This document shows positions 1 through 64,000 of a stretch of DNA of 64,000 bases, piece after piece; within the stretch, counting starts at the first letter, position 1; the number at the start of each line of letters is the position of its first letter. The DNA comes from an uncultured Planctomycetota bacterium. Its GTDB lineage: Bacteria; Planctomycetota; Planctomycetia; Isosphaerales; Isosphaeraceae. The stretch is from assembly GCA_963737655.1 (NCBI GenBank), contig CAVTTN010000002.1, positions 704,001-768,000 on the forward strand. The letters are read 5' to 3'. A program made the translations under genes and the position numbers. The notes beneath the pieces were generated by a model that was not told where the DNA came from, ran no database searches, and worked only from the letters and a program-made list of their open reading frames with translations.

Positions 1-1377
1 CGGCGAGTACACGTCCTCGCGATCGGTGATCCAGAAGTGATAGAACGGCAGATTGATCGGCGGGCCGGCGTTGGTGCTGGCCGAGAGCTGCGCGACCTGG
101 CCGTTGGGCGAGATCATCACGTCCACCGAATGCGAGTAGATGTCGTACGGCAGCTTCGACCGCTCGGAGGTCTGCGGGGCGTTGACGTTCAGGGTGGTCA
201 GGTCGATCACCGTCCCGGCCGGGAGGTCCAGGGCCCGGGCCCCCTCGCTCGGAACCGGCCTCCGGGCCACGGTGTAGCCGAGCTGGACGATGCCTTGCCT
301 GGTCGTGATGAACTTCTCCTGCTCGAACTCCCCGGAGATGTTCGAGCCGATGGTGACCATCCCTCCTCCGCCGTCGGGCAGGCCGAACGGGTTGCCCGGG
401 TAGACGTACCGGGGCATCCCCCCGGGGCCGTTGTCGTGGAGGTAGAGCTCCTTCTGGTCGTCGATGAACCCATCGTTGTCGTCGTCGATCCCGTTGAACC
501 CGGGGTCGATGATGCCGTCGCCGTCGTTGTCGATCCCGTCGAACCCCTCGTCGATGAAGCCGTCGCCGTCGTCGTCGACCCCATTCATGAGGAACAGGAA
601 CTCGAAGGAGACCTGGTAGGGGTCGGGCGTCACGACGTAGCCGTTGCCGAAGGAGATCATCCGCTCGGGGTTCGCCGCCGGGCTGCCCGGGGTGGAGACC
701 GACGACCCGGGCGTGACGGCCACGCCCGGGTTGACGATCGGCCCGGCGATCGTGTAGGGGCGGCCGGAGTCGCTCAGGCGGAGCTTGTCCCCCTGGCGGA
801 GGTTGAAGAACCAGGCCGTCGGCGGGTTCGGCAGGTAGACCGTCGTCGTGCCCATGCCGGTGGGGATCACCACGGTCGTGGTCTTGACCTGGCGGAGGAC
901 CAGGTACGGATAATTCGCCGGGTGGGTCTCGGTCTGGTTGTATTGCGGCAGGCTGATCGGCGGCCGATAGTCCTGGGGGGGCGGGGGCGAGCCCGTCCCG
1001 GGATAGGCGATCCAGTTGGCCGGGATGTCGAAATACTGCGCGATCACGCCGTCGCTGTATTCCGGGCCGGGCTCGATCTCGATCAGGCGGCTGCAGGTGG
1101 CGGCCCCCGGCTGGGTCGGATCGACCGGGTCGATCAGCAGGCGGATGCCGTGCGGCTGGTTGGTCCTCACGGCGTTGTCTCGCGACCTCGACAGCGACGC
1201 CTGGAGGAGCCGAGACGCCTCGCTGACCCTCCGGGAGTGGTACGCCGGCAGGATCGCCGCGAGCGTCGTCGCGGCCAGGAGCACCACGATCAACATCACG
1301 ACGAGCAGCTCGACGAGCGTGAACCCGGCGCGGGCCGGGGCGGGACGGGAGGCCGTCCGTCGGGTCCTCGGGCTCAT
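1..1377 (-). CDS. Large prepilin-type N-terminal cleavage/methylation protein (3' end runs off the window)
   Basis: Hand translation from ATG 1377, which overlaps the upstream TGA: MSPRTRRTASRPAPARAG|FTLVELLVVMLIVVLLAA, a class III signal. It contains tandem DxDGDG motifs. Absent from the ORF track because no stop lies in the window. Confidence 0.85.
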   Translation of the reverse strand, partial: MSPRTRRTASRPAPARAGFTLVELLVVMLIVVLLAATTLAAILPAYHSRRVSEASRLLQASLSRSRDNAVRTNQPHGIRLLIDPVDPTQPGAATCSRLIEIEPGPEYSDGVIAQYFDIPANWIAYPGTGSPPPPQDYRPPISLPQYNQTETHPANYPYLVLRQVKTTTVVIPTGMGTTTVYLPNPPTAWFFNLRQGDKLRLSDSGRPYTIAGPIVNPGVAVTPGSSVSTPGSPAANPERMISFGNGYVVTPDPYQVSFEFLFLMNGVDDDGDGFIDEGFDGIDNDGDGIIDPGFNGIDDDNDGFIDDQKELYLHDNGPGGMPRYVYPGNPFGLPDGGGGMVTIGSNISGEFEQEKFITTRQGIVQLGYTVARRPVPSEGARALDLPAGTVIDLTTLNVNAPQTSERSKLPYDIYSHSVDVMISPNGQVAQLSASTNAGPPINLPFYHFWITDREDVYSP

Positions 1378-2994
1378 TGGATCACTCCGGGTCGGGCGTT
1401 GGTGTTCTGGTTGTCGATGTCGTCGTCGCCGGGCGAGGTGTGGTTGCTCACCGTCGGGTCGGCCGCGAGGTCCGGGTCCCACAGCGCGGCCCGCCCCTCG
1501 GAGGGCATCGCCGAGGTGCTCGGGAAGAACACGTTGGGCTGGCCCGCCAGGATCGCCGCCGAGGTCTGCTCGGCCGTCTGGCCGGCGATCGTCGGGTCGG
1601 TCAGCAGGAAGTAGCCCGGAATCCGGTCGGGCCCCGACGAGGTGATCAGGAACTTGCAGAAGAAGGCCCGCTCGGCGTAGAACGCGCTCGCGGTCGGGTT
1701 GCTCGATCGCTCCCACAACTGCCCCTGGACGGGCGACGGGGCCGTCGGGTCGGACAGCGTGACGGCGTAGAAGTCCTCGGAGAGCCCGGTGAAGTACGAC
1801 TGGACCGACTGGGCCTTCGCCGACATCGCCGGGGCGTTCGACGGGTCGCCCCACCAGGACAGCGAGGTCAACTGCCGATTCGGGTCCAGCGAGTTGGTCT
1901 GCCTGGTCTCGCTCATCCCGGAGTAGAAGTCCACGCCCTGCTGCAAGGGGGAGGAGTGATAGATCGGCCATCGGAAGAACTGGAGCGGCTCGCCCCAGCC
2001 GTCCACGAACTCGGGGACGCCGTCGTTATCGGTGTCCTTGACCTCGTTGCCCGTGAAGTCCTCCCGGCTGAAGGTGCTCCCCAGCGGCCCCTTGCCGTTG
2101 ACGAGCAGGGCGTAGAGCATCTCCGAGCGCGCGGTCTTGTGCCGGTGGTTCTGGAGGAAGGTGTTGATGTTGGCCACGGCCTGGGGGTTCTGACCCTGGC
2201 TGCCGGAGGCCCCGCTCGGGTTGGCCGTGCCCTCGGCGTAGTCGTCCACGAAGCCGTTGTTGTCGTTGTCCACGCCGTCGTAGCCCAGGGGGGTGTAGCC
2301 GATCAGCTGGAACAGGCTGGCGGCGGCGTTGTAGCTGGCCCCCCGGATGCCCGTGCCCACCCCGCCGATCCCCGCACCGGGGCCGACGTTGTTGTTGCCG
2401 TCGCCGTCGGGGTCGAGGTCCACGGGCGAGTACGGCGGCTGGTGGTTGGCCGGCGTGTAGCCCGGCCCCACGGAGTTGCCCAGGGGCAGGACGTAGCTCG
2501 CCGGAGACCCGGAGAAATCGCCGAGGTTGGACGTGATCGGCGGCCCGGGGTAGGGCAATCCGCAGAAGTCCAGGGGATAGAACCCCTGGGGAGAACCCCC
2601 GGGGCTGAAGTTCGGGTCGATGAAGAAGACGTCGGGCAACTCGGCCTTGATCTGGTCGAGCCGGGCGATCACCTGGGCCCTCTGGTCGCTCTGGAGGCCC
2701 CAGGGCAGGTAAGTCGACCCCGCCGGGAACCCGTTCGGGTTGATCGACGCGAGGAACCGGTGGGACCCGTTGGGCACGACCTGGAGCGACAGGATTGACT
2801 CCAGGCGGTCCTCGACGGCCACGTTCAGCTTGGTGATCAACGACTGGGTCGCCCGGGTCCGGGCCTGCTCCAGCCCCTGGAACGACACCATCAGGACGAA
2901 CGCGATCAGGATGCCGATGATCGCGATCACGATCGAGAGTTCGATCAAGGTGAACCCGGAGGGGCTCAACTCGGCGGTTCGGGGTCGTCCTCAT
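1374..2994 (-). CDS. Large prepilin-type (pseudopilin-like) protein, ~535 aa
   Basis: G|FTLIELSIVIAIIGIL motif and a late DGWGEPLQFFRWP segment. The RBS-preceded ATG at 2994 (MRTTPNRR) is out of frame with the body by one base, so either an indel or a start at TTG 2969. Confidence 0.85.
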
Positions 2995-3089
2995 GGCGTC
3001 GCGTCCCTCTTCGGGGCGGGGTCGGGTGGAACGGGTCGGGTCCGGGGCGATCGATCGATCGATCGACAAACCAGCTCGGCGGGCGGCCG

Positions 3090-4331
3090 TCAATCCAGTC
3101 GAGACTGGCTGAAGCTGGTGATGTTGTCGCTCTCCCGGCTCCGCAGGCCCTGGGGCACGGCGAAGAGGGTGCCGAACGTCGTGAAGTAGTCGGGCAGGGG
3201 CGTCTGCGACCCGGCCTGGTACTGCCCTCCGGCGCCGAAGTAGCGGTCGCCCCCGGCGGAGATGATCTGGAAGCTCGACGCGTTGATGTACGACGCCGGC
3301 TGGTTCGGGTCGAACGCGCTGGCGCCGCTGACCGGGGTGGGCAGGCTGGACGTGTACGGGTTGGGCGCCGGCGAATACGTGGTGGCGTTCGGCGTGCTGG
3401 CCGGGACCAGCGGCGAGCCGATCCGGAAGTACGTGCCGACGGTGTTCCCCGAGTCGTCGAGCTCGGCCCCGTTGCAGTCGTTCGGGTCGTAGCCCACGCC
3501 GGGGTAGGCGGCGAAGTAGGCGTAGAACCGGGAGTCGGCCCCGGTTCCCTGGGTGTCGATGTAGCCCGGGATGCCGTCGCCGTCGTCGTCGAGCAGCCGG
3601 TTGGGCTGGAACTCGTACAGCGGGTTGGTCCGGTTGGTCGAGGCGATGGCATTGGTGAAGACGAACTGCGGGTGCCGCCCGAAGCCCGACATCCCGTAGC
3701 TGATCGAGCCGTCGGCGTTGGCCGTCGGGCTCGGGATGCCGCCGAGGAAGAACACCAGGCACTCATATCCTTCCAGAAGGATGAAGCCCGGATCCTGGTT
3801 GGCGTTGCCGTTGTAGTCCGGCCAGTAGGTCGTCGTCCCGTTGACGACCACGGGCCCGAGGAACCCCCTCGGGAAGTACCGCCTCAGGGCCCGGAGCGAG
3901 CGATTGGCCAGCTCGCCGAACGAGATGTCCGGCGTCCCGAAGTTCGTCGCCGGGAGGGAGCCGGTGGTCCCCCCGCCGAGATACCAGCTGCTCACCCCGG
4001 AGAGGCTCGTGGAGAAGTCGCCGGAGACCGGGATGTTCACCCCTCCGTTGCTGATCGTCACGCTGGACTGGGCGCTGTAGTTGCCCGTCTCGCTCAGGAC
4101 CACGCGGCTGGGCGGGTACTCGCCATAGGTGTTCTTGAACGAGGCCAGGCCCGAGGCGAGCGTCTGGATGTCGGCGCTGATCCTCGCCTCGTTCGCCTTG
4201 CGGATCGCGCCGACGATCACCGGCAGGAGCAGGGCGACGAGGATGCCGATGATCACGATCACGACCATCAGCTCCACCAGGGTGAAGCCGGGCCGGCGGC
4301 GGCGGGGGATTCTCCGTCTCGAGAGCTGCAT
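3090..4331 (-). CDS. GspG/PulG-like pilin/pseudopilin
   Basis: AGGAGG then ATG 4331; MQLSRRRIPRRRRPG|FTLVELMVVIVIIGIL; FKNTYGEYP; C-terminal FQIISAGGD...DNI typical of GspG-like proteins. Confidence 0.88.
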   Translation of the reverse strand: MQLSRRRIPRRRRPGFTLVELMVVIVIIGILVALLLPVIVGAIRKANEARISADIQTLASGLASFKNTYGEYPPSRVVLSETGNYSAQSSVTISNGGVNIPVSGDFSTSLSGVSSWYLGGGTTGSLPATNFGTPDISFGELANRSLRALRRYFPRGFLGPVVVNGTTTYWPDYNGNANQDPGFILLEGYECLVFFLGGIPSPTANADGSISYGMSGFGRHPQFVFTNAIASTNRTNPLYEFQPNRLLDDDGDGIPGYIDTQGTGADSRFYAYFAAYPGVGYDPNDCNGAELDDSGNTVGTYFRIGSPLVPASTPNATTYSPAPNPYTSSLPTPVSGASAFDPNQPASYINASSFQIISAGGDRYFGAGGQYQAGSQTPLPDYFTTFGTLFAVPQGLRSRESDNITSFSQSRLD

Positions 4332-4490
4332 CGGCCGGGCCTCCTGAGCGAGCGGGTCGATCGGTCGGATACGCATTCGGGGAACTTGACTTCAGGGCGC
4401 ACCGGGGGCGGGGGCCGACATCGGCGGCCCTCACGCCCGGACGAGACGAGAGGATCGTTCACGCGAACATTTTCGCGATCGGGCCCGCGA

Positions 4491-5753
4491 TCAGCCCGAA
4501 AGCTTGCTGATGAGCTGGATCAAGGGCAGGAACAGGGCGATGACGATGAACCCGATGATCCCGCCGAGGACGACGATCATGATCGGCTCCAGCAGGCTCA
4601 CGAGCGAGTCCACCAGCACCTCCACCTCTTCCTCGTAGTTGTCGGCGATCTTGTTGAGCATGGTGTCCAAATCGCCGGTTTCCTCGCCGACGTCGATCAT
4701 GTTCACGACGATGTCATCGACGATCCGCGACTCCCGGAGCGGCTGGGCGATCGTCTCGCCCTCGCGGATGCTCTCGTAGATCCTCTGGAACGCCCTCTCG
4801 AACACCGCGTTGCCGGCGGTGTCCTTGACGATGTTCAGCGACTCCAGGATCGGCACGCCCGACTGCACGAGCGTCCCCAGGGTCCTCATCGTCCGGGCCA
4901 CGGTGGACTTCTCGACGATCGTCCCCATGACCGGGATGAACAGCATCAATTTATCTAAAATATACGCGCCCGTCTTGTTCCGATACATGAGCTTGATGAA
5001 GACCCAGATCAGGAACGGGATCAGGATCACCAGCCAGAACTTCTGGACGACGACGTGGCTGGCCTTGATCAGGAAGATGGTCATCCCCGGCAGGTCCACG
5101 CCGAAGTCGGCGAAGATGGCCTCGAACTTGGGGATGATGAAGTAGAGGATGAAGCCGACGATCACCACGGCGACGAGGATCACGACGATCGGGTAGACCA
5201 TCGCGCCCTTGACGCGTCGCTTGAGGGTCTGGGCCTTCTCCTTGAAGTCGGCGAGCCTCTGGAGGATGGCCTCCAGGGCGCCGCCGGCCTCGCCGGCCTT
5301 GATCATGTTGCAGTAGAGCTTGTCGAACGCCTTGGGGTGCTTGGCGAAGGCTTCGGACAGGGTGGAGCCGCTCTCGATGTCCTCGACGACGTCCGCCAGC
5401 GAGTTCTTCAGGACGCCCGGCTTGCACTGGCCCTCGAGGATCTTGAGGCTCCGCAGCAGGGGCAGGCCGGCGTCCTGCAAGGTCGAGAGCTGGCGGGTGA
5501 ACAGGCACAATTGCTTGTTCGAGATCTTGCCGATCGTGAACGCCTTCTTCTTCTTCCGGCCGCCGGCCCCCTTCTTCGCCTGGGCGGGCCCCTTCTTCCC
5601 CTTGCCCGACTTGGCCGTCCGTTCGGCGATCTTCGTGACGAAGAACCCCTTCTGACGGATCAGTTGCTGGGCCTCCTCCTGGGTGGAGGCGTCGATGGTG
5701 TCCTTCACTTCCTTGCCGGTGTGGTCCATCGCCTCGAACTGAAACGTCGGCAT
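4491..5753 (-). CDS. pilC: Type IV pilus/T2SS inner-membrane platform protein PilC/GspF
   Basis: FTRQLSTLQDAGLPL, GEAGGALE..L.RLA, YP, GEETGDLD.ML motifs; three TM segments. Confidence 0.95.
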   Translation of the reverse strand: MPTFQFEAMDHTGKEVKDTIDASTQEEAQQLIRQKGFFVTKIAERTAKSGKGKKGPAQAKKGAGGRKKKKAFTIGKISNKQLCLFTRQLSTLQDAGLPLLRSLKILEGQCKPGVLKNSLADVVEDIESGSTLSEAFAKHPKAFDKLYCNMIKAGEAGGALEAILQRLADFKEKAQTLKRRVKGAMVYPIVVILVAVVIVGFILYFIIPKFEAIFADFGVDLPGMTIFLIKASHVVVQKFWLVILIPFLIWVFIKLMYRNKTGAYILDKLMLFIPVMGTIVEKSTVARTMRTLGTLVQSGVPILESLNIVKDTAGNAVFERAFQRIYESIREGETIAQPLRESRIVDDIVVNMIDVGEETGDLDTMLNKIADNYEEEVEVLVDSLVSLLEPIMIVVLGGIIGFIVIALFLPLIQLISKLSG

Positions 5754-5773
5754 CGGCTCGCTCCTTCGGAGCT

Positions 5774-5933
5774 TTCAGTGGTCAGTTGTCAGTTGTCAGT
5801 GGGGGAGTTGTCGGTTGTTCGTCGTCAGGAGGTCGCGCCCACATCGACGGGCCTTGGGTCTTGCCGGTCGCCCGGGGCCGAGAGCGTCGCCAGCCGTCAG
5901 CGTCTGACTGACAACTGAAAACTGACCACTGAA
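5774..5933. repeat. 27-bp inverted repeat built from 7-nt units (CAGTTGT-like)
   Basis: 5774-5800 ttcagtggtcagttgtcagttgtcagt and 5907-5933 actgacaactgaaaactgaccactgaa are reverse complements with one mismatch; intergenic between pilB and pilC. Confidence 0.9.
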
Positions 5934-5936
5934 CAC

Positions 5937-7658
5937 TCAAGCATCATCCAGCATGGTCTCGCGGACGATCTCCTCGATCGAGGTCAGGCCCGAGTGGATG
6001 CCCTCGAGGCCGGACTCGCGGAGGGTCTTCATCCCGAACTTGCGGCAGGACTCGCGGAACTCGTCGAGCGAGGCCTCGGCGACGACCATCTCGCGGAGCT
6101 TGTCGTTCATCACGATCAGCTCGAAGATGCCCATCCGGCCCTTGTAGCCGGTGTTGTTGCACTTCTCGCAGCCCCGGCCGTAGAAGAATTTCTTCTGCTG
6201 GGCCTGCTCGTGGGTCATCCCCAGCTCCATCGCGACCTCGGCGCTGGGGGTGAACTCCGTCTTGCAGTTCTGGCAGATCTTCCTCACGAGCCTCTGGGCG
6301 AGCACCGCCTCGACCGTGGCCGTGATCAGGAACGTGGGCACGCCCATGTCGCGGAGCCGGGTGACGGCGCTGGGGGCGTCGTTGGTGTGGAGGGTGGTGA
6401 AGACGATGTGGCCGGTCAGGCTCGCCTGGATCGCGATCTCGGCCGTCTCCAGGTCGCGGGTCTCGCCCACGAGGATCTTGTCCGGGTCCTGCCTCAGGAT
6501 GGCGCGAAGGCAGCTGGCGAACGTGACGCCGATCTCGGGATTGACCGGGATCTGGATCAGCCCCTCGATCTCGTACTCGACGGGCTCCTCGGTCGTGATG
6601 ATCTTCTCGGAGATCTCGTTCAGGAGGTTCAAGGTGGCGTAGAGGGTCGTCGTCTTGCCCGAGGAGGTCGGCCCGGTCACCAGGATCACGCCGTTGGGCT
6701 TGTAGATGACCTCCTTCCACCGCGAGAGGATGTCCTCGGGCATGCCGATCTTGTTCAGGTCGAGGTTCACGACCGTCCGGTCGAGGATCCGCAGGACCAC
6801 GCTCTCGCCGAACAGGGTGGGCAGCGTCGAGACCCGGATGTCCACCGTGTTGCCGCCGATGTTGAGCTGGATCCGGCCGTCCTGCGGCAATCGCCTCTCG
6901 GCGATGTCCAGGTTCGACATGACCTTGATCCGGCTGGAGATCGCCGGGGCGAGGTGCCGGGGGGGCGGGACGAGCTCGTAGAGCACGCCGTCCACCCGAT
7001 ACCGCATCTTGTACTCCTCCTCGAACGGCTCGAAGTGGATGTCCGAGGCCTTGTCCTTGATCGCCAGCAGGAGCACCATGTTCAGGAGCTTGCGGACCGG
7101 CGCGGCCTCGGCCATCTCCTCGATCGCTTCGAGGTCGATCGTGTTCTCGTTGCGGTGGGCGAACGCGGCGAGGCCCTTGTCCTTGACGATCTCCTCGACG
7201 ACGCTCTGGATCGACTCCTGCTTGCCCGCGTAGAGCTGCTCGATCTTCGCCAGGACGTCGCGCTCCGGCGCGATCACCCCCTTGACCTCCACGCCCAGGA
7301 ACGAGCGGAGGCTGTCCAGCGTGGCCGGGTTCTGGGGCTCGGCCATCGCCACCGTCACGCTCTTGTCCTTCTTCGCCACCGCCAGGGGGACCACCTTGAA
7401 CGCCTGGGCCATCGTCTCGTTGACCAGCTCGATCACCTCGGCCGGGATCGCCATGTCGGCGAGCTTCACCACCTTCATCCCCAGCTGGTCGCCGAGCGCC
7501 TTCATCACCTGGTCGTCGTTCACCAGCCCCAGGCGCACCGCCACCTTGCCGATCAGCTCGGTCCCGCCGGTGTTCTTCTGCTCCTCGATGACCTTCCAGA
7601 GGTCATCCTCGGACAGATAGCCCATCTCCACCAGGATCGTTCCGAGCCGACGCGCCAT
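5937..7658 (-). CDS. pilB: PilB/GspE assembly ATPase (copy 1)
   Basis: ASDIHFEP, PQDGRI, Walker A GPTSSGKTTT, LRQDPDKILVGETRD, TGHIVFTTLHTN, CxxC...CxxC zinc motif, RLG..L N-terminus. Confidence 0.93.
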   Translation of the reverse strand: MARRLGTILVEMGYLSEDDLWKVIEEQKNTGGTELIGKVAVRLGLVNDDQVMKALGDQLGMKVVKLADMAIPAEVIELVNETMAQAFKVVPLAVAKKDKSVTVAMAEPQNPATLDSLRSFLGVEVKGVIAPERDVLAKIEQLYAGKQESIQSVVEEIVKDKGLAAFAHRNENTIDLEAIEEMAEAAPVRKLLNMVLLLAIKDKASDIHFEPFEEEYKMRYRVDGVLYELVPPPRHLAPAISSRIKVMSNLDIAERRLPQDGRIQLNIGGNTVDIRVSTLPTLFGESVVLRILDRTVVNLDLNKIGMPEDILSRWKEVIYKPNGVILVTGPTSSGKTTTLYATLNLLNEISEKIITTEEPVEYEIEGLIQIPVNPEIGVTFASCLRAILRQDPDKILVGETRDLETAEIAIQASLTGHIVFTTLHTNDAPSAVTRLRDMGVPTFLITATVEAVLAQRLVRKICQNCKTEFTPSAEVAMELGMTHEQAQQKKFFYGRGCEKCNNTGYKGRMGIFELIVMNDKLREMVVAEASLDEFRESCRKFGMKTLRESGLEGIHSGLTSIEEIVRETMLDDA

Positions 7659-7793
7659 GATCGCGACCCTTGGTCTGGCCGGGAGAGGGGAAGGGACCGT
7701 CCCGGGAGAATGATCAGATGAGTTCAGGCCAAAACGTGAACAGCCCGCCCCCGGAGCCTACGCGGGCGATCGGCCCGCGTGACGCCCTTGGGG

Positions 7794-8903
7794 TCAATCC
7801 TCCTCCTCGGCCTCGTCGTCGTCCTCGAAGATCCCCTTCTTGGCCAGCTCGATCCGCTCCTTCAGCTCGGCGACCTTGCGGGCCTTGTAGAGGACCTCGT
7901 CCTCCTCCACCAGACCCTGCCTCCAGAGGTTGAAGAGCGAGTCGTCCAGGAGGATCATCCCGTGCTTCCGCCCGGTCTGGATCGAGCTGTCGATCCGGTA
8001 CGTCTTGTTCTCGCGGATCAGGTTGGAGATGGCCGGGGTGACGACGAGCATCTCGTACGCGGCCACCAGCCCCTTGGGCTTCCTCGGCAGCAGCGCCTGG
8101 GCCAGGATGCCGATGATCGCCACCGAGAGCTGGGTGCGGATCTGGTCCTGCTGCTCCTTGGGGAACACGTCGATGATCCGGTTGACCGTCCCCTCGGCCG
8201 AGTTCGTGTGGAGGGTGCCGAAGACGATGTGCCCGGTCTCGGCCGCGGTGATCGCCGCCGAGATCGTCGCCAGGTCCCGCATCTCGCCCACGAGGATGAT
8301 GTCCGGGTCCATCCGCAGGGCCCGCTTGATCGCCTCGGGGAAGTCCGGCACGTCGATCCCGATCTCCCGCTGGTTCACCAGGGACTTCTGGTGCTTGTGG
8401 TAATACTCGATCGGGTCCTCGATGGTGATGATGTGGCGGTCCATGTTGTTGTTGATCCAGTTGATCATGGACGCCAGGCTCGTCGTCTTGCCCGAACCCG
8501 TCGGCCCGGTCACGAGGATGAGCCCCCGGGGCCGCGTGATCAACTGCTCGATGACCGCCGGCAGCCCCAGCTGCTCGAACGTCAGGAATTCGTTGGGAAT
8601 CCTCCGAAGGACCAGCCCGATGTTGCCTCGTTGCTTGAACACCGCCACGCGGAACCGCGCCATGTCCCCGAAGGCGAACCCGAAGTCGGTCCCGCCGACC
8701 TCCTGGAGCTCCTGCTGACAGCGCTCGGGCGTGATGCTCTTCATCAGCGCCGAGGTATCCGCCGGCTCCAGGATCTTGGTCGCCAGGGGCCTCATGTGGC
8801 CGTGGAGCCGCAAGGTCGGCTGCGCGCCCACCGTCAGGTGGAGGTCGCTGGCCTTCTGGGTGACCGTCGTCTGCAACAGCTTGTCGATGAGGAGCGTGCC
8901 CAT
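7794..8903 (-). CDS. pilT: PilT retraction ATPase
   Basis: Start MGTLLIDKLL at 8903; ASDLHL, GPTGSGKTT, TIEDPIE, QREIG.D, LRMDPDIILVGEMRD, AISNLIRE (AIRNLIRE-like). Confidence 0.93.
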   Translation of the reverse strand: MGTLLIDKLLQTTVTQKASDLHLTVGAQPTLRLHGHMRPLATKILEPADTSALMKSITPERCQQELQEVGGTDFGFAFGDMARFRVAVFKQRGNIGLVLRRIPNEFLTFEQLGLPAVIEQLITRPRGLILVTGPTGSGKTTSLASMINWINNNMDRHIITIEDPIEYYHKHQKSLVNQREIGIDVPDFPEAIKRALRMDPDIILVGEMRDLATISAAITAAETGHIVFGTLHTNSAEGTVNRIIDVFPKEQQDQIRTQLSVAIIGILAQALLPRKPKGLVAAYEMLVVTPAISNLIRENKTYRIDSSIQTGRKHGMILLDDSLFNLWRQGLVEEDEVLYKARKVAELKERIELAKKGIFEDDDEAEEED

Positions 8904-9237
8904 GAAACTCCCTGTCCCCCGCGAAGGACCCTCGACACGGGAGCCGTCCGGGCCCCATCGTCCGAGGACTTGACTTTGTCTCGCAATCCAGATGTCCGGC
9001 CGAACGCAGCGGGGGAGATTTGAGTTACGACGAGAGGACGAGCGTCCCTGTCGCACTCGCATTATTCGGGCGGACTCTCCGAAGACAAGCGCCTTCTCGC
9101 CCGAACCTGCGCCCCCTCGGGACGTTTCACGCGGGCCGAGGGTCCCCACGGAGGCCCGCGACCCCCCGAGTTCGACCCAAAGACGCACGGGCCGAGGGGC
9201 GCCGGGAAGCCCCTCGGCCCGCGGTTGGGTCGCCGAC

Positions 9238-10962
9238 TCAGCCCACCCCGGCCAGAGACTCGTGGTGGGTGATCCGCAAGACCTCGTCGATGGTGGTCAA
9301 ACCCTTCATCGCCTTGATCATGCCGTCCTCGAAGAGAGTGCGCATCCCCTGTTTCCGGGCCGCTTTGCGGATCACCTGGGTCGGCTCCCCCTTGAACGTC
9401 ATCTCGCGGATCGTGTTGGTCATCGACATCAGCTCGTAGATGCCCATCCGTCCACGATAGCCCGACTTGCTGCAATAGGTGCAGCCCTTGCCCTTCATGA
9501 AATTCGCCTTCTTGGCCAGCTCCGGGCGAAGGCCCAAACTCTGGAGGATGTGGCCCGGCGGCTCATACCGGACGCGGCACTTCGGGCAGACCTTCCTCAC
9601 CAGACGCTGGGCCATGATCCCCATGACGGACGAGGCCACCAGGAACGGCTGGACCCCGATATCGACCAGTCTCGTAACAGCACTGGGCGCATCGTTCGTG
9701 TGCAGCGTACTGAAAACCAGGTGTCCGGTCAGGGAGGCCTGGATCGCCGTATTCGCGGTCTCCTCGTCGCGAATCTCGCCCACCAGGAGGATGTTGGGAT
9801 TCTGCCGGAGCATGGCACGGATGATGCGTGCAAACGTCATCCCAATCTTGGCTCGAACCTCGCACTGATTGATGCCGGGCAGGTAGTACTCGACCGGGTC
9901 CTCGGCGGTGATGATCTTGACGTCCGGCCGGTTCAGCTCGTTCAGGGCGGCGTACAGGGTGGTGGTCTTGCCCGACCCGGTCGGCCCGGTCACGAGCAAG
10001 ATGCCGTTGGGCCTCTTGATGAGCTGCGAGAACCTCTTCCAGTCCTCGTCGCCGAAGCCCAGGTCGCGGAGGCCGACCTTGATGTTCTCGCGATCGAGGA
10101 TCCGCATGACGACCGACTGTCCATGCACGGTTGGGATGATGGAGACTCGCAGGTCGATGTCCTTGCCGGCGACGTGGACCTTGATCCGGCCGTCCTGGGG
10201 TCGGCGCTTCTCGGCGATGTCGATCGAGCCCATGATCTTGAGCCGGGAGACCATCGAGCCGAGGAGGCGGCGGGGGGGCGAGTCGCGTTCCATGCAGACG
10301 CCGTCGATCCGATAGCGGATGCGGACGCGGTCGGCGAACGGCTCGATGTGGATGTCCGAGGCCCTCATCGCCACGGCTTCCTGGATGATCAGCTGGACGA
10401 GCCGGATGACCGGGGCGTCCCCCTCGTCGACGCCCCCCGCGCCGCTCCGGCTGCTGCCCCCGCCTTCGTCGGAGAAGTCGATGGCCGTGTCGGTGAATTC
10501 CTGGAGCATCGAGTCGACGGACTCGGTCTCCTGGGAGCTCGACCCGTAATAGCGGTTGATCGCCTCGACGATCGCTTCCTTGGGGGCCAGGGCCATGGTG
10601 ATCTCGCGGTTCAGGACGAACCGGAGCTTCTCGATGGTCTCGAAGTTCAGCGGGTCATGCATGATGACCTTGATCACGCCGTTGTCCTGGGACATCGGCA
10701 TGACGATGTTCTCGCGGGCGAGCGATTCGGGGATCAGCTCGACGACGCCCGAGGGGATCTCGACCTCGCTGAGGTCGACGTAATCCATGTTATGCTGCTC
10801 GGCCTTCGCCTTCATGATCTGGTCGGGATCGGCGTAGGTGAGCTTGACCAGGGCATCCTCGACGTTGACGCCCTTGATGCCCTGGGCCTCCTTCAACTGG
10901 TCGGGGCCGATGACCCCGCGACGGATGAGGATGTCGGTCCACTCGCGGCTCTGCTTGGCCAT
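9238..10962 (-). CDS. PilB/GspE assembly ATPase (copy 2)
   Basis: ASDIHIEP, PQDGRI, GPTGSGKTTT, EDPVEY, LRQNPNILLVGEIRD, CPKC...CTYC. Confidence 0.93.
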   Translation of the reverse strand: MAKQSREWTDILIRRGVIGPDQLKEAQGIKGVNVEDALVKLTYADPDQIMKAKAEQHNMDYVDLSEVEIPSGVVELIPESLARENIVMPMSQDNGVIKVIMHDPLNFETIEKLRFVLNREITMALAPKEAIVEAINRYYGSSSQETESVDSMLQEFTDTAIDFSDEGGGSSRSGAGGVDEGDAPVIRLVQLIIQEAVAMRASDIHIEPFADRVRIRYRIDGVCMERDSPPRRLLGSMVSRLKIMGSIDIAEKRRPQDGRIKVHVAGKDIDLRVSIIPTVHGQSVVMRILDRENIKVGLRDLGFGDEDWKRFSQLIKRPNGILLVTGPTGSGKTTTLYAALNELNRPDVKIITAEDPVEYYLPGINQCEVRAKIGMTFARIIRAMLRQNPNILLVGEIRDEETANTAIQASLTGHLVFSTLHTNDAPSAVTRLVDIGVQPFLVASSVMGIMAQRLVRKVCPKCRVRYEPPGHILQSLGLRPELAKKANFMKGKGCTYCSKSGYRGRMGIYELMSMTNTIREMTFKGEPTQVIRKAARKQGMRTLFEDGMIKAMKGLTTIDEVLRITHHESLAGVG

Positions 10963-11225
10963 GGCCGGGGCTCCAACGAGACGAAGCGGTCAGGAGCGGG
11001 GTCCATCCGGGTCGATCTCCGGGGGCAACGGCGAACGAGACCAGCCCCGAGAGGCCGGATCGCGGGCCGAGGTCGCCCTCGGGGGATGGTGGCAGAGGGA
11101 GGGCGCGGCCGCCTTGGGAGCGGTCAGGGGCCTCGGAATCGATCCTCGACGAACCGAACCGAACTTTGCCCGACGGGGCCGCGACCGAGCAAGGCGAGAT
11201 GAAGAGATGACCCGGACGATGTCAT

Positions 11226-11996
11226 CTAGGCTAGCACAGCCGGATCGTCCGAACAAGCATCCAATTGCCCCGGTCGAGGCGTTCCGGGCGTTCGGGCGTC
11301 GCCGGTCCTCGTCCCGTCGACGAGGGCGGACCGACGGGCCAGCCGCCCGAGCCAGGCGGTCACCGCGGCCGTCGCCGCGACCCCCACGCCCAGCAGGGCC
11401 CACTCGCCGGCCGTCCTCGACCGCCCGCCCGAGGCGGCCTCCAGCCCCGCGAGGCCGGCATCGCCCAGGCTCACATACAGCAGCGTCCCCGGCAGCATCG
11501 CGACGGCGGTCGCCGCCACGCTCGGCCCGAACCGGACGGACGTCAGCCCCAGGGCGTAGTTCAGCACGTTGAACGGGACCACCGGCGACAACCGCAACAG
11601 GGCCACGACCTTCCAGCCACCTCGATCGACGGCCGAATCCAGGGCCGCCAGCCGGGGCCGTCGCGCGAGCCATCGCGACACCGGCCCCCTCCCGCCAGAC
11701 CGGGCGATCAGGAACGCCAGCGTCGCGCCGACATTCGAGGCGATCACCACGACCAGGAAGCCCGTCCCGACCCCGAAGATCGCCCCGGCCGCCAGGGTCA
11801 GGGGAGACGCCGGGACCATCGCCACCACCGAGCCGACATAGGCGACCCCGAAGGCCAGAGGCCCCCACGGCCCCAGCCCCCGGACCCGATCCGCCATCGT
11901 CGTGAAGCCCGGCCCCCATCGAGTCGCCGCCCAGACGGCCATCCCGATCAGGGCCACGATCGCCGCCCGACGGGCCAGGTGCCGACCTCGGACCAT
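11226..11996 (-). CDS. TVP38/TMEM64 (DedA/VTT domain) membrane protein
   Basis: C-terminal part of track ORF 11226..13829 from ATG 11996; LAAGAIFG, GATLAFLIAR, LLRLSPVVPFNVLNYALGLT, LPGT motifs. Confidence 0.88.
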   Translation of the reverse strand: MVRGRHLARRAAIVALIGMAVWAATRWGPGFTTMADRVRGLGPWGPLAFGVAYVGSVVAMVPASPLTLAAGAIFGVGTGFLVVVIASNVGATLAFLIARSGGRGPVSRWLARRPRLAALDSAVDRGGWKVVALLRLSPVVPFNVLNYALGLTSVRFGPSVAATAVAMLPGTLLYVSLGDAGLAGLEAASGGRSRTAGEWALLGVGVAATAAVTAWLGRLARRSALVDGTRTGDARTPGTPRPGQLDACSDDPAVLA

Positions 11997-12182
11997 CCTC
12001 GGCCCTCCTCCAGGAATGATCGGCAGGGCGGAACCGGCCCGGAAAGGTCGGCCGCCCGCATCGGTCCCGCGACGAAAGGGGCGGTCCTCCCGATTGGACC
12101 ACGGACGACCGGGGCTTGCCATCCCCCGTCGCCAGCCGTCGCCCTTGCATCGCCCCCGCCGCCGATGGGAGAATCGCTCGTC

Positions 12183-14576
12183 ATGAACGCCTCGTTCGCC
12201 GCTTTCATGCTGGCGGTCGTCGTCCCTCCGGGGTTCGTGGTCGATCGCCGGGCCGAGGGACTCACGGGCGCCACGGCGATGGCGATCTCGCCCGATGGCC
12301 GCCTGTTCGTCTGCGAGCAAACCGGCGCGCTCCGGCTGGTGAAGGACGGCCGCCTCCTGGCCGAGCCGTTCGTCCGCCTTCGCGTCGATTCTCGCTGGGA
12401 GCGCGGGCTGATCGGCGTGGCGATCGACCCGGAATTCCCCCGCGAGCCGTTCGTCTACGTGAACTACGTCGCCGACGCCCCGTTCCCCCACCATCGGATC
12501 TCTCGGTTCACGGCCTCGGGCGACCGGGCCGATCCCGAATCGGAAAAAGTCTTGTTCGAGGGGGGCGACCAGGAGAAGCTCGGCGGCTCGGTCCCCTCCG
12601 GGCACCAGGGAGGCGCGATCCACTTCGGCCGGGACGGCAAGCTCTACGTCGCCCTGGGGGAGCAGACCGCCGGCTCGCCCTCTCAGGACCTCCATTCGCT
12701 CCTGGGCAAGCTGTTGAGGATCGACCGCGACGGCTCGATCCCGGCCGATAACCCGTTCTTCGATCGAACCGAGGGCAAGTACCGGGCGATCTGGTGCCTC
12801 GGGCTGAGGAACCCGTTCGGCTTCGCCGTCGATCCCCTCTCCGGCCGGATCTTCCTGAACGACGTGGGGGGCAACTTCGAGGAGATCAACGAGGCCGGGC
12901 CCGGCCGCAACTTCGGCTGGCCGACCGTCGAGCACGGCCCGACGAAGGATTCCCGGTTCGTCGGCCCGATCCACTGGTATCCGACCAGCTCGATCACCGG
13001 AGGGGCCTTCGCCCCGCGAAGCGGCCCGCTCCCGGCCGAGTGGCGGGGCCGGTATTTCTTCCTCGACTTCATGAAGGGCTGGCTCAGGACGCTCGACCCC
13101 GACCGCCCCGGAGACGTCCGCGAATTCGCCTCCGGGCTCGCCCGGCCGACCGACCTGGCCTTCGCCCCGGACGGTTCGCTGTATGTCTTGCAACGCGATG
13201 CCTGGGTGATCGACAAGGATTTCCGACCAGGGACCGGCTCGGTCCTCCGCGTCCGGTTCGAGCCGGGCCCTGGAACCCTTCCGGAGAGGCCGAAGGATGT
13301 CACCATCGGCCCGGTCCCGCCGTTCCCCACGTTCCTGCCGCCCCCGGGCCGCTTCACCGGGCCGATCCGGGTGAGGATCACCGCGAAATCGCCCGTTCGG
13401 TTCACCCTCGACGGCTCGGAGCCCTCCATCGAGTCGCCGATCGCGACCGGGCCAATCCCTCTGGATCGCTCGGCGACCCTGAAAATCCGCCCATTCCGCG
13501 ATGGCCAGCCGATCGGCCCCGCCCTGACAGCCGAATATCGCATCGGGGGCCGAACCGCGTTCGGGCTCGCCGATCGACCGGAGGCCCCGAGGCTCCCGCT
13601 CTCGCTCGACCCGAACTCCTGGCCGAAACGGCTCTCCGAGGTCGGGGCGTTCGCCGACCTCGCCGCGATGACCCCCGCCCCGGGCTTCGTGCCCTTCGCC
13701 GTGAACAGCCCGTTGTGGTCCGACGGCGCGGCGAAGCGGCGATGGATCGCGTTGCCCGGTGGTGCCACGATCGAATTCCGCCCGACCGGCGAATGGCGGT
13801 TCCCTCGCGGGACCGTCTTCGTGAAGCACTTCGAGATGCCCCGAGAAGGCGCCCCTCCGCGACGCCTGGAAACCCGGATCACCGTGGCCGACGGCTCCGG
13901 CCTCGGCGCCGCGGCCACCTATCGCTGGGGAGAGGACGGCCGGGACGCCGACCTCCTCGCCGACGGGCGAGACGAGGCCATCGCCACCTCTTCCGACGCC
14001 TCACGTCGTCAAACCTGGTCCTATCCCTCGCGTGATGATTGTTTGAAGTGCCACACCAGGGCCGCCGGCTTCGTCCTCGGCCCCAGCGCCCGTCAGCTCA
14101 ACGGGCCGTTTCGTTATCCGACGACCGGCATCGAGGACCATCAAATCCGCTCCTGGAGCGCCCAGGGGATGTTTAGTCGGGCGGTCCCGGACGAGGAAAT
14201 CCCGAAGTTAGCGAGGCTCTCGCCGATCTCGGACGAATCGGCGACGGTCGAGCACCGCATTCGGTCGTATCTCGATTCCAATTGCGCCAACTGCCACCGC
14301 CCCGGCGCGAACATCCCGGCGGCCTTCGATGCCCGATGGGACTGCCCCGAAGCCGACCGCAAGATCCTCGACGCCCGGACCGTCAGCGACGGCCTGGGGA
14401 TCGCCAATCCCAGGGTCGTGGCCCCGGGAGACGTCTCCCGGTCGATGATCCATCAAAGGATCATCCAGACCGAGAGGTACAAGATGCCGCCGGTCGGCAG
14501 GAACGTCGTCGATCGCGGAGCGGCCGACCTCCTGGCCGGGTGGATCGCCGGTCTCGGCGGCTCGAAGTCGAAGTAG
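12183..14576 (+). CDS. PQQ-dependent glucose/sorbosone dehydrogenase-family protein with Fn3/chitobiase-like and c-type cytochrome domains
   Basis: ERGLIGVAIDP, HQGGAIHFGRDGKLY, GLRNPFG, EEIN..GRNFGWP; RFTLDGSEP; VNSPLWSDGAAKRRWI; heme motifs CLKCH and CANCH. Start could also be 12165. Confidence 0.85.
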   Translation: MNASFAAFMLAVVVPPGFVVDRRAEGLTGATAMAISPDGRLFVCEQTGALRLVKDGRLLAEPFVRLRVDSRWERGLIGVAIDPEFPREPFVYVNYVADAPFPHHRISRFTASGDRADPESEKVLFEGGDQEKLGGSVPSGHQGGAIHFGRDGKLYVALGEQTAGSPSQDLHSLLGKLLRIDRDGSIPADNPFFDRTEGKYRAIWCLGLRNPFGFAVDPLSGRIFLNDVGGNFEEINEAGPGRNFGWPTVEHGPTKDSRFVGPIHWYPTSSITGGAFAPRSGPLPAEWRGRYFFLDFMKGWLRTLDPDRPGDVREFASGLARPTDLAFAPDGSLYVLQRDAWVIDKDFRPGTGSVLRVRFEPGPGTLPERPKDVTIGPVPPFPTFLPPPGRFTGPIRVRITAKSPVRFTLDGSEPSIESPIATGPIPLDRSATLKIRPFRDGQPIGPALTAEYRIGGRTAFGLADRPEAPRLPLSLDPNSWPKRLSEVGAFADLAAMTPAPGFVPFAVNSPLWSDGAAKRRWIALPGGATIEFRPTGEWRFPRGTVFVKHFEMPREGAPPRRLETRITVADGSGLGAAATYRWGEDGRDADLLADGRDEAIATSSDASRRQTWSYPSRDDCLKCHTRAAGFVLGPSARQLNGPFRYPTTGIEDHQIRSWSAQGMFSRAVPDEEIPKLARLSPISDESATVEHRIRSYLDSNCANCHRPGANIPAAFDARWDCPEADRKILDARTVSDGLGIANPRVVAPGDVSRSMIHQRIIQTERYKMPPVGRNVVDRGAADLLAGWIAGLGGSKSK

Positions 14577-14603
14577 GCGTCGGGGCGATGCGGCCCTCCG
14601 GGT

Positions 14604-15194
14604 TCAACGTTCCGCGCCCCGGCCCTCGGTGGGCTCGGATTCGCGCTTCGGCTGGACGTTCACCGTCATCGCCTTCCCGAGCAATCGGGGCAGGTGTTCC
14701 ACCGCCGTCTTGAGGTCCGCCTGGTCGTCATCGAGGTAGAAGGTCGTGGGCTCCCGGCCGCGAAGGGTCAGCGACCAGGAGGCGGAATGGGGCGCATCAT
14801 AAGTGCCCGACGGCGGGTCGAGCCGGGACTTGGCCACCTCGCCCGACCCGACCCGGAGGTTCGTCGGATGGTTGCCCACCGCCTTCGCCGGCCCCTTCGC
14901 GTCGAGCCGGCGCACCGCGGCCCGTTTGGTCAACCAGCCGAGCCCGCCGAGCAGGAGTATGATCGGGATGATCAGAAGCAGGGCAAAGCAACCGTCCGGG
15001 CCCTGCAAGCCCAGGTCCAGCCGGCCTCCGCGAACCAGCCCGAAGACCCAGCGGACCCGGATCAGGTAAAGGGCGTCCGGGCCGACATACACGCGATACA
15101 GGGGCCAGCCCACCTCACCCTTCACCCGGGCGTTGAAGGCGGGCCACTCCCCGAGGGCCCGGATTCGCTCGGTCCCCTCGTCTGGTTCCCCCAT
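14604..15194 (-). CDS. Hypothetical single-TM protein directly downstream of the retron RT (candidate effector or accessory gene)
   Basis: ATG 15194, 22 nt after the RT stop, same strand; 196 aa; hydrophobic CFALLLIIPIILLLGGLGWL followed by basic residues. No family recognised. Confidence 0.65.
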   Translation of the reverse strand: MGEPDEGTERIRALGEWPAFNARVKGEVGWPLYRVYVGPDALYLIRVRWVFGLVRGGRLDLGLQGPDGCFALLLIIPIILLLGGLGWLTKRAAVRRLDAKGPAKAVGNHPTNLRVGSGEVAKSRLDPPSGTYDAPHSASWSLTLRGREPTTFYLDDDQADLKTAVEHLPRLLGKAMTVNVQPKRESEPTEGRGAER

Positions 15195-15216
15195 GTCTCG
15201 ATTCGCTCCGCCCGCC

Positions 15217-16557
15217 CTACCCGGACTGTTCCGGGTCCCGGTCCCTCCAGTCGATGCGACCGAACATCTCATGCAACTTTCGGCCCCGATCGGGATGAAG
15301 CGAGGCGACATGGGCGATCCGGCCCAGCAGATGCGCCCGGAAATCGTCGTGAGGCCGTCGATTCTGCCCGAGAGGGCCGTGCCTCACGCAGTTGTGAAGG
15401 ATCGCCTTCAACGTGTCGTAGTCGCCACGAACCACATTGGGCCGCTCGTTGAGCACCACGCCCGCGACCCGCTGGCGGACGCCCCGTCTCATGATCCGCG
15501 TCTTGCGCGTGTGGACCTCGAACCCCTCTTCCAGCGCGATGGCGCCGACCTGGATGGAGAATCGGCCGACGGATCGCTCGAAATCCCGATCGCCGGAGAA
15601 GGCCAGGTCGTCGGCATAGCGGGTGTAACGGGCCCCCGAGGACTCGGCCAGGGCGGAGAGGCGGACGTCCAGGCGATGGGCGGCCAGGTTGGCCAGGGCC
15701 GGGGAGGTTGGCGCCCCCTGGGGCAGGTGGGGATGCTCATGGAGACGGCGAAACCGCCAGGAATCGGCCGTCCGGGGAGGGGCCGCGGGATCGTTCCAGA
15801 CCGAGCCCGGCACGCGGTTGGTGGCCAGCCCCGAGAGCAAACGGGCCACCGGCTCGGGATAGCCGGCGGTCAGGAACAGGGCCGTCACCCGGGCCGAGGA
15901 GATCGTCGGAAAGAAGTCCTTCAGGTCCATCTTCAGCACCACGCGACGCCCCACGTGCGGATCGACGAAGGTGCGAATCGATCGACCCGGTCGAAAGCCG
16001 TGGACCGAGTCGTGAGGGGGGATCATCGCCACGATCTCGCGGAGGGCCCGCCTCTGGACCAGCTTCAGGCGAGGCCGGGGGGCTTCGACCAGGCGAAAGG
16101 CCCCCGATCGCTTGGCGACCCAGCGATACGAGTAGCGCCTCGGGGCACCCGCCGGAGACCTCCGCTCAAGCCCCCGGGGATCGGCCAGCCATTCCAGCTC
16201 GCGGAGGCCGATTTGGAGCTGATCGGCCAGGGCCGAGGGGGTCGTCAACGGCGGGACCGGCCAGGAGGACGGCAAGCCCGGGGCGGGCCACATCACGGCC
16301 GGCGGATCGAGCGGCCGAGGCCCCGTCCGCAAGTCGGGCAATCCGGCGCAACCGCGACAAAACCCCCGATCCCGCAGAAAGAAATCGACCAGCCGCCCCG
16401 AGGTCGGGCGAGTCGGAGTCGCAAATTCCACCAGGACCCGCCGGAGGAGCGAAGCCATCCACCGAGGCCGCCGACCCAGGGCCGATCGCGCCCTCTCCGC
16501 AAGGTCTTCCTTCCGCCAGGGGCCCAGGACCAGGGCCTCGGCCAGGCGACGAGCCAC
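15217..16557 (-). CDS. Retron-type reverse transcriptase (446 aa)
   Basis: KRSGAFRLVEAPRPRLKLVQR, VHGFRPGRSI, KMDLKDFFPTI, LPQGAPTSPALAN, YTRYADDLAFSG, KTRIM, QRVAGVVLN (retron region Y, VTG-like). No maturase or endonuclease domain. Confidence 0.93.
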   Translation of the reverse strand: MARRLAEALVLGPWRKEDLAERARSALGRRPRWMASLLRRVLVEFATPTRPTSGRLVDFFLRDRGFCRGCAGLPDLRTGPRPLDPPAVMWPAPGLPSSWPVPPLTTPSALADQLQIGLRELEWLADPRGLERRSPAGAPRRYSYRWVAKRSGAFRLVEAPRPRLKLVQRRALREIVAMIPPHDSVHGFRPGRSIRTFVDPHVGRRVVLKMDLKDFFPTISSARVTALFLTAGYPEPVARLLSGLATNRVPGSVWNDPAAPPRTADSWRFRRLHEHPHLPQGAPTSPALANLAAHRLDVRLSALAESSGARYTRYADDLAFSGDRDFERSVGRFSIQVGAIALEEGFEVHTRKTRIMRRGVRQRVAGVVLNERPNVVRGDYDTLKAILHNCVRHGPLGQNRRPHDDFRAHLLGRIAHVASLHPDRGRKLHEMFGRIDWRDRDPEQSG

Positions 16558-16581
16558 GCGGCGGGTTCGCGAAGGATAAGA

Positions 16582-16754
16582 CAGCGGCGGCGCTCCAACC
16601 CGTCTCGTCCGGCGTGAGCAGTTCTACGTGAAGCGTAGTCCCGCTCACGCCTCGCCTGGGACCAAATCAAACGCTCCCCCGGGGTAACCCCGGAGAGGTG
16701 GGAAGCCATCGCGAGACGGCCGAACCACCCGCTTGGAAAACGCCGCCGCTGATC
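16582..16754 (-). ncRNA. Retron msr-msd non-coding RNA
   Basis: Perfect 11-bp terminal IR cagcggcggcg (16582-16592) / cgccgccgctg (16741-16751), extended by tccaa (16594-16598) / ttgga (16733-16737). An unpaired G follows in AAGC context (16732). Two msr hairpins (16697-16729, 16679-16693) and one msd hairpin (16611-16651). Lies just upstream of the RT. Confidence 0.85.
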
Positions 16755-16759
16755 CGCTG

Positions 16760-16788
16760 AACATAAGGGCGACCTCGACGGATGTCAA
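16760..16788 (-). promoter_or_regulatory. Sigma70-type promoter of the retron
   Basis: Minus strand TTGACA (16788-16783), 17 nt, TATGTT (16765-16760). Predicted start ~16754-16753, 2-3 nt before the 5' IR arm. Confidence 0.8.
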
Positions 16789-16924
16789 GGTCTTTCGATC
16801 CTTCCCGAACGACCGCAAAAGGGAGCAACACGGGGAAAGGGAACGTGCCGGAAAGCAGCAATTGCATGCAATGCTTCGCTCCGTCCCCCTTGCGCGCCCT
16901 ATACTTCCCCTATCGCCGCCTGCT

Positions 16925-16945
16925 CGTGGTCACGCATTGACCACG
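16925..16945. terminator. Hairpin just after the FG-GAP gene (possible terminator or stability hairpin)
   Basis: cgtggtca-cgcat-tgaccacg, 8-bp stem; no U-tract. Confidence 0.35.
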
Positions 16946-16967
16946 TCACGAGGAGGCCAAAGGTCTT

Positions 16968-18857
16968 CTACGGAGCCTTCCTGACCTGTTTTGTGATCCG
17001 ATGCGCGGTCGCCTTCTTGGCAACAGTTGCGGAGTTGGCCATCGGCAGCACGGGGTGACGGTTGAACTGGAACCGCCCCTGGAAGTCGCCCCCGGGTTGG
17101 GCGTTGCCGGTCGGGAACTTGCCCGTGAATTCGCCGTCGAGCGCCTTGCCCGCGAGGTCGACGATGCCTCCGGAATGGACCACGATCACGTATCGCCCGT
17201 GGCGCAGAGGGCGACCGCCGTTGATCGTCAGCGCCACGGTCCGCGACGTGCCGTCCAATCCCGAGACGCTCACGCCCGTGATCGCGACGGGCTTGTGACC
17301 GAACGATGAGAACGGGCCAAGCACCGCGTAATTCGCCACGGTGGTCAGCGACGCCAGGTCCAGGCCGTTCGGGGCGGAGAACGTGAGGAGCACTTGCCCC
17401 CTGGCGTATTGGACGGTCGCCGCCGTGATCTGGGGCCCGTCGCTACTGACCGGGGTACTGCCCGACGAACCACTTCCGGACGAATCGCTGCCGGACGATC
17501 CGCCGCCGGACGATCCGCCGCCGGACGAACCGCCGCCGGACGAACCGCCGCCGGACGAACCGCCGCCGGACGATCCGCCGCCGGACGATCCGCTGTCGGA
17601 CGATCCCGTGCCGGTGAGGAGGATTCCAACCTCGGCCGGGTTGGTTGTGACGGTCATCAGGTCGGCGAGGCCGTCGCCGTTGAGGTCGCCGGCCGCCAGG
17701 TCGCTCGCGCCATTGAACCCGACGCTGGGGACCGGGATGGGGGCGCTTGTGACGAAATGGCCATCGCCGCTCCCTGGCGCGACGCGGACCTCGTTCAGCG
17801 GATACGTCGGGACCGCCAGATCGATCTTGCCGTCGCCGTTGAAGTCGCCTGCCACCAGCGTGCCCGACGCGGCCCCGAACCCGACGAAGGCGTTGGGAAT
17901 TGCGGCGAACGTGCCGTCGCCGATGCCGCCCAGGACGATCACGCTCCCATCGTCCTGGTTCACGGCCGCCAGGTCGAGCTTGCCGTCGCCGTTGAAATCC
18001 GCCCGGACCAGGCTCGAGGATGCGAAGCCGATCGGGGTCGTCCCGCCCAGGCGGAACGTGCCGTCGCCGTTGCCCAGAAAGGTTTGTTCCGAGGTCGAGT
18101 TGAGCGTGACCCCCGCCAGGTCGAGCTTGCCATCGCCGTTGAAGTCACCGGCCACCAGTCCGGGCGCCACGGCGGTCGAGAGGCCGAGGTCCCCGGCCGA
18201 CCCCGCCGCGTGGAGCGTCCCGTCCCGCTCGCCCAGGAAAGCCAGGACCGGACCGGTCACCGGGCCGATGGGCGGAGGGGAACCGGGTTGGGCGAAGGGC
18301 GGCGGTGGGCCGGACATGAGCTTGGCCCCGTACGCCACGGCGAGGTCCGAGACCCCGTCGCCGTTGAAGTCGCCCGCCACGAGGCGCGTGGGGACGGGGT
18401 AGCTCGGGTCGATCACCCCGAAGCCCGGGGCCGTCGCCCCCAGCTGGAACGTGCCGTCGCCGTTGCCCAGGAACTCGATCACGATCGCGTTGTTGCTCGC
18501 GTCGACCCCCGTCGAGGCCACGTCGAGCTTGCCGTCGCCGTTGAAGTCCCCCACGGCGAGATTCCCGCTCAGGGCGGGCGTGGCCGTGTCAAAGGAGCCG
18601 ATGAACCCGCCCTTGCCGTCCCCCAGCAGGGTCGTGATCACCCCTCCCTGGGCTGATCCGTTGTATTGCGGCGTTTCCGTCACAACGTCGAGCTTGCCGT
18701 CGCCGTTGAAGTCGCCCGTCGCGACCGAATTCGCGCCGGTGGCCACCGGGTAGACCACCGCCGGGCGGAACGCAACCGTCAGGAGCAGACGGGCTTCGAG
18801 CCCGTCGAGGACCGGGCGAACGCTCTGCGGAAGTCGGTTTCGAGGCTTCAGGTTCAT
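16968..18857 (-). CDS. Secreted FG-GAP/VCBS repeat protein with planctomycete LEPR-XLL-like N-terminus
   Basis: RPVLDGLEARLLL; seven (G/A)D(F/L)NGDG..D repeats; Gly/Ser linker; C-terminal DLAGKALDGE...GGDF domain. Confidence 0.9.
   Translation of the reverse strand: MNLKPRNRLPQSVRPVLDGLEARLLLTVAFRPAVVYPVATGANSVATGDFNGDGKLDVVTETPQYNGSAQGGVITTLLGDGKGGFIGSFDTATPALSGNLAVGDFNGDGKLDVASTGVDASNNAIVIEFLGNGDGTFQLGATAPGFGVIDPSYPVPTRLVAGDFNGDGVSDLAVAYGAKLMSGPPPPFAQPGSPPPIGPVTGPVLAFLGERDGTLHAAGSAGDLGLSTAVAPGLVAGDFNGDGKLDLAGVTLNSTSEQTFLGNGDGTFRLGGTTPIGFASSSLVRADFNGDGKLDLAAVNQDDGSVIVLGGIGDGTFAAIPNAFVGFGAASGTLVAGDFNGDGKIDLAVPTYPLNEVRVAPGSGDGHFVTSAPIPVPSVGFNGASDLAAGDLNGDGLADLMTVTTNPAEVGILLTGTGSSDSGSSGGGSSGGGSSGGGSSGGGSSGGGSSGGGSSGSDSSGSGSSGSTPVSSDGPQITAATVQYARGQVLLTFSAPNGLDLASLTTVANYAVLGPFSSFGHKPVAITGVSVSGLDGTSRTVALTINGGRPLRHGRYVIVVHSGGIVDLAGKALDGEFTGKFPTGNAQPGGDFQGRFQFNRHPVLPMANSATVAKKATAHRITKQVRKAP
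17461..17605 (-). repeat. 15-bp tandem repeat encoding a (GGGSS)n linker
   Basis: ccggacga(t/a)ccgccg x6 (17491-17580) plus degenerate flanking copies. Confidence 0.9.
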
Positions 18858-19010
18858 CAGTACACCCGGTGAAGGAGAGGCGACACGTCACAAAGTCGCC
18901 AATACCCCCAGTATAACACAGACGTGATCGTTATACCACCAAAGCGGGACGCATTGCATGAGCCGCAGGCCCCTTCGGAAGTCCACCGCCCCATCCGATC
19001 GGACGCCGCT

Positions 19011-19934
19011 CTAAGGCGAAGCCACCAAATCCCGACCGCGGCTATACTGCCTCGGAGAGCAGCCCATGACCCTCTTGAACGCCGTGCTGAAGGCGCTCTC
19101 GGATTCGTAGCCGAGCGACCGCGAGATCACCGAAATCGAGTCGCCGGAGTGCTTCAGCCGGTCCCCGGCCAGGAGGATCCTCCAGCGAATCAGGTAGTCG
19201 ATGGGCGTCGAGCCGACGGTCTCCTTGAATCGCTCGGCGAAGGCCGACCTCGACATCCCGACCTTCCCCGCCAGCTCTTGAAGGGTCCAGGGATGGGCGG
19301 GCTCCTCGTGGATCGCGTGGATGGCCACGCTCATCTGCGGGTCCGCCAGGGCGAAGAGCCAACCGACGCTCCCGCTCAGCCCCTCCGCCAGATGCGCACG
19401 CAGGGCCTGGACGAACAGCATGTGGGCCAGGTGCTGGATGACCAGGAAGCCGCCCGGTTGCGGCTCGCGAAGCTCCTGCATCATCCGCTCGATGGACCAG
19501 CGGAGCGCCCGCCTGTCCGCCTCCTTCTTGATGTGGACGATCGGCGGGAGCATGCCCAGGAGGATCCGGGCGTGGTTCTTCTCGAAGTCGAAATACCCCC
19601 CGACGCCGGAGACATCGCCTCCGCCGTTCCAGACGGAGATGCTCCCGTTCAGGGGCTTCTTGTACACCGAGCGGAAGTCGGTCGGCGGCAGGGCGACGTC
19701 GCTCGTCAGCCGGAACGGCCGCCCCAGGGGGAGGAGGAAGCAATCGCCCGACCCGAGGTGCACCGCCTCGGCGACGCCCTCCACGACCAGCCAGCACTGG
19801 CCGGAGACGATCGCATAGCACTTGATCCCGTCGTGCTCGGGGAACTGGAGCGACCAGTCCCCGCCCACGTCGAAGCCGCCGCACATCGAATTCTGCGGCT
19901 TCAGCAGCGAAAGCACGCCCGAGAGCGGGTCCAT
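19011..19934 (-). CDS. AraC-family regulator with cupin N-terminus (RclR-like)
   Basis: MDPLSGVLSLL start; PWTLQELA..VGMSRSAFAERFK; LGYESESAFSTAFKRVMGCSP. Confidence 0.93.
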   Translation of the reverse strand: MDPLSGVLSLLKPQNSMCGGFDVGGDWSLQFPEHDGIKCYAIVSGQCWLVVEGVAEAVHLGSGDCFLLPLGRPFRLTSDVALPPTDFRSVYKKPLNGSISVWNGGGDVSGVGGYFDFEKNHARILLGMLPPIVHIKKEADRRALRWSIERMMQELREPQPGGFLVIQHLAHMLFVQALRAHLAEGLSGSVGWLFALADPQMSVAIHAIHEEPAHPWTLQELAGKVGMSRSAFAERFKETVGSTPIDYLIRWRILLAGDRLKHSGDSISVISRSLGYESESAFSTAFKRVMGCSPRQYSRGRDLVASP

Positions 19935-20049
19935 CGGACCTCCTGGACGATCTCGAAGAAAGATTGGACTGTAAAGCATAGATCGTCGCGAGCCAAAAGC
20001 CTACCCTTTCGATCGTGGGACCGAAAGTCACATTCCGGGAGGCTTCCTG

Positions 20050-20955
20050 ATGCGTGTTTTCGTCACCGGCGCGACGGGCTTCATCGGCACCGAGGTCGTC
20101 CGCGATCTGATCGAGGCGGGTCATTCGGTGCTCGGCCTCTCCCGTTCGGACAAGGGCGCCGCGGCCCTCTCGGCCGCCGGGGCCGAGGTGCACCGGGGCG
20201 ACCTCGAGGACCTGGCCAGCCTGAGGAGCGGCGCGTCGGCCTCGGACGGGGTGATCCACCTCGGCTTCATCCACGACTTCTCCAGCGTCTCGCGGTTCCA
20301 GGAGGTCTGCGAGGCGGACCGGCGGGCCATCGGGGCGATGGGCGACGCCCTGGCCGGCTCCGACCGCCCCTTCGTCATCACGTCCGGCACCGGGATGGGG
20401 ACCAGGGCGCCGGGCCAGCTCGCGACCGAGGACCACTTCGACCCCCATCACCCGAACCCCCGAGCGGGCTCGGAGATCGCGGCGGAGGCGGTCGCCTCGC
20501 GAGGGGTTCGCGTGACGGTGGTGCGGCTGCCGCAGGTGCACAACACGGAGAAGCAGGGCCTGGTCACGCCCGTGATCGCGGTCGCCCGCGAGAAGGGCGT
20601 CGCGGCGTACGTCGGCGACGGGCTCAACCGCTGGCCCGCGGTCCACTTGCTCGACGCCGCGCCCGTCTATCGGCTGGCGCTGGAGAAGGGGCCGAACCGG
20701 GCGAGGTATCACGCGGTCGCCGAGGAGGGCGTGACGGCCCGGTCGATCGCCGAGGCCATCGGGCGGGGCCTGAAGCTCCCGGTCGAGTCCCTGTCGCCCG
20801 AGCAGGCCGCCGGCCACTTCGGCTGGCTCGGGATGTTCGTCGGTTGGGACATGCCGGCGTCGAGCACCCTGACGCAAGAGAGGCTGGGATGGCACCCGAC
20901 GCAGAAGGCCGGGATGATCGAAGACCTCGACCACATGGACTGGTCAGCGGCCTGA
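20050..20955 (+). CDS. NAD-dependent epimerase/dehydratase (SDR) family oxidoreductase
   Basis: MRVFVTGATGFIG, DGVIHLGFIHDF; divergent from the AraC gene. Confidence 0.93.
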   Translation: MRVFVTGATGFIGTEVVRDLIEAGHSVLGLSRSDKGAAALSAAGAEVHRGDLEDLASLRSGASASDGVIHLGFIHDFSSVSRFQEVCEADRRAIGAMGDALAGSDRPFVITSGTGMGTRAPGQLATEDHFDPHHPNPRAGSEIAAEAVASRGVRVTVVRLPQVHNTEKQGLVTPVIAVAREKGVAAYVGDGLNRWPAVHLLDAAPVYRLALEKGPNRARYHAVAEEGVTARSIAEAIGRGLKLPVESLSPEQAAGHFGWLGMFVGWDMPASSTLTQERLGWHPTQKAGMIEDLDHMDWSAA

Positions 20956-21010
20956 GGAAAAAGGTTCCTGACCTGCCCTGCAGCAACCCCCGTTAGAAGT
21001 AGGGAAGCGA

Positions 21011-21075
21011 GTAGGTCCGACTTCAGTCGGGCCTACGAAATGTCTCGTTTTGTAGGCCCGACCGAAGTCGGGTAC
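21011..21075. repeat. GTAG-type REP-like palindrome doublet
   Basis: gtaggtccgacttcagtcgggcctac (21011-21036) and gtaggcccgaccgaagtcgggtac (21052-21075); 21017-21036 vs 21052-21071 is a 20-bp IR with one mismatch; lies between convergent genes. Confidence 0.7.
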
Positions 21076-21187
21076 GCGATTCGAGGCGCGAATCCCGTTC
21101 GAAGTCGGGCCGACTCGAGCGACCCCTTCGATCGGGGTCTTCTAAAAAGCATCCCTGACCCCATCTCTGCCGGTCGGTTCGTAGTCG

Positions 21188-22996
21188 CTATTTCTCGCCG
21201 GGGAACTCGACCAGGGTCTGCCTCATGGCCTCGGGCGGCCTGGTCGCGAAGACCCGGCCGCCGAGGTTGTTGAGGATGTGGGCGATCTCGCTGCCGGGCC
21301 GGCCGTCCAGCCAGATCGTCGTCAGGTGGTGGAACTCCACTCCGGGGACGTTGGGCGCCTCGATGGCGGCGTGGGCCTTCACGGGCGCGTCTCGGAAAAA
21401 GCAATAGACACCCACGCCCCAGGCCTCGTGGCGGGTCACGCCGTCGGCGACCTTGTACGAGGCGAAGCCCTCGGTCTTGCCGCTCATCCAGGACTTCTGG
21501 TCGGGCACGTCGTACGGCATCTCCGACTGGTACATGTACACGCGGCCGCCGTTGCCGTTCCAGAGCGTCTGGTATTCCTCGTGGTGCTCGTTGAACAGGC
21601 CGTAGATGGTCACGTCGTCGCCGTCCACCACCAGGCCATTCTTCGTCGGGTTGGTGGTCCACCCGGCGCCGGCGCCGTGGTCCGCCCGCCAGATCCAGAT
21701 CTGGTCCGCCACGACGTGGTGGCTGTTGATCCGAACGCCCACGTCGTTCTTGCCCGCCGCGGGGCCGCCGGTGCGCACCGTCAGGTCATAGAGGAAGGTG
21801 GGATTGGCCGAATGATCGGCCTGGCTGCCCGGGGGGCCGACCTCCAGGAGCGTCGGCGACTTCACCGGGCCGGCGTCGAGGATCAGGCCGGCGACCTTCA
21901 CGCCGTCCACGTCGGCCACCGAGAGGATCGGAAGGCCCTTCGTCGGGATCAGCGAGGGCACGCCGAGGCCGAGGAGGATGGTATCGGCCCGGGTCACGCG
22001 GAGGGTGTCGTCGAGTGAATACACGCCGGGCGTGAACAGGATGTGCTTGCCCCCGGCCATCGCGGCGTTCAACCTCTCGGCCGTCGCCTCGCCCGGACGG
22101 GCGATGTGGAAGCGATCGATGGGGATCGACTCGCCGGGCGTGGGGCCGTCGAGCCAGCTCACGCCCCGGGCATTGGTCTTGAGGGCCGGGACGAACACGC
22201 GGTACTCGCCGGAGCCGTCCAGGAAGAGGTACGGCTTTTCCCGGATCACGGGCGTCCGGTCCACCACGGTGTAGGGCGGGTTCGGGAAGGTGCCGTCGGG
22301 GGTGTTCTCGCAGCCGACGAACACCATGTTCCAGACGGCGTTGCTCCACCCCGACCACTTGCTGTTGCGCGAGAGCCACTGCTGCTGAGAGGCGGGGACG
22401 ACCTTGCCATCGACGACCGAATCGGCCAGGAACCCGCCGCTGGCATAGCCCACGTTCCCCTTCGGGCCCCAGTCGAACAATTGGAGCTCGCCCCGGACGT
22501 GGAGCCTCCGCAAGGGGGCGGCCTGGGAGATCGCGATCCGGGTGATCCCCTTGTTGGTCTTGTAGGGCACGTCGGACGACGGGGTGACGGCGAAGTTCTC
22601 CAGGGTCCGCCAGAAGTTGTTCAGGGCGTTGCCGTCCGGGTCCCACTTGGCATTGACGGTCACCGAGCCGTCGATATGGACGTCGTCGGGGTTCCGACCC
22701 AGGCCGGCCACATGGGTGTAGAAGCCAACATTGAAGTTGACGTCATACTTGCCCGGCTTGAAGAGCAGGGCATAACGTTCGGGGCCGAACTGGTTCTTCT
22801 CCATCTTCGCGAAGACGTCATTCGCGGTTTTCTCAACCTCGGCGGCCGGCATCCGAGGGTCGAAGACGTATACGTTCGGGCCGAAGACGGTGGAATTGGC
22901 CTGAGGAGGATCGCCAAGAGCCACAGCGGGGATCGCCGAGCCCAGGACGGCAACGGCGGGCCAGACCAGGAGAATCGAACGCGCTAGCCAGACCAT
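21188..22996 (-). CDS. Secreted GH55-like beta-1,3-glucanase (often annotated coagulation factor 5/8-type protein)
   Basis: Signal peptide, then FGPNVYVFDP, QFGPERYALLFKPG, NFWRTLEN, SQAAPLRR, YASGGFLADS, SQQQW, WIWRADHG, YQSEMPYD; pattern recalled from bacterial GH55. Confidence 0.8.
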   Translation of the reverse strand: MVWLARSILLVWPAVAVLGSAIPAVALGDPPQANSTVFGPNVYVFDPRMPAAEVEKTANDVFAKMEKNQFGPERYALLFKPGKYDVNFNVGFYTHVAGLGRNPDDVHIDGSVTVNAKWDPDGNALNNFWRTLENFAVTPSSDVPYKTNKGITRIAISQAAPLRRLHVRGELQLFDWGPKGNVGYASGGFLADSVVDGKVVPASQQQWLSRNSKWSGWSNAVWNMVFVGCENTPDGTFPNPPYTVVDRTPVIREKPYLFLDGSGEYRVFVPALKTNARGVSWLDGPTPGESIPIDRFHIARPGEATAERLNAAMAGGKHILFTPGVYSLDDTLRVTRADTILLGLGVPSLIPTKGLPILSVADVDGVKVAGLILDAGPVKSPTLLEVGPPGSQADHSANPTFLYDLTVRTGGPAAGKNDVGVRINSHHVVADQIWIWRADHGAGAGWTTNPTKNGLVVDGDDVTIYGLFNEHHEEYQTLWNGNGGRVYMYQSEMPYDVPDQKSWMSGKTEGFASYKVADGVTRHEAWGVGVYCFFRDAPVKAHAAIEAPNVPGVEFHHLTTIWLDGRPGSEIAHILNNLGGRVFATRPPEAMRQTLVEFPGEK

Positions 22997-23680
22997 GTTG
23001 TACCCTCGACGAAGGCTCGACGCGGTTTCCCGGGATCCCCGGCGCAGGAACTCCTCTCCGAGAAGGCCCGAACGCGGGACCGCCAGTATAGGGGCCGGGA
23101 GGCCGCCGGGCCATCCCGGGGAAGGAACGGCGACCCCGGACAACCTCCATTGTCCTACTCTTCTTCGAGGGCCCGCGACGGCAATCCATCAGGTCGGATC
23201 GCTCCCGGGGAGCGAACGAGGCCGCTCCGATCGGATCTCGCGACGACGCGGGTTTTGACGCTACGCAGATCGGAGGGACAGCAGGTTTTCGAGCGGGACC
23301 TCCTCGTCCTCATCGTTTGCCGGGATGGATTTGACCATGACTATCCCGGGCTGGCGGCCGTCCACCAGGACCTTCCCGGAGGCCTGGACGAGCCTGCGGG
23401 CGTTCCCGAGGACCGACGAGGGCTTAAGGGGACGTTCCTATTTATCGGCGCGGTCTAATTGGGATTAGGAGGGAGTGCCCTCGTCTAGTAAATTGCCCAG
23501 AATGCCCAATCTACGACAAGAAATAAGAATGTCCCCTTTGCCCTCCGCGTGCTCAAGGGGCGATAAACCGTTCAGTATCGGGGACTTAACGCTAACTTCG
23601 CGGCATTCTAGAACGTCCCCTTCTCCCCTTCGAGTGAGGACACGAGGGCGGCCCCTCGTCCCGTTTCTGGGCCCCCTCGA

Positions 23681-24580
23681 TCATTTCATCTTGAGTGGCG
23701 GTGCCACCGGGAGCGGGGCCTTCGAGAACAGCTTGCTCAGGTTCGCCACGCTGGGCTTCGCGCCCTTCTTGAGGAGATCCTCGATCTCGTCCTCGGCCAT
23801 CGCGACGGGTGCCGCGGTCGAGAACTTGTACCTGACATCCTCGGCGAAATATTCGATGTTGTCCGCGTTGTACCAGGCACGCGAGGGACGATTGCTCGCG
23901 AGGTCGAGGCAGTCCGGGGTGCCATAACAGCTAGGACTCGAATTGTCGTGTGTGGAGTGGTCCTCGGTTCCGCATAGATTGTGCGAGAGTTCGTGAACCA
24001 AGGCCCCGCCGACGGTATCCGAGCCTCGGAGATTCATGGTGGATCGCCCATCGAGCCTCTTCTCGAAGAAGAGCTTGCACAACCCGATGCGACGGTCGTT
24101 GGCGTTCGGAAATGACTCGGCGTAGCCCTCGACGTCTCTGGCTATCAGGCGTATACGGGCCGGATTTGGGTAGTCGTTTAGCTCGCCGATCAGGGCGTCG
24201 CTTCCCCGATAGTAGACGGAGATTTCCTGGACGATGTGGCTCTGGATGGCCCCGAGGACGGCTCGCGCTCCTTTCCACCAGTCGGTGACCCGATTCCTTG
24301 GCCCGAACCAGCGGGTCATGAAATCCACGCCTTCGTCGTCGCCGTTGATGATGGCCCCGTTCGCCGCCATGTAGGCCGAGATGATCATGGCCCTCGCTTC
24401 GGCGATGGCGATCTCGACATCGTGATAGAGCAATGAATGGAGCAGATTCCGCGGGCCGCGGTTCGGCCAGTGGATGCCCGCGTAGTTGATCTGGCCGTAG
24501 GCCGCGACCGGGACGACGTGGCCAAATGCCGCCAGGGTCGCCGTGAGCTTGGCGCTGTCCTGTAGCACAGTAGTGGGCAT
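23681..24580 (-). CDS. M35/aspzincin-like zinc metallo-endopeptidase
   Basis: From ATG 24580 (MPTTVLQ): GALVHELSHNLCGTEDH...CYG...NADNIEYF matches HExxH + GTxD + YG + NAD of aspzincins; no signal peptide seen. Confidence 0.8.
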   Translation of the reverse strand: MPTTVLQDSAKLTATLAAFGHVVPVAAYGQINYAGIHWPNRGPRNLLHSLLYHDVEIAIAEARAMIISAYMAANGAIINGDDEGVDFMTRWFGPRNRVTDWWKGARAVLGAIQSHIVQEISVYYRGSDALIGELNDYPNPARIRLIARDVEGYAESFPNANDRRIGLCKLFFEKRLDGRSTMNLRGSDTVGGALVHELSHNLCGTEDHSTHDNSSPSCYGTPDCLDLASNRPSRAWYNADNIEYFAEDVRYKFSTAAPVAMAEDEIEDLLKKGAKPSVANLSKLFSKAPLPVAPPLKMK

Positions 24581-24632
24581 GGATCGTACTCCACGTGTGT
24601 CGGAAGTGAAGGGAGGAGGTTCTCGGCCACCT

Positions 24633-26140
24633 TCATTGGTGGGCGTGGACTTCGGCCCGGAGGGGCAGGAGGAGGGGCTCGGCCGATCAGGTCGCGGGCC
24701 GTGTCGTGCAACTCCCGGAGGTCGCAATTTAGGTCCTCCGCCGTGGTCGCGATGGCCCATCCGAGGGGCCGGTCGGAGCGGTGGCGGGCGAGCAGGGCGA
24801 GGGCGAGGGGGCCCAGCGGCCCGCCCGCGATCAGGCCGCCGGGCCGCGACCAGGCCGTCTTCTCGGGCCGCCAGCCCTCCGGCGTGGGGGCCCGGGTCTC
24901 CAGGAGCCGGAGGTCCGGATTGACGCGCAGACGGGTCGCGAGCAGAGCCTCCTCGCCGTCGCAGCCGTCGAGGAAGTCGCGGAGGCCGAAGCCCAGGAGG
25001 ATCTCGGCTCCCGACCCGTCCGGGCTCGGACGGCCCTCGTCGACGCGAAACCAGTTCGTCCCGGCCGCGCGCCTTCGAAGGGTGATCAGCCCGAAGCCGA
25101 TCCTCTGGATGTTGCTGGCCCTGTAGAAGTCCATCCACCGGGTGAAGCGATACGCGAAGCGGTCGGGGTCGCTCACGCCGGCGTCCTCCAGCCACATGGC
25201 CGCATAGGCGTCGAGCTCGATGTGGTGGGCCCCCAGGACCCAGACGTCGCACTCGGAGTCGGCGAACCAGCCCTCGAGGCGGTCGCGCCAGCCCTGGGCG
25301 GGGCCCTCCGCCCAGTTGCACAGGAACTGCGCGAAGCCGCCCTCGTTCAGCCGCGAGGGCGCCTCGCGCGATCCGCTCGCAGAAGCCGTCGGCCTCGAAC
25401 CCCCCGTCCCGAAAGATCACATCACGCTCGGGAGAGATGACGAACGGCGGGTTGGAGATCACCAGGTCGAACCTTTGATCGGCGACCGGCGCGAATCGGT
25501 CTCCTTCGAGGATCTCGATCGGCGCCGAGGGGTTCAGTTGCGCGTTGAACCTCGCGACGTTCAGGGCCCGGGGGCCGCGGTCGGTCGCGACGACCCGGCG
25601 GCTGTGGGACCTGGCCCTGATGGCCTGAAAACCGCAGCCGGTGCCCAGGTCGAGCGTCGACGAGGAGGCGAACCGGGCGGTCAGGTCGTGCAGCCACATC
25701 GTGGTCTGGCTCAGACCGATCACGAAATCCGCCGCCACCTCGCCGCCATCCCAGGACGCGTCATGGGCGATCGTGATCCCCCGGTAAGTCGCCAGGGCCA
25801 GGCGGCCCCGGACCCGCGACCCGTCCCGGCTCACCAGGCCCACCCGCGCCCAATCCTCTAACGAGGTCGGGGCCATGGCCGCCCTCGCCCGATCCGCCTC
25901 GACCGAGGCCCCGAGGAGGAAGAGCTCGATGAAGATCCCCAGCGGATCGTCTCCGGCGACCCGAGATCGCAGGCGGGCCAGGGCGCCGGCGCCGGCGGAG
26001 AGGGCCCGGGGATACGGACATCCCAGGAAATAGCCGATCCGTGTCTCCTCGAAGCCGGCGCAGTCGAGGGCCTCGCGAATACCCACCACCAGATCCGGGC
26101 AGTCCAGCCGCAGCGGAGTGGGGCCGAGGAGTCGGGCCAT
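24633..26140 (-). CDS. Class I SAM-dependent methyltransferase (apparent frameshifts ~25360 and ~24680)
   Basis: LDLGTGCGFQA, VVATD, FDLVISNPPFVISP. Continues in another frame as EGGFAQFLCNW...IGFGLITLRR and plausibly ends ...LLLPLRAEVHAHQ*. Confidence 0.8.
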
Positions 26141-26537
26141 GAGCCGGCCTCCGAGGGGAGCGAAGCGGGCACGGCGGGGAGAAAGTAGGTGGAGCGGCGA
26201 TGGCCCTCACCCGCCGCGGCCGTCCGACCTGGCAAAGAGAAAAAGGGACCTTCCTATTTTCGCCGGGCCTCCCGGCAAGATAGGGTCCTCCCCCTCGGCG
26301 ACGGGATGCAACGCCGCACCAAGACTAATACCCCGCGAGCGAGGAAAACCTACCCGGCTCCGACGGATTTCTCGCGTCGGCCGGCCCGTCCATTCGCTTG
26401 CGATCGCGCGGCGCGCCCATTAAGATGCAGGGCAGTCAGGAACTTGCAACGCCTTCATTGCCGAATTGTGTGGTTCCGACCGATCGCTCCCCGGACAAGG
26501 CCGGGCGATCCGAGGGCGAGGGCGGCCCGAGGAGGGG

Positions 26538-27147
26538 ATGAGTCGTGCTCCGTCTCCACGTCGAGGCGACCAGCGCCAGCCTCCTCGTCCGCCTCCGGGA
26601 ACGGCCGGCGGACGAACGGGCCTGGGCGGAGTTCGTGGCCCGCTACGGGCCTCCGATCCGGGAATACTGCCGGGCCGCCTCGCTCCAGGCGGCTGATGCC
26701 GAGGACGTGACCCAGTCCGTCCTGACCAAGCTCGTCGCCCGCCTGAGGACCTTCCGGTACGACCCGCAGAGGAGCTTCCGCGCCTGGCTCTTCGCGGTCG
26801 CCCGGAGCGTCCTGTGCGACTACCTCGCCGAGCAGAAGGCCCTGCGGGGCAGCGGCGATAGCGCGGTGCTCCGCCTCCTGGACCTGGTCGAGGCCCGCGA
26901 GGACCTGGCCCGTCGCCTCCGGGAGACGTTCGACCACGAGGTCCTGGCCGAGGCCCTGCGGAGGGTCCGCCTGAGGACGCCGGCCCGGCAGTGGGAGGCC
27001 TTCCGGCTGGCCGGCCTGGAAGGGAAACCGGGCGTGGAGGTCTCGGCGCGGCTGGACATGCCCGTGGCCACGGTCTTCACGGCCAAGAGCAAGGTGAGGA
27101 AGGCCGTCCGCGACGAGGTCCGGCGGCTGGGAGGCGACCTGGAGTAG
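26538..27147 (+). CDS. ECF sigma factor (planctomycete kinase-associated type)
   Basis: TSASLLVRLR, AWAEFVARYGP, DAEDVTQ, SFRAWL, WEAFRL, VFTAKSKV. RBS-preceded ATG 26538 is out of frame with the body; GTG 26545 is in frame. Confidence 0.88.
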
Positions 27148-27156
27148 GGACCGGCC

Positions 27157-29308
27157 ATGAGCCTTTGCCCCCCCGAAGACCGGCTCCTGTCCCTCGTCGA
27201 GGGCACCCTGCCCGAGGCGGAATGGCCGGGCCTGGCGGGGCACGTCCAGGGCTGCCCGGGATGCCAGAGGGCCCTGGAGGTGCTGACCGACGCCCCGAGC
27301 CTCCTGGGGAAGAGGCCGACCGAGACGCCCCTCCTCTCCTGGCCGGTCCCGCCCGGCCCCGACGATCCCCCCTCCGATCCGGGAGACGACGACGAGTTCG
27401 ACGACGCCGACCCGGCCTCCCGGTTCCCCTTCCTGGGGCCGCCGACCCGGGCCGGGGCCCTGGGCCGGCTCGGCCACTTCGAGGTCCTCGAATTCCTGGG
27501 CCGGGGCGGGTTCGGGATCGTCTTCCGGGCGTTCGACGACGCCCTCCACCGGGACGTCGCCCTGAAGGTCCTCGCCCCGGAGCTGGCGGCCTCGCCCTCG
27601 GCCCGCCGGAGGTTCCTCCGCGAGGCCCGGTCGGCCGCCTCGGTCCGTCACGAGAACGTGGTGCAGGTCCACGCCGTCGAGGAGAGGCCGGTCCCGTTCC
27701 TCGTGATGGAGTACGTCCGGGGCGAGACCCTGGCGCGGAGGATCTCCCGCGACGGCCCCCTGGGCGCCCCGGACGTGGCCCGGCTCGGGCGGCAGATCGC
27801 CCGGGCCCTGGCGGCGGCCCACGCCAGCGGCCTGGTCCATCGCGACGTCAAGCCCGCCAACATCCTGATCGAAGAGGGGCCCGACGGCGCGCCCGGCTGA
27901 CGGACTTCGGCCTGTCGAGGACGGCCGACGACCCCGGCTCCTCGCGGAGCGGCCTGCTCGCCGGGACCCCCGCCTTCATGGCCCCCGAGCAGGCCCGGGG
28001 CGAGCCGGTCGATCGCCGGTCCGACCTCTTCAGCCTGGGCGGCGTCCTGTATGCCATGGCCACGGGCCGGCCCCCGTTCCCGGCCGCCGGCGTCCTGGCG
28101 GTCTTGAAGAAGATCGCCGAGGAGGCCCCGAGGCCGATCCGGGAGGCCAACCCCGAGGCGCCCCGGTGGCTCGTCCTCCTGGTCGGCCGGCTCCTGGAGA
28201 AGGCGCCGGACGACCGGTTCCCGGGGGCGGACGAGGTCGCCGACCTCCTGGAACAGGCCGAGGCCGGTCGTCGCCCCGCGATCCCTCGCCCGAAGCGGCC
28301 GGGCCGATGGACGCGGAGGGCCGCGATGGCCGCCCTGGCGACGGCCGCCACCTGGGCGCCTCCTCCCGGCTCCGGCCCGCCCGATCGCCCGACCGGGGGC
28401 CGATCCTGCCTCATGAGGGCGTCATCAACGGGATCGACTTCCAACCGGGCGGGGCGATCCTGGCCACCTTCGTGGACCGGCGACGCTCGGTCCGGCTCTG
28501 GGACCTCTCGACCCGGCAGGTCCGGGCCACCCTCGACGGGCCGACCGAGGTCCGCGACGTCCGGTTCAGCCCCGACGGCGCCACCCTGGCGATCGCCGGC
28601 GCCGACGGGACGGCCCGGCTCTGGGACGTCGCCTCCGGCCGGGCGTTCCGCACCTTCCGGGGCCACTCGCTGTGGCTCCGCTGCGTCCGCTTCAGCCCGG
28701 GGGGCGACCGGCTCGTGACCGCGTCCCAGGACCGGACCGTCCGGATCTGGGACGTGGCCCGGGAGGAGGCCATCCGGGTGTTGGAGGGGCACACCGCCGA
28801 GGTCCCTTACGCCGAGTTCAGCCCGGACGGCTCGCGAGTGGTGTCGGCCGGCTGCGACGGCTCGATCCGCGTCTGGGACGCCTCGACCGGGGAGCCGGTC
28901 GCCGCCGTCTCGCCCCCCTTCGGGACCCTTTATATTTCCGACTCTCGCTTCACTTCCGACTCCCGGCGGATCGTCGCCACCGCGCGCGACGACCCGCGCC
29001 TCGGCCTCTGGAGGCCGGGCCCCGATTCCCCCGTCACCTTCCTCAGGCTCCCCATCGGGGACGTGCAATGCGTGGCCCCCGGCCCCGGCCCCGGCCTCGC
29101 GGCCTGCTGCGGGGCCCACGCCCTCCCGGACCGATTCGCCGCGGGCCTCTTCCGGCTCGAGACCGGGGAGCAGGTCGCCTCCTACGCCCACCCCGGGACC
29201 GTCCACGAGGTCGCCTTCAGCGACGACGGGCGAATCCTCGCCACGGCCGGCGAGGACCGGACCGTCCGCCTCTGGGACCCGCGAACCGGCTCGGCCCTTT
29301 CCTCCTGA
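27157..29308 (+). CDS. Zn-finger/anti-sigma-like Ser/Thr kinase with WD40 repeats (apparent frameshifts ~27890, ~28390)
   Basis: HVQGCPGC; LGRGGFGIV, VALK, HRDVKPANIL; DFGL...GTPAFMAPEQ in a second frame; WD40 repeats in a third frame. Confidence 0.85.
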
Positions 29309-29394
29309 CCCGCCCGACTGCCATCGATTTGGAGACGACCGCCCGGTTCAGGTCAACGACGGTCCGGATTGCCTCCGGCCCACGGGCGTGGCTC

Positions 29395-29985
29395 TCACCC
29401 CTCGGGCGTGTCGAGCAGGTGTTGCAGGCGGGCGCCCAGCTCGGGCGGGAACCGGGCCGGCCAGGTGGCGTCGATCAAGCCGACCTCGAGGAAGTCGCGG
29501 AGGTGCGTCCGGTCCTTGTCGCGGTAGGATGTCAGCTTCATCAGGACGAGCGATTCCAGGGGCACGACCCGGTAGCCGCCCGGGGCCTCGGTGACCTCCA
29601 GGTCGGGGGACGGGGCGAGGGCGTCGGGTCGGACCTTCTCTCCGGCGAAGAGGATGTGGACGGCGTCCCGGGCCTTCGCCCCGGGGCCATCCAAAAACAT
29701 GTCGATGCTCTTGACGTGGCGGTAGACGAAGCCGGCCCCGGACAGGGCGGCCTTGGCGGCCTCCAGGTCGGGGCGGCGGAGGAGGATATCGACGTCCTGA
29801 GTGGACCGGACCGCCGCGCGATCGACCGTCGCGACCCAGGCCCCCACCGCGTTGCCGCCGATCACAGCATAGGGGATGCCGTGGGACTCCAGGGCCGTCG
29901 CGGCGCGGCGCAGACGATCTCGGACCGCTTCCACGGCATCCACCATCCTGTCGAGGATCTCGTCCCCGATGACGAGGTCTTGCAT
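29395..29985 (-). CDS. Nucleotidyltransferase-family protein
   Basis: From ATG 29985: YAVIGGNAV...RSTQDVDILL...LVLMKL..RDKDR.HL, a pol-beta-fold NTase signature. Confidence 0.8.
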   Translation of the reverse strand: MQDLVIGDEILDRMVDAVEAVRDRLRRAATALESHGIPYAVIGGNAVGAWVATVDRAAVRSTQDVDILLRRPDLEAAKAALSGAGFVYRHVKSIDMFLDGPGAKARDAVHILFAGEKVRPDALAPSPDLEVTEAPGGYRVVPLESLVLMKLTSYRDKDRTHLRDFLEVGLIDATWPARFPPELGARLQHLLDTPEG

Positions 29986-30056
29986 GGGAATGCCTCCGCC
30001 CAGGAGGGAGAGGGGTGCCCCGCACGGTCCGTGTTCCGGGGCACGCATGGAAGTGT

Positions 30057-30095
30057 GCGGCCCGGGGCGCTTCGCGGCGAAGCGCCCGGGGCCGC
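30057..30095 (-). terminator. Strong hairpin after ppdK
   Basis: gcggcccggggcgcttcgc-g-gcgaagcgcccggggccgc, near-perfect IR 6 nt after the stop codon. Confidence 0.55.
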
Positions 30096-30101
30096 GATCG
30101 A

Positions 30102-32777
30102 TCACTTGTCGCGTGACGTCTTCTCGCCGCCGGCGAGGGCGGCCTGGGCGGCGGCGAGACGGGCGATGGGGACGCGGAACGGGGAGCAGGAGACGTAGTC
30201 CATCCCCACCTTGTGGCAGAAGGCCACGCTGTCCGGGTCTCCTCCGTGCTCCCCGCAGATCCCCACCTTCAGGTGCTCGCCGGTCTTCTCCTTGCGGGAC
30301 TTCCGGCCCTTCTGGATGCCCATCTCCACGAGCTGTCCCACGCCGCTCGCGTCGAGCGTCTGGAACGGGTCCACCGGGAGGATCTTGGCCTCGATGTACG
30401 AGCCCATGAACGAGGTGATGTCGTCCCGGGAGAAGCCGAAGGTCATCTGCGTGAGGTCGTTGGTGCCGAAGGAGAAGAACTCCGCCTCCTCGGCGATCCG
30501 GTCGGCCGTGAGCGCGGCGCGAGGGACCTCGATCATCGTGCCGACGAGGTATTCGACCTTCGTCCCGGCCTTCTGCATGACCTCCTCGGCCACGCTGACC
30601 GCCCTCTTCCTCAGGAAGGCGAGCTCCTCGACCGTCCCCACCAGCGGGATCATGATCTCGGGGAGGACGTCGATGCCTTGCTTCTTCACGTCGATGGCCG
30701 CCTCGATGATCGCTCGGACCTGCATGTCGCCGATCTCCGGGAACTTGATCGCCAGGCGGCAGCCGCGGAGGCCCAGCATCGGGTTGGCCTCGTGGAGCGA
30801 ATCGACCCGCTCCTTGACCTTCTTCACCGGGATGCCCAGCTGCTCGGCGACCTCGGTCTGCCCCTTCTCGTCGTGGGGGAGGAACTCGTGCAAGGGCGGG
30901 TCGAGGAGGCGGATCGTGACCGGGAGGCCGGCCATCGCCTGGAAGATGCCGACGAAATCGGCCTTCTGGTACGGCTCGAGGGCGGCGAGCGCCGTCTTCC
31001 GGCCCGCCTCGTCGTCGGCGAGGATCATCTTGCGCATGTCGATGATCCGCTGCCCCTCGAAGAACATGTGCTCGGTCCGGCAGAGGCCGATGCCCTCGGC
31101 GCCGAACTCGCGGGCCTTCTGCGCGTCCTTCGGGGCGTCGGCGTTGGTGCGGACCTTCAGGGTGCGGACCTTGTCGGCCCAGCCCATCAGGGTGGCGAAG
31201 TCGCCGGACATGGTGGCCTCGACCGTCGGCACCTGGCCGATCATGACGTCGCCGGTGGTGCCGTTGATCGTCAGGTAGTCGCCGACCTTCACCGTGTGGC
31301 CGGCGATGGTGATCTGCCCGGCCTTCTCGTCGATCTGGATCGCGGCGCAGCCGACGACGCACGGCTTGCCCCAGCCTCGGGCGACGACGGCCGCATGGCT
31401 CGCCTTGCCGCCGGTGGCCGTGAGGATGCCCTTGGCCAGGTGCATCCCGGCGACGTCCTCCGGGCTGGTCTCCTTGCGGACGAGCATGATCGGCTGGCCG
31501 GGGTGGGCCTCGGCGTGGGCCACGGCGGCCTCGGCCGACAGCACGACCTTGCCGCTGGCCGCGCCGGGGCTGGCCGCGATCCCCTGGGCCACCGGCGTCA
31601 CCTTGGCCTTGGGGTCGAGCTGGGGCAGGAGGAGGTGGTTCAGCGCGTCGGGATTGACCCGCTTGATGGCCGTCTTCTCGTCGATCAGCCCTTCCTTGAC
31701 CATCTCCACGGCGATGGCGACGGCCGAGGTCCCGGTCCTCTTGCCGGTCCGGGTCTGGAGCATGTACAGGGTGCCTTCCTGCACCGTGAACTCGATGTCC
31801 TGCATCTCCTTGTAGTGGGATTCCAGCTTCTCGCGGATCCCCATGAGCTGCTTGTAGACCACCGGCATGTCCTGGTCGAGCCGGGCGATCGGCTCGGGCG
31901 TGCGGATGCCGGCGACGACGTCCTCGCCCTGGGCGTTGATCAGGTAATCGCCGTAGAACACGTTCTCGCCGGTGTTCGGGTCGCGGGTGAACGCCACGCC
32001 GGTGCCCGAGGTCTCGCCCATGTTGCCGAAGACCATCGCCTGGACGTTCACCGCCGTGCCCTTGAGCCCGGAGATCCGCTCGATCCGCCGGTACTCGATC
32101 GCCTTCTTGCCGTTCCAGGAGTTGAACACGGCGTTGATGGCCAGCATGAGCTGCTGGACGGGGTCTTGCGGGAAGTCCTCGTGGACGTGGTGCTTGTAGA
32201 CGGCCTTGTACCGCTTGACCAGCTCCTTCAGGTCGTCGGCCGAGAGCTGGGTGTCGAGCTCGACGCCCTTCTCCTTCTTCAGCGAGGAGAGCTCGTGCTC
32301 GAACAGCTCGTGCTCGACGCCCATCGCCGTGGAGCCGAACATGTCGATCAACCGGCGGTAGCCGTCGAGGGCGAACCGGGCGTTGCCGGTCTTCTTGGCC
32401 AGCCCCTCGACCGAGGCATCGGTCAACCCCAGGTTCAAGATCGTGTTCATCATCCCCGGCATGGAGAGCGCGGCGCCGGAGCGGACGGAGACGAGCAGGG
32501 GGTCGCTCGGGTCGCCGAACTTGGCGCCGTAGAGGCTCTCCATCTGCTTGATGGCGGCCTGGATCTGGGGGACGGCGGCCTCGGGGAGCTTCTTGCCGTT
32601 CTCGTAGTAGGCGGCGCAGACCTCGGTGGTGATGGTGAAGCCCGGGGGGACGGGGATGCCGATGACGCTCATCTCGGCGAGGTTGGCGCCCTTGCCGCCG
32701 AGCAGCTCCTTCATGTCGGCCTTGCCGTCGGCCTTGCCGCCGCCGAACGAGTACACGTATTTGGGCTGATCGGACAT
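30102..32777 (-). CDS. ppdK: Pyruvate, phosphate dikinase
   Basis: KYVYSFG, LLGGKGANLAEM, VSVRSGA..SMPGMM, GGKASHAAVVAR (phospho-His), GIGLCRTEHMF, FFSFGTNDLTQ, GICGEHGGDP. Confidence 0.98.
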   Translation of the reverse strand: MSDQPKYVYSFGGGKADGKADMKELLGGKGANLAEMSVIGIPVPPGFTITTEVCAAYYENGKKLPEAAVPQIQAAIKQMESLYGAKFGDPSDPLLVSVRSGAALSMPGMMNTILNLGLTDASVEGLAKKTGNARFALDGYRRLIDMFGSTAMGVEHELFEHELSSLKKEKGVELDTQLSADDLKELVKRYKAVYKHHVHEDFPQDPVQQLMLAINAVFNSWNGKKAIEYRRIERISGLKGTAVNVQAMVFGNMGETSGTGVAFTRDPNTGENVFYGDYLINAQGEDVVAGIRTPEPIARLDQDMPVVYKQLMGIREKLESHYKEMQDIEFTVQEGTLYMLQTRTGKRTGTSAVAIAVEMVKEGLIDEKTAIKRVNPDALNHLLLPQLDPKAKVTPVAQGIAASPGAASGKVVLSAEAAVAHAEAHPGQPIMLVRKETSPEDVAGMHLAKGILTATGGKASHAAVVARGWGKPCVVGCAAIQIDEKAGQITIAGHTVKVGDYLTINGTTGDVMIGQVPTVEATMSGDFATLMGWADKVRTLKVRTNADAPKDAQKAREFGAEGIGLCRTEHMFFEGQRIIDMRKMILADDEAGRKTALAALEPYQKADFVGIFQAMAGLPVTIRLLDPPLHEFLPHDEKGQTEVAEQLGIPVKKVKERVDSLHEANPMLGLRGCRLAIKFPEIGDMQVRAIIEAAIDVKKQGIDVLPEIMIPLVGTVEELAFLRKRAVSVAEEVMQKAGTKVEYLVGTMIEVPRAALTADRIAEEAEFFSFGTNDLTQMTFGFSRDDITSFMGSYIEAKILPVDPFQTLDASGVGQLVEMGIQKGRKSRKEKTGEHLKVGICGEHGGDPDSVAFCHKVGMDYVSCSPFRVPIARLAAAQAALAGGEKTSRDK

Positions 32778-32781
32778 CGGT

Positions 32782-33090
32782 CTACTGAACTCCATGAGAC
32801 GCGGCGGGAAGGGCGCGCCGGCCCCGTCCCGGGGCCTTCGACGCAAGGGCCATGCACCGCAAAACGTAACGGATCGAGGGGCGGACCGTCAAGTGCCCCG
32901 ACGGGCCCCCCTCCCTCTGAAGGAGCACCGCGAACCACGCCGCCAGCTCGTCGCCGTCGCCCGCCGAGCCGATCGGCGTGATCGCCACGACCCGCCACCC
33001 GTCCTGAAGGTATTCGTCCAGGTGCTCCTGGACCCCGCGATCCTCGTCCACGAGGGTGGTCATATAGATCGTGATCAGCCGCTGTTCCAT
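32782..33090 (-). CDS. Small hypothetical protein (DUF4177-like)
   Basis: MEQRLITI...LDEYLQDGWRVVAI...WFAVLLQR. The true C-terminus may end earlier, near 32890. Confidence 0.6.
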   Translation of the reverse strand: MEQRLITIYMTTLVDEDRGVQEHLDEYLQDGWRVVAITPIGSAGDGDELAAWFAVLLQREGGPSGHLTVRPSIRYVLRCMALASKAPGRGRRALPAASHGVQ

Positions 33091-33125
33091 CACCGGGCCC
33101 TCCCTAATGCGCGGCCCTCGCCCAC

Positions 33126-36100
33126 TCATTTCTCGTCGAGAAGCGTCGGGCCGGCGTCCCAGATGTGAACTTCGCCGAGCTTGCCCCCGGCCGATACGAT
33201 CTTCCGGCGGTCTCCGCTGACGGCCAGGGTCGATCCGCCGCCCGGGATCGAGAGGAATTCGGTCCCTTCCTCCGCGTCCCACACGCGGATCGACCCATCC
33301 GAGCTGCCGGTGAACATCCGCCGACCATCGCCGCTGAACCCGACGCCGTCGACGAAATCGGTGTGGCCTCTCAGCGTCCTCAGCTCCCGGCCCGAGGCGA
33401 CGTCCCAGAGCTTGGCGGTGTGGTCGCGGCTGCCGGTGATCAAGCGCGTGCCGTCGGCCGAGAAGGCCAGGGACATGCCCGCGGCCGAATGGGCGGTGAC
33501 GTGCGACCACAGGGGCTGGCGGGCGGTCAGGTCCCACAGCGCCACCCCGCCGTTGGAGCCGATCACGGCCAGGCGGTCCCCCGCCGGATGGAAGGCGAGA
33601 AAGGGGATCTCGGCGACGTGCCCCATCGAGTCTCCCATGGGCTGACCCGTCTTCGCATCCCAGAGCCGCACGGTCTTGTCCGTCCCGCCCGTGGCGAGCG
33701 TCTGGCCGTCGGGGCTATAGGCGACGCACGAGACGTGCTCATGGGCGCGGAAGCTCAGGATCGGCTTGCCGCTTTCGAGGTTCCAGATGATCACCGTGCC
33801 GTCGCAGGCGGTCGCGAGTCGGCCTCCTTCCGGGCGAAACGACACGCTGAGGACGGTGTTCGAGTGCCTCAGGGTCTGGGCCCTCCGACCGGTCTCGGCA
33901 TCCCAGACGACGGCCATCCCATCGCCGCTGGCGGCGGCCACGAGCTTGGCGTCCCGGCTGAAGGCGACCTGGGTAATCCGGGAGGAGGATCCGATCAGGT
34001 CAAGTCTCTCTGGGGGCTTAATGTCCAGGTCCCAGATGCGTGTGTCATTGCACGAGGTCGCCAGGCTCCGGCCGTCAGGCGAGAAGGCGAGGTCGATCGC
34101 GCCTTCGTGGGGGAACTCGAACCACTGGCGCCCCGCTTTGCTGGGGTCATCCAGGCAGCCCTCGCCGTGGAGGAGGAGGCCGGATGCGTTGTGGGCACGG
34201 AAGGTCAACGCCTCGCGGCCAGTCGCCGTGTCCCAGAGACCGACCCGCCCGCGGGGGCCATCGGCCGCCGTCGGCTTGCGGGGATGATACGGCCAGGTGT
34301 CGCCCGCGGCGATCCATCGGCCGTCGGGGCTGACGGCCAGGGACGCGAACTCGTGGAAGCCGGAGCCGAGCCGCTGGACCTGGCGTCCCGTCTCCAGGAC
34401 CCAGATGCGGACGGTCTTGTCATGGCTGGCCGAGGCGAGCCGGCGGCCGTCGCCGAGGAAGGCGACCCGGGAAATCGTTCCCTCGTGCCCCGACATCGTG
34501 AGGGCCACATCGCGTTCTCCGAGCCGGTGAAGAAGGACCAGGCGATCGGCCCCGCCCGAGGCCAGGAGGTGACCATCGGCGCTGAACGCCAGGCCGTAGA
34601 CCGCCTTCGAATGCCGGCGGATCACGTCTACCGGGGCGAGGTCGGCCACGCTCCACAGAATGAGACTCCCGTCCTCGCAACCGGCCGCCACGAGCCGGCC
34701 GTCCCGGCTCAGGGCCATTGACGTGATCCTGGACTGGGCATCGACCGAGCGCTTGACCTGCCCGGTCGCGGCGCTCCAGATCAGGACCTGGCTCCCCGAT
34801 GACGAGGCCAGCATCGCCCCCCCGGGGAGGAACTTGATGGCCCCGGACGGCTTCAAGAACGTCTCCCCGGCGGTGCCAGTCCTCGCATTCCAGAGGCTCG
34901 TGGATCTCTCCGCGAGTCCCACGGCGAGCGTCAGGCCCGACGGCCCGAAATCGATCGCCGGGACGCCCCAGGAGTGCCCCGGGATGACCAGCCGGGGCTT
35001 CGCCGTCGGCCCGGCCACTATCGGCTGGTTGGCCAGGGCGATCGTGGGTGAGAGCTGGCGCTTCAGGTACGACCATTCCCAGCCCCTCTGCTCGGCCGGG
35101 CAGCGGTCGAGCAGGGGGCCGACGAGGTCCCAGCCCTTCGCCTTCATCGCCCAGTCGGCGGCCCGGATCAGGTCCGCGTAGGTCTCGGCCTTCGGGGCAG
35201 GTGGGTTCGCTTCCTCCGGGATCGAGGGGTCCTGGGTCGCCCCCTTCGCCGCCGCGGTCACCTCCGTCCCGGGACCGGCCGGCGTGCCGGGGCCGGGTCC
35301 TGTGACCCTTGGAGGGTCGGGCTGGGACTCCGGCTCGGGGGCCTTCGCGGGCTCGGGTGCCGGGGCCCGTGGTGGGACGGTCCTGGCGATCGAGGGAAGG
35401 GAAGGGGTGGGATCCGGAGGGCCGTGGCGCCGGACGAACATCGCCCATCCGAGGAACGCCAGGCCGGTCAGGACGGCGGCGACCGCCGCCGCAACCCAGG
35501 GCCCTGCCGATCTCCGGCCCACGGTGCGACGGGGAGGGCCCGCGATCGTTGAGAGACTCGCCAGCGGGTCGGCCTTGGCCTCGAAAGGCTTCGTCGGCGC
35601 GGCCCGGGCGACCATCCGTCCATCGAGCCAGGCGGAAAGCGCCTCGGCCATCTCCGTGAGGCTGCCGAACCGCTCCTCGGGCGGCTTGGCCAGGGCCTTC
35701 ATGCAGATCGCTTCGAGGTCGGCCGGGACCTCGGGCCGGACCCTGGAGGGGGCTCGGGGGCCGTCCTCAGGACGTGGAAGATCACGACCGAGGGCGGCCC
35801 GCTGAACGGCGGGTGGCCGGCGAGCATCTCGTACAGGGTGGCGCCCAGGGCGTACTGGTCGCTCGCTGCGGTGGCCTCGCCCGAGCGGCCCGAAGCCTGC
35901 TCGGGTGCCATGTAGGCGGGCGTCCCGAGGATCGCCCCCGAGTGCGTAAGTCGGTCGGCCGAGCTTCCCCATCGGGCCAGCCCGAAATCCATCAGGAGGG
36001 CCCGGCCCCGGGTATCGATCATGACGTTCGCCGGCTTCACGTCGCGGTGGACGATCCCCAGCGAGTGCGCCTTGTCCAGGGCGCCGGCCAGGTCTCGGGC

Positions 36101-36604
36101 GATCCGGGCCGCCTCACGGGGGTCCATCGGCCCGTCGGCCAGGTGCTCCGAGAGGGTTCGGCCGGCGATCAGGGCCGCCGCGATGAACGGGAGGCCGTCG
36201 TGGGTCCCGGCCTCGAAGATCGGCACCACGTTGGGATGGCGGAGCTGCGCCGCCGCCCTCGCCTCGCGCAGGAACCGCTCGACGGCCGAGGAGTCGGCCA
36301 GGGTGCCGAGGTGGGGGACCTTAAGTGCGACCTCACGATCGAGGGACGGGTCATAGGCCCGGTAGACCGCCCCGAAGGCCCCCAGGCCCAGCCTCTGACG
36401 GACCTGGAACCGGCCCACCGCCGCCGGGACAGCCGTCGGCGAAGGGGGGGCCTGGAAGCCGCCCGACGCCCCCGAGGCGACGCCGGAGGCCGCCAGGGAG
36501 AACGTCCGGCCGCAACCCTTGCACCGCCCCACCCGCCCGGCCAGGCTCTCGTCGATCCGGAAGGACCGCCCGCATTCGGGGCAGAACACCGCGATATCCG
36601 CCAT
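33126..36604 (-). CDS. Ser/Thr kinase with N-terminal Zn ribbon, TM segment and WD40 repeats (apparent frameshift ~35750)
   Basis: CPECG...CKGCG; LGLGAFGAVY, HRDVKPAN, DFG, GTPAYMAPEQ; then LEAICMKALAK, a TM helix, RGWEW.YL and many WD40 repeats. Confidence 0.88.
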
Positions 36605-36790
36605 CTGAGCGACTCCGCTCCGAAGCTCCGTCGCCGGACCCGTTGCGAGAAATTGTGGCGGAGTTGCGCGCCTCCCTCAAGCGAAATCGCCCGGGCCGGG
36701 TCCATTTGCGGGGGGCGACCTGGTAGGATAAGCGGCGAGGCGCGGGCGAGGAGTCACGGCGGCAGCCAGGTTCGGACGGAGGCCCGAGCG

Positions 36791-37462
36791 ATGATCAAAC
36801 AGAGACCCCATCCCGGACGTCCTGGGTCCTGGCTCGCCCTCCTGCTGGCGATCGCCGCCCCGGCCGTCGCCCAGGATGGGCCTCCGACGATCGATTCGGC
36901 CGACCAGCGGTTCGAGAAGCTTCAGGCCGCGTTCCTGAAAGATCCGGCCAGGGTCCATTATCGCGACGTCCGCCGCGCGTTCGGCTCGACCACGTTCTAC
37001 GCCCCCTATGACCTGACCGTCCCGGAGAAGCTCCGGGAGATCTCCCTGGCGATCGGCCGGGGGGAATTGCAGGAGAGCGAGGCGGCCCTGCTCAAGCTCG
37101 CCCGGGCCGAGCGGCAGATGAGGCTCGACACCCTCGCCATGCTCCAGGGCCTCTATGAAAAGATGGGCCGGACCGACGACGCCCTCCGCGTCAAGGCCCG
37201 GATCGCCCCGATCCTCGACGTCCTCTTCGAGAAAGGGTCCGGCCAGAGCCTGGAGACGGCCATCCCCATCCTCTTCATCCAGGAAGAATACCTCGTGACG
37301 GTCAGGCTCCGGGTCAAGGAGAAGCTCCATGTGGTCCACGACGGCCACAAGTACGACGTCTTCACCCTCGAGGCCCGAGACGGCCAGCCGTCGCGGAAGG
37401 TCTATTTCCAGGTGGACCTCCCCCGCAAGGCGATCGGCAACACGCTGGACCTGGGCCGGTAG
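36791..37462 (+). CDS. Secreted hypothetical protein (DUF4919-like)
   Basis: Signal peptide; GSGQSLETAIPILFIQEEY...DGHKYDV...KVYF. Confidence 0.65.
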   Translation: MIKQRPHPGRPGSWLALLLAIAAPAVAQDGPPTIDSADQRFEKLQAAFLKDPARVHYRDVRRAFGSTTFYAPYDLTVPEKLREISLAIGRGELQESEAALLKLARAERQMRLDTLAMLQGLYEKMGRTDDALRVKARIAPILDVLFEKGSGQSLETAIPILFIQEEYLVTVRLRVKEKLHVVHDGHKYDVFTLEARDGQPSRKVYFQVDLPRKAIGNTLDLGR

Positions 37463-37478
37463 CCCGGCAGCCGCCCTG

Positions 37479-38855
37479 ATGATCGCGGCCCTGGCGGTCG
37501 GCCCGAGGACGCTCGCCGACGAGCCTCCCGGCCTGGCCCTGGAATACGCCCCGGCGCCGGCCGGCAACCCCCTCAAGGGCCTGGTCCCCTACGCCGGAGC
37601 GGTCCGCGAGGACTTCCCCCACAGCCTGGAATTCCGGTCCTTCCCGCTCTCCGACCTCATGACCGGGCCCGACCGGTTCTCCTGGACGCCCCTGGACGCC
37701 TTCCTCGACGACGTGGCCGGCCGAGGCCACCAGGCGGTGTTCCGCGTCTACCTGGAATACCCCGGCCGGAAGGACGTCCTGCCGAAATTCCTGGTCGAGG
37801 GCGGCCTCAAAATCCATCGCTACATGAACACTAATACTCAGCCGTTGCCGCCCTCGCCTGTGGAGACGCCGGATTACGAAGACCCTCGGCTCCGGGCCGC
37901 GTTGAAATCGTTCATCGCGGCGATGGGGGCGAGGTACGACGGCGACCCCCGGGTCGGGTTCCTGACCGCCGGGCTCCTGGGCACCTGGGGCGAGTGGCAC
38001 GACTATCCCCGGACCGAGCTGTTCGCCAGCAAGGCGGTCCAGGCCGAGGTCATGGACGCCTTCGAGAAGGCGTTCCGGGCTTCTCCGGTCCTCCTCCGAA
38101 ACCCGGCCGGGCCCGGGGACGTGCACTATGCGGAGAACGCCTCGCGGCGCCTCGGCTACCACGACGACTCGTTCGCGTGGACGACCCTCGACACCGGACG
38201 GCCCCAGGACGCCTGGTACTTCCTGCCCACCTTGAAGAGGGCGGGGCCATCGGCCGTGAATGCGTGGAAGACCCGGCCGATCGGCGGCGAGATCCGGCCC
38301 GAGGCGTGGGGCCTCGTGTTCGACGACCCGCCCGGTCCCAACGGGGTCCAGGACTTCGGCCGATCCGTGGCGGAGACCCATGCGACATGGTTGATGGACA
38401 GCGGGATGTTCCGCAAGGACAATCCGAAACCCCGCCGCGACCGCGCCGAGGCGGCCGTCCGCCGGATGGGCTACGAGTTCCACGTCCCCCGGGCCCGCCT
38501 CGCGATCGGCCCGGGGAGACGCCTCACGGTCGCTGCCGAGGTCGAGAACCGAGGCGTCGCACCTCTGTACCACGACTGGCCCGCCCGGTTCGCCCTGCTC
38601 GGGCCGTCGGGGACGATCGCGACGACCTTCGAGGCCGACGCCAGGCTCGCCGGCCTCCTTCCGGGCGGGCCGTCCCGGGCGCTGTCCGGCTCCTTCGACC
38701 TCTCGAAGATCGGGCCCGGCCGATATGCGGTCCTCCTGAGCGTCCCGAACCCCCTGCCGAAGGGCCCGCCGATCCGGTTCGCCAACAAGGAGCAGGACCG
38801 CGACCGCCCGGGATGGCTGACCCTGGGGACGATCCAGTTGCCGGCGACGCCCTGA
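37479..38855 (+). CDS. DUF4832-type putative glycoside hydrolase
   Basis: NPLKGL, PDYEDP, YDGDPRVGFL..GLLGTWGEWH, PIGGEIRPE, RRMGYEF, NRGVAPLY, PIRFAN. Confidence 0.75.
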   Translation: MIAALAVGPRTLADEPPGLALEYAPAPAGNPLKGLVPYAGAVREDFPHSLEFRSFPLSDLMTGPDRFSWTPLDAFLDDVAGRGHQAVFRVYLEYPGRKDVLPKFLVEGGLKIHRYMNTNTQPLPPSPVETPDYEDPRLRAALKSFIAAMGARYDGDPRVGFLTAGLLGTWGEWHDYPRTELFASKAVQAEVMDAFEKAFRASPVLLRNPAGPGDVHYAENASRRLGYHDDSFAWTTLDTGRPQDAWYFLPTLKRAGPSAVNAWKTRPIGGEIRPEAWGLVFDDPPGPNGVQDFGRSVAETHATWLMDSGMFRKDNPKPRRDRAEAAVRRMGYEFHVPRARLAIGPGRRLTVAAEVENRGVAPLYHDWPARFALLGPSGTIATTFEADARLAGLLPGGPSRALSGSFDLSKIGPGRYAVLLSVPNPLPKGPPIRFANKEQDRDRPGWLTLGTIQLPATP

Positions 38856-38954
38856 TCGCGAATCCCACCGCAGAGGGCCGGGGACGTTTCCGCCCGGGAG
38901 ACCGATCGGCCCCGGACGGGGATGAGGAATGGGGGAAAGACCGCCCCCGGTCCC

Positions 38955-39937
38955 TCAGCGGTGGCAGGGTTCCGCCTCCGCCCCGGTGGTCGGGGCGGTC
39001 GGCGAAAAGACGGTGGAGAGCCTGGAAGGCCACCCGCCGTCCGAGGCGAAGGCATGGCCGAAGACGAAGGCGAGGGAGGCGGCGACCAGGACCATCGCCA
39101 GGGCCGAGAAGACCCATCGGCGGAGCCGCCCCGGCCCCGTCCGCGACGGCCGCGCCCCCTCGGCCCAGGCAAGTTTGAGCCCGGAATCGCGGACGAACGA
39201 GGCCACGGCCACGGTCCGGGCGACCAGGCCCGGAGGGAGGCCGACCGGCGGCCCGCCCCCCGAACCGGAGCCGAGATCGGGACCGCCCCCCGAGGCCGAG
39301 GCCGAGGCCACGGCCGGCAGCCTCCAGATCAAGAGCGCCGCCAGCGCGATCCCCAGCCGGTCCAGCCTCCCCCGGAGGATCTCCCGGCGCGGGACAGCCG
39401 CCATTTGACCGTCCCGGTCGGGCAGCGGAGGCTCTCGGCGGCCTCGTCGCTGCTCAGGCCCTGCCAGTAGCAGAGCTCGATCGGGCGGCGGTACTTCTCC
39501 GGGAGGCGGGCGACCTCGGCCCGGACGATCGGCCGGAGGTCGGCCAGGTCATCCCGGGTCGGATCCGCCACCAGCCCGAGCTCGACGATCGCCCCTTCGC
39601 GGGCCTTCCTCCGGTCCGACTTCGCCCTGGCCCGACCCGCCACCCGCTCCGCCACCCGGGCCAGCCATGCCCCGAGGCTCGCCGTTTCCCGGATCGTGGC
39701 CGCCCGGTCCACCAGGACGAGGAAGGTCGCCTGGAACGCGTCCTCGACCTCCGACTCGTCCCGGACCCACTCGCGGCACTTCCGGAGGACCCGAGGCCCG
39801 TGCCGGACGATCAAAGCCTCGAACGCCTCCGCGTCCTTCTCGGCCACGAAACGGGCCAGGAGCAGGCCGTCGGGCTCCTCCGAGATCGGCTCGGCGGCGA
39901 CTCTCGGGGCGAATTTCGGGACGGGGGAGCGGGACAT
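38955..39937 (-). CDS. ECF sigma factor with C-terminal extension (apparent frameshift ~39385)
   Basis: DGLLLARF, AFEALIVRHGPRV, EDAFQATFLVL, LPEKYRRPIELCYWQG, GTVKWRLSR; continues REILRGRLDRLG with hydrophobic segments. Confidence 0.85.
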
Positions 39938-40106
39938 GGGGACCTCCTCGCCAGACGCCGGTCGGTCGGCAGGCCATCGAGGATCGCCGCGGAGCCGCCG
40001 GAGTCATCCCGGAGGGGCCGTGATCCGTCGGGCCTCGCCTTCCGGAGTGCCCGGACCGGGCCTCGCGGTTGGATGTTTCCTTCAAATCGTCGCCGGACGC
40101 CGGTTC

Positions 40107-40766
40107 CTACGCCCGGGCGGCCGGCTTCGGCCGGCTCGCGTTCCAAAAAGCCACGGCGATCCCCCCGCCGACCAGGCCCACGACGATCGCGGCCAGCGAG
40201 TGGCCGACGGTCAGGAAGTCGATCCGCGATCGTTCGCCGACGTCGAGCCGGTCGATCGTCACCCATTCGTCGAACTGGGCCGCGAAGTTATCGTAATGAA
40301 TTTTGATGCGTTCATCGGAGACCTCGACGATCGTGCTCGGCCAGTATTGATTGCCCCAGAACGTCCTCACGGCCGATCCGGGCTGGAGCGCCCGGGTCTG
40401 GTCCCGGAGCCCGGCCAGGAATTCGAGCAAGGGAACCGTCAGGAAGCTCGGGCCGACCGCGCCACGAGGGGCCGCGGTCGGGCCGGGGTTCGGCCGGTCG
40501 GCGAGGACCGTGGAGCCGGGGCCGAAGATCAGGAGGAGGTACGCCCCGCTGAACGTCGCAAACCCGGCGTACGATGCGCGATGCCCCTCCGGGGCGAACG
40601 CCGCCCCCATCGCGGCGGACAGCGAGGCGATCACCGCCAGCGAGAAGCCGGCGGACGCCCACCACGGATCGGCCAGCCGGAGGCCCGCCAGCCCGAGGCC
40701 GACCAGGACGACCAGGCCGATCGAGCCGGCGAGCGTCAGGCGAATCCTCGGCCTCGGCTTCGGCAT
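40107..40766 (-). CDS. Membrane protein with a Tudor/chromo-barrel-like insert
   Basis: Four hydrophobic segments plus WGNQYWPSTIVEV...IKIHYDNFAAQFDEWV. Confidence 0.7.
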   Translation of the reverse strand: MPKPRPRIRLTLAGSIGLVVLVGLGLAGLRLADPWWASAGFSLAVIASLSAAMGAAFAPEGHRASYAGFATFSGAYLLLIFGPGSTVLADRPNPGPTAAPRGAVGPSFLTVPLLEFLAGLRDQTRALQPGSAVRTFWGNQYWPSTIVEVSDERIKIHYDNFAAQFDEWVTIDRLDVGERSRIDFLTVGHSLAAIVVGLVGGGIAVAFWNASRPKPAARA

Positions 40767-40798
40767 CGGGTCCGCTCCTCCCGACCTCGCCCGGGCCC

Positions 40799-42699
40799 TC
40801 AGAACTTCGACTTCGGCTTGGTCTTGGACTTCGGCACGGCCGGGGCGCGCCGACCCGTTCCACCAGCGCGTCCCAGACGTTCTTGGCGTGGACCTTCACG
40901 CCGAAATCCGGGTCGGGCGGCAGGTCGCGCATCGCCTTGAGCGTGTCCATCCCGCCGACTTCCTTGAGGATGTCCAAAGCCTTGCGCCTCATGTGCGGGT
41001 CGGCGTTGGAGAGCAAGGGGATCAGGGCCGGCTCGGCGGCCGTCCCATACGCCTTGAGCGCGTCCTCGGCCTCGAACTGGTGCTCCTTCAAGGCCGAGGC
41101 GAGCGCGTCGAGGGCCCGGGGGTCCTTGATCTTGCCGAGCGTCTTGATCGCCTGGGAACCCACGAACCCGCGGTTGTCGTCGATCCGGGCGATCAGGGCC
41201 GGGACGACCTCGGGCGTCTGCCAGGTGCCCAGCGCCTTGATCACGTCGCTCACGAAGAAGCCGTCGTCGTCGTCGAGCAGGGGGAGCAGGGCGCGGACGA
41301 CCTCCTCCCGCCGGTCGGTCGGAAACGTGCGTTCCAGGCGCTTGACGGCCTCTTTCTTCTTGAAGTCATCGCCGCCCTGGAGTTGCAGGAGCGACTTGGT
41401 GACCGGGTCGGCATCGGCGGGGATCACCGGCTCGGCGGGCCTCGGGCGATTGGCGTTGGGCCGGCCCCCGCCCGCGCCCGCGTTGCCGCCCCCGAAGCCC
41501 GGAGGGGCGGCCTGGGCGATCGCCTGCTTCTCTTCCTGCTTCTGCTTGTAAGAGGCGATCTCCTCGGTGGAGATCGAGTCGGGCCGCGCCTCCAGGACGA
41601 TCACCCGGCCCCGGATGCCCCGGACCTTGGCGAAATTCACCCTCGCGGCGAATGCCTTGATGTCGCTGACCGGGCCGAACCGGGTCGTCATGCGATCGCC
41701 GACGCTGGTCATCGACCCGCCGTTGACCGGGGCGTCGGCCAGGTCCTGGATCTTGGCCTCCAGGGCCTTCATCGCGTCTCCGGTCGGCGACTTGAGGACG
41801 ACCACGGTAATCAGCCCCATCGGGGCCGACCCCAGCGTCATCTTCGCCTTCACCCGGTCGATCTCGGCCATGAAGACGGCCGCCTGCGCCGCCTTGCCGG
41901 GCACCTGCATCTTCTGGCCCACGGCATGGAGCCGATCGAACACCGCGTCGATGTCGCCCTGGACCCTCTTGCGGAGCTCGACCAGCTCGGCCGTCGTCAG
42001 GTTGAACAGGGTCAGGGCCCGGGCGTCGATCTGCGCCTCCCTCGCCTGGATGTTGTTCATCTGATTGACCAGGGCCTGCGGGTTGGCATTCCCCTGGACG
42101 GCCCCGTCCAGCAAGCTGGCCACCTCGTTCAACAAGGCAATCTTTTCGCGGAAGACCTGTTCATGGGCCGAAAGGTCGCGGATCGACCCGCCGGTCGCCT
42201 CCTCGGCCACCGGCCCGCCCATGTCCTCGTTGGCCTTGCGGGCGATCTGGGTGACCTCGAGGGCCTCCTTGCCGGTCTGGATCAGGGGCAGGATCACGGC
42301 CGAGACCACGATCGCCAGCACCCCCACGCCCACGACGCTCGCCACGGCAACCCACACCCACTTCGGCAACCCGTCGCCCCCGCCTCCGCCGCCACCGCCG
42401 GAAGGCCGGGGACGGGGCCGGGCCGAGGACGGGGCCTCGAACGACGGCGCCGCCGACGTCTCGTCGAAGTCGTCCAGGGGCTCGTCGGCCGCCTCGTCGC
42501 CGAAGAGCTGCCGGAGCGCCGGGTCGGGGCCCTTCGGCTTCGGAGGGCCGGCCCCCGGAGACGCCGCCGAACTCATCGTCCGCGGCACCGGGATCTTCAT
42601 CTCCGCCCCGCACGACTTGCATCGGGCCTTCTTCCCCGCGTGCTTGTCGGGCAGGTCGTATTTCAGGCCGCAGCCGGGGCAGGTCATCCGGATCGGCAT
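40799..42699 (-). CDS. Zn-ribbon, TM and HEAT-repeat protein
   Basis: CPGCG...CKSCG, a TM helix, HEAT-like repeats (IKALG, VPALI, AIKTLGKIKD). Probable true end ...PKSKTKPKSKF* at 40799 after an indel ~40845. Confidence 0.8.
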
Positions 42700-43408
42700 C
42701 GGCGCGGACCCTCTCTTGATCCAGGGTTGATCAAAAGTCTTCGGACCACTCGGGGAGAGCGAGGCGAGGGACGGCGATCATCGCCCATCTTGACCCAATC
42801 GGGGGCGGTCCGCAATCCCCCGCCCCGACGGCCCCGAAATCGTTCGGTCGAGGCCGTCCCTCCATCGAATATGTCTTGCATCCTTGTCATCACGATGCTT
42901 CGTCGGCCGACGAACCGGCGGGCCTTAAATCCAGGATCCTTGATTCAACAATCTGCGTAATTTGCGTAATCTGAGATTGCAAAAGGTTCGTTCCGGATTC
43001 CCATTTGTTGGCATTTTAGGAAAATGTATTATGAATCGCATTCTAGGTCACTGATCGAAAAAGTTGACGACACAATCGACGAACTGGACAACACTTTTTG
43101 GCCAAAAACTCCGAAATGGGCGGAAATCCGGCCGTCTGGCGCTGCGCACCTGGTGCGCACATCGACCGAATCCACACGCTTTCCTATTTTACGTCATTTG
43201 GCCCAACCACCGGGCCATGAAGGACTTGCAGGAACGGGCCATCGCTCAAAAACGAAGGAATCCGGCGTCTAAACCCCCGACAATTCGCGTCGTTCGCGGG
43301 GCCGGCGCACGACCCGGGGATGTCGAGGTCGAGACGGACGATCGAGAATGGGTGATCGCGGGGGCCGGGCCCTCGCGATGATGAACTCCGACGGAACGAG
43401 CTTCGGAC

Positions 43409-44307
43409 TCATCGGCCGGCGACGGTCGGCGAGCGAAACGCGCCGATCAGGAGCCGCGATTCCGGGTGAGCGACCTTCCAGTCGCCCCAGGAGACGGCCG
43501 ACGCCCGAGCCAGGCGAGGCAGGAGCTCGCCCTTGTGACTCCCCGAAACCGCACGCAAACCCGTCGCCTCGGCGCTCCAGAAACTCTCCGTCCGCCGATC
43601 GAACAGCAGCGGGTTGCCGTCGATCAAATAGCCAGAATACGCCAAAATCAGCCGTTGATCCGTCCGAGCGGGATCGAAGATCTCGACGGCGACGTCATCC
43701 GGGACGAACGGGGTGAAGACGATGACGATCGGCCGATCCTTGACGATGTCGTTGACGACCAGGACCTTGCCGAGGATCTTCAGGGGGTACGCCAGGCGGA
43801 CTCCCTCGATCTCGGCGACGGCCACGACATCGCCGGACGGCACCTTGTCCCAGGTCGAGCCGCCGGCGCCTTCATGCATGGGCCAATCGATGGGGCGGAC
43901 GGTATCGCGGCCCCGGGCGTGCGAGAGGCGGGCCGGGTCGATCTCGCCGCGGGCTAGCCGGAACCATTGGTGCTTGTTGGCCTTGCGATCCCAGCCGGCC
44001 CAGAGCAGGGTGCGGTCCCCCTCGTCATGGCACCAGTTGGCGGGCATCTTCGCGTAGTTCGGCTGGGGGCTGACCTCGTCGTAATCGATGGTCCGGCTGG
44101 CTTCCTCTTCCACCCACGCCCGCTTCAAGCTCTGGTATTCCCGCCACAACCGGGGGAACTGCAAGCCGACGAACCCCAGGGCGATGGCCAGGCAGAGCAG
44201 GGCCACGGGCCGCGAGAGGGTCAACGTCAGGGCGCCTCGTCGTCGGGAACCGGGGCCGAAGTCGCCTCCGGGGCAGGCCCGGCGGGATCGGCATCTTCGG
44301 AACGCAT
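43409..44307 (-). CDS. DUF3179-domain protein
   Basis: GRDTVRPID, AYPLKIL...VVND, YSGYL...LLFDRRTESFWS, WGDWKVAHPES. RBS-preceded ATG 44307 needs an indel at ~44230. Confidence 0.75.
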
Positions 44308-44422
44308 CGCAACCTCCCCCCGGATTCTCCGGGATCGGCGGACGCCATTCGAGGCCAAACTTCGGGGCGATCTGTCGGTCGGTCGGCCCGTTATGACGCA
44401 CCCGGGGGGTGAAGTCAACGAC

Positions 44423-44654
44423 GCAGTGGGCAGTGGACCGAGCAGTGGGCAGTGGACCGAGCAGTGGGCAGTGGGCAGTGGGCAGTGGGCAGAGAAGATG
44501 AGGAATATCGAAGGATCGCGACCCCTGCAGGTGCGCTTCCTTGACACTGAGCTTCCCCGACTTCTCTGCCCACTGCCCACTGCCCACTGCCCACTGCCCA
44601 CTGCTCGGTCCACTGCCCACTGCTCGGTCCACTGCCCACTATCTGGTCCACTGC
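44423..44654. repeat. Long inverted repeat made of CAGTGGG heptamers
   Basis: Arms 44423-44497 and 44561-44640 are reverse complements differing by one heptamer unit; 63-bp spacer. Confidence 0.92.
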
Positions 44655-46658
44655 TCATCCCATCTGCCCGGCTTCCATCTCTCCGGTGGCAAACTGGTTG
44701 AATTCGACGTACTGGATGTGCCGGTAGAGCTTGCTGTGGGCGTGGACTTCTCGGGGGGGTCCGTAGGCTTCGACCCGGCCGTTGTGGAGGACGAGGACCT
44801 TGTCGCATCGCAGGATCGTCGAGCGGCGGTGGGGCAGGAACAGGACGGTCCGGCTCGCGGCGAGGCGATCGACGGTGTCGTCGATCATGTGCTTGGTATC
44901 CTCGTCCATCGAGACGTCCGGCTCTTCGAGGATCACGATCGAGGGGTCGTGGAGGAAGGCGCGGGCCAGGGCGATCCGATATTGCTCGTGGGGTCCGAGG
45001 TAATGCCCGAGACTGCCGATGGGCGTGTCGTACCCGTCGGGCAGATCCTGGATAAAGTGGTGGGCATGGGCGATCTTGGCCGCCTCGATGATCCGAGGCA
45101 GGCCGTAGCTCGGGTCGCCCAGGCCGATGTTGGCGAAGATGGTGTCGTTGAAGACCAGGTCGGCCTGGAGGACCATCGAGACCTGAGCCCGGAGCGATTC
45201 GAGGGTCACGTCGCGGAGGTCCAGGCCGTCGATCCGGACTCGTCCCTGCTTCGGGTCGATCAGGCGGGGGATCAGGCAAGCCAGGGCGTATTTGCTGGCC
45301 TCGTCCAGGCTGAGGATGGCCGTCCTGGACCGTGCGGGGATCTCCAGCGACACGCCCGAGAGCAGAGGCCGGCCGTTGGGGCCGTCCAGCGACACGTTCT
45401 CGAAGCCGATCCGATCCTTGATCGGCGCCAGGAATTGCGCCCGACGGTCTGCTGGAGGTCCGGGCGCTGCTCCAGGTATTCGAACAGGGCCTCGGCCGAC
45501 CTCCCGGCCTGGCGAAGCGTCTTGCGGAGATCCAGCCACGCGCCGAGAGGCCCGGTCATCCCCACCGCCACGCCGAGCAAGACCGCCGCCCCGGCCGGAG
45601 ACAGCCGGCTTCGGAACACGAGGTAACCGAGCAACCCCAAGGCGATCGCGGCGGCCATCCCTCGGATCAGCAGGACCCCCGGGGCCGGGCTGACCTCGGC
45701 GCGGAGCCTCCGGGCGTCGGCTTCCTGGTAGCGTCCGAGGTGCTCGTCGAACCTCTGGCGGTCGATCTCTTCCATCCCGTGGACCCGGACGGTCCGCAGC
45801 ATGGCGAGGTCTTCCTGGAGGAGCAGGAGCCTCACGGCGGCATCGCGAGCCGCCGCCTCGGCGTCCTCGGCCGCCCGTTTCAGGACGGGCCGCTCCACCA
45901 GGTTCACCAGGGCCGCCAGGGCCACCAGAAAGACCGTGGCTTGCCACGACACGACCAGGCCGATCACCAGAAGGCCCACGGCCAGGGTCGGGATCGACCA
46001 CGAGCGCTCCAGGTCGGCGAGCAGGCCGAGGCGAACTTCGTTGACGTCCCGGGCGAAGAGGTCGGCCGCCGGGCCCGTGCCCTCGCCCGGGAGGGCCGAC
46101 CGGCCGAGCCGATATATCTGCCGGTGGAGCTGATGGCGGAGGGACCACGCCGCCGATCCCGCCGCATCGGCCGCCTTCGCCCGACAGGCCGCATGCGCGT
46201 AGGCAATCCCGAGCAACAACGCAAGTGCAATCGCGATCAGGGTTTGCAATGCGCCAAGATCCGTTCGCAGGAGCGGGACCCGGCGGATCACCTGGCCGAA
46301 GGCCCGGGCCAATCCTTGATGGATCGGGTTCTTCGACTCCCGATCGGCCTCGACCAGCGGGTAGAGGCCCGTATTGGAGATGACCAGCGGACGGCTCACC
46401 TCGCCGGGAACCTGGTGAAGCTCGTGGATCCGATAATACAACCACGCGGGCGTGCCCCGGTGAGCGATCGTCGCGACTCGCTCGCCGGTGAGCCGGGTCA
46501 TCCCGGACGAGGCGCACAAGGCCACGAGCAATCCCATGATCACCAGCAAGCCCAGGAGCAGCAGGGCCCGCATCACGGCCAGACCCCTCGCCATCCAGAC
46601 CGCCCCGGATCGGGCGCTCGATCAGCTTGCGGGCTCGGCGGTAAGCGGCCGGAAACAT
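44655..46658 (-). CDS. ABC transporter, TM plus degenerate ATP-binding domain (apparent frameshifts ~46590, ~45440)
   Basis: TM region, then IGFENVSL, IDGLDLR..TLESLRAQV, LPDGYDT.IG, RIALARAFL. Walker A, signature and Walker B are degenerate. Confidence 0.8.
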   Translation of the reverse strand: MFPAAYRRARKLIERPIRGGLDGEGSGRDAGPAAPGLAGDHGIARGLVRLVRDDPAHRRASRDDRSPGHARVVVLSDPRASPGSRRGEPSAGHLQYGPLPAGRGRSGVEEPDPSRIGPGLRPGDPPGPAPANGSWRIANPDRDCTCVVARDCLRACGLSGEGGRCGGIGGVVPPPSAPPADISARPVGPPGRGHGPGGRPLRPGRQRSSPRPARRPGALVVDPDPGRGPSGDRPGRVVASHGLSGGPGGPGEPGGAARPETGGRGRRGGGSRCRREAPAPPGRPRHAADRPGPRDGRDRPPEVRRAPRTLPGSRRPEAPRRGQPGPGGPADPRDGRRDRLGVARLPRVPKPAVSGRGGGLARRGGGDDRASRRVAGSPQDASPGREVGRGPVRIPGAAPGPPADRRAQFLAPIKDRIGFENVSLDGPNGRPLLSGVSLEIPARSRTAILSLDEASKYALACLIPRLIDPKQGRVRIDGLDLRDVTLESLRAQVSMVLQADLVFNDTIFANIGLGDPSYGLPRIIEAAKIAHAHHFIQDLPDGYDTPIGSLGHYLGPHEQYRIALARAFLHDPSIVILEEPDVSMDEDTKHMIDDTVDRLAASRTVLFLPHRRSTILRCDKVLVLHNGRVEAYGPPREVHAHSKLYRHIQYVEFNQFATGEMEAGQMG

Positions 46659-46682
46659 GCGGGGCCTCTTGCACGTAAAAAA

Positions 46683-46733
46683 AGTGGGCAGTGGGCAGTG
46701 GGCAGTGGGCAGAAAGCAGTGGGCGGTGGGCAG
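46683..46733 (+). repeat. CAGTGGG heptamer tandem repeat
   Basis: agtgggcagtgggcagtgggcagtgggcagaaagcagtgggcggtgggcag; same family as 44423-44654. Confidence 0.85.
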
Positions 46734-46896
46734 GGCCATTTTCGATGGGGCCGGGCCGGACTCGATCCTCGGTCTTCCCCGCCCGGGCATCAGGACTGGG
46801 TCAAAAAGAAGAAGGACACCGAGAGTACACAAAGACGGCCTTTGTGCTACCCTCCGTGTCCTTCGTGGGGATCGATGCGCGATTCGGCGATCGGGC

Positions 46897-47724
46897 TCAG
46901 GCCACGTCGCGATTCTCGAAGAGGAGGAACGCGAAGAGCAGGGCCGCTCCACTATACAACGCGCAGTAGCCCATCGACGGCAGGACGTAGGCGACCCAGG
47001 GGATTTTCGAGCCGGTGGAGATCGCCGGCCCGGTGTTGAAGAACTCCAGGCTGGGCAGGGCCCAGGCGAACAGCTTGGCCATGAACTTGACCAGCTCGTT
47101 GACCGACGCCCCCGCCTCATTCGTCTTATCCACCAGCACTTGCGACATGTGCCCGAGGAAGAAGATCGTGATGCAGACGACCAGGTTGACCAGCATCGGC
47201 ATCCGCGTGGAGATCGCCAGGCTGATGCTGGCCAGGATCGTGACCTCCATGAACCCCAGGACCAGCCCCGGCACGATCTGCCAGACGTGGGCCACCTTCT
47301 TGGCGAATTCCTCTGTCGTCCCGGCCGACTCCTTCATGTCGTAGTCGGCCTTGAAATACGTCCCGGCCATCATCAGCAGGCCGAGCAAGAGGAACATCGC
47401 CAGGACGCCGCCCTCGATCCCCAGGAACTTGCCCACGATGAACTGACGCCGGTTGATCGGCTTGGACAGCAGGGTGACCGCCGTCTTCCCCTCGATCTCC
47501 TCGGCCACCGTCGAACTCGACGTCAACAGCGCCAGGATCAGCGTGATGAAGGTCACGGTCGCCAGGCCCGTGTCCTTGTACATCTTGATGTCTTCGTTGA
47601 ACGTGTAGTACGGCAGGAAGATCGTGACCACCAGCACGAGCAATCCCAGGCCGCCCAGGACCAGGAACGCCGGCTGGCGGATCGCTTCCAGGGCGGTCGC
47701 CCGAGCAATGGTGAGGGTCTTCAT
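46897..47724 (-). CDS. ABC-2 type transporter permease
   Basis: EEIEGKTAVTLLSKPINRRQFIVGKFLG; six TM segments. Confidence 0.9.
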   Translation of the reverse strand: MKTLTIARATALEAIRQPAFLVLGGLGLLVLVVTIFLPYYTFNEDIKMYKDTGLATVTFITLILALLTSSSTVAEEIEGKTAVTLLSKPINRRQFIVGKFLGIEGGVLAMFLLLGLLMMAGTYFKADYDMKESAGTTEEFAKKVAHVWQIVPGLVLGFMEVTILASISLAISTRMPMLVNLVVCITIFFLGHMSQVLVDKTNEAGASVNELVKFMAKLFAWALPSLEFFNTGPAISTGSKIPWVAYVLPSMGYCALYSGAALLFAFLLFENRDVA

Positions 47725-47811
47725 GGGTCGGACGCTTCGTTTCGCCAGGAGAAGGGAAGGATTACGCCGGTCGATCGATTCGGGCGCGCGGATCGGCGCC
47801 CCGGATAGGCT

Positions 47812-48090
47812 CTAGTAACGAATCGAGAAGCCCGAAGGTTCGACCGATTCCGGAGAAATCGCCGAACTCGTCGCCCCACCGATCAACCCCGAGAATTCCC
47901 GGTCGATCGCCCCCAGGAAGGCGTCGAGCTCCGCCTCCGCGCCCCGGGCCACCAGCTCGACCGTCCGATCGGGCAAATTCCGCACAAAACCGCTCACCGC
48001 GAATCCATTCGCGAGTCGAGCGGCCGTCGCGCGGAACCCCACGCCCTGGACCCGGCCTTCGTAAATCACCCGTCGGGCCGATTCGTTCAT
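47812..48090 (-). CDS. acyP: Acylphosphatase
   Basis: GRVQGVGFR, GFVRNLPD..VE, FSIRY. Confidence 0.95.
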   Translation of the reverse strand: MNESARRVIYEGRVQGVGFRATAARLANGFAVSGFVRNLPDRTVELVARGAEAELDAFLGAIDREFSGLIGGATSSAISPESVEPSGFSIRY

Positions 48091-48298
48091 GAACCTAGTG
48101 TAACTGGCGAAATTGGGTCGGGGCAAGACGGCCCGAAGATCGATCCCGGGGCGGTTCGCTTCGCGACGGTGGAGAAATTCCTGGGAGGAACGGGTCCCGG
48201 CTTCAAGAACCGAGACGGACAGACCGGGGTTTCGAAGACGGAACCCGTGCCAACTAAAATGTTTGCGGCCTCTCGGCCTGGAATCGGCCCTGGCCCGG

Positions 48299-48937
48299 TC
48301 AAGGCGTCGTCTTGATCGCGATGTTGCGGAATTTGACGGGTTCGCTGTGCGACTGGAGCCCGATATAGCCTTCGGGGCGTTTGATGCCGGGGTGGGTGGC
48401 CTCGGCGTCGGCGTGGTCCTTCAGGTCGGTCTCGACGACCAGGTTGCCGTTGATCTTGACCGAGACCTTGGACCCCGTCGCGGTGATCTCCATCGCGTTC
48501 CACTGGCCGGCGGGCTTGACCGATCCCCGCTTCGCGGCCGACACGCCGTAGACCGAACCGCAGTACTGGTAAGGCTTCAGGTCCTTGTACCGTTCGGAGT
48601 CGTCGTCGAGCACCTGGATCTCCATCCCGGTGTAGGCGGGATCGCCGGAGTGGGGCGAGCGGATGAAGACGCCGGAGTTGCCCCCCGGTTCGAGGAGGAA
48701 TTCCAGCTTCACGGTGAAATCGCCGTAAGTCTTGACCGTGCTGAGCCATCCACCGCCCTCACCCTTCGTGACGAGGACGCCGTCCTCGATGACCCAGTTG
48801 CCGGACTTGCCGCCGACGGACTCCCATCCGGTCAGGGTCTTGCCGTCGAACAGGGGGGTGAAGCCGTCGTCGGCCGCTCGGGCCAGGGCCCCGGAAAAAA
48901 TCAGGGCGGCGAGCGGGAGGGTCGCGGAACGTCGCAT
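48299..48937 (-). CDS. DUF1080 (3-keto-disaccharide hydrolase-like) secreted protein
   Basis: LFDGKTLTGW, GNSGVFIR, EIQVLDD, GQWN, GYIGLQSH, FRNI. Confidence 0.92.
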   Translation of the reverse strand: MRRSATLPLAALIFSGALARAADDGFTPLFDGKTLTGWESVGGKSGNWVIEDGVLVTKGEGGGWLSTVKTYGDFTVKLEFLLEPGGNSGVFIRSPHSGDPAYTGMEIQVLDDDSERYKDLKPYQYCGSVYGVSAAKRGSVKPAGQWNAMEITATGSKVSVKINGNLVVETDLKDHADAEATHPGIKRPEGYIGLQSHSEPVKFRNIAIKTTP

Positions 48938-49213
48938 GGATACGGGCCTCGCGGTCTGCGGATCTCGGGGGAGGACGCGCGATTTTGACGCGCCGGAGCC
49001 GGCCATTCCAGGGGTCTCTGAAGCGGGGGAATCGGGCCGACGGGCCGGTCGATGACATTCGCGACGCCGGGTCTCGCCGATGTCAACCTCGGGTCCTCGC
49101 GAAATCGGCGGCGCGGTTCCCGATGGGCGCGGGGTCGCCCAGCCGTTACCATGCCTTCCCGGATGTCGGCCCGGACAGGACCCGGGCGGCGGCGAGGCGG
49201 AGAGACCGGACCG

Positions 49214-49633
49214 ATGGATCGACCCCCCACCATCCTCCTCGTCGAGGACGAGAACGGCCTGAGGACGCTCGTCGCCCAGTTCCTGAGGTCGGCCGAGTAC
49301 GCCGTGGTCGAGGCGGCCGACGGCCCCGAGGGCGTCGCCCGGTTCGCCGATAGCGGGCCCTTCGACCTGGCCCTGCTCGACGTGAACCTGCCGGGATACT
49401 GCGGGGTGGAGGTCTGCCGGAGGATCAAGACCCAGAGCCCCGAGCAGCGCGTCCTGGTCTGCTCGGCGGCGATCGTCCGGGAGACCGAAGACGCCTTCCT
49501 GGCCATGGGCGTCGATCGATTCTTGACCAAGCCGTACCATCCCGAGGTCCTGCTGGCGCACATCGCCCGTTTGCTCCGCCCGCCTCGGCCCGTGCCCGGC
49601 CCGAGCTTCCTGCCCGGGTCGCTGCTGGTCTGA
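49214..49633 (+). CDS. Single-domain response regulator
   Basis: ILLVEDE, DLALLDVNLPG, FLTKPY. Confidence 0.9.
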   Translation: MDRPPTILLVEDENGLRTLVAQFLRSAEYAVVEAADGPEGVARFADSGPFDLALLDVNLPGYCGVEVCRRIKTQSPEQRVLVCSAAIVRETEDAFLAMGVDRFLTKPYHPEVLLAHIARLLRPPRPVPGPSFLPGSLLV

Positions 49634-49659
49634 AACCAACCCCCGGGGGGGCTTCCGGC

Positions 49660-50256
49660 ATGGCGTTCGAGGTCGAGATCAAGTTCCGGGCCGCCGACCT
49701 GGACGGCCTGGCGGCGCTCCTGATCTCCCTCGGGGCCAATCCGGACGCCCCGGACCGCCCATTCATCGACGCCTACCTCGCCCACCCGGCCCGCGATTTT
49801 GCCCGGACCGATGAGGCCGTCCGCCTCCGCCGGATCGGCGAGGAAAACCGGGTCACCTACAAGGGCCCCAAGCGACCCGGGCCGACGAAGACCCGCGAGG
49901 AGATCGAAATCCCCTTCGCCCCGGGGGATTCGGCGTTCGAGGAGATGCTCAAGCTCTTCGAGAGACTCGGGTTCCGGCCGGTGGCCCGGGTCGAGAAGGC
50001 CCGCCGGGCCTTCGCCCTGAAATTCGCCGGCCGCCCCCTGGAAATCGCCCTGGACCGCGCCGGCCCACTCGGAAACTTCGCCGAGATCGAGGCGCAGGCC
50101 GAGAACGACGACGACCTCCCCGCCGCCCAGGCCGCCGTCGTGGGCCTGGCCGGGCGGCTCGGCCTGTCCGAAGTCGAACCCCGGTCCTATCTTCGGATGA
50201 CCCTGCAACTCGCCGAGTCAACTCGGAATGAGGGGATGGGACCGCGGAACGGGTAG
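49660..50256 (+). CDS. cyaB: CYTH-domain protein (class IV adenylate cyclase-like)
   Basis: EVEIKF, DEAVRLR, TYKGPK, KTREEIE, VEKARR, LGNFAEIE. Confidence 0.88.
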   Translation: MAFEVEIKFRAADLDGLAALLISLGANPDAPDRPFIDAYLAHPARDFARTDEAVRLRRIGEENRVTYKGPKRPGPTKTREEIEIPFAPGDSAFEEMLKLFERLGFRPVARVEKARRAFALKFAGRPLEIALDRAGPLGNFAEIEAQAENDDDLPAAQAAVVGLAGRLGLSEVEPRSYLRMTLQLAESTRNEGMGPRNG

Positions 50257-50447
50257 CTGGCGCGGATCGAGCCGCTCGGGATCGTGAGCCTCCGCGGTTT
50301 CTTCCCCGTTTGCTCGAACTCGGAAAACCGAGGGGATTCGGATGGTCGTTCTTGAGGGATTCTGCTAGGAATTCGGCCCCCGACCCGGGCCGCGACGATC
50401 CGACCCGCCCGGACTCACCGAGACTTCGTTTCGCATGGAGGTGCGCG

Positions 50448-51356
50448 ATGGATCGCCGCCGGTTCACCCCTTCGCCCGAATCCCTGGATGATCGCGTCCT
50501 CCTGAGCGCCTTCAGCCTGACTGGCAACACCACGACGTCGGCCGTCCAGGCGAAGACGGTGCGGATCGACCGGATCGGCCACGCGCTGGACACCCTCCAA
50601 CCCGGCCGGATCGTCCCGGAACCCCTGGTCAACAACCTGAAAGCGGACCTCACCGCCGTCCGGGGGAAGCTCCACGCGCCGACTCCGATGCCCTGGTGGC
50701 CGTGAACCTCCAGTTCCGCAGCGTCGAATCGGAGGCGACGGTCAGCGTCCAGGGCGCGGCCGCCCTGCGGAGCACGTTCGGGACGGCCCTGAGCCAGGCC
50801 GGCGCGTCGCCGACGCAGGTCACCAACCTCCAGAACGACATGGACGGGCTGGTGGACCTGGACAGCAATGCCCAGTCCCCGACGCTGGTGGCGGCCAACG
50901 ATTACGCCCTGATCCTCCAGACGGCCCTGGGCGTCGGCCGGCCGATCCGCACGCCCTCGGTCCCGAGCCTCTCGCAGGCCGACGACACCGGGATCAAGGG
51001 CGACCACATCACCTCGGTCCTGCAGCCCCACCTCGTCGGCACGTACGACCCGAGCACCACGATGTCGATCATCGACCAGTCGGGCAACGTCCTGGGAAGC
51101 GCGGCGGTGGCGACCAACGGGCAGTACTCGGTCCAGTTCGCCAAACCCCTGACCGACGGGACGTACTTCGTCCGGGTCCAGGCGACCGACCAGAACGGCG
51201 ACACCAGCTTGCCCAGCCGGGTCGTGAAGATCATCATCCGAACCCCGGTGACCCCGGCGTCCAAGGCCGCCGCGGCCGTGATCGCCACCACAGACCACGA
51301 CGACCACGACACCCTCAACGACCAGCCCAGGCTCGACCGGGACCGTCGGGTTCTGA
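50448..51356 (+). CDS. Secreted planctomycete protein with Ig-like domain (apparent frameshifts ~50690, ~51290)
   Basis: MDRRRFTPSPESLDDRVLLS (LEPR-XLL-like); DDTGIKGDHIT...LTDGTY.VRVQATD..G; Thr-rich tail ending GF* at 51356. Confidence 0.7.
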
Positions 51357-51574
51357 CCCGGGCGGTTTCCGGCTCGAGGGACGGTTCTTGGGAAGCGTTC
51401 CGGGTGGCACGAGTTCCGTCCTCGGAACCCGTGCCGCCCAGGATCCCATCCTCGCGGCCAGGTGTTCGGGGTCAGGGCGACGGCCGTCGGGTTCAGGGCG
51501 CCCCTGGCGCTCCTCGGACCGGGAGTTGCAAGCGAAACTCCCGGCGCCCGAGGGGTTTCGCGGACCGATTGACT

Positions 51575-51604
51575 TTGACAGGTCCGCCCGAAATGCCGTA
51601 TGGT
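51575..51604 (+). promoter_or_regulatory. Possible sigma70 promoter for the MMPL gene
   Basis: TTGACA, 18 nt, TATGGT, 110 nt upstream of ATG 51714. Confidence 0.5.
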
Positions 51605-51713
51605 GCGTCGGGATCGGCCGAGAGGGGAAGATCCGGCCGGGGCGGATCTCGGGGCCGTCTCGCATGCTCGGGGTCGCCTCGTCCCCGTCCTCCGAGGGAG
51701 CCCGGCACGCCTC

Positions 51714-54113
51714 ATGTTCTCCTCGATCGCCAAGCTCGTCGATCGCCACGGCCTCTGGATCGTCCTGGGATGGCTCGTCCTGGCCGCCATCCTCTGGCGG
51801 TCGGCCCCGGATTGGAACACCGTCGCCAAGGACGACGACGTCAGCTTCTTCCCCGCCGATTACCCCAGCGTCGTCGGCCAGAAGCTCCTCCAGCGCGGCT
51901 TTCCCGACGACATCTCCAGCTCCTCGATGGTCGTGATCGCCGAGAGGCCCGCCGGCAAGTTCACTCCCGGCGATTACGCCTTCGTCGATGAGATCTCGAC
52001 GACCCTCAATCGTCTCGCCAAGGATGAGTCGCTGGGCATCCGCAAGGTGCTCGACCGCAACGCCTTGGGCTTCGGCTCCCGGTTCGTCAAGACGAAGCCC
52101 GAGGGGGGCCAGGTCGCCCTGACGGTCGCCCAGCTTCGCGGCACCTACGTCTCCCGGGAGGCGAGGAAGACCGTCGATGTGATCAATCGTGCCCTGGCCG
52201 AGCTCAAGCCGCCCGACGGCCTCAAACTCGGCACGACCGGCGCGGCCGTCGTGGGCCATGACACCAATAGCGCCTCGACCCGCAGCGTCCACGACACCAC
52301 CAACGTCACCATCCTTTTGGTCGTCGCCATCCTCCTGATCGTGTACCGGTCGCCCGTCCTCGCGCTGATCCCGATGGGGACGATCGCGCTTTCGGCGGCC
52401 GTGTCGCTCTGGTGCATCGCCCTGTTGACGAAAATCCCCGGCCTGAACTTCCAGGTCATCAATATCACCGATATTTTCGTGATCGTGGTCCTCTTCGGCG
52501 CCGGGACCGATTATTGCCTGTTCCTGATCGCCCGGTATCGCGAGGAGCTCGCGCGGGGCCTGCCGCCCCACGAGGCGGTCTCCGAGGCGATCCGCCAGGT
52601 CGGCGGGGCCCTGGTCGCCAGCGCCGGCACGGTGATCCTCGGCCTGGGGATGCTCTGGTTCTCCACCTTCCGCAAGATCCAGTACACCGGCCCGGCCATC
52701 GCCCTGAGCCTGGTCATCGGCTTGATCGGTTCGCTGACGCTCGCCCCGGTGTTCCTCCACTGGTTGCGGGGCCTGGTCTTCTGGCCGTTCAAGCCGCCCC
52801 ATCACACCAAGGGGGCCGACCCGGAGGCCGAGAGCCAGCGAGAGACCCCGCTCTTCGGCTTCTGGTCGGCCGTTTCGGCCCAGGTCGTCAAGCGGCCCGG
52901 CCTGATCCTCCTGGCCAGCCTGGTGGCCCTGACCCCCCTGGCCGTGATCGGCGCCCGGACGCAGTCCAGCTACGACCTCCTGGCCGACCTCGGCCCCGAC
53001 CAGCCGGCGATCGTCGGCGCCGAGATGTTCAAGAAGTATTATGCGTTCGGCGAGCTCGGCCCCTCCACCGTCCTGATCCGCCATCCTAGCCTGAGCTTCC
53101 GGTCGGCCGAGGGTCGCAAGGCCGTGGGCGAGATCACGAAGTCCCTGGCCGAGCTGCCCAACGTGATCGAGGTCCGCTCGCTGACCCGGCCGCTGGGGAC
53201 CCCGTTGGAGCCGCCCAAGGTCCGGCCCAACCCGTTCTCGGCGATCTTCGACCGCGGCCAGCAGGTCCTGGCCCGGGCGACGCAAGCCCAGGTGGACGAA
53301 CATTATGTGTCCACCCGGGCGAAGCTCGGCGACGATCGCGACCACATCACCCGGCTCGACGTCGTCTTCCGCTCCAGCCCGTTCTCGGTCGAGAGCCTCC
53401 GAAGCCTCGACCAGGTCCGCCAGGCCCTCGCCTCGGCCCAGGGCCCGGGGGGCGTCCTCGCCGGCTCCGCCTCGGACGACGTGGGGATCGCCGGGACGAC
53501 CGTCCTGATCAACGACCTCAAGCGCGTCACCAATAACGACGAAAAACGGATGTACTACCTCGTGACCGGAGGCGTCTACCTGATCCTCGTCGCCCTGTTG
53601 CGACGGCCGGGGATCTGCCTCTACCTGATCGTCACGGTCATCCTCGGCTACCTCGCCTCGCTCGGCCTCACCGAACTCGTCTTCAAGGCCTTCCACCACG
53701 GTCCCGAGCCCTGGGCCGGCCTGGACTGGAAGGTCGGCTTCTTCCTGTTCGTGATCCTGGTGGCCGTCGGCGAGGATTACAACATCTTCCTGATGGCCCG
53801 GGTGATCGAGGAAGAGCGCAAGCACGGCGTCATCGAGGGCACCCGCCGGGCCGTGGCGCACACCGGCGGGATCATCAGCTCGTGCGGGGTGATCATGGCC
53901 GGCACGTTCGGCTCCATGCTCTTCGGCAGCCTCACGACGCTGAAGGAACTGGGGTTCGCCCTGGGGCTGGGCGTCCTGCTCGATACCTTCGTGGTCCGGC
54001 CGATCCTCGTCCCGGCCTTCGTCGTCCTCCTCCACCGATCCCGGCCCGGCCGCCTCCACCTGGAATCCCCGATCGCCGCCGACGAAGAAGCCAAGGCGAC
54101 CACCGTCGCGTAG
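51714..54113 (+). CDS. MMPL/RND family transporter
   Basis: FGAGTDYCLFLIARYREE, VAVGEDYNIFLMARV.EE, TGGIISSCGVIMAGTF, LDTFVVRPILVPA. Confidence 0.95.
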   Translation: MFSSIAKLVDRHGLWIVLGWLVLAAILWRSAPDWNTVAKDDDVSFFPADYPSVVGQKLLQRGFPDDISSSSMVVIAERPAGKFTPGDYAFVDEISTTLNRLAKDESLGIRKVLDRNALGFGSRFVKTKPEGGQVALTVAQLRGTYVSREARKTVDVINRALAELKPPDGLKLGTTGAAVVGHDTNSASTRSVHDTTNVTILLVVAILLIVYRSPVLALIPMGTIALSAAVSLWCIALLTKIPGLNFQVINITDIFVIVVLFGAGTDYCLFLIARYREELARGLPPHEAVSEAIRQVGGALVASAGTVILGLGMLWFSTFRKIQYTGPAIALSLVIGLIGSLTLAPVFLHWLRGLVFWPFKPPHHTKGADPEAESQRETPLFGFWSAVSAQVVKRPGLILLASLVALTPLAVIGARTQSSYDLLADLGPDQPAIVGAEMFKKYYAFGELGPSTVLIRHPSLSFRSAEGRKAVGEITKSLAELPNVIEVRSLTRPLGTPLEPPKVRPNPFSAIFDRGQQVLARATQAQVDEHYVSTRAKLGDDRDHITRLDVVFRSSPFSVESLRSLDQVRQALASAQGPGGVLAGSASDDVGIAGTTVLINDLKRVTNNDEKRMYYLVTGGVYLILVALLRRPGICLYLIVTVILGYLASLGLTELVFKAFHHGPEPWAGLDWKVGFFLFVILVAVGEDYNIFLMARVIEEERKHGVIEGTRRAVAHTGGIISSCGVIMAGTFGSMLFGSLTTLKELGFALGLGVLLDTFVVRPILVPAFVVLLHRSRPGRLHLESPIAADEEAKATTVA

Positions 54114-54161
54114 GGTGCATGCAATGCACCAAATTCGCGGCCATCGGCCGCTCTTCCGGCT

Positions 54162-55322
54162 TCATGCCCCCGCCTCCACGTCCCTCCAGAACTCCGCTTC
54201 CAGAGAGTCCAGATCGACGCCCAAAACCTCCCGGCAAGCCCGCTCAAACTCCCCAGGCCGACACCTCACCACCAGCGCCACGAACCGCTCCGCCCCGAAT
54301 CGCCTCACCAGGTACTCGCAGAACGCCCCGCCGACGGAATAGACCGGGCCGCGGTCCCTCGCGTACCAGAACGAATCCGTCAGCTCCCGAAGCAGCCTCA
54401 ACCGCGACGAGCCGACCTGTCTCGCCCGGGAAAACAGCCGGCGGAAGCCTTCCGGGTCGTTCAGGTCGCGACAGACTTGGTCGATGTCGGCCTCCGACTC
54501 GCGCTCCGACCCCCGGAGGATGTCCCGGGTCCAGAGCGCCGACCGCTTCAGGGTCGCCCGGTCCCAACTTCGCGACTCGGCCCAGCCTTCATTCAGCAGC
54601 ATCGGCGGAAACCCTTCCGGCGAAAGCCTCTGGAAGAGGACCGCATGGGCCAGCTCGTGGCGATCGACGTGACCGGCCGGGCCCTCGGGCGAACCCAGCG
54701 CCAGCCCGAACAGCGACAGGTTCCTCTGGCCCAGCAACGACCCCCGAATCCAGTGGATTTTCGCCCTAAGCGGTTTCCCCGTCAGGCGTTCCAGCTCGGA
54801 AACGTGGGCCTCCATCGCGTCCACGTCGCCTTGAGGGTCCGCGACCGATCGGTCATGGAACATGACCAGATGATCGGATTCCATTCGGCCAGGATAAACC
54901 AGAGGCGCCTCGACCTCGCCGATCGACACCCCGGTCACCGCGAAGCAGACGAACGGGACCGTCGGCGCGATTTGCCCCGATCGATACTGAACAATCCCCC
55001 TCGCCACCACGGCCGAGGCCACGGCCGCCGGGATCAGCCCAAGAAACGCGATGGCCGCGCATCGGAGCCGGCCCGGCCCGCGGATGATTCGCCATAAGCC
55101 CAGAAAAAGGCAGGAGATCGTGCCAAGGATCGCGATCGACCCCGCGGCCACGAACGTCTTGCCCCAGGGGTGAGGGAGCCACAGGCGATACTGGATCGCG
55201 ACCATCGAGGCCACGGCGACGGAACCCAGCCACGAGGCCCCGCAGGCGATCCTCAACGCCCTCGATCCCCGGATCGGCACCGCCTCGGCCGCCGAATTTT
55301 CAGTCAATGTAGGCAAATTCAT
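54162..55322 (-). CDS. Membrane protein with HExxH zincin-like domain
   Basis: Four N-terminal TM segments; RHELAHAV...LNEGWAE; YSVGGAFCEYLVRRFG. Confidence 0.7.
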   Translation of the reverse strand: MNLPTLTENSAAEAVPIRGSRALRIACGASWLGSVAVASMVAIQYRLWLPHPWGKTFVAAGSIAILGTISCLFLGLWRIIRGPGRLRCAAIAFLGLIPAAVASAVVARGIVQYRSGQIAPTVPFVCFAVTGVSIGEVEAPLVYPGRMESDHLVMFHDRSVADPQGDVDAMEAHVSELERLTGKPLRAKIHWIRGSLLGQRNLSLFGLALGSPEGPAGHVDRHELAHAVLFQRLSPEGFPPMLLNEGWAESRSWDRATLKRSALWTRDILRGSERESEADIDQVCRDLNDPEGFRRLFSRARQVGSSRLRLLRELTDSFWYARDRGPVYSVGGAFCEYLVRRFGAERFVALVVRCRPGEFERACREVLGVDLDSLEAEFWRDVEAGA

Positions 55323-57429
55323 TGAGGTTCAACAAGGCGAGGGCCAGGTCGGGCAAGGTCCCTTCGCGGAGGAATTCCGTGGCCAGCCGGGCCTCGTCCG
55401 AATCGGGCGGGCGGCCCAGCGCCAGGCGATAGAGCCGATCGACCGGGTCATGGCCTACCTTCGCGGCCCGGGCGGCCAGGGCGTCGGCACACTGGTTGGC
55501 CATGGCCCCGTTCAGGAGGGTCAACGCCTGGGGGGCGATCGTGGTCACGGCCCGTTTCGGGCAACTGGCATTGGTGTCGGGACGGTCGAACGCCTCGAAC
55601 AACGGGAATCGCAAGTTCCGGCGGACGAAGACGTAAAGGCTCCGGCGCCGCCGGTCGTCCTCGTTCGGCGAGACCGGCCAGGCGGCCCCTTTACCGCTCA
55701 ATTTGGTCAATTCCGCCGGGAGCTCGGGGAAGACGCCGGGACCGCCCATGGCCGGGTTCAATCGGCCCGAGACGCTCAGCATGGCGTCGCGCAGGGCCTC
55801 GCCGTCGAGCCGTCGTCGCGAATGCCGCCAGACCAGCGCGTTGTCGGGGTCGAGCTTCGCGGCCCTGGCGTCGAACCGGGACGATTGCCGATACGCGGCG
55901 GACGTGACCATCAATCGATGCATCGCCTTCAGGCTCCAGCCCTGGCGGATCATCTCCGTGGCCAGCCAGTCGAGCAATTCCGGATGCGACGGGTCGTCTC
56001 CCATCGTGCCGAAGTCGCTGGGCGAGGCCACGATCCCCGGGCCGAAATGCCCCTGCCAGACACGGTTGACCATCACCCGGGCCGTGATCGGGTTCTCCGG
56101 ACTCGTCAACCATCTCGCCAGGGCCGACCGCCGGCCGCTGGAATGGCCGGTCGGTGCGATCCGGGGCGGCTCGCTCGCCAGGACGGCCGGGAACGCGGGC
56201 GAGACCTCGGGGCCTTTCGCCGTATGATCGCCTCTCTTCAGGAGATAGGTCGTCGGCACGAAGTTCGGATTCTCGTCCAGGCCGCGGGCGCGGGGCAGGG
56301 GGGGCGGCGGGTTCGTTTCGAGGGTCGCGAGCCGGGCCCGCCAGTCGTCTCGGACCTTCTTCAACGGGCCTTTCATGGCCAGGGCGAGCGCCTCGGGCCG
56401 GATGCGTTTGTCGGCGTTCATCGCTTCGAAGACGAGCCGGACGTCGGCCGTATTCCGGGCCGACTCGGGCTTCGCCCAGGCCGAGGCGGCCTCCTTCGCC
56501 AGCGTCGGCGGAGGCCCCGGGGCGATCGCCTGGCGGAACGGCGTCTCGATGCGGATCAGGGTCGCGCGGACCTGCCCGACCTCGACCTCCCACGCCCGAT
56601 TGCGACGATCGAACTCCGCCCTCTCGGCCGAACTCGCCAGGACGATGTCATCGCAGAATTGCGCGGGGGCGAAGAACGCCTGCAAGGCGTAGAAATCGCG
56701 CTGGGCGATCGGGTCGAATTTGTGATCGTGGCACCGGGCGCACCCGATGGTGAGGCCCAAGAGGGCGGAACCGGCGGTCTCGGTGATGTCGTTCAGGGCG
56801 TTCTGGCGGCGGAGGGCCTGGTCGTTGATGTCCACCATGTCGGGATAGAGGCGATTGAACCCCGTGGCCACGAACGCGGAGGGGTCGTCGGGCGCGACCT
56901 CGTCGCCGGCGACCTGGAGGGTCAGGAATCGGTCGTAAGGCATGTCGTCATTCAGGGCCTTGACGACCCAGTCGCGATATCGCCACATGTCGGGCCGGGC
57001 CTGGTCGTACTCGAAGCCGTCGGAATCGGCGTAGCGGGCCAGGTCCAGCCAGTGCTGGGCCCAGCGTTCGCCGTGATGGGGGCTGGCGAGCAGGCGATCG
57101 ACGAGGTGTTCATACGCCTCGGTCGAGGCGTCCGCGACGAACGCCTCGACCTCCTCCGGAGACGGCGGCAGGCCGATCAGGTCGAACGAGAGGCGGCGGA
57201 TCAGGGTCCGGCGGTCGGCCTCGGGGCCGGGGGCGAGGCCGTTTTCCCGCAATTTCGCGAGGATAAACGCGTCGATCGGGTTCCGCGCCCACCGGGGATC
57301 GTCCGCCCGGGGCGGCTCGCTCCTCTTCGGCGGGAGGAAGGCCCAGTGGGCGCGGTCCTCGGCGGTGATCGGCCGATCGGCGGGGAGGGCGGTCGCGAGC
57401 TGGACGGCCAGGACGAAGGCGAGAGGCAC
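55300..57429 (-). CDS. DUF1549/DUF1553 planctomycete cytochrome-like protein
   Basis: HWAFLPP, NPIDAFI, GERWAQHWLDLARYADSDG, CARCHDHKFDPI, ARVMVNRVWQ, HPELLDWLA, PQALTLLN. Confidence 0.95.
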   Translation of the reverse strand: MPLAFVLAVQLATALPADRPITAEDRAHWAFLPPKRSEPPRADDPRWARNPIDAFILAKLRENGLAPGPEADRRTLIRRLSFDLIGLPPSPEEVEAFVADASTEAYEHLVDRLLASPHHGERWAQHWLDLARYADSDGFEYDQARPDMWRYRDWVVKALNDDMPYDRFLTLQVAGDEVAPDDPSAFVATGFNRLYPDMVDINDQALRRQNALNDITETAGSALLGLTIGCARCHDHKFDPIAQRDFYALQAFFAPAQFCDDIVLASSAERAEFDRRNRAWEVEVGQVRATLIRIETPFRQAIAPGPPPTLAKEAASAWAKPESARNTADVRLVFEAMNADKRIRPEALALAMKGPLKKVRDDWRARLATLETNPPPPLPRARGLDENPNFVPTTYLLKRGDHTAKGPEVSPAFPAVLASEPPRIAPTGHSSGRRSALARWLTSPENPITARVMVNRVWQGHFGPGIVASPSDFGTMGDDPSHPELLDWLATEMIRQGWSLKAMHRLMVTSAAYRQSSRFDARAAKLDPDNALVWRHSRRRLDGEALRDAMLSVSGRLNPAMGGPGVFPELPAELTKLSGKGAAWPVSPNEDDRRRRSLYVFVRRNLRFPLFEAFDRPDTNASCPKRAVTTIAPQALTLLNGAMANQCADALAARAAKVGHDPVDRLYRLALGRPPDSDEARLATEFLREGTLPDLALALLNLNEFAYID

Positions 57430-57443
57430 GGATCGGCCTCCTT

Positions 57444-58229
57444 CTATTCCAGGATCTGCACGTTCGGCAACTTCGCCCGGAGGGACGCCCGCCCTCGGGC
57501 CGAGACCTTCGTCCCCGAGAGGGCCAGGAGCCGCAATTCCTTCAGGCCCGAGAGGTGGCGGAGGCCGTCGTCGGTGATGTTCGTATCATCGAGCTTGAGG
57601 GTCTTCAAATGGATCATGCGCGCGACGTACTGGACCCCCTCGTCGCCGACGTCGGTCCGGGACAGGCCGAGGAACTCCAACCGGTCGAGGCCCGAGAGCG
57701 AGGCCATCCCGCGATCGCCGACCCTCGTCTCGTAGAGATAAAGCTCGCGGAGCGATCGCATCCGGCCGACGGCCTCCATCCCGTCGTCCCCCACGTTCGT
57801 CTCTCGGAGTTCCAGGATCTCCAGGTCGGGCAGGTCGGCGATCTGGGCGAGGCCGGCGTCGGAGATCGTCGAGCCGTTGAGCAAAAGCGTCTTCAGGCCG
57901 CGAAGCCCGTTCAGGTCCCGCAAGTCCTCGTCGCGGACGGTCCGGCCATCGAGCATGACCCGCGACACGACGTGAGCAAACCCGGGCCCGATCGACTCGC
58001 GGGCCTTCGTGAGCGTGCCCCTCGGCCCCGGACGATGATCGGGCTTCTCGTCGCCGTCGAGGTTGACGTATCCGCCCAGCCGGGTCGTCGCCGAGACGAC
58101 CCTCTGCCGCCTCCGGGGCTGGTCCGAAAGCCACCCGAGCACGCCTGCCGCCCCCGCCACGAGGAGCAGGAGCACCCAGAGGCGAACACTCCGGCGGGGA
58201 GGGGAAGGCAGGTCGTAGGGCGAAGCCAT
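57444..58229 (-). CDS. Leucine-rich repeat protein with N-terminal TM segment
   Basis: Repeated L..L.L..T.(V/I).D.G units. Confidence 0.9.
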   Translation of the reverse strand: MASPYDLPSPPRRSVRLWVLLLLVAGAAGVLGWLSDQPRRRQRVVSATTRLGGYVNLDGDEKPDHRPGPRGTLTKARESIGPGFAHVVSRVMLDGRTVRDEDLRDLNGLRGLKTLLLNGSTISDAGLAQIADLPDLEILELRETNVGDDGMEAVGRMRSLRELYLYETRVGDRGMASLSGLDRLEFLGLSRTDVGDEGVQYVARMIHLKTLKLDDTNITDDGLRHLSGLKELRLLALSGTKVSARGRASLRAKLPNVQILE

Positions 58230-58293
58230 CGGCTCTCCTTGGATTGGGCTTGAGGAGACAATCGCTTCGACCAGAACAAAGGGTGCAGGAAGA

Positions 58294-58376
58294 GCCTTCG
58301 GCAACCGCAGAAGACGCAAATTAGAGAAGGACGCATTCGCCATTTTGAATCTGCGTCATCTGCGGTTGCCGAAGGC
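58294..58376. repeat. 25-bp intergenic inverted repeat
   Basis: gccttcggcaaccgcagaagacgca (58294-58318) / tgcgtcatctgcggttgccgaaggc (58352-58376), one mismatch. Confidence 0.85.
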
Positions 58377-58421
58377 CCTTCTTTCTTCCCTCGACCGCGT
58401 GACTCCGACATCGGTTCGCAT

Positions 58422-59839
58422 TCATGCCAGGATGGACCGGACGACTTCTCCGGCGGTGTCCGTCAGCCGTTCTTCCCGGCCGTTGTGGGGGAAGGTGAGG
58501 CGGGTGTGGTCCAGGCCCATCAGGTGGAGGATGGTGGCGTGGAGGTCGTGGACGTGGACGCGGTCGGTCTCGGCGCGGAGGCCGACGGCGTCGGTGGCTC
58601 CGTGGACCGTCCCGCCCTTCACGCCCGCTCCGGCGAGCCAGACGGAGAAGCCGTGGGGGTTGTGGTCGCGCCCCTTGCCCTGCTCGGACATGGGCATCCG
58701 GCCGAACTCGCCTCCCCAGATCACCAGGGTGTCGTCCAGGAGTCCCCGGCGCTTCAGGTCGGTCAAGAGCGCGGCGACGGGCCGGTCGGTCTTCGCGGCC
58801 ATGGTGGCGTGATTCGATTCCACGTCCTCGTGGGCGTCCCAGCCGTTCACGTCACCCGAATAAACCTGGATGAATCGCACGCCCCGCTCGGCCAGGCGGC
58901 GGGCGAGGAGGCACCTGGCGCCGAAATCGGCCGTGACGCGGTCGTCCAGGCCGTAGAGGCGGCGGGTCTCCTCGGTCTCCGAGCCGAGGTCGACGGCCTC
59001 GGCGCGGCGCTTTGCATCCGATAGGCGAGCTCATACGCCTGGATCCTCGCCGAGAGCTCGGAGTCCTCGCCGCGAGCCGCCAGGTGGCGGGCGTTGAGGC
59101 GGCCGATCAGGTCGAGCGTCTTCCTCTGCGAGGCGAGCGACCGCCCCTTCGGCGGGCGGAGGTCCAGGATCGGGCTCTCGCCGGCGCGGACGAGCGTCCC
59201 CTGATAGCTCGCGGCGAGGAAGCCCGAGCCATACGCGGGAGGGCCGCCCTTGATGCCCCCGGCCGGGTCGGGCAAGACGACGAACGCCGGCAAATCCTGG
59301 TTCTCGGTCCCCAGGCCGTAGCCGACCCAGCTCCCCAGGCTCGGCTTGCCCATCAGCACCGAGCCGGTGTTCATCTGATAGACGGCCTGGGGATGGTTCA
59401 CGCTGTCGGCCCAGCACGAGCGGATCACGGCGAGGTCATCGGCGTGCCGGGCGATCTGGGGGAGAAAGTCCGAGACCTCGATCCCGCTCCGTCCGTGCTT
59501 CGTGAAGGTTCGTTTCGTGGCCAGCAGGGGGTTGCGCTCGACCTTCCGCCGGGTGGCGACGGCGCCGAAACTCTCGGGCAGGGGCTTCCCGGCGAGCCTC
59601 TGGAGCTCGGGCTTGGGGTCGAAGGTCTCCAGGTGGCTGGGACCGCCGTGCATGAAGAGATAAATGACTCGCCGGGCCCTCGCCGGGAAGTGGGCGGGCC
59701 GGGGTGCGAGCGGGTTTTCCGGCTCGGCGGCCGGGGCGGGACGGTCGTTCTGGAGGAGCCAGGCGAGGGCGACCGCCCCGAACCCCCCGCCGCCCTGGCG
59801 GAGGAAGTCGCGGCGGGACGCGGAGGGTTCGAGGTTCAT
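58422..59839 (-). CDS. DUF1501 protein with Tat signal (apparent frameshift ~59000)
   Basis: [34 protein letters not shown]; then [32 protein letters not shown]. Confidence 0.92.
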
Positions 59840-59984
59840 GGCGGGACCTCGGCGAAGGCGGTTCGAGGCGATCCGGCGGGCGTGGCGATCGGAAGAATCC
59901 TTGTTACAATAACATACCGCGACGTCCCGCAAACCGGGGAAGTTCGCGGGATGGCCCTCGGGCGACGAAACAGGACGGACCTCG

Positions 59985-60913
59985 ATGGGGCTGATCGGCG
60001 GGATCGTCCACACGCTCCGGGCCTGGCGGTCGCGGGGCGATCCGGGACCGGCGTTCGACCTTCGCCCGGCCGATGGCGTCGTCGAAGTCGTCCCTCTGCC
60101 GGGAGTTCGGTCGGAACCGAACCCGCGAGACCCCCGCTTCGGCCGGTTCCTGGAGCTGGATTCGGAGGACGGGTCGAAGCCGGCGAGCCGGCGTCGGGGC
60201 GTGCCCCCACTGCTCGGCCGGGTGGCGATCGCGTCGCTGTTCCTCGGCCGGGACGGCAAGTCCTGGTCCGATCCCGAGATCGCCCGGACCCTCGATGCCG
60301 TGATCCGCGCGGCTCGATGGGTCGAGCACGAGGCGATCCGCCATCACGCGGCGGTGAACCTGGATCTGGCCGGGGTGTATTTCGTGGCGGACGATCCGGT
60401 CAGCGAGGCCGAGGTGGAGCTGGCGATCCTGCCGGAAGGCGACCGCGACGGCCTGTTCGAGGCCGACGCGGAGGTGAAGCTGGTGGCCTCGGCCAGCCGA
60501 GGCGCCGGGCGCTCGGGTTCCGCGACGTGGCCGAACTGGCCGATCGCGTGGGCCGGAGGCTCCGGGCCGACTCGCCGGTCTGGCTGATCCATCCGAGGTC
60601 GGCGGGCCGGTCCTTCGTCGTCCCGGAGTCCGAGACCGGGATGATCGGGGTGAACCTGGCGATCTGTTACGCGAGGGAGACCGAATTCCCCGAACGCCTG
60701 GTCGGGGCCCCGTTCCCCGACCCCTCGACGTTCGCCCACGAGCTGCTCCACCTCTTCGGGGCGAGCGACAAGTACGGCCGGCCGCTCTCGTCCTTCCCGA
60801 AGGGGAGCGTCACGAACCGCGATATCATGAGGCTGGAAGTCGAGACCCTGTCAAAACTTCGGATCGATCCGGCGACGGCCCGAGAGATCGGCTGGAACCC
60901 GTCGGGGGGATGA
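59985..60913 (+). CDS. Hypothetical metallopeptidase-like protein (apparent frameshift ~60505)
   Basis: N-terminal frame MGLIGG...; C-terminal frame FAHELLHLFGASDKY...DIM. Confidence 0.65.
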
Positions 60914-61058
60914 GGCCCCGGGCCTTCGGTCGGCCCGCTCCCGAGCCTCGCAAAAGAACGCCGCCCGTCCTGACCGGATGGGCCGGTCGGGACGGGCGGC
61001 GGGTAAGAGGCCGAGGGCTCACCGGGGATTCTGCTCGAACAGAAGGGGCCTGGCTCGG

Positions 61059-61301
61059 TCAGTTCGCCTCGACGAGGCGGTCGGACGAGGCCAGTTGATT
61101 GGCGAGATGCGCCGCGTCGGAAGCCCGGCGGGCGTCGGCATACTTGGCCAGCGGGGCCGAGAAGGTCCCGTCGCCATAGACCCCAACCACGGTGAAGAGA
61201 CCGTGGGCTTCGCTGGTCTCGGCCCGGGTGAACAACCCGGATCGGATCAGGGAAGCCAGGTTTCTCTGCCAGAGCTGGGTATCGGCCAGTTTCGCGGTCA
61301 T
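61059..61301 (-). CDS. Small hypothetical protein
   Basis: MTAKLADTQLWQRNLASLIRSGLF...; protein-like composition and a purine-rich RBS. Confidence 0.6.
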   Translation of the reverse strand: MTAKLADTQLWQRNLASLIRSGLFTRAETSEAHGLFTVVGVYGDGTFSAPLAKYADARRASDAAHLANQLASSDRLVEAN

Positions 61302-62122
61302 GGCGAGCCCCTGAGCTGTTGGATGAGGACCTGTCCTTGGCCGGGACGGGCCTGCGGATCGCCCATCCTCTTCCATTCTAGACGTTGAAACGGGCCGGAA
61401 AGTTTTCCGAGCTTCAAAATTTCGCGCCCGGGCCTCCTCCGCCCCCCCTCACGAGCCGCGATGGCCGGACCTTCCGAATCGGGAGGCTCGGACACCGTAT
61501 TATCGGGACTGATCCCCTGGTTGTCATCACCAACCCGACCGTTTGACATCTCCGCGCTGACAGAGACCATCATCGGGTCCGACAATTCGCGGGCATGTCG
61601 GGTTCGCGAGTCAGAACACCCGGGCGGTCAAGCAAATCCAGGGCCGTTGGACCGCGATCGACCTTCCCCGCCCGGATTCGGACGCCGAGAACCCGCCTCG
61701 CCGACTCGCCCGGACGCCTCGGCTCGGCCCGCCGACGTGAGAATTTCCAGAGAATATGAGACAGAATCCTCGCGAAAACGCCGACGACGAGCGTCCGGCC
61801 GATCCCGCGACCTCTTTTGTACCGGGACGCTCGGCGGCGGCGCGCGGATTCAGGAACGCGGCAGTCCCGCGCGATTCTTAGGCACGGACCGCGCGATCCC
61901 GGATCGCGAGCCATTTCCCGGCCCGGTCAAGCTTAGAATCCAGCCGCGAAGGGGCATGGCTGCGGATTTCTTCCCAATTTGGGGCCTCTGCGCAACCTGG
62001 AGTAGGATCCGGAACTCGATGGGTTGGGAGGGGAGGGGCGGGGAGCGGCGTGAGTCCTCTTGATCGCGGGCCGGCATCCTGGGCAAGATCGTCGAACCCG
62101 TCCCGAGAGGATGCCTTCGCCG

Positions 62123-62803
62123 ATGAACCGCTCCAAACTCGGCCCGAATCGCCTGGTCCCGGGACCCCTGGTCCCGCTTACCTCGGGACCGGGGCGGCGG
62201 CTGGGCCGCAAGGTGTTGGTCCGAGGGGGGTTGGTGGCGGTCGTCCTGACGGCCGTGGTCCTGCTGCATCGCCCGGTGCTGGCGGGATTCGCCGGGCTGT
62301 TCCGGGTGGACGACCCGGCGCCGTCGGATGCCCTGGTCGTCCTTCTGGGCGGCCTGAGCCACCGACCGGCCCACGCCGCCGAGCTGTTCGCCCGAGGGAT
62401 CGCCCCGGTCGTCCTGATCGGCACGTCGGCCATCGAGGGGGCGTCGCGGAGGAACGAGACCGAGGAGTCGGTCCGGGAGCTCGTCCAGCTCGGCGTCCCG
62501 CGATCGGCGATCGTGGTCCTGCCCGGCACGGTCACCAGCACGAGGGACGAAGCCCGGAGGGTGGCCGACTACGCCGAGAGCCACGCCCTCCGCCGGATCA
62601 CCGTGGTCACGAGCGCCTTCCACACCGCGAGGGCCCGCTGGATCTTCCGCAAGATCTTGAAGGGCCAGGAGATCGACATCCGAATGGCCGCCGCCCCTCA
62701 TCCCGATTTCACCGAGGCGTCGTGGTACAAGACCGACGAAGGCATGGTCATGTACTTCACGGAAGCCTTCAAGACGCTCTACTATCGGCTGGTCTATTCG
62801 TAG
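62123..62803 (+). CDS. YdcF/DUF218 family protein
   Basis: DALVVLLGG, STRDEA, VVTSAFHTARA, E.FK. Start uncertain (62060-62123). Confidence 0.88.
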   Translation: MNRSKLGPNRLVPGPLVPLTSGPGRRLGRKVLVRGGLVAVVLTAVVLLHRPVLAGFAGLFRVDDPAPSDALVVLLGGLSHRPAHAAELFARGIAPVVLIGTSAIEGASRRNETEESVRELVQLGVPRSAIVVLPGTVTSTRDEARRVADYAESHALRRITVVTSAFHTARARWIFRKILKGQEIDIRMAAAPHPDFTEASWYKTDEGMVMYFTEAFKTLYYRLVYS

Positions 62804-63752
62804 GACGGGCGTCGGCCGCCAGGGCGAGTGCCCCGTGGATCACGACCTCCTCGCCGAGCGTCGCGGTCACGACGTCATAAGTGCCGCGAAATGGCGGGAA
62901 GACCTTCTCCGCCAAAGCCTTGCGGATCGGGTCGAGCCAGAGGTCGTCGCGGATCAGCGAGACCCCTCCGCCGAGGATGATCCGCCGGGGGCTGAGCAAG
63001 GTCACGGCGTGGGCGAGGCCCTGGGCCATCGCCCGGACGGACCGCTGAAGGATCGCGTTGGCCTGGGAGTCGCCCAGTTCGGCGGCCTTCGCAACCACTT
63101 GCGCCGTGACCCTTTCGGGATCGGCCCCGCAAAGGCCCGTCATCAGGGTGGCTTCCCGCCCATCCCGGGCCCGTTCCACGATCCGCCGACCCTCCGAGGC
63201 GATCGCCCATCCCGAGGCCGCCTTTTCCAGGGTGAGGACGTCTCGGTCCATCGACTCCTCATCAACGATCCAGAGATGGCCAATCTCGATCGCGCCCACG
63301 CCCGATCCGCGATAAATCTGGCCGTCGATCACGAGCCCGCCGCCGATCCCGCTGCCGCTGTTGACGTAAAGGATCGGCGAGAGCCCGGCCCCGGCGCCGA
63401 ATCGGGCCTCGCCCAGGGCGGCGGTGTCGGCGTCGTTCTGGAGGACGACGTGCGGGACCTTCAGGACGTCTCGCGCCCACTGGACCAGGGGAAATCCGTC
63501 CCAACCGGCAATCTGGTTGGAGGTTGTGACGATCCCTCGATCGGCGTCCACCGGCCCGCCGAAGCCGATTCCGGCCGCGACGACCTGCCCTCGCCACGGG
63601 GCGAAGGCGTCGAGGATCTGGGTCCGGATGCCCTCGGCGCCCTTCGCGGGATCGACCGCGAGGCGGACGAGATCGGCGATCCGCCCATCGCCGGCCCCTC
63701 GGCCAAGCTGGAGTTTCGTGCCGCCGATCTCGATACCGAGGAGGTGGGCCAC
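62769..63752 (-). CDS. ROK family sugar kinase
   Basis: GIEIGGTK, GIGFGGPVD, NDADTAALGE, GSGIGGG, EIGH, ILGGGV. Confidence 0.93.
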   Translation of the reverse strand: MAHLLGIEIGGTKLQLGRGAGDGRIADLVRLAVDPAKGAEGIRTQILDAFAPWRGQVVAAGIGFGGPVDADRGIVTTSNQIAGWDGFPLVQWARDVLKVPHVVLQNDADTAALGEARFGAGAGLSPILYVNSGSGIGGGLVIDGQIYRGSGVGAIEIGHLWIVDEESMDRDVLTLEKAASGWAIASEGRRIVERARDGREATLMTGLCGADPERVTAQVVAKAAELGDSQANAILQRSVRAMAQGLAHAVTLLSPRRIILGGGVSLIRDDLWLDPIRKALAEKVFPPFRGTYDVVTATLGEEVVIHGALALAADARPTNRPADSRAS

Positions 63753-63867
63753 CGCCGAATCTCCGTCTCAGACGCCCCTCGGGAACCGACCCGACTGACG
63801 CCCCTCCTCCCGCTTTTCGACGAGGGGAGAAGAAGGGGAACTCGTCCCGTCGTTCGGAGCGATTCGC

Positions 63868-64000
63868 GTGCGAAGGACCGTCGCCGTCGCCCTCCTGATC
63901 GGCCACCTGGCCGCGATCCTGGAGTTGACGCTCGTGATGTTCCCCGGCGACCACCCGCCGCCGAACCTCGTGCCGTTCCGGTCCATCCTCCACGACTGCC
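63868..64000 (+). CDS. VanZ-like membrane protein (partial, runs off the window)
   Basis: GTG start; MRRTVAVALLIGHLAAILELTLVMFP...NLVPFRSI. Confidence 0.55.
   Translation, partial: MRRTVAVALLIGHLAAILELTLVMFPGDHPPPNLVPFRSILHDC

Follow-up and report, generated by a model that had tools for sequence, protein, structure and literature searches.

A probable stand-alone retron cassette of an effector-less lineage in an uncultured planctomycete of the family Isosphaeraceae

Cassettes that consist of an msr-msd RNA and a reverse transcriptase (RT) gene, without further components, have been described for clade 11 of the retron RTs, which is called essentially actinobacterial in the relevant passages of Mestre et al. 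(2020; PMC7736814); the same passages acknowledge effector-less cassettes as unexplained. The names clade11-A and clade11-B and the ncRNA models 'OutgroupA/B' are used in the corresponding parts of the 2026 SPIRE survey (PMC13712802), where divergent planctomycete members of clade11-B are also mentioned; from the model names given there, we infer that the PADLOC models RT_other and RT_outgroup correspond to clade 11 of Mestre et al. Among retrons with accessory genes, type XIII (Mx162/Mx65 kind) combines the RT with a WH-SWIM protein and often with an ARM/HEAT protein, and type IV combines it with a small protein with two transmembrane (TM) stretches. Current retron models require an effector that is restrained by the RT-msDNA complex, and an orphan cassette bears on that requirement.

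The DNA analysed here (the window) comprises 64,000 nt of an uncultured Planctomycetota bacterium of the Isosphaeraceae (assembly GCA_963737655.1, contig CAVTTN010000002.1, positions 704,001 to 768,000, forward strand). On its minus strand, an initial annotation had placed a promoter, an RNA of about 170 nt bounded by inverted repeats, an uninterrupted RT with a YADD motif and a co-oriented 196-aa single-TM ORF, and all of these elements were recovered in this order and where they had been placed (Table 1). The promoter was the single promoter-like site in 14300..17100 (0.1 expected from shuffles), and a -35/-10 pair scoring at least 9/12 stood at the matching place in 22 of 39 related loci, compared with 2% of shuffles. 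Promoter position, RNA and RT recur jointly in the relatives and hence beyond chance. No tRNA was found in 5000..30000, and the GC content around the locus showed no anomaly. An imperfect 22-nt direct repeat (77%; 15202-15223 and 16875-16896) brackets the ncRNA and the RT and was judged to be a chance match in a GC-rich stretch of 3 kb. Empty sites were sought with both flanks: the FG-GAP flank had no match in three same-genus genomes or in the family genome G027, and for the GSDH-like flank the three same-genus genomes held matches of 35-44% identity only, none of them adjoining the RT copy there.

Table 1. Features of the retron locus, with coordinates in the window.
Feature	Position	Strand	Evidence
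Sigma-70-like promoter TTGACA-17-TATGTT	16788..16760	minus	10/12 consensus match
Retron-type ncRNA (msr-msd)	16580..16758	minus	inverted repeats, fold, covariance model R1, covariation
a1	16733-16751	minus	inverted repeat and fold
Candidate branching G, unpaired, directly 3' of a1 stem	16732	minus	invariant G27 of alignment A2
Two msr-like hairpins	16696-16730 and 16677-16695	minus	fold
msd-like hairpin, 11+5 bp	16611-16651	minus	fold
a2	16582-16598	minus	inverted repeat and fold
Retron RT, 446 aa, GTG start, no internal stop	15217..16557	minus	ORF, PADLOC, Pfam RVT_1, PDB, AF2 model
196-aa one-TM ORF, ATG 22 nt past RT stop	14604..15194	minus	coding signature

The core of the RNA measures 170 nt (16751..16582, minus strand) and ends in a perfect 11-nt inverted repeat, in which CAGCGGCGGCG at 16741-16751 pairs with 16582-16592 and which is lengthened in the fold by UCCAA/UUGGA. 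Folding of a 221-nt stretch gave -115.6 kcal/mol (z = -3.64), a value equalled by 0 of 200 shuffles. Covariance model R1 scored 157.7 bits at the locus, its single copy in the genome; full-length copies preceded each of the 40 N-extended RTs (window and 39 other loci), and there was no match at 59 other loci, including those with type XIII, III-A and II-A RTs. In an alignment of 39 sequences, which had been fitted to the RNA model, 97.6% of cells were paired and both sides changed in 21 of 33 pairs; 0 of 500 shuffles scored as high and slid controls reached 41-54%. The initial annotation had made its retron reading depend on homologues keeping the structure upstream, and all 39 other clade loci do so, with covariation. 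Nearly invariant was the msr hairpin CUCCGGGG-UUA-CCCCGGGG, and the G at 16732 was invariant in 31 of 31 sequences of alignment A2; going by the standard retron layout, this G would provide the priming 2'-OH. A search of Rfam at E ≤ 10 returned three chance-level matches, every one on the opposite strand.

The RT gene begins 24 nt past the ncRNA and has a coding signature (GC by codon position 0.72/0.54/0.82). The encoded protein is composed of a five-helix N-terminal domain (about residues 1-78), a linker and the palm, fingers and thumb, with YADD at residues 314-317, and was modelled by AF2 with a pLDDT of 89.9. The best PADLOC models were RT_other (9.7e-153, 507.8 bits, profile positions 71-476 of 481), RT_outgroup (1.2e-144, 480.5 bits, positions 9-407 of 407) and, in third place, RT_XIII (6.9e-92, 306.9 bits). 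In the PDB sequence search the best 14 matches were all retron RTs (Ec86 at 6e-43, a group II RT at 6.6e-08), and in Foldseek the top 17 were all retron RTs, led by that of Ec86 (E 4.6e-18, TM 0.71 (target)). With these searches and the tree described below, the RT groups with retron RTs, as the initial annotation had expected. The catalytic residues D211 and Y314-A-D-D317 were invariant across 63 sequences, and the window RT retains all 60 invariant columns of that alignment. Hallmark motifs of retron RTs are NAxxH and VTG; in the alignment to Ec86 these are retained only by half, NNATPH being replaced by TFVDPH and VTG by VAG, with the H and the G invariant in the clade. Named retron families of NCBIfam stayed below their cut-offs (St85 175 bits vs 235, Ec67 166 vs 450, TIR 161 vs 600). 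Other classes of RT were considered and rejected: a group II intron RT (50.6 bits vs a curated 300 in NCBIfam), a DRT/Abi RT (Drt2 32.3 bits vs 390, Drt3a 20.2 vs 200, NCBIfam) and a DGR RT, as a search of the locus for long direct repeats such as a TR/VR pair found none. Fold searches with the N-terminal domain gave middling matches to helical bundles (best Z 5.7) and nothing at E ≤ 0.001 in Foldseek; the modelled five-helix domain thus appears to be without a clear fold relative, and it is not claimed as a new fold.

RT_other was the best PADLOC model in 9 of 9 N-extended homologues tested, and RT_XIII was the best in 33 shorter ones. In a quick maximum-likelihood tree of 73 rows, a clade of 34 rows was recovered at SH-aLRT 100 beside type XIII; within it the window RT joined those of two same-genus genomes (support 98), and all six genera represented by at least two rows each clustered by genus. 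The sub-lineage was found in Planctomycetota, Verrucomicrobiota, Acidobacteriota and Pseudomonadota, and within the Isosphaeraceae the cassette appears to have been inherited largely vertically. Judged by its sequence, the cassette is a new member of an already known orphan (effector-less) retron lineage that is itself unstudied.

Conserved neighbours were sought at 27 loci with 4-8 kb of flanking DNA, in which genes of the relatives were called by a crude GC3 heuristic; no gene cluster occurred at more than six loci, the commonest being DUF1501, and at 8 of the 27 the next downstream gene was convergent within 60 nt. The search for fused effector forms at E ≤ 1e-40 yielded just six longer proteins, each a singleton, with differing added domains. 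Neither of the two marks of a tripartite defence retron, a conserved accessory gene or a fused effector domain that recurs, was found in these searches. No familiar retron partner and no defence island lay within about 8 kb of the window RT, so that the initial annotation, which had seen none, was right for the surroundings of the locus; its SWIM absence does not extend to the genome, as the contig also carries, at a distance of about 5.4 Mb, a type XIII retron with a SWIM gene.

Taken together, the locus is probably a genuine stand-alone retron cassette of an effector-less lineage, with the membrane-protein gene as a neighbour, and we hold this reading with good confidence, including the following mechanism, which is drawn by analogy. 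From the one promoter, a transcript would start a few bases before a1 and would carry the msr-msd RNA followed by the RT gene. The RT would bind the msr hairpins, chiefly the nearly invariant one with the UUA loop, as in studied retrons; the a1/a2 duplex would set the 2'-OH of G16732 beside the template just 5' of a2, and the RT would copy the msd region from about 16599 to about 16660. This should yield a branched msDNA, some 55-70 nt long and containing a 9+5 bp hairpin, that would remain bound to the RT. As for its role, the cassette could tentatively be placed as an accessory, defence-like sensor that acts via a trans partner or via the RT's own N-terminal domain; some other cellular role is possible, and that the cassette has no current role seems doubtful. 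A further, speculative idea, which we regard as rather unlikely, is that of a toxin-free retron, inherited vertically within genera of the family, present in at least four phyla and almost unchanged in its msDNA and msr hairpins, in which the N-terminal domain takes the place of the effector or links the msDNA with some process of the host; the msDNA itself would therefore be the functional product.

Reliance on an effector encoded elsewhere, such as the SWIM/ARM proteins from this genome's own type XIII retron, appears quite unlikely. Effectors in trans were raised for orphan retrons in the passages of Mestre et al. (PMC7736814) that deal with them, the genome does hold SWIM_XIII (7.3e-197) adjoining RT_XIII (1.9e-158), and RT_XIII comes next in rank among the models matched by the window RT; however, R1 gave no match at type XIII loci, and SWIM_XIII, present in 58 of 121 family genomes, was not found (E ≤ 1e-20) in ten genomes with an N-extended RT; these include G053 (99% complete), G056 (98%) and G076, G077 and G087 (92% each).

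In the initial annotation the 196-aa ORF had counted as the third component, and on that ground an undescribed type was proposed, in which RT, ncRNA and membrane protein would form a new three-part unit with the effector restrained by the RT-msDNA. The ORF is a real gene: its GC by codon position (0.72/0.50/0.86) resembles that of this genome's real genes, and it encodes one hydrophobic stretch (residues 70-88). Its orientation, the short distance to the RT stop and the lack of a predicted terminator between the two give it the look of an operon partner, it may be co-transcribed with the RT at this locus, and small membrane effectors are known from type IV retrons (the part of PMC7736814 on that type). 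The three-part unit is nevertheless improbable, as the ORF was absent beside the RT at 39 of 39 other clade loci, including those of two same-genus genomes, and its relatives, carried by 11 of the 120 other family genomes and by none of three same-genus genomes, lie apart from any RT (0 of 12 other loci with an RT within 1.5 kb). The eight loci with stronger matches were apparently monocistronic, and one relative (P0003) is without most of the hydrophobic stretch. No family was matched in PADLOC, Pfam or NCBIfam; tblastn against 99 loci returned the ORF itself only (next E 0.75); two relatives were found among 5.8 billion proteins, on contigs of 1292 and 1339 nt, and two metagenome scans, one using the single sequence and the other alignment A3, gave no confirmed relative. 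In the ESM Atlas the protein matched unnamed clusters (0.91-0.93), the nearest named entry being bacterial PH-like domains (0.82), which serves as a lead only. From this distribution, the gene is most likely a lineage-specific neighbour outside the retron unit. Of the initially proposed planctomycete retron, the promoter, the msr-msd-like RNA and the retron-lineage RT stand, and the idea that a membrane effector defines a new type is not supported: existing retron models in PADLOC match the RT along its whole length, and stand-alone cassettes were already published (clade 11 passages of PMC7736814).

That the cassette is a decaying, inactive relic is very improbable: some relatives appear to be broken (RT split over two frames in five genomes, G108, G013, G072, G036 and G025; in G034, two in-frame stops; in G109, ncRNA and RT separated by an IS605-type TnpB gene), but the window RT is intact with 60 of 60 invariant columns, the promoter, RNA pairs and branching G are all conserved, and both the coding signature and the AF2 model of the RT argue against decay.

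Read as a stand-alone cassette, the locus and its 39 relatives provide a well-delimited orphan example with a conserved promoter, a covarying RNA, a candidate branching G, a confidently modelled RT with a lineage-specific N-terminal domain and no partner in cis; what an orphan retron does can therefore be tested directly on about 1.6 kb of cloned DNA. They also call for caution in gene-dense, high-GC genomes, where the next co-oriented ORF is easily taken for the effector of a retron.

Among the named systems, type IV resembles the locus in having a small membrane protein gene just past the RT, but the ORF in the window contains a single TM stretch and shows no conserved association with the RT, and no type IV RT model was among the 25 best PADLOC matches. 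Type XIII supplies the next-closest RT model and the neighbouring position in the tree, and both RTs carry an N-terminal extension; the two extensions are not homologous, since alignment to the type XIII model starts no earlier than residue 101. Type XIII is reported to be inherited vertically in the corresponding passages of Mestre et al. (PMC7736814), and vertical inheritance was seen for the window clade within genera. In contrast to type XIII, no SWIM or ARM gene lies near the window RT, R1 misses type XIII loci, and the branch separating the two has an SH-aLRT of 100; assignment of the window locus to type XIII was rejected, since RT_XIII ranks third only and no SWIM gene is present within about 8 kb. 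Ec86 (Eco1, type II-A) is the closest solved structure and shares the order promoter-a1-msr-msd-a2-RT and the QGAPxSP and YADD blocks, but it works with an NDT effector and lacks an N-terminal domain; the window RT reads FVxPH and VAG in place of the NAxxH and VTG of Ec86 and contains about 27 inserted residues ahead of QGAP. The clade 11 cassettes, to which the locus would belong, share with it the full-length PADLOC match, the ncRNA directly upstream and the lack of a conserved accessory gene; in the passages of Mestre et al. that define it (PMC7736814), this clade is essentially actinobacterial, whereas the sub-lineage of the window spans four other phyla.

The four elements proposed in the initial annotation (a promoter, an RNA bounded by an inverted repeat, an RT with a YADD motif, here at residues 314–317, and a downstream ORF) were all found on the minus strand of the window; their coordinates are collected in the table with those of other features. 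In the minimum-energy fold the inverted repeat was lengthened by UCCAA/UUGGA to 12 + 5 pairs, and the ncRNA fold scored z = −3.64 against shuffled sequences. By codon position, the RT had a GC content of 0.72/0.54/0.82 and the 196-aa ORF one of 0.72/0.50/0.86; real genes of this genome show such a pattern, antisense ORFs do not. The genome's own RT gene call (P0004) comprises 358 aa, 80% of the ORF, and starts at an internal Met, leaving out the conserved N-terminal domain. A 22-nt imperfect direct repeat (77%; 15202–15223 and 16875–16896) flanks promoter, ncRNA and RT and leaves out the 196-aa ORF; it is probably a chance occurrence in GC-rich DNA. No GC shift or convincing flanking repeat was found around the cassette, and no tRNA was found in 5000–30000.

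Features of the retron cassette, its surroundings and loci used for comparison (L, fetched loci; G000, the genome of the window; plain numbers, window positions)
Feature	Coordinates	Strand	Basis or remark
Sigma-70-like promoter, TTGACA-17-TATGTT	16788..16760	−	sole such site in 14300–17100; shuffles give 0.1
11-nt perfect inverted repeat	16741–16751 with 16582–16592	−	repeat search
Two hairpins inside inverted repeat	16696–16730, 16677–16695	−	fold
11 + 5 bp hairpin inside inverted repeat	16611–16651	−	fold
RT ORF, 446 aa, GTG start, stop-free	16557..15217	−	start 24 nt past a2
Downstream ORF, 196 aa, ATG start	15194..14604	−	starts 22 nt past RT stop
Two adjoining T2SS-E/PilB-type ATPase genes	7797–10962	−	T2SSE 8.8e-52 and 1.8e-134, the latter with MshEN domain
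SWIM_XIII protein directly upstream of RT_XIII	G000:C2 ~6183600–6188500 (L134: 594–4172 and 4183 onward)		SWIM_XIII 7.3e-197, RT_XIII 1.9e-158
Conflict-like genes 3′ of RT	L005:5415–6709; L123:9403–9726; L117:9315–10667	co-oriented with RT	one locus each; none recurs

For analysis of the ncRNA, the 228 bases ahead of the start codon were aligned for 35 homologues and cut to the span between the repeat arms a1 and a2 in 31 of them; four loci (L077, L086, L089 and L007) were not in this seed because the RNA sits further upstream there. RNAalifold predicted 33 pairs for the 31-sequence seed, with compensatory changes in 18. A covariance model (R1) built from the seed was searched against the window and 98 loci (713,125 bases). 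The expectation that homologues carry the bounded RNA upstream was borne out: R1 matched at full length (E ≤ 1.3e-07) upstream of 40/40 copies of the N-extended RT, the clade of RTs sharing the N-terminal domain of the window RT, including the four loci outside the seed. None of the other 59 loci gave a match; they comprise loci with type XIII, III-A or II-A RTs, the type XIII paralogue from the window's genome and two fragmentary RTs, one of them (L012) lacking sequence upstream. Thirteen leftover matches were the palindromic msd hairpin on the opposite strand, and the whole genome of the window held one match. In a 39-sequence alignment, fitted to the model, 97.6% of cells were paired and 21/33 pairs showed changes on both sides (136 cells); 0/500 shuffles reached any of five covariation measures, and sliding the partners by 1–3 columns left 41–54% paired. 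The second msr hairpin was nearly invariant, and the shape of the msd hairpin was kept through many compensatory changes. The cDNA strand of 16593–16668, folded as DNA, gave a hairpin of 9 + 5 bp (z = −3.69). The branching G of retrons sits directly past the a1 stem; an unpaired G at this place (16732) was invariant in the 31-sequence alignment and is, by analogy, a candidate branching G. We take the ncRNA to be real and to belong to the N-extended RT clade.

A −35/−10 pair of at least 9/12 ending at the model start was present in 22/39 loci vs 2% of shuffled controls, mostly with a perfect TTGACA; the position of the promoter is conserved among relatives of the cassette. Many relatives (e.g. 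L078, L075, L084, L085 and L089; TTGACAnnnGTTCAG) carry GTTCAG about 4 nt past the −35 TTGACA, possibly a regulator site; the window's own promoter is without it. In one genome (G109) an IS605-type TnpB gene (L116:6765–7958; OrfB_IS605, Cas12f1-like TNB and HTH) lies between ncRNA (L077:28–209) and RT start (L077:1498), which are thus ~1.3 kb apart.

The RT matched RVT_1 in Pfam. Its top PADLOC model was RT_other (9.7e-153, 507.8 bits, query 1–443); RT_outgroup, labelled retron, matched at 1.2e-144 (query 3–437 on profile 9–407 of 407), and RT_XIII came next at 6.9e-92 with a match beginning at residue 101. Scores lay far under every cut-off of the NCBIfam named retron, group II, Drt2 and Drt3a families. 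A 63-member clade profile ranked retron RTs as the top 14 among solved sequences (Ec86 at 6e-43), and group II intron RTs were reached only at 6.6e-08. An AlphaFold model made from the 63-member alignment had a pLDDT of 89.9; its best Foldseek matches were again retron RTs, Ec86 first (E 4.6e-18). The earlier retron call is sound at sequence level, and the RT is that of a retron lineage already modelled.

Relatives of ~440 aa are numerous in the protein database. The 120 best were mostly 55–68% identical at 96–98% query coverage and so include the first 100 residues. RT_other was the best PADLOC model for 9/9 N-extended homologues tested; in the same scan, 43 shorter RTs were assigned to RT_XIII (33), RT_III-A (5), RT_II-A (4) and an Ec107-like model (1). 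Placement in a quick IQ-TREE phylogeny of 73 rows made from tblastn matches (L003, a duplicate of L094, any row with a stop and any <280 aa were dropped) put 34 N-extended rows on one branch (SH-aLRT 100) adjoining the type XIII retron groups. The window RT clustered with two genomes of its genus (support 98), and all six genera with at least two rows each clustered together, a sign of vertical inheritance inside genera. Beyond the family Isosphaeraceae, members of the clade are present in further Planctomycetota and in MAGs of Verrucomicrobiota, Acidobacteriota and Pseudomonadota. Within the family, a reading of the match table gave the N-extended type in 47/121 genomes: 31 with a single uninterrupted full-length match, 10 with partial matches and six with broken copies (split over two frames in G108, G013, G072, G036 and G025; two in-frame stops in G034), which suggests repeated loss. 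Seven more genomes reached E ≤ 1e-60 solely through the type XIII paralogue. In-frame stops in matches from the fetched loci lay at the C-terminal alignment end and are natural stop codons.

Residues 1–78 were predicted as five helices with pLDDT >90, whether modelled with the rest of the RT or alone. The best Z among 48,161 representative chains was 5.7 and Foldseek returned nothing at E ≤ 0.001, so the predicted fold has no nameable relative in these searches. When the initial 104 residues were used as a profile, 809 of 1.84 billion cluster representatives matched at E ≤ 0.001, almost always N-terminally. Of 30 sampled matches of at least 243 aa, 18 had RVT_1 behind the domain, 11 had no Pfam match (many look truncated) and one had a sub-threshold redoxin match; in this sample the domain appeared only with the N-extended RT.

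The proposal that the membrane ORF makes this an undescribed retron type found no support. The ORF, with one hydrophobic stretch (residues 70–88), had no Pfam, PADLOC or NCBIfam match, and tblastn in 99 loci found only the window's own copy (next best E 0.75). Among 5.8 billion clustered proteins it had two relatives only (69% and 41% identity, contigs of ~1.3 kb), one without most of the hydrophobic stretch. A three-sequence profile found relatives in 11/120 other genomes of the family; none came from the three same-genus genomes, whose completeness (77, 96 and 71%) leaves absence unproven. At none of 12 other loci with a match did an RT lie within 1.5 kb; at the eight examined, which have the stronger matches, the relative stood alone, in most with a convergent neighbour, and in genomes with both genes these were on separate contigs. 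The 196-aa ORF is best regarded as a neighbour, not a conserved partner, of the RT.

Comparison of homologue neighbourhoods likewise yielded no conserved partner gene beside the RT. A GC3 heuristic served to call genes at 27 loci, namely the window, 20 from family genomes (8-kb flanks) and six from public contigs (4-kb flanks); no neighbour cluster recurred in more than six. RT-adjacent genes were mutually unrelated by Pfam (DUF1501, DUF1553/PSCyt, peptidase S9, NorB, amidase, glycosyltransferases and malic enzyme among them). In 8/27 loci the next downstream gene was convergent within 60 nt, so that the RT terminates its transcription unit there. Pieces of one neighbourhood (DUF1501, SGL-type lactonase, xseA/xseB) were common to five genera, which is consistent with ancient vertical residence and later rearrangement rather than with function. 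Exonuclease VII has a part in msDNA maturation in Salmonella; in two genera its genes xseA/xseB are separated from the RT by 3–5 kb (L122:3008–4829, L132:5345–7099), which looks like shared old synteny. Longer, possibly fused RT forms numbered only six at E ≤ 1e-40, each a singleton with differing added domains. Co-oriented conflict-like genes just 3′ of the RT (caspase-type peptidase C14 plus an LRR protein, BrnT toxin, TMEM43-like protein) occurred in one locus each. The window flanks encode a GSDH-like protein, an FG-GAP protein, an AraC regulator, an epimerase and two T2SS-E ATPases, the ATPases giving only weak P-loop matches in PADLOC (~22 bits).

An effector could also be borrowed in trans from the canonical type XIII retron on the same contig, ~5.4 Mb from the cassette. 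SWIM_XIII is present in 58/121 family genomes; ten genomes with the N-extended RT, five of these 92–99% complete, gave no SWIM_XIII match at E ≤ 1e-20, which makes dependence on it unlikely. The open frame containing the type XIII RT is 1381 aa long; its C-terminal part matched no family and may be a high-GC artefact.

NNATPH and VTG, in their Ec86 forms, are hallmark motifs of retron RTs. Compared with Ec86, the window RT has TFVDPH for NNATPH and VAG for VTG, both motifs being half kept, and ~27 additional residues ahead of QGAPTSP. Mestre et al. 2020 (PMC7736814) divide retron RTs into 11 clades and place type XIII in clade 10; they describe stand-alone (msr-msd)-RT cassettes from clade 11, which they call essentially actinobacterial, and from one branch of clade 2, and do not settle whether such orphan retrons rely on trans-acting effectors or function in some other way. 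A 2026 SPIRE survey (PMC13712802) names the two clade 11 RNA models OutgroupA and OutgroupB and describes the low-confidence clade11-B candidates as mainly from Planctomycetota. From these model names we infer that PADLOC's RT_outgroup and RT_other stand for clade 11; the PADLOC paper is silent on both models. In the searched passages of a retron census preprint, clade 11 does not appear, and the sole orphan is a clade-less retron named in figure legends. Among the papers listed by full-text search, titles and abstract openings did not concern planctomycete retrons or the function of this lineage. The locus belongs to an orphan retron lineage that is already known and whose function is unexplained; its interest lies in its clean delimitation and strongly conserved RNA, which make the orphan-retron question testable.

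Follow-up and report, generated by a model that had tools for sequence, protein, structure and literature searches.

Clade 11 of the retrons ("outgroup" in PADLOC, with msr-msd models A and B) was described by Mestre et al. in 2020 (PMC7736814) as cassettes of msr-msd and RT that stand alone, have more than one consensus RNA, occur mainly in actinobacteria and are perhaps domesticated, and a 2026 survey (PMC13712802) counts clades 11-A and 11-B, planctomycetes included, and rates them low in novelty. Khan et al. in 2024 (PMC10849725) built 18 clade-11 retrons, 9 of them with an RT-DNA vector, and took two on to editing; none of the 18 in their census table is planctomycete, and the planctomycete branch is thus absent from that experimental table. 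In the literature searched, nothing was found that describes the function of clade 11. The anatomy of retron RNAs, including an 8-bp/3-nt recognition hairpin and trimming of the RNA upstream of the branching G, was set out by Simon in 2019 (PMC6868368), where the stems bound by the Ec86 and Ec73 RTs have 8-9 bp and 3-nt loops, and further studies support the parts played by the G, the loop and RNase H (PMC11257497, PMC8989520, PMC8632793, PMC12475279). In type VI retrons the retron RNA controls translation of the effector (bioRxiv 10.1101/2025.10.22.683967).

We analyzed a stretch of 64,000 nucleotides from a planctomycete of the Isosphaeraceae (the window), in which a retron msr-msd RNA lies on the minus strand (16751-16582) just upstream of an intact retron RT gene with a YADD motif. 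The 173-nt stretch concerned (16582..16754) is flanked by a 629-aa FG-GAP repeat gene and the RT gene, both on the minus strand. Judged by its sequence, the locus is a retron, since it combines a YADD RT of the retron class, an ncRNA with paired ends and msr and msd hairpins, and a priming G with an opposing G. It shares with clade 11 the best RT profiles, the grouping with an actinobacterial RT, an ncRNA directly upstream and the lack of an associated gene, but it comes from a planctomycete, and its Shine-Dalgarno (SD) sequence and CUG/UUG start within the 3' arm of the a1/a2 helix go unmentioned in the descriptions of clade 11 drawn on here. Retron-Eco1 (Ec86, type II-A3) provides the best structural match of the RT model and has the same a1/a2 helix, priming G, 8-bp/3-nt recognition hairpin and msd hairpin; in contrast, Ec86 has an effector, and the RT described here has an N-terminal extension of ~100 residues and HxAAH/xAG instead of NAxxH/VTG. 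Type XIII retrons (clade 10, e.g., Mx162) give the next best RT profile, have a long N-terminal extension and are present in the same genome, but they form a separate RT branch with HEAT/SWIM partner genes, and our RNA model gives no match to them. Ec107-like retrons (clade 2) also consist of two parts without a partner gene but differ in RT clade and RNA. In the type VI retron Vpa2, a ribosome binding site and start codon are likewise sequestered in the retron RNA and translation follows the state of the RNA, but there a toxic effector is repressed, in separate stem-loops, whereas here it is the RT itself that is sequestered, by the priming helix. We consider it likely that the locus is a two-part, effector-less clade-11 retron in which the a1/a2 helix buries the SD and the CUG start of the RT, with the RT-msDNA complex as its likely output. 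For the planctomycete branch, the analysis provides an exact, covariation-backed RNA, a promoter and a corrected RT start.

Promoter and fold of the msr-msd RNA

The features of the locus are listed in Table 1. The TTGACA-17-TATGTT sequence is the only promoter-like site in 14400-17000 (0.2 in shuffles), and TTGAC was found in the matching 14-nt interval upstream of the branching G in 26 of 32 family copies, compared to 17/2664 control intervals. Based on this motif, the transcript is predicted to start at about 16754-16752, ~2 nt before the 5' arm. An earlier note on this DNA had described an msr-msd ncRNA with an a1/a2 stem, and this description was borne out, as every helix that it named is present where it had been placed and is backed by the folding ensemble. 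Its retron reading stood. It had missed the promoter, the RT start in the 3' arm and the placement of the RT in the catalogued clade 11, for which covariance models exist outside Rfam.

Table 1. Features of the retron locus, numbered from the first nucleotide of the window
Feature	Position	Strand	Details
-35 hexamer TTGACA, sigma70-type promoter	16783..16788	-	TTGAC conserved in the family
-10 hexamer TATGTT	16760..16765	-	17-nt spacer; 10/12 consensus matches
5' arm of a1/a2 helix	16733..16751	-	11 bp + UUU bulge + 5 bp
Predicted branching (priming) G	16732	-	AAGC context; unpaired probability 0.96; putative role, from retron biochemistry
msr SL1	16697..16729	-	16729-16725/16701-16697 and 16721-16715/16710-16704, loop UCGC; pair probabilities 0.88-0.96
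msr SL2	16677..16695	-	8 bp, 16695-16688/16684-16677, loop UUA
Linker	16652..16676	-	U-rich stretch 16671-16662
msd hairpin	16611..16651	-	9-bp outer stem 16651-16643/16619-16611, internal loop, 5-bp inner stem 16638-16634/16628-16624, 5-nt loop
Opposing G facing the branching G	16599	-	kept in 29/29 aligned rows and 22/22 further loci
3' arm of a1/a2 helix	16582..16598	-	contains GGAG Shine-Dalgarno 16596-16593 and probable CUG start 16584-16582 of the RT
Predicted msDNA, upper limit	16600..16675	+ (plus-strand sequence)	about 65-76 nt; putative, from the anatomy
Clade-11 retron RT	15217..16584	-	455 aa from CUG; 446 aa from GTG 16557

As to the pairing of the two arms, CAGCGGCGGCG in the 5' arm (16751-16741) pairs with 16592-16582 over 11 bp, and UCCAA (16737-16733) pairs with UUGGA (16598-16594) over 5 bp, resulting in a GC-rich helix of 16 bp. 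Pair probabilities were mostly >0.9 over the named helices, with 0.57-0.66 at the ends of SL2. By analogy with other retrons, SL2 is probably the recognition hairpin of the RT, and the linker probably holds the putative stop site of the RT and the RNA:DNA overlap. The DNA copy of the msd hairpin folds likewise (z -3.0). The end at ~16670 that had been proposed for the msDNA cannot be predicted, because RT-DNA ends are not predictable (Khan et al., PMC10849725).

The minus strand showed a minimum free energy of -102.1 kcal/mol (z -6.3), and 0/200 shuffles were as stable. Since the plus strand folds as well (z -6.7), folding alone does not assign the strand, and the minus-strand assignment therefore follows from the orientation of the RT, the promoter and the homologues. 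None of the 706 GC-matched segments of the 64 kb folds as stably, and six among all 1412 segments do. Perfect 11-bp inverted repeats with arms 100-250 nt apart occur at ~16 other places in this GC-rich window, so that the inverted repeat is not significant by itself and the comparative data carry the case. A search of Rfam returned no family for the RNA, the 4 chance matches all being far below the gathering score. The most stable fold of the window is formed by GCAGTGG-based tandem repeats of 7/19 nt in two arrays that face each other (44423-44654; also 46683-46733), probably an intergenic repeat family. The gene upstream of the retron (16968-18857) encodes an FG-GAP repeat protein of the secreted type, whose (GGGSS)n linker is encoded at 17460-17606.

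Conservation of the RNA and placement of the reverse transcriptase

Upstream RNAs from 29 of 48 loci with a recognizable hairpin were aligned, those with the full-length type of N-terminus being chosen, and the consensus structure (a1/a2, SL2 and two msd stems) was derived from a sequence-only alignment. Covariation among homologues, a check that the earlier note had named beforehand, was present: 94.1% of 866 cells were paired in the 29 aligned homologues and changes on both sides were found in 22 of 30 pairs, while 0/500 shuffles matched the observed pairing and slid controls reached 35-48%. The inner 9 aligned pairs of a1/a2 all covary, compensatory change was found in 10 of 13 pairs of the msd hairpin, and SL2 was paired in 100% of cells with compensatory change in 3/8 pairs. 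Both SL1 and SL2 had been named and both are present in this RNA; SL2 is the conserved hairpin, and SL1 differs between homologues in both length and sequence and is absent from the consensus structure. The branching G, previously placed at 16732, stood in its column in 28/29 aligned rows, the remaining row (L008) being out of register with its AAG two bases further along, and the length from SL2 to the opposing G was 75-80 nt in 28/29 rows.

The covariance model described below returned 30 loci, of which the 22 belonging to genomes not knowingly used in training were examined further; one of them (L170) proved identical to training row L001. In all 22, the best duplex had a G opposite a G at its inner end, with no G required by the search, and an RT was found just downstream of the RNA in 22/22. 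By analogy with Ec86, copying may begin at 16600 rather than at the invariant opposing G (16599). The RT match was frameshifted in 12 of the 22 loci; most of these 12 belong to incomplete assemblies of few contigs, in which errors of sequencing are likely, and real decay is also possible. In one genome (L132:4765-5958; also L104), an IS605-family TnpB element is inserted a few bases past the CUG, between the ncRNA and the RT body; in the same genus, copy L180 is intact and copy L176 is frameshifted.

A covariance model was built from the 29 aligned RNAs and run on genomes and loci. The model gave a single match in the genome of the window and matched the held-out L078 (84 bits), a Burkholderia record (L199, 68 bits) and, at 26-40 bits, 13 sister-group loci, with no match in 60 other loci or in 15 type XIII-like loci (L113-L127). 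Among the genomes of the family, 49/120 were matched, once each, including 13/47 of those of good quality.

The RT carries RVT_1 (PF00078). With the PADLOC profiles it scored 508 bits for RT_other and 481 bits for RT_outgroup, compared to 307 bits for RT_XIII and 170 bits for Ec107-like clade 2; it is below every NCBIfam cut-off, and retron profiles lead there. As far as sequence goes, the RT belongs to Mestre clade 11, catalogued as an effector-less lineage, and the profile placement together with the lack of a recurrent associated gene or fused effector identifies the locus as a stand-alone member. A structure model of the RT (pLDDT 92) had the Ec86 retron RT as its closest fold, and YADD was present in 31/31 aligned proteins. 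The RT has HDSVH in region X and VAG in region Y, where the consensus of the group is HxAAH and xAG/xTG as opposed to NAxxH/VTG; the most conserved H of region X (29/31) and G of region Y (31/31) are retained. A quick tree built from 73 RTs placed it with Burkholderia, acidobacterial and verrucomicrobial RTs and one actinobacterial RT (Tsukamurella, L198) with an SH-aLRT of 99; the type XIII-like RTs fell apart from this group, and the 11 RTs that belong to its own family or lie beside it in the tree formed one branch (SH-aLRT 98). Membership in type XIII was rejected, as neither a clade 10 RT nor HEAT/ARM and SWIM partner genes were found at the locus. The closest database proteins are named Isosphaeraceae, and relatives number thousands.

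In the predicted structure, the N-terminal 85 residues of the RT form five helices that are well folded and conserved, and this domain had no match in Pfam or Foldseek. Several leads were rejected: an Atlas lead reached only 0.77, a HEAT-like assignment came from designed repeats matched by profile only, and the best structural Z of 5.5 is below the level meaningful for helical bundles. Searched alone among proteins of 41-167 aa, the domain returned one short fragment, which does not exclude that it exists as a standalone protein. Three clade-11 RTs of family f24 (L074:814-2739, L076:349-2232 and L079:1498-3456) have an extra N-terminal region of ~200 aa between the ncRNA and the usual N-terminal domain; its first 100 aa, starting RLEAGDWVV, are conserved and are followed by an acidic or low-complexity linker, with no match in Pfam or Atlas, and the region is a candidate fused partner domain. 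In a sister group with a related RNA (L083-L101, L111 and L149-L168; families f2, f57 and f60), the RTs start with an amphipathic-looking MGLFDFL.. helix and not with the five-helix domain. This group was found in 20/20 f2 genomes, several of which carry it at one constant position, with a peptidase gene on one side and genes for a membrane protein and topoisomerase I on the other, suggesting vertical inheritance and a membrane anchor.

Probable start of the RT gene within the priming helix

The 3' arm ends in the CUG, which is in the RT frame 8 nt behind GGAG. Of 32 distinct family copies, the frame could be counted in the 26 that had both a YTG and an N-terminal RT match; of the other six, four had no YTG, one had an insertion and one lacked the N-terminal match. 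The YTG was in the RT frame in 24 of the 26, at distances of 24, 27, 30, 33, 36 and 39 nt, and the two out-of-frame copies (31 nt) are frameshifted ones. Because the family copies are kin, the roughly independent observations are just the six spacer lengths. The in-frame spacers are stop-free, the residue after the YTG is Ser in 15/24, and an ATG, GTG or TTG before the conserved N-terminus is absent in 10/30 family copies. The U of the YTG was kept in 28 copies though its partner was A (15), G (11) or none (2); however, the 3' arm around the YTG is conserved in sequence generally, and the frame is therefore the stronger argument. In this genome, the 16S carries an anti-SD, and SD motifs were found at 479/1260 long genes compared to 113 in the control. 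Taken together, the RT most likely starts at the CUG in the 3' arm. A start at GTG 16557 is possible, but this codon is without an SD and unconserved.

In database gene calls, the start scatters 0-60 residues before the N-terminal motif, with the motif included in 87/120, and the call for the RT of the window is 358 aa; a buried CUG start explains such truncated or overextended calls. Outside its own family, an AUG comes 20-27 nt after the start of the arm, past the helix, so that the overlap between start and helix is lineage-specific. No description of an RT start inside a1/a2 was found in a literature search that had most older papers outside its range, and an RT start signal inside the priming helix is apparently an undescribed feature.

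In the full RNA, the unpaired probability was 0.03 for the SD and 0.02 for the CUG, and it rose to 0.46 and 0.14, respectively, without the 5' arm; these values come from an mRNA-folding calculation, and ribosome exclusion during transcription lies beyond its reach. Because the a1/a2 pairing buries the SD and the CUG, any one transcript probably serves as RT template or as RT message but not as both. We propose that the sigma70-type motifs observed upstream would drive one transcript from the 5' arm through the RT gene, and that its 5' 170 nt would fold into a1/a2, SL1, SL2 and the msd hairpin, in line with the covariation. As in other retrons, the RT would grip SL2, prime from the 2'-OH of G16732 and copy from ~16600 to ~16660-16675, and host RNase H, a gene for which is present in the genome, would strip the template to leave a branched msDNA of ~65-76 nt with a bulged hairpin. 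The RT itself would be translated from the weak CUG with GGAG 8 nt upstream, a step strongly supported by the conservation of the frame. With a1/a2 paired, the folded transcript would be template and not message, keeping the RT scarce, and RT synthesis may be tied to the fate of the RNA.

Tentatively, this arrangement may amount to a translational switch of the RT in the planctomycete clade-11 lineage, in which reverse transcription, cleavage by RNase H and 5'-arm trimming would free the SD and the CUG, so that msDNA synthesis would set the level of RT, with no effector in cis and the N-terminal domain of unmatched fold as the acting part. Alternatively, in the same retron the overlap of the start with the arm may be merely compact packing, ribosomes loading on the nascent 3' arm or on processed RNA with no control of the RT level by the fold. 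This we regard as possible though doubtful: retron ncRNAs in general can contain ribosome binding sites (Khan et al., PMC10849725), in other clade-11 members the start comes 4-10 nt after the arm and a CUG alone would hold translation low, but the 5' arm is made first, the 16-bp helix is predicted to be closed at 0.83-0.99 per pair, and the SD has a median unpaired probability of 0.0006 over the 32 copies, so that some opening route is needed. Through the overlap, control of a retron's own RT via the priming helix can be tested directly, and the buried start matters for expression of such retrons in their native layout.

Neighbors and possible output of the element

Clustering of the ORFs from 50 loci yielded no recurrent partner gene in the close group, shared genes being found as family synteny in the sister group only, and the neighbor genes of the window were not found beside other members. 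The 47 immediate neighbors were varied, with housekeeping or miscellaneous genes that differ even within a genus. A 196-aa membrane-type ORF downstream of the RT (15194-14604) was rejected as an effector, as it had no match in Pfam, PADLOC or NCBIfam and was absent from the other loci. The retron lies outside any defense island; the genes at 7794-10962 of the window are type IV pilus ATPase genes, which from their translations we take to be PilT- and PilB-like.

For the effector-less retron that we favor, the output would most likely be the RT-msDNA complex itself, acting via the N-terminal helical domain of the RT or via a partner encoded elsewhere. Counted against this explanation are the four of 32 copies without a YTG and the two out of frame, the deviations in regions X and Y, and the 12/22 frameshifted RTs. 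The element could instead serve as the sensing half of an anti-phage system, with the N-terminal domain of the RT, or a protein encoded elsewhere in the genome, as the toxic effector, defense being the role of most studied retrons. Its patchy presence in the family (49/120 genomes; 13/47 of good quality), the conserved and well-folded N-terminal domain, and an msDNA length and internal loop conserved as if protein-bound are in keeping with this, but among 98 neighbor proteins from 20 loci only 6 matched PADLOC and none was a retron effector, the N-terminal domain has no Pfam or fold match, and the element is nearly absent from phage records, where one distant RT was the only find; overall, we are inclined to doubt a defense role.

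Domestication, which Mestre et al. (PMC7736814) proposed for clade 11, would mean that the msDNA regulates a host nucleic-acid-binding protein or acts as its decoy. The single copy per genome, the single branch formed by the family RTs in the quick tree, and the sister group's occurrence throughout f2, several times at a fixed housekeeping locus, are what such a non-defense element would show, but it is missing from most of the family genomes searched, its neighbors vary even within a genus and no target was identified, and we rate this reading as rather unlikely. That the locus is a decaying remnant which has lost its effector and persists nearly neutrally is very improbable, given that the promoter, both Gs, the helices, the start codon and the catalytic motif are kept across phyla at 40-67% RT identity, that there are thousands of relatives and that no effector lies beside any examined member of the group, despite the frameshifts in 12/22 further loci, the IS605-type element that separates the RNA from the RT body in one genome and the patchy distribution.

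Other RTs were encountered in the course of these searches. The genome of the window encodes a second, type XIII-like retron RT (G000:C2:6187182-6188468; L070, L123) downstream of HEAT-repeat-like ORFs, the frame of which continues for 1381 codons over an opposite-strand kinase gene. A fragmented RT (G000:C2:4064471-4066474; L071) lies beside an FGE/sulfatase-type gene and an Asn-rich repeat, and together these presumably resemble the remnant of a diversity-generating retroelement. On one small contig, a type XIII-like RT and a clade-11 retron are found 3 kb apart (L134:386-1324 and 4048-5358), and at another locus (L164) two RTs are arranged in tandem.
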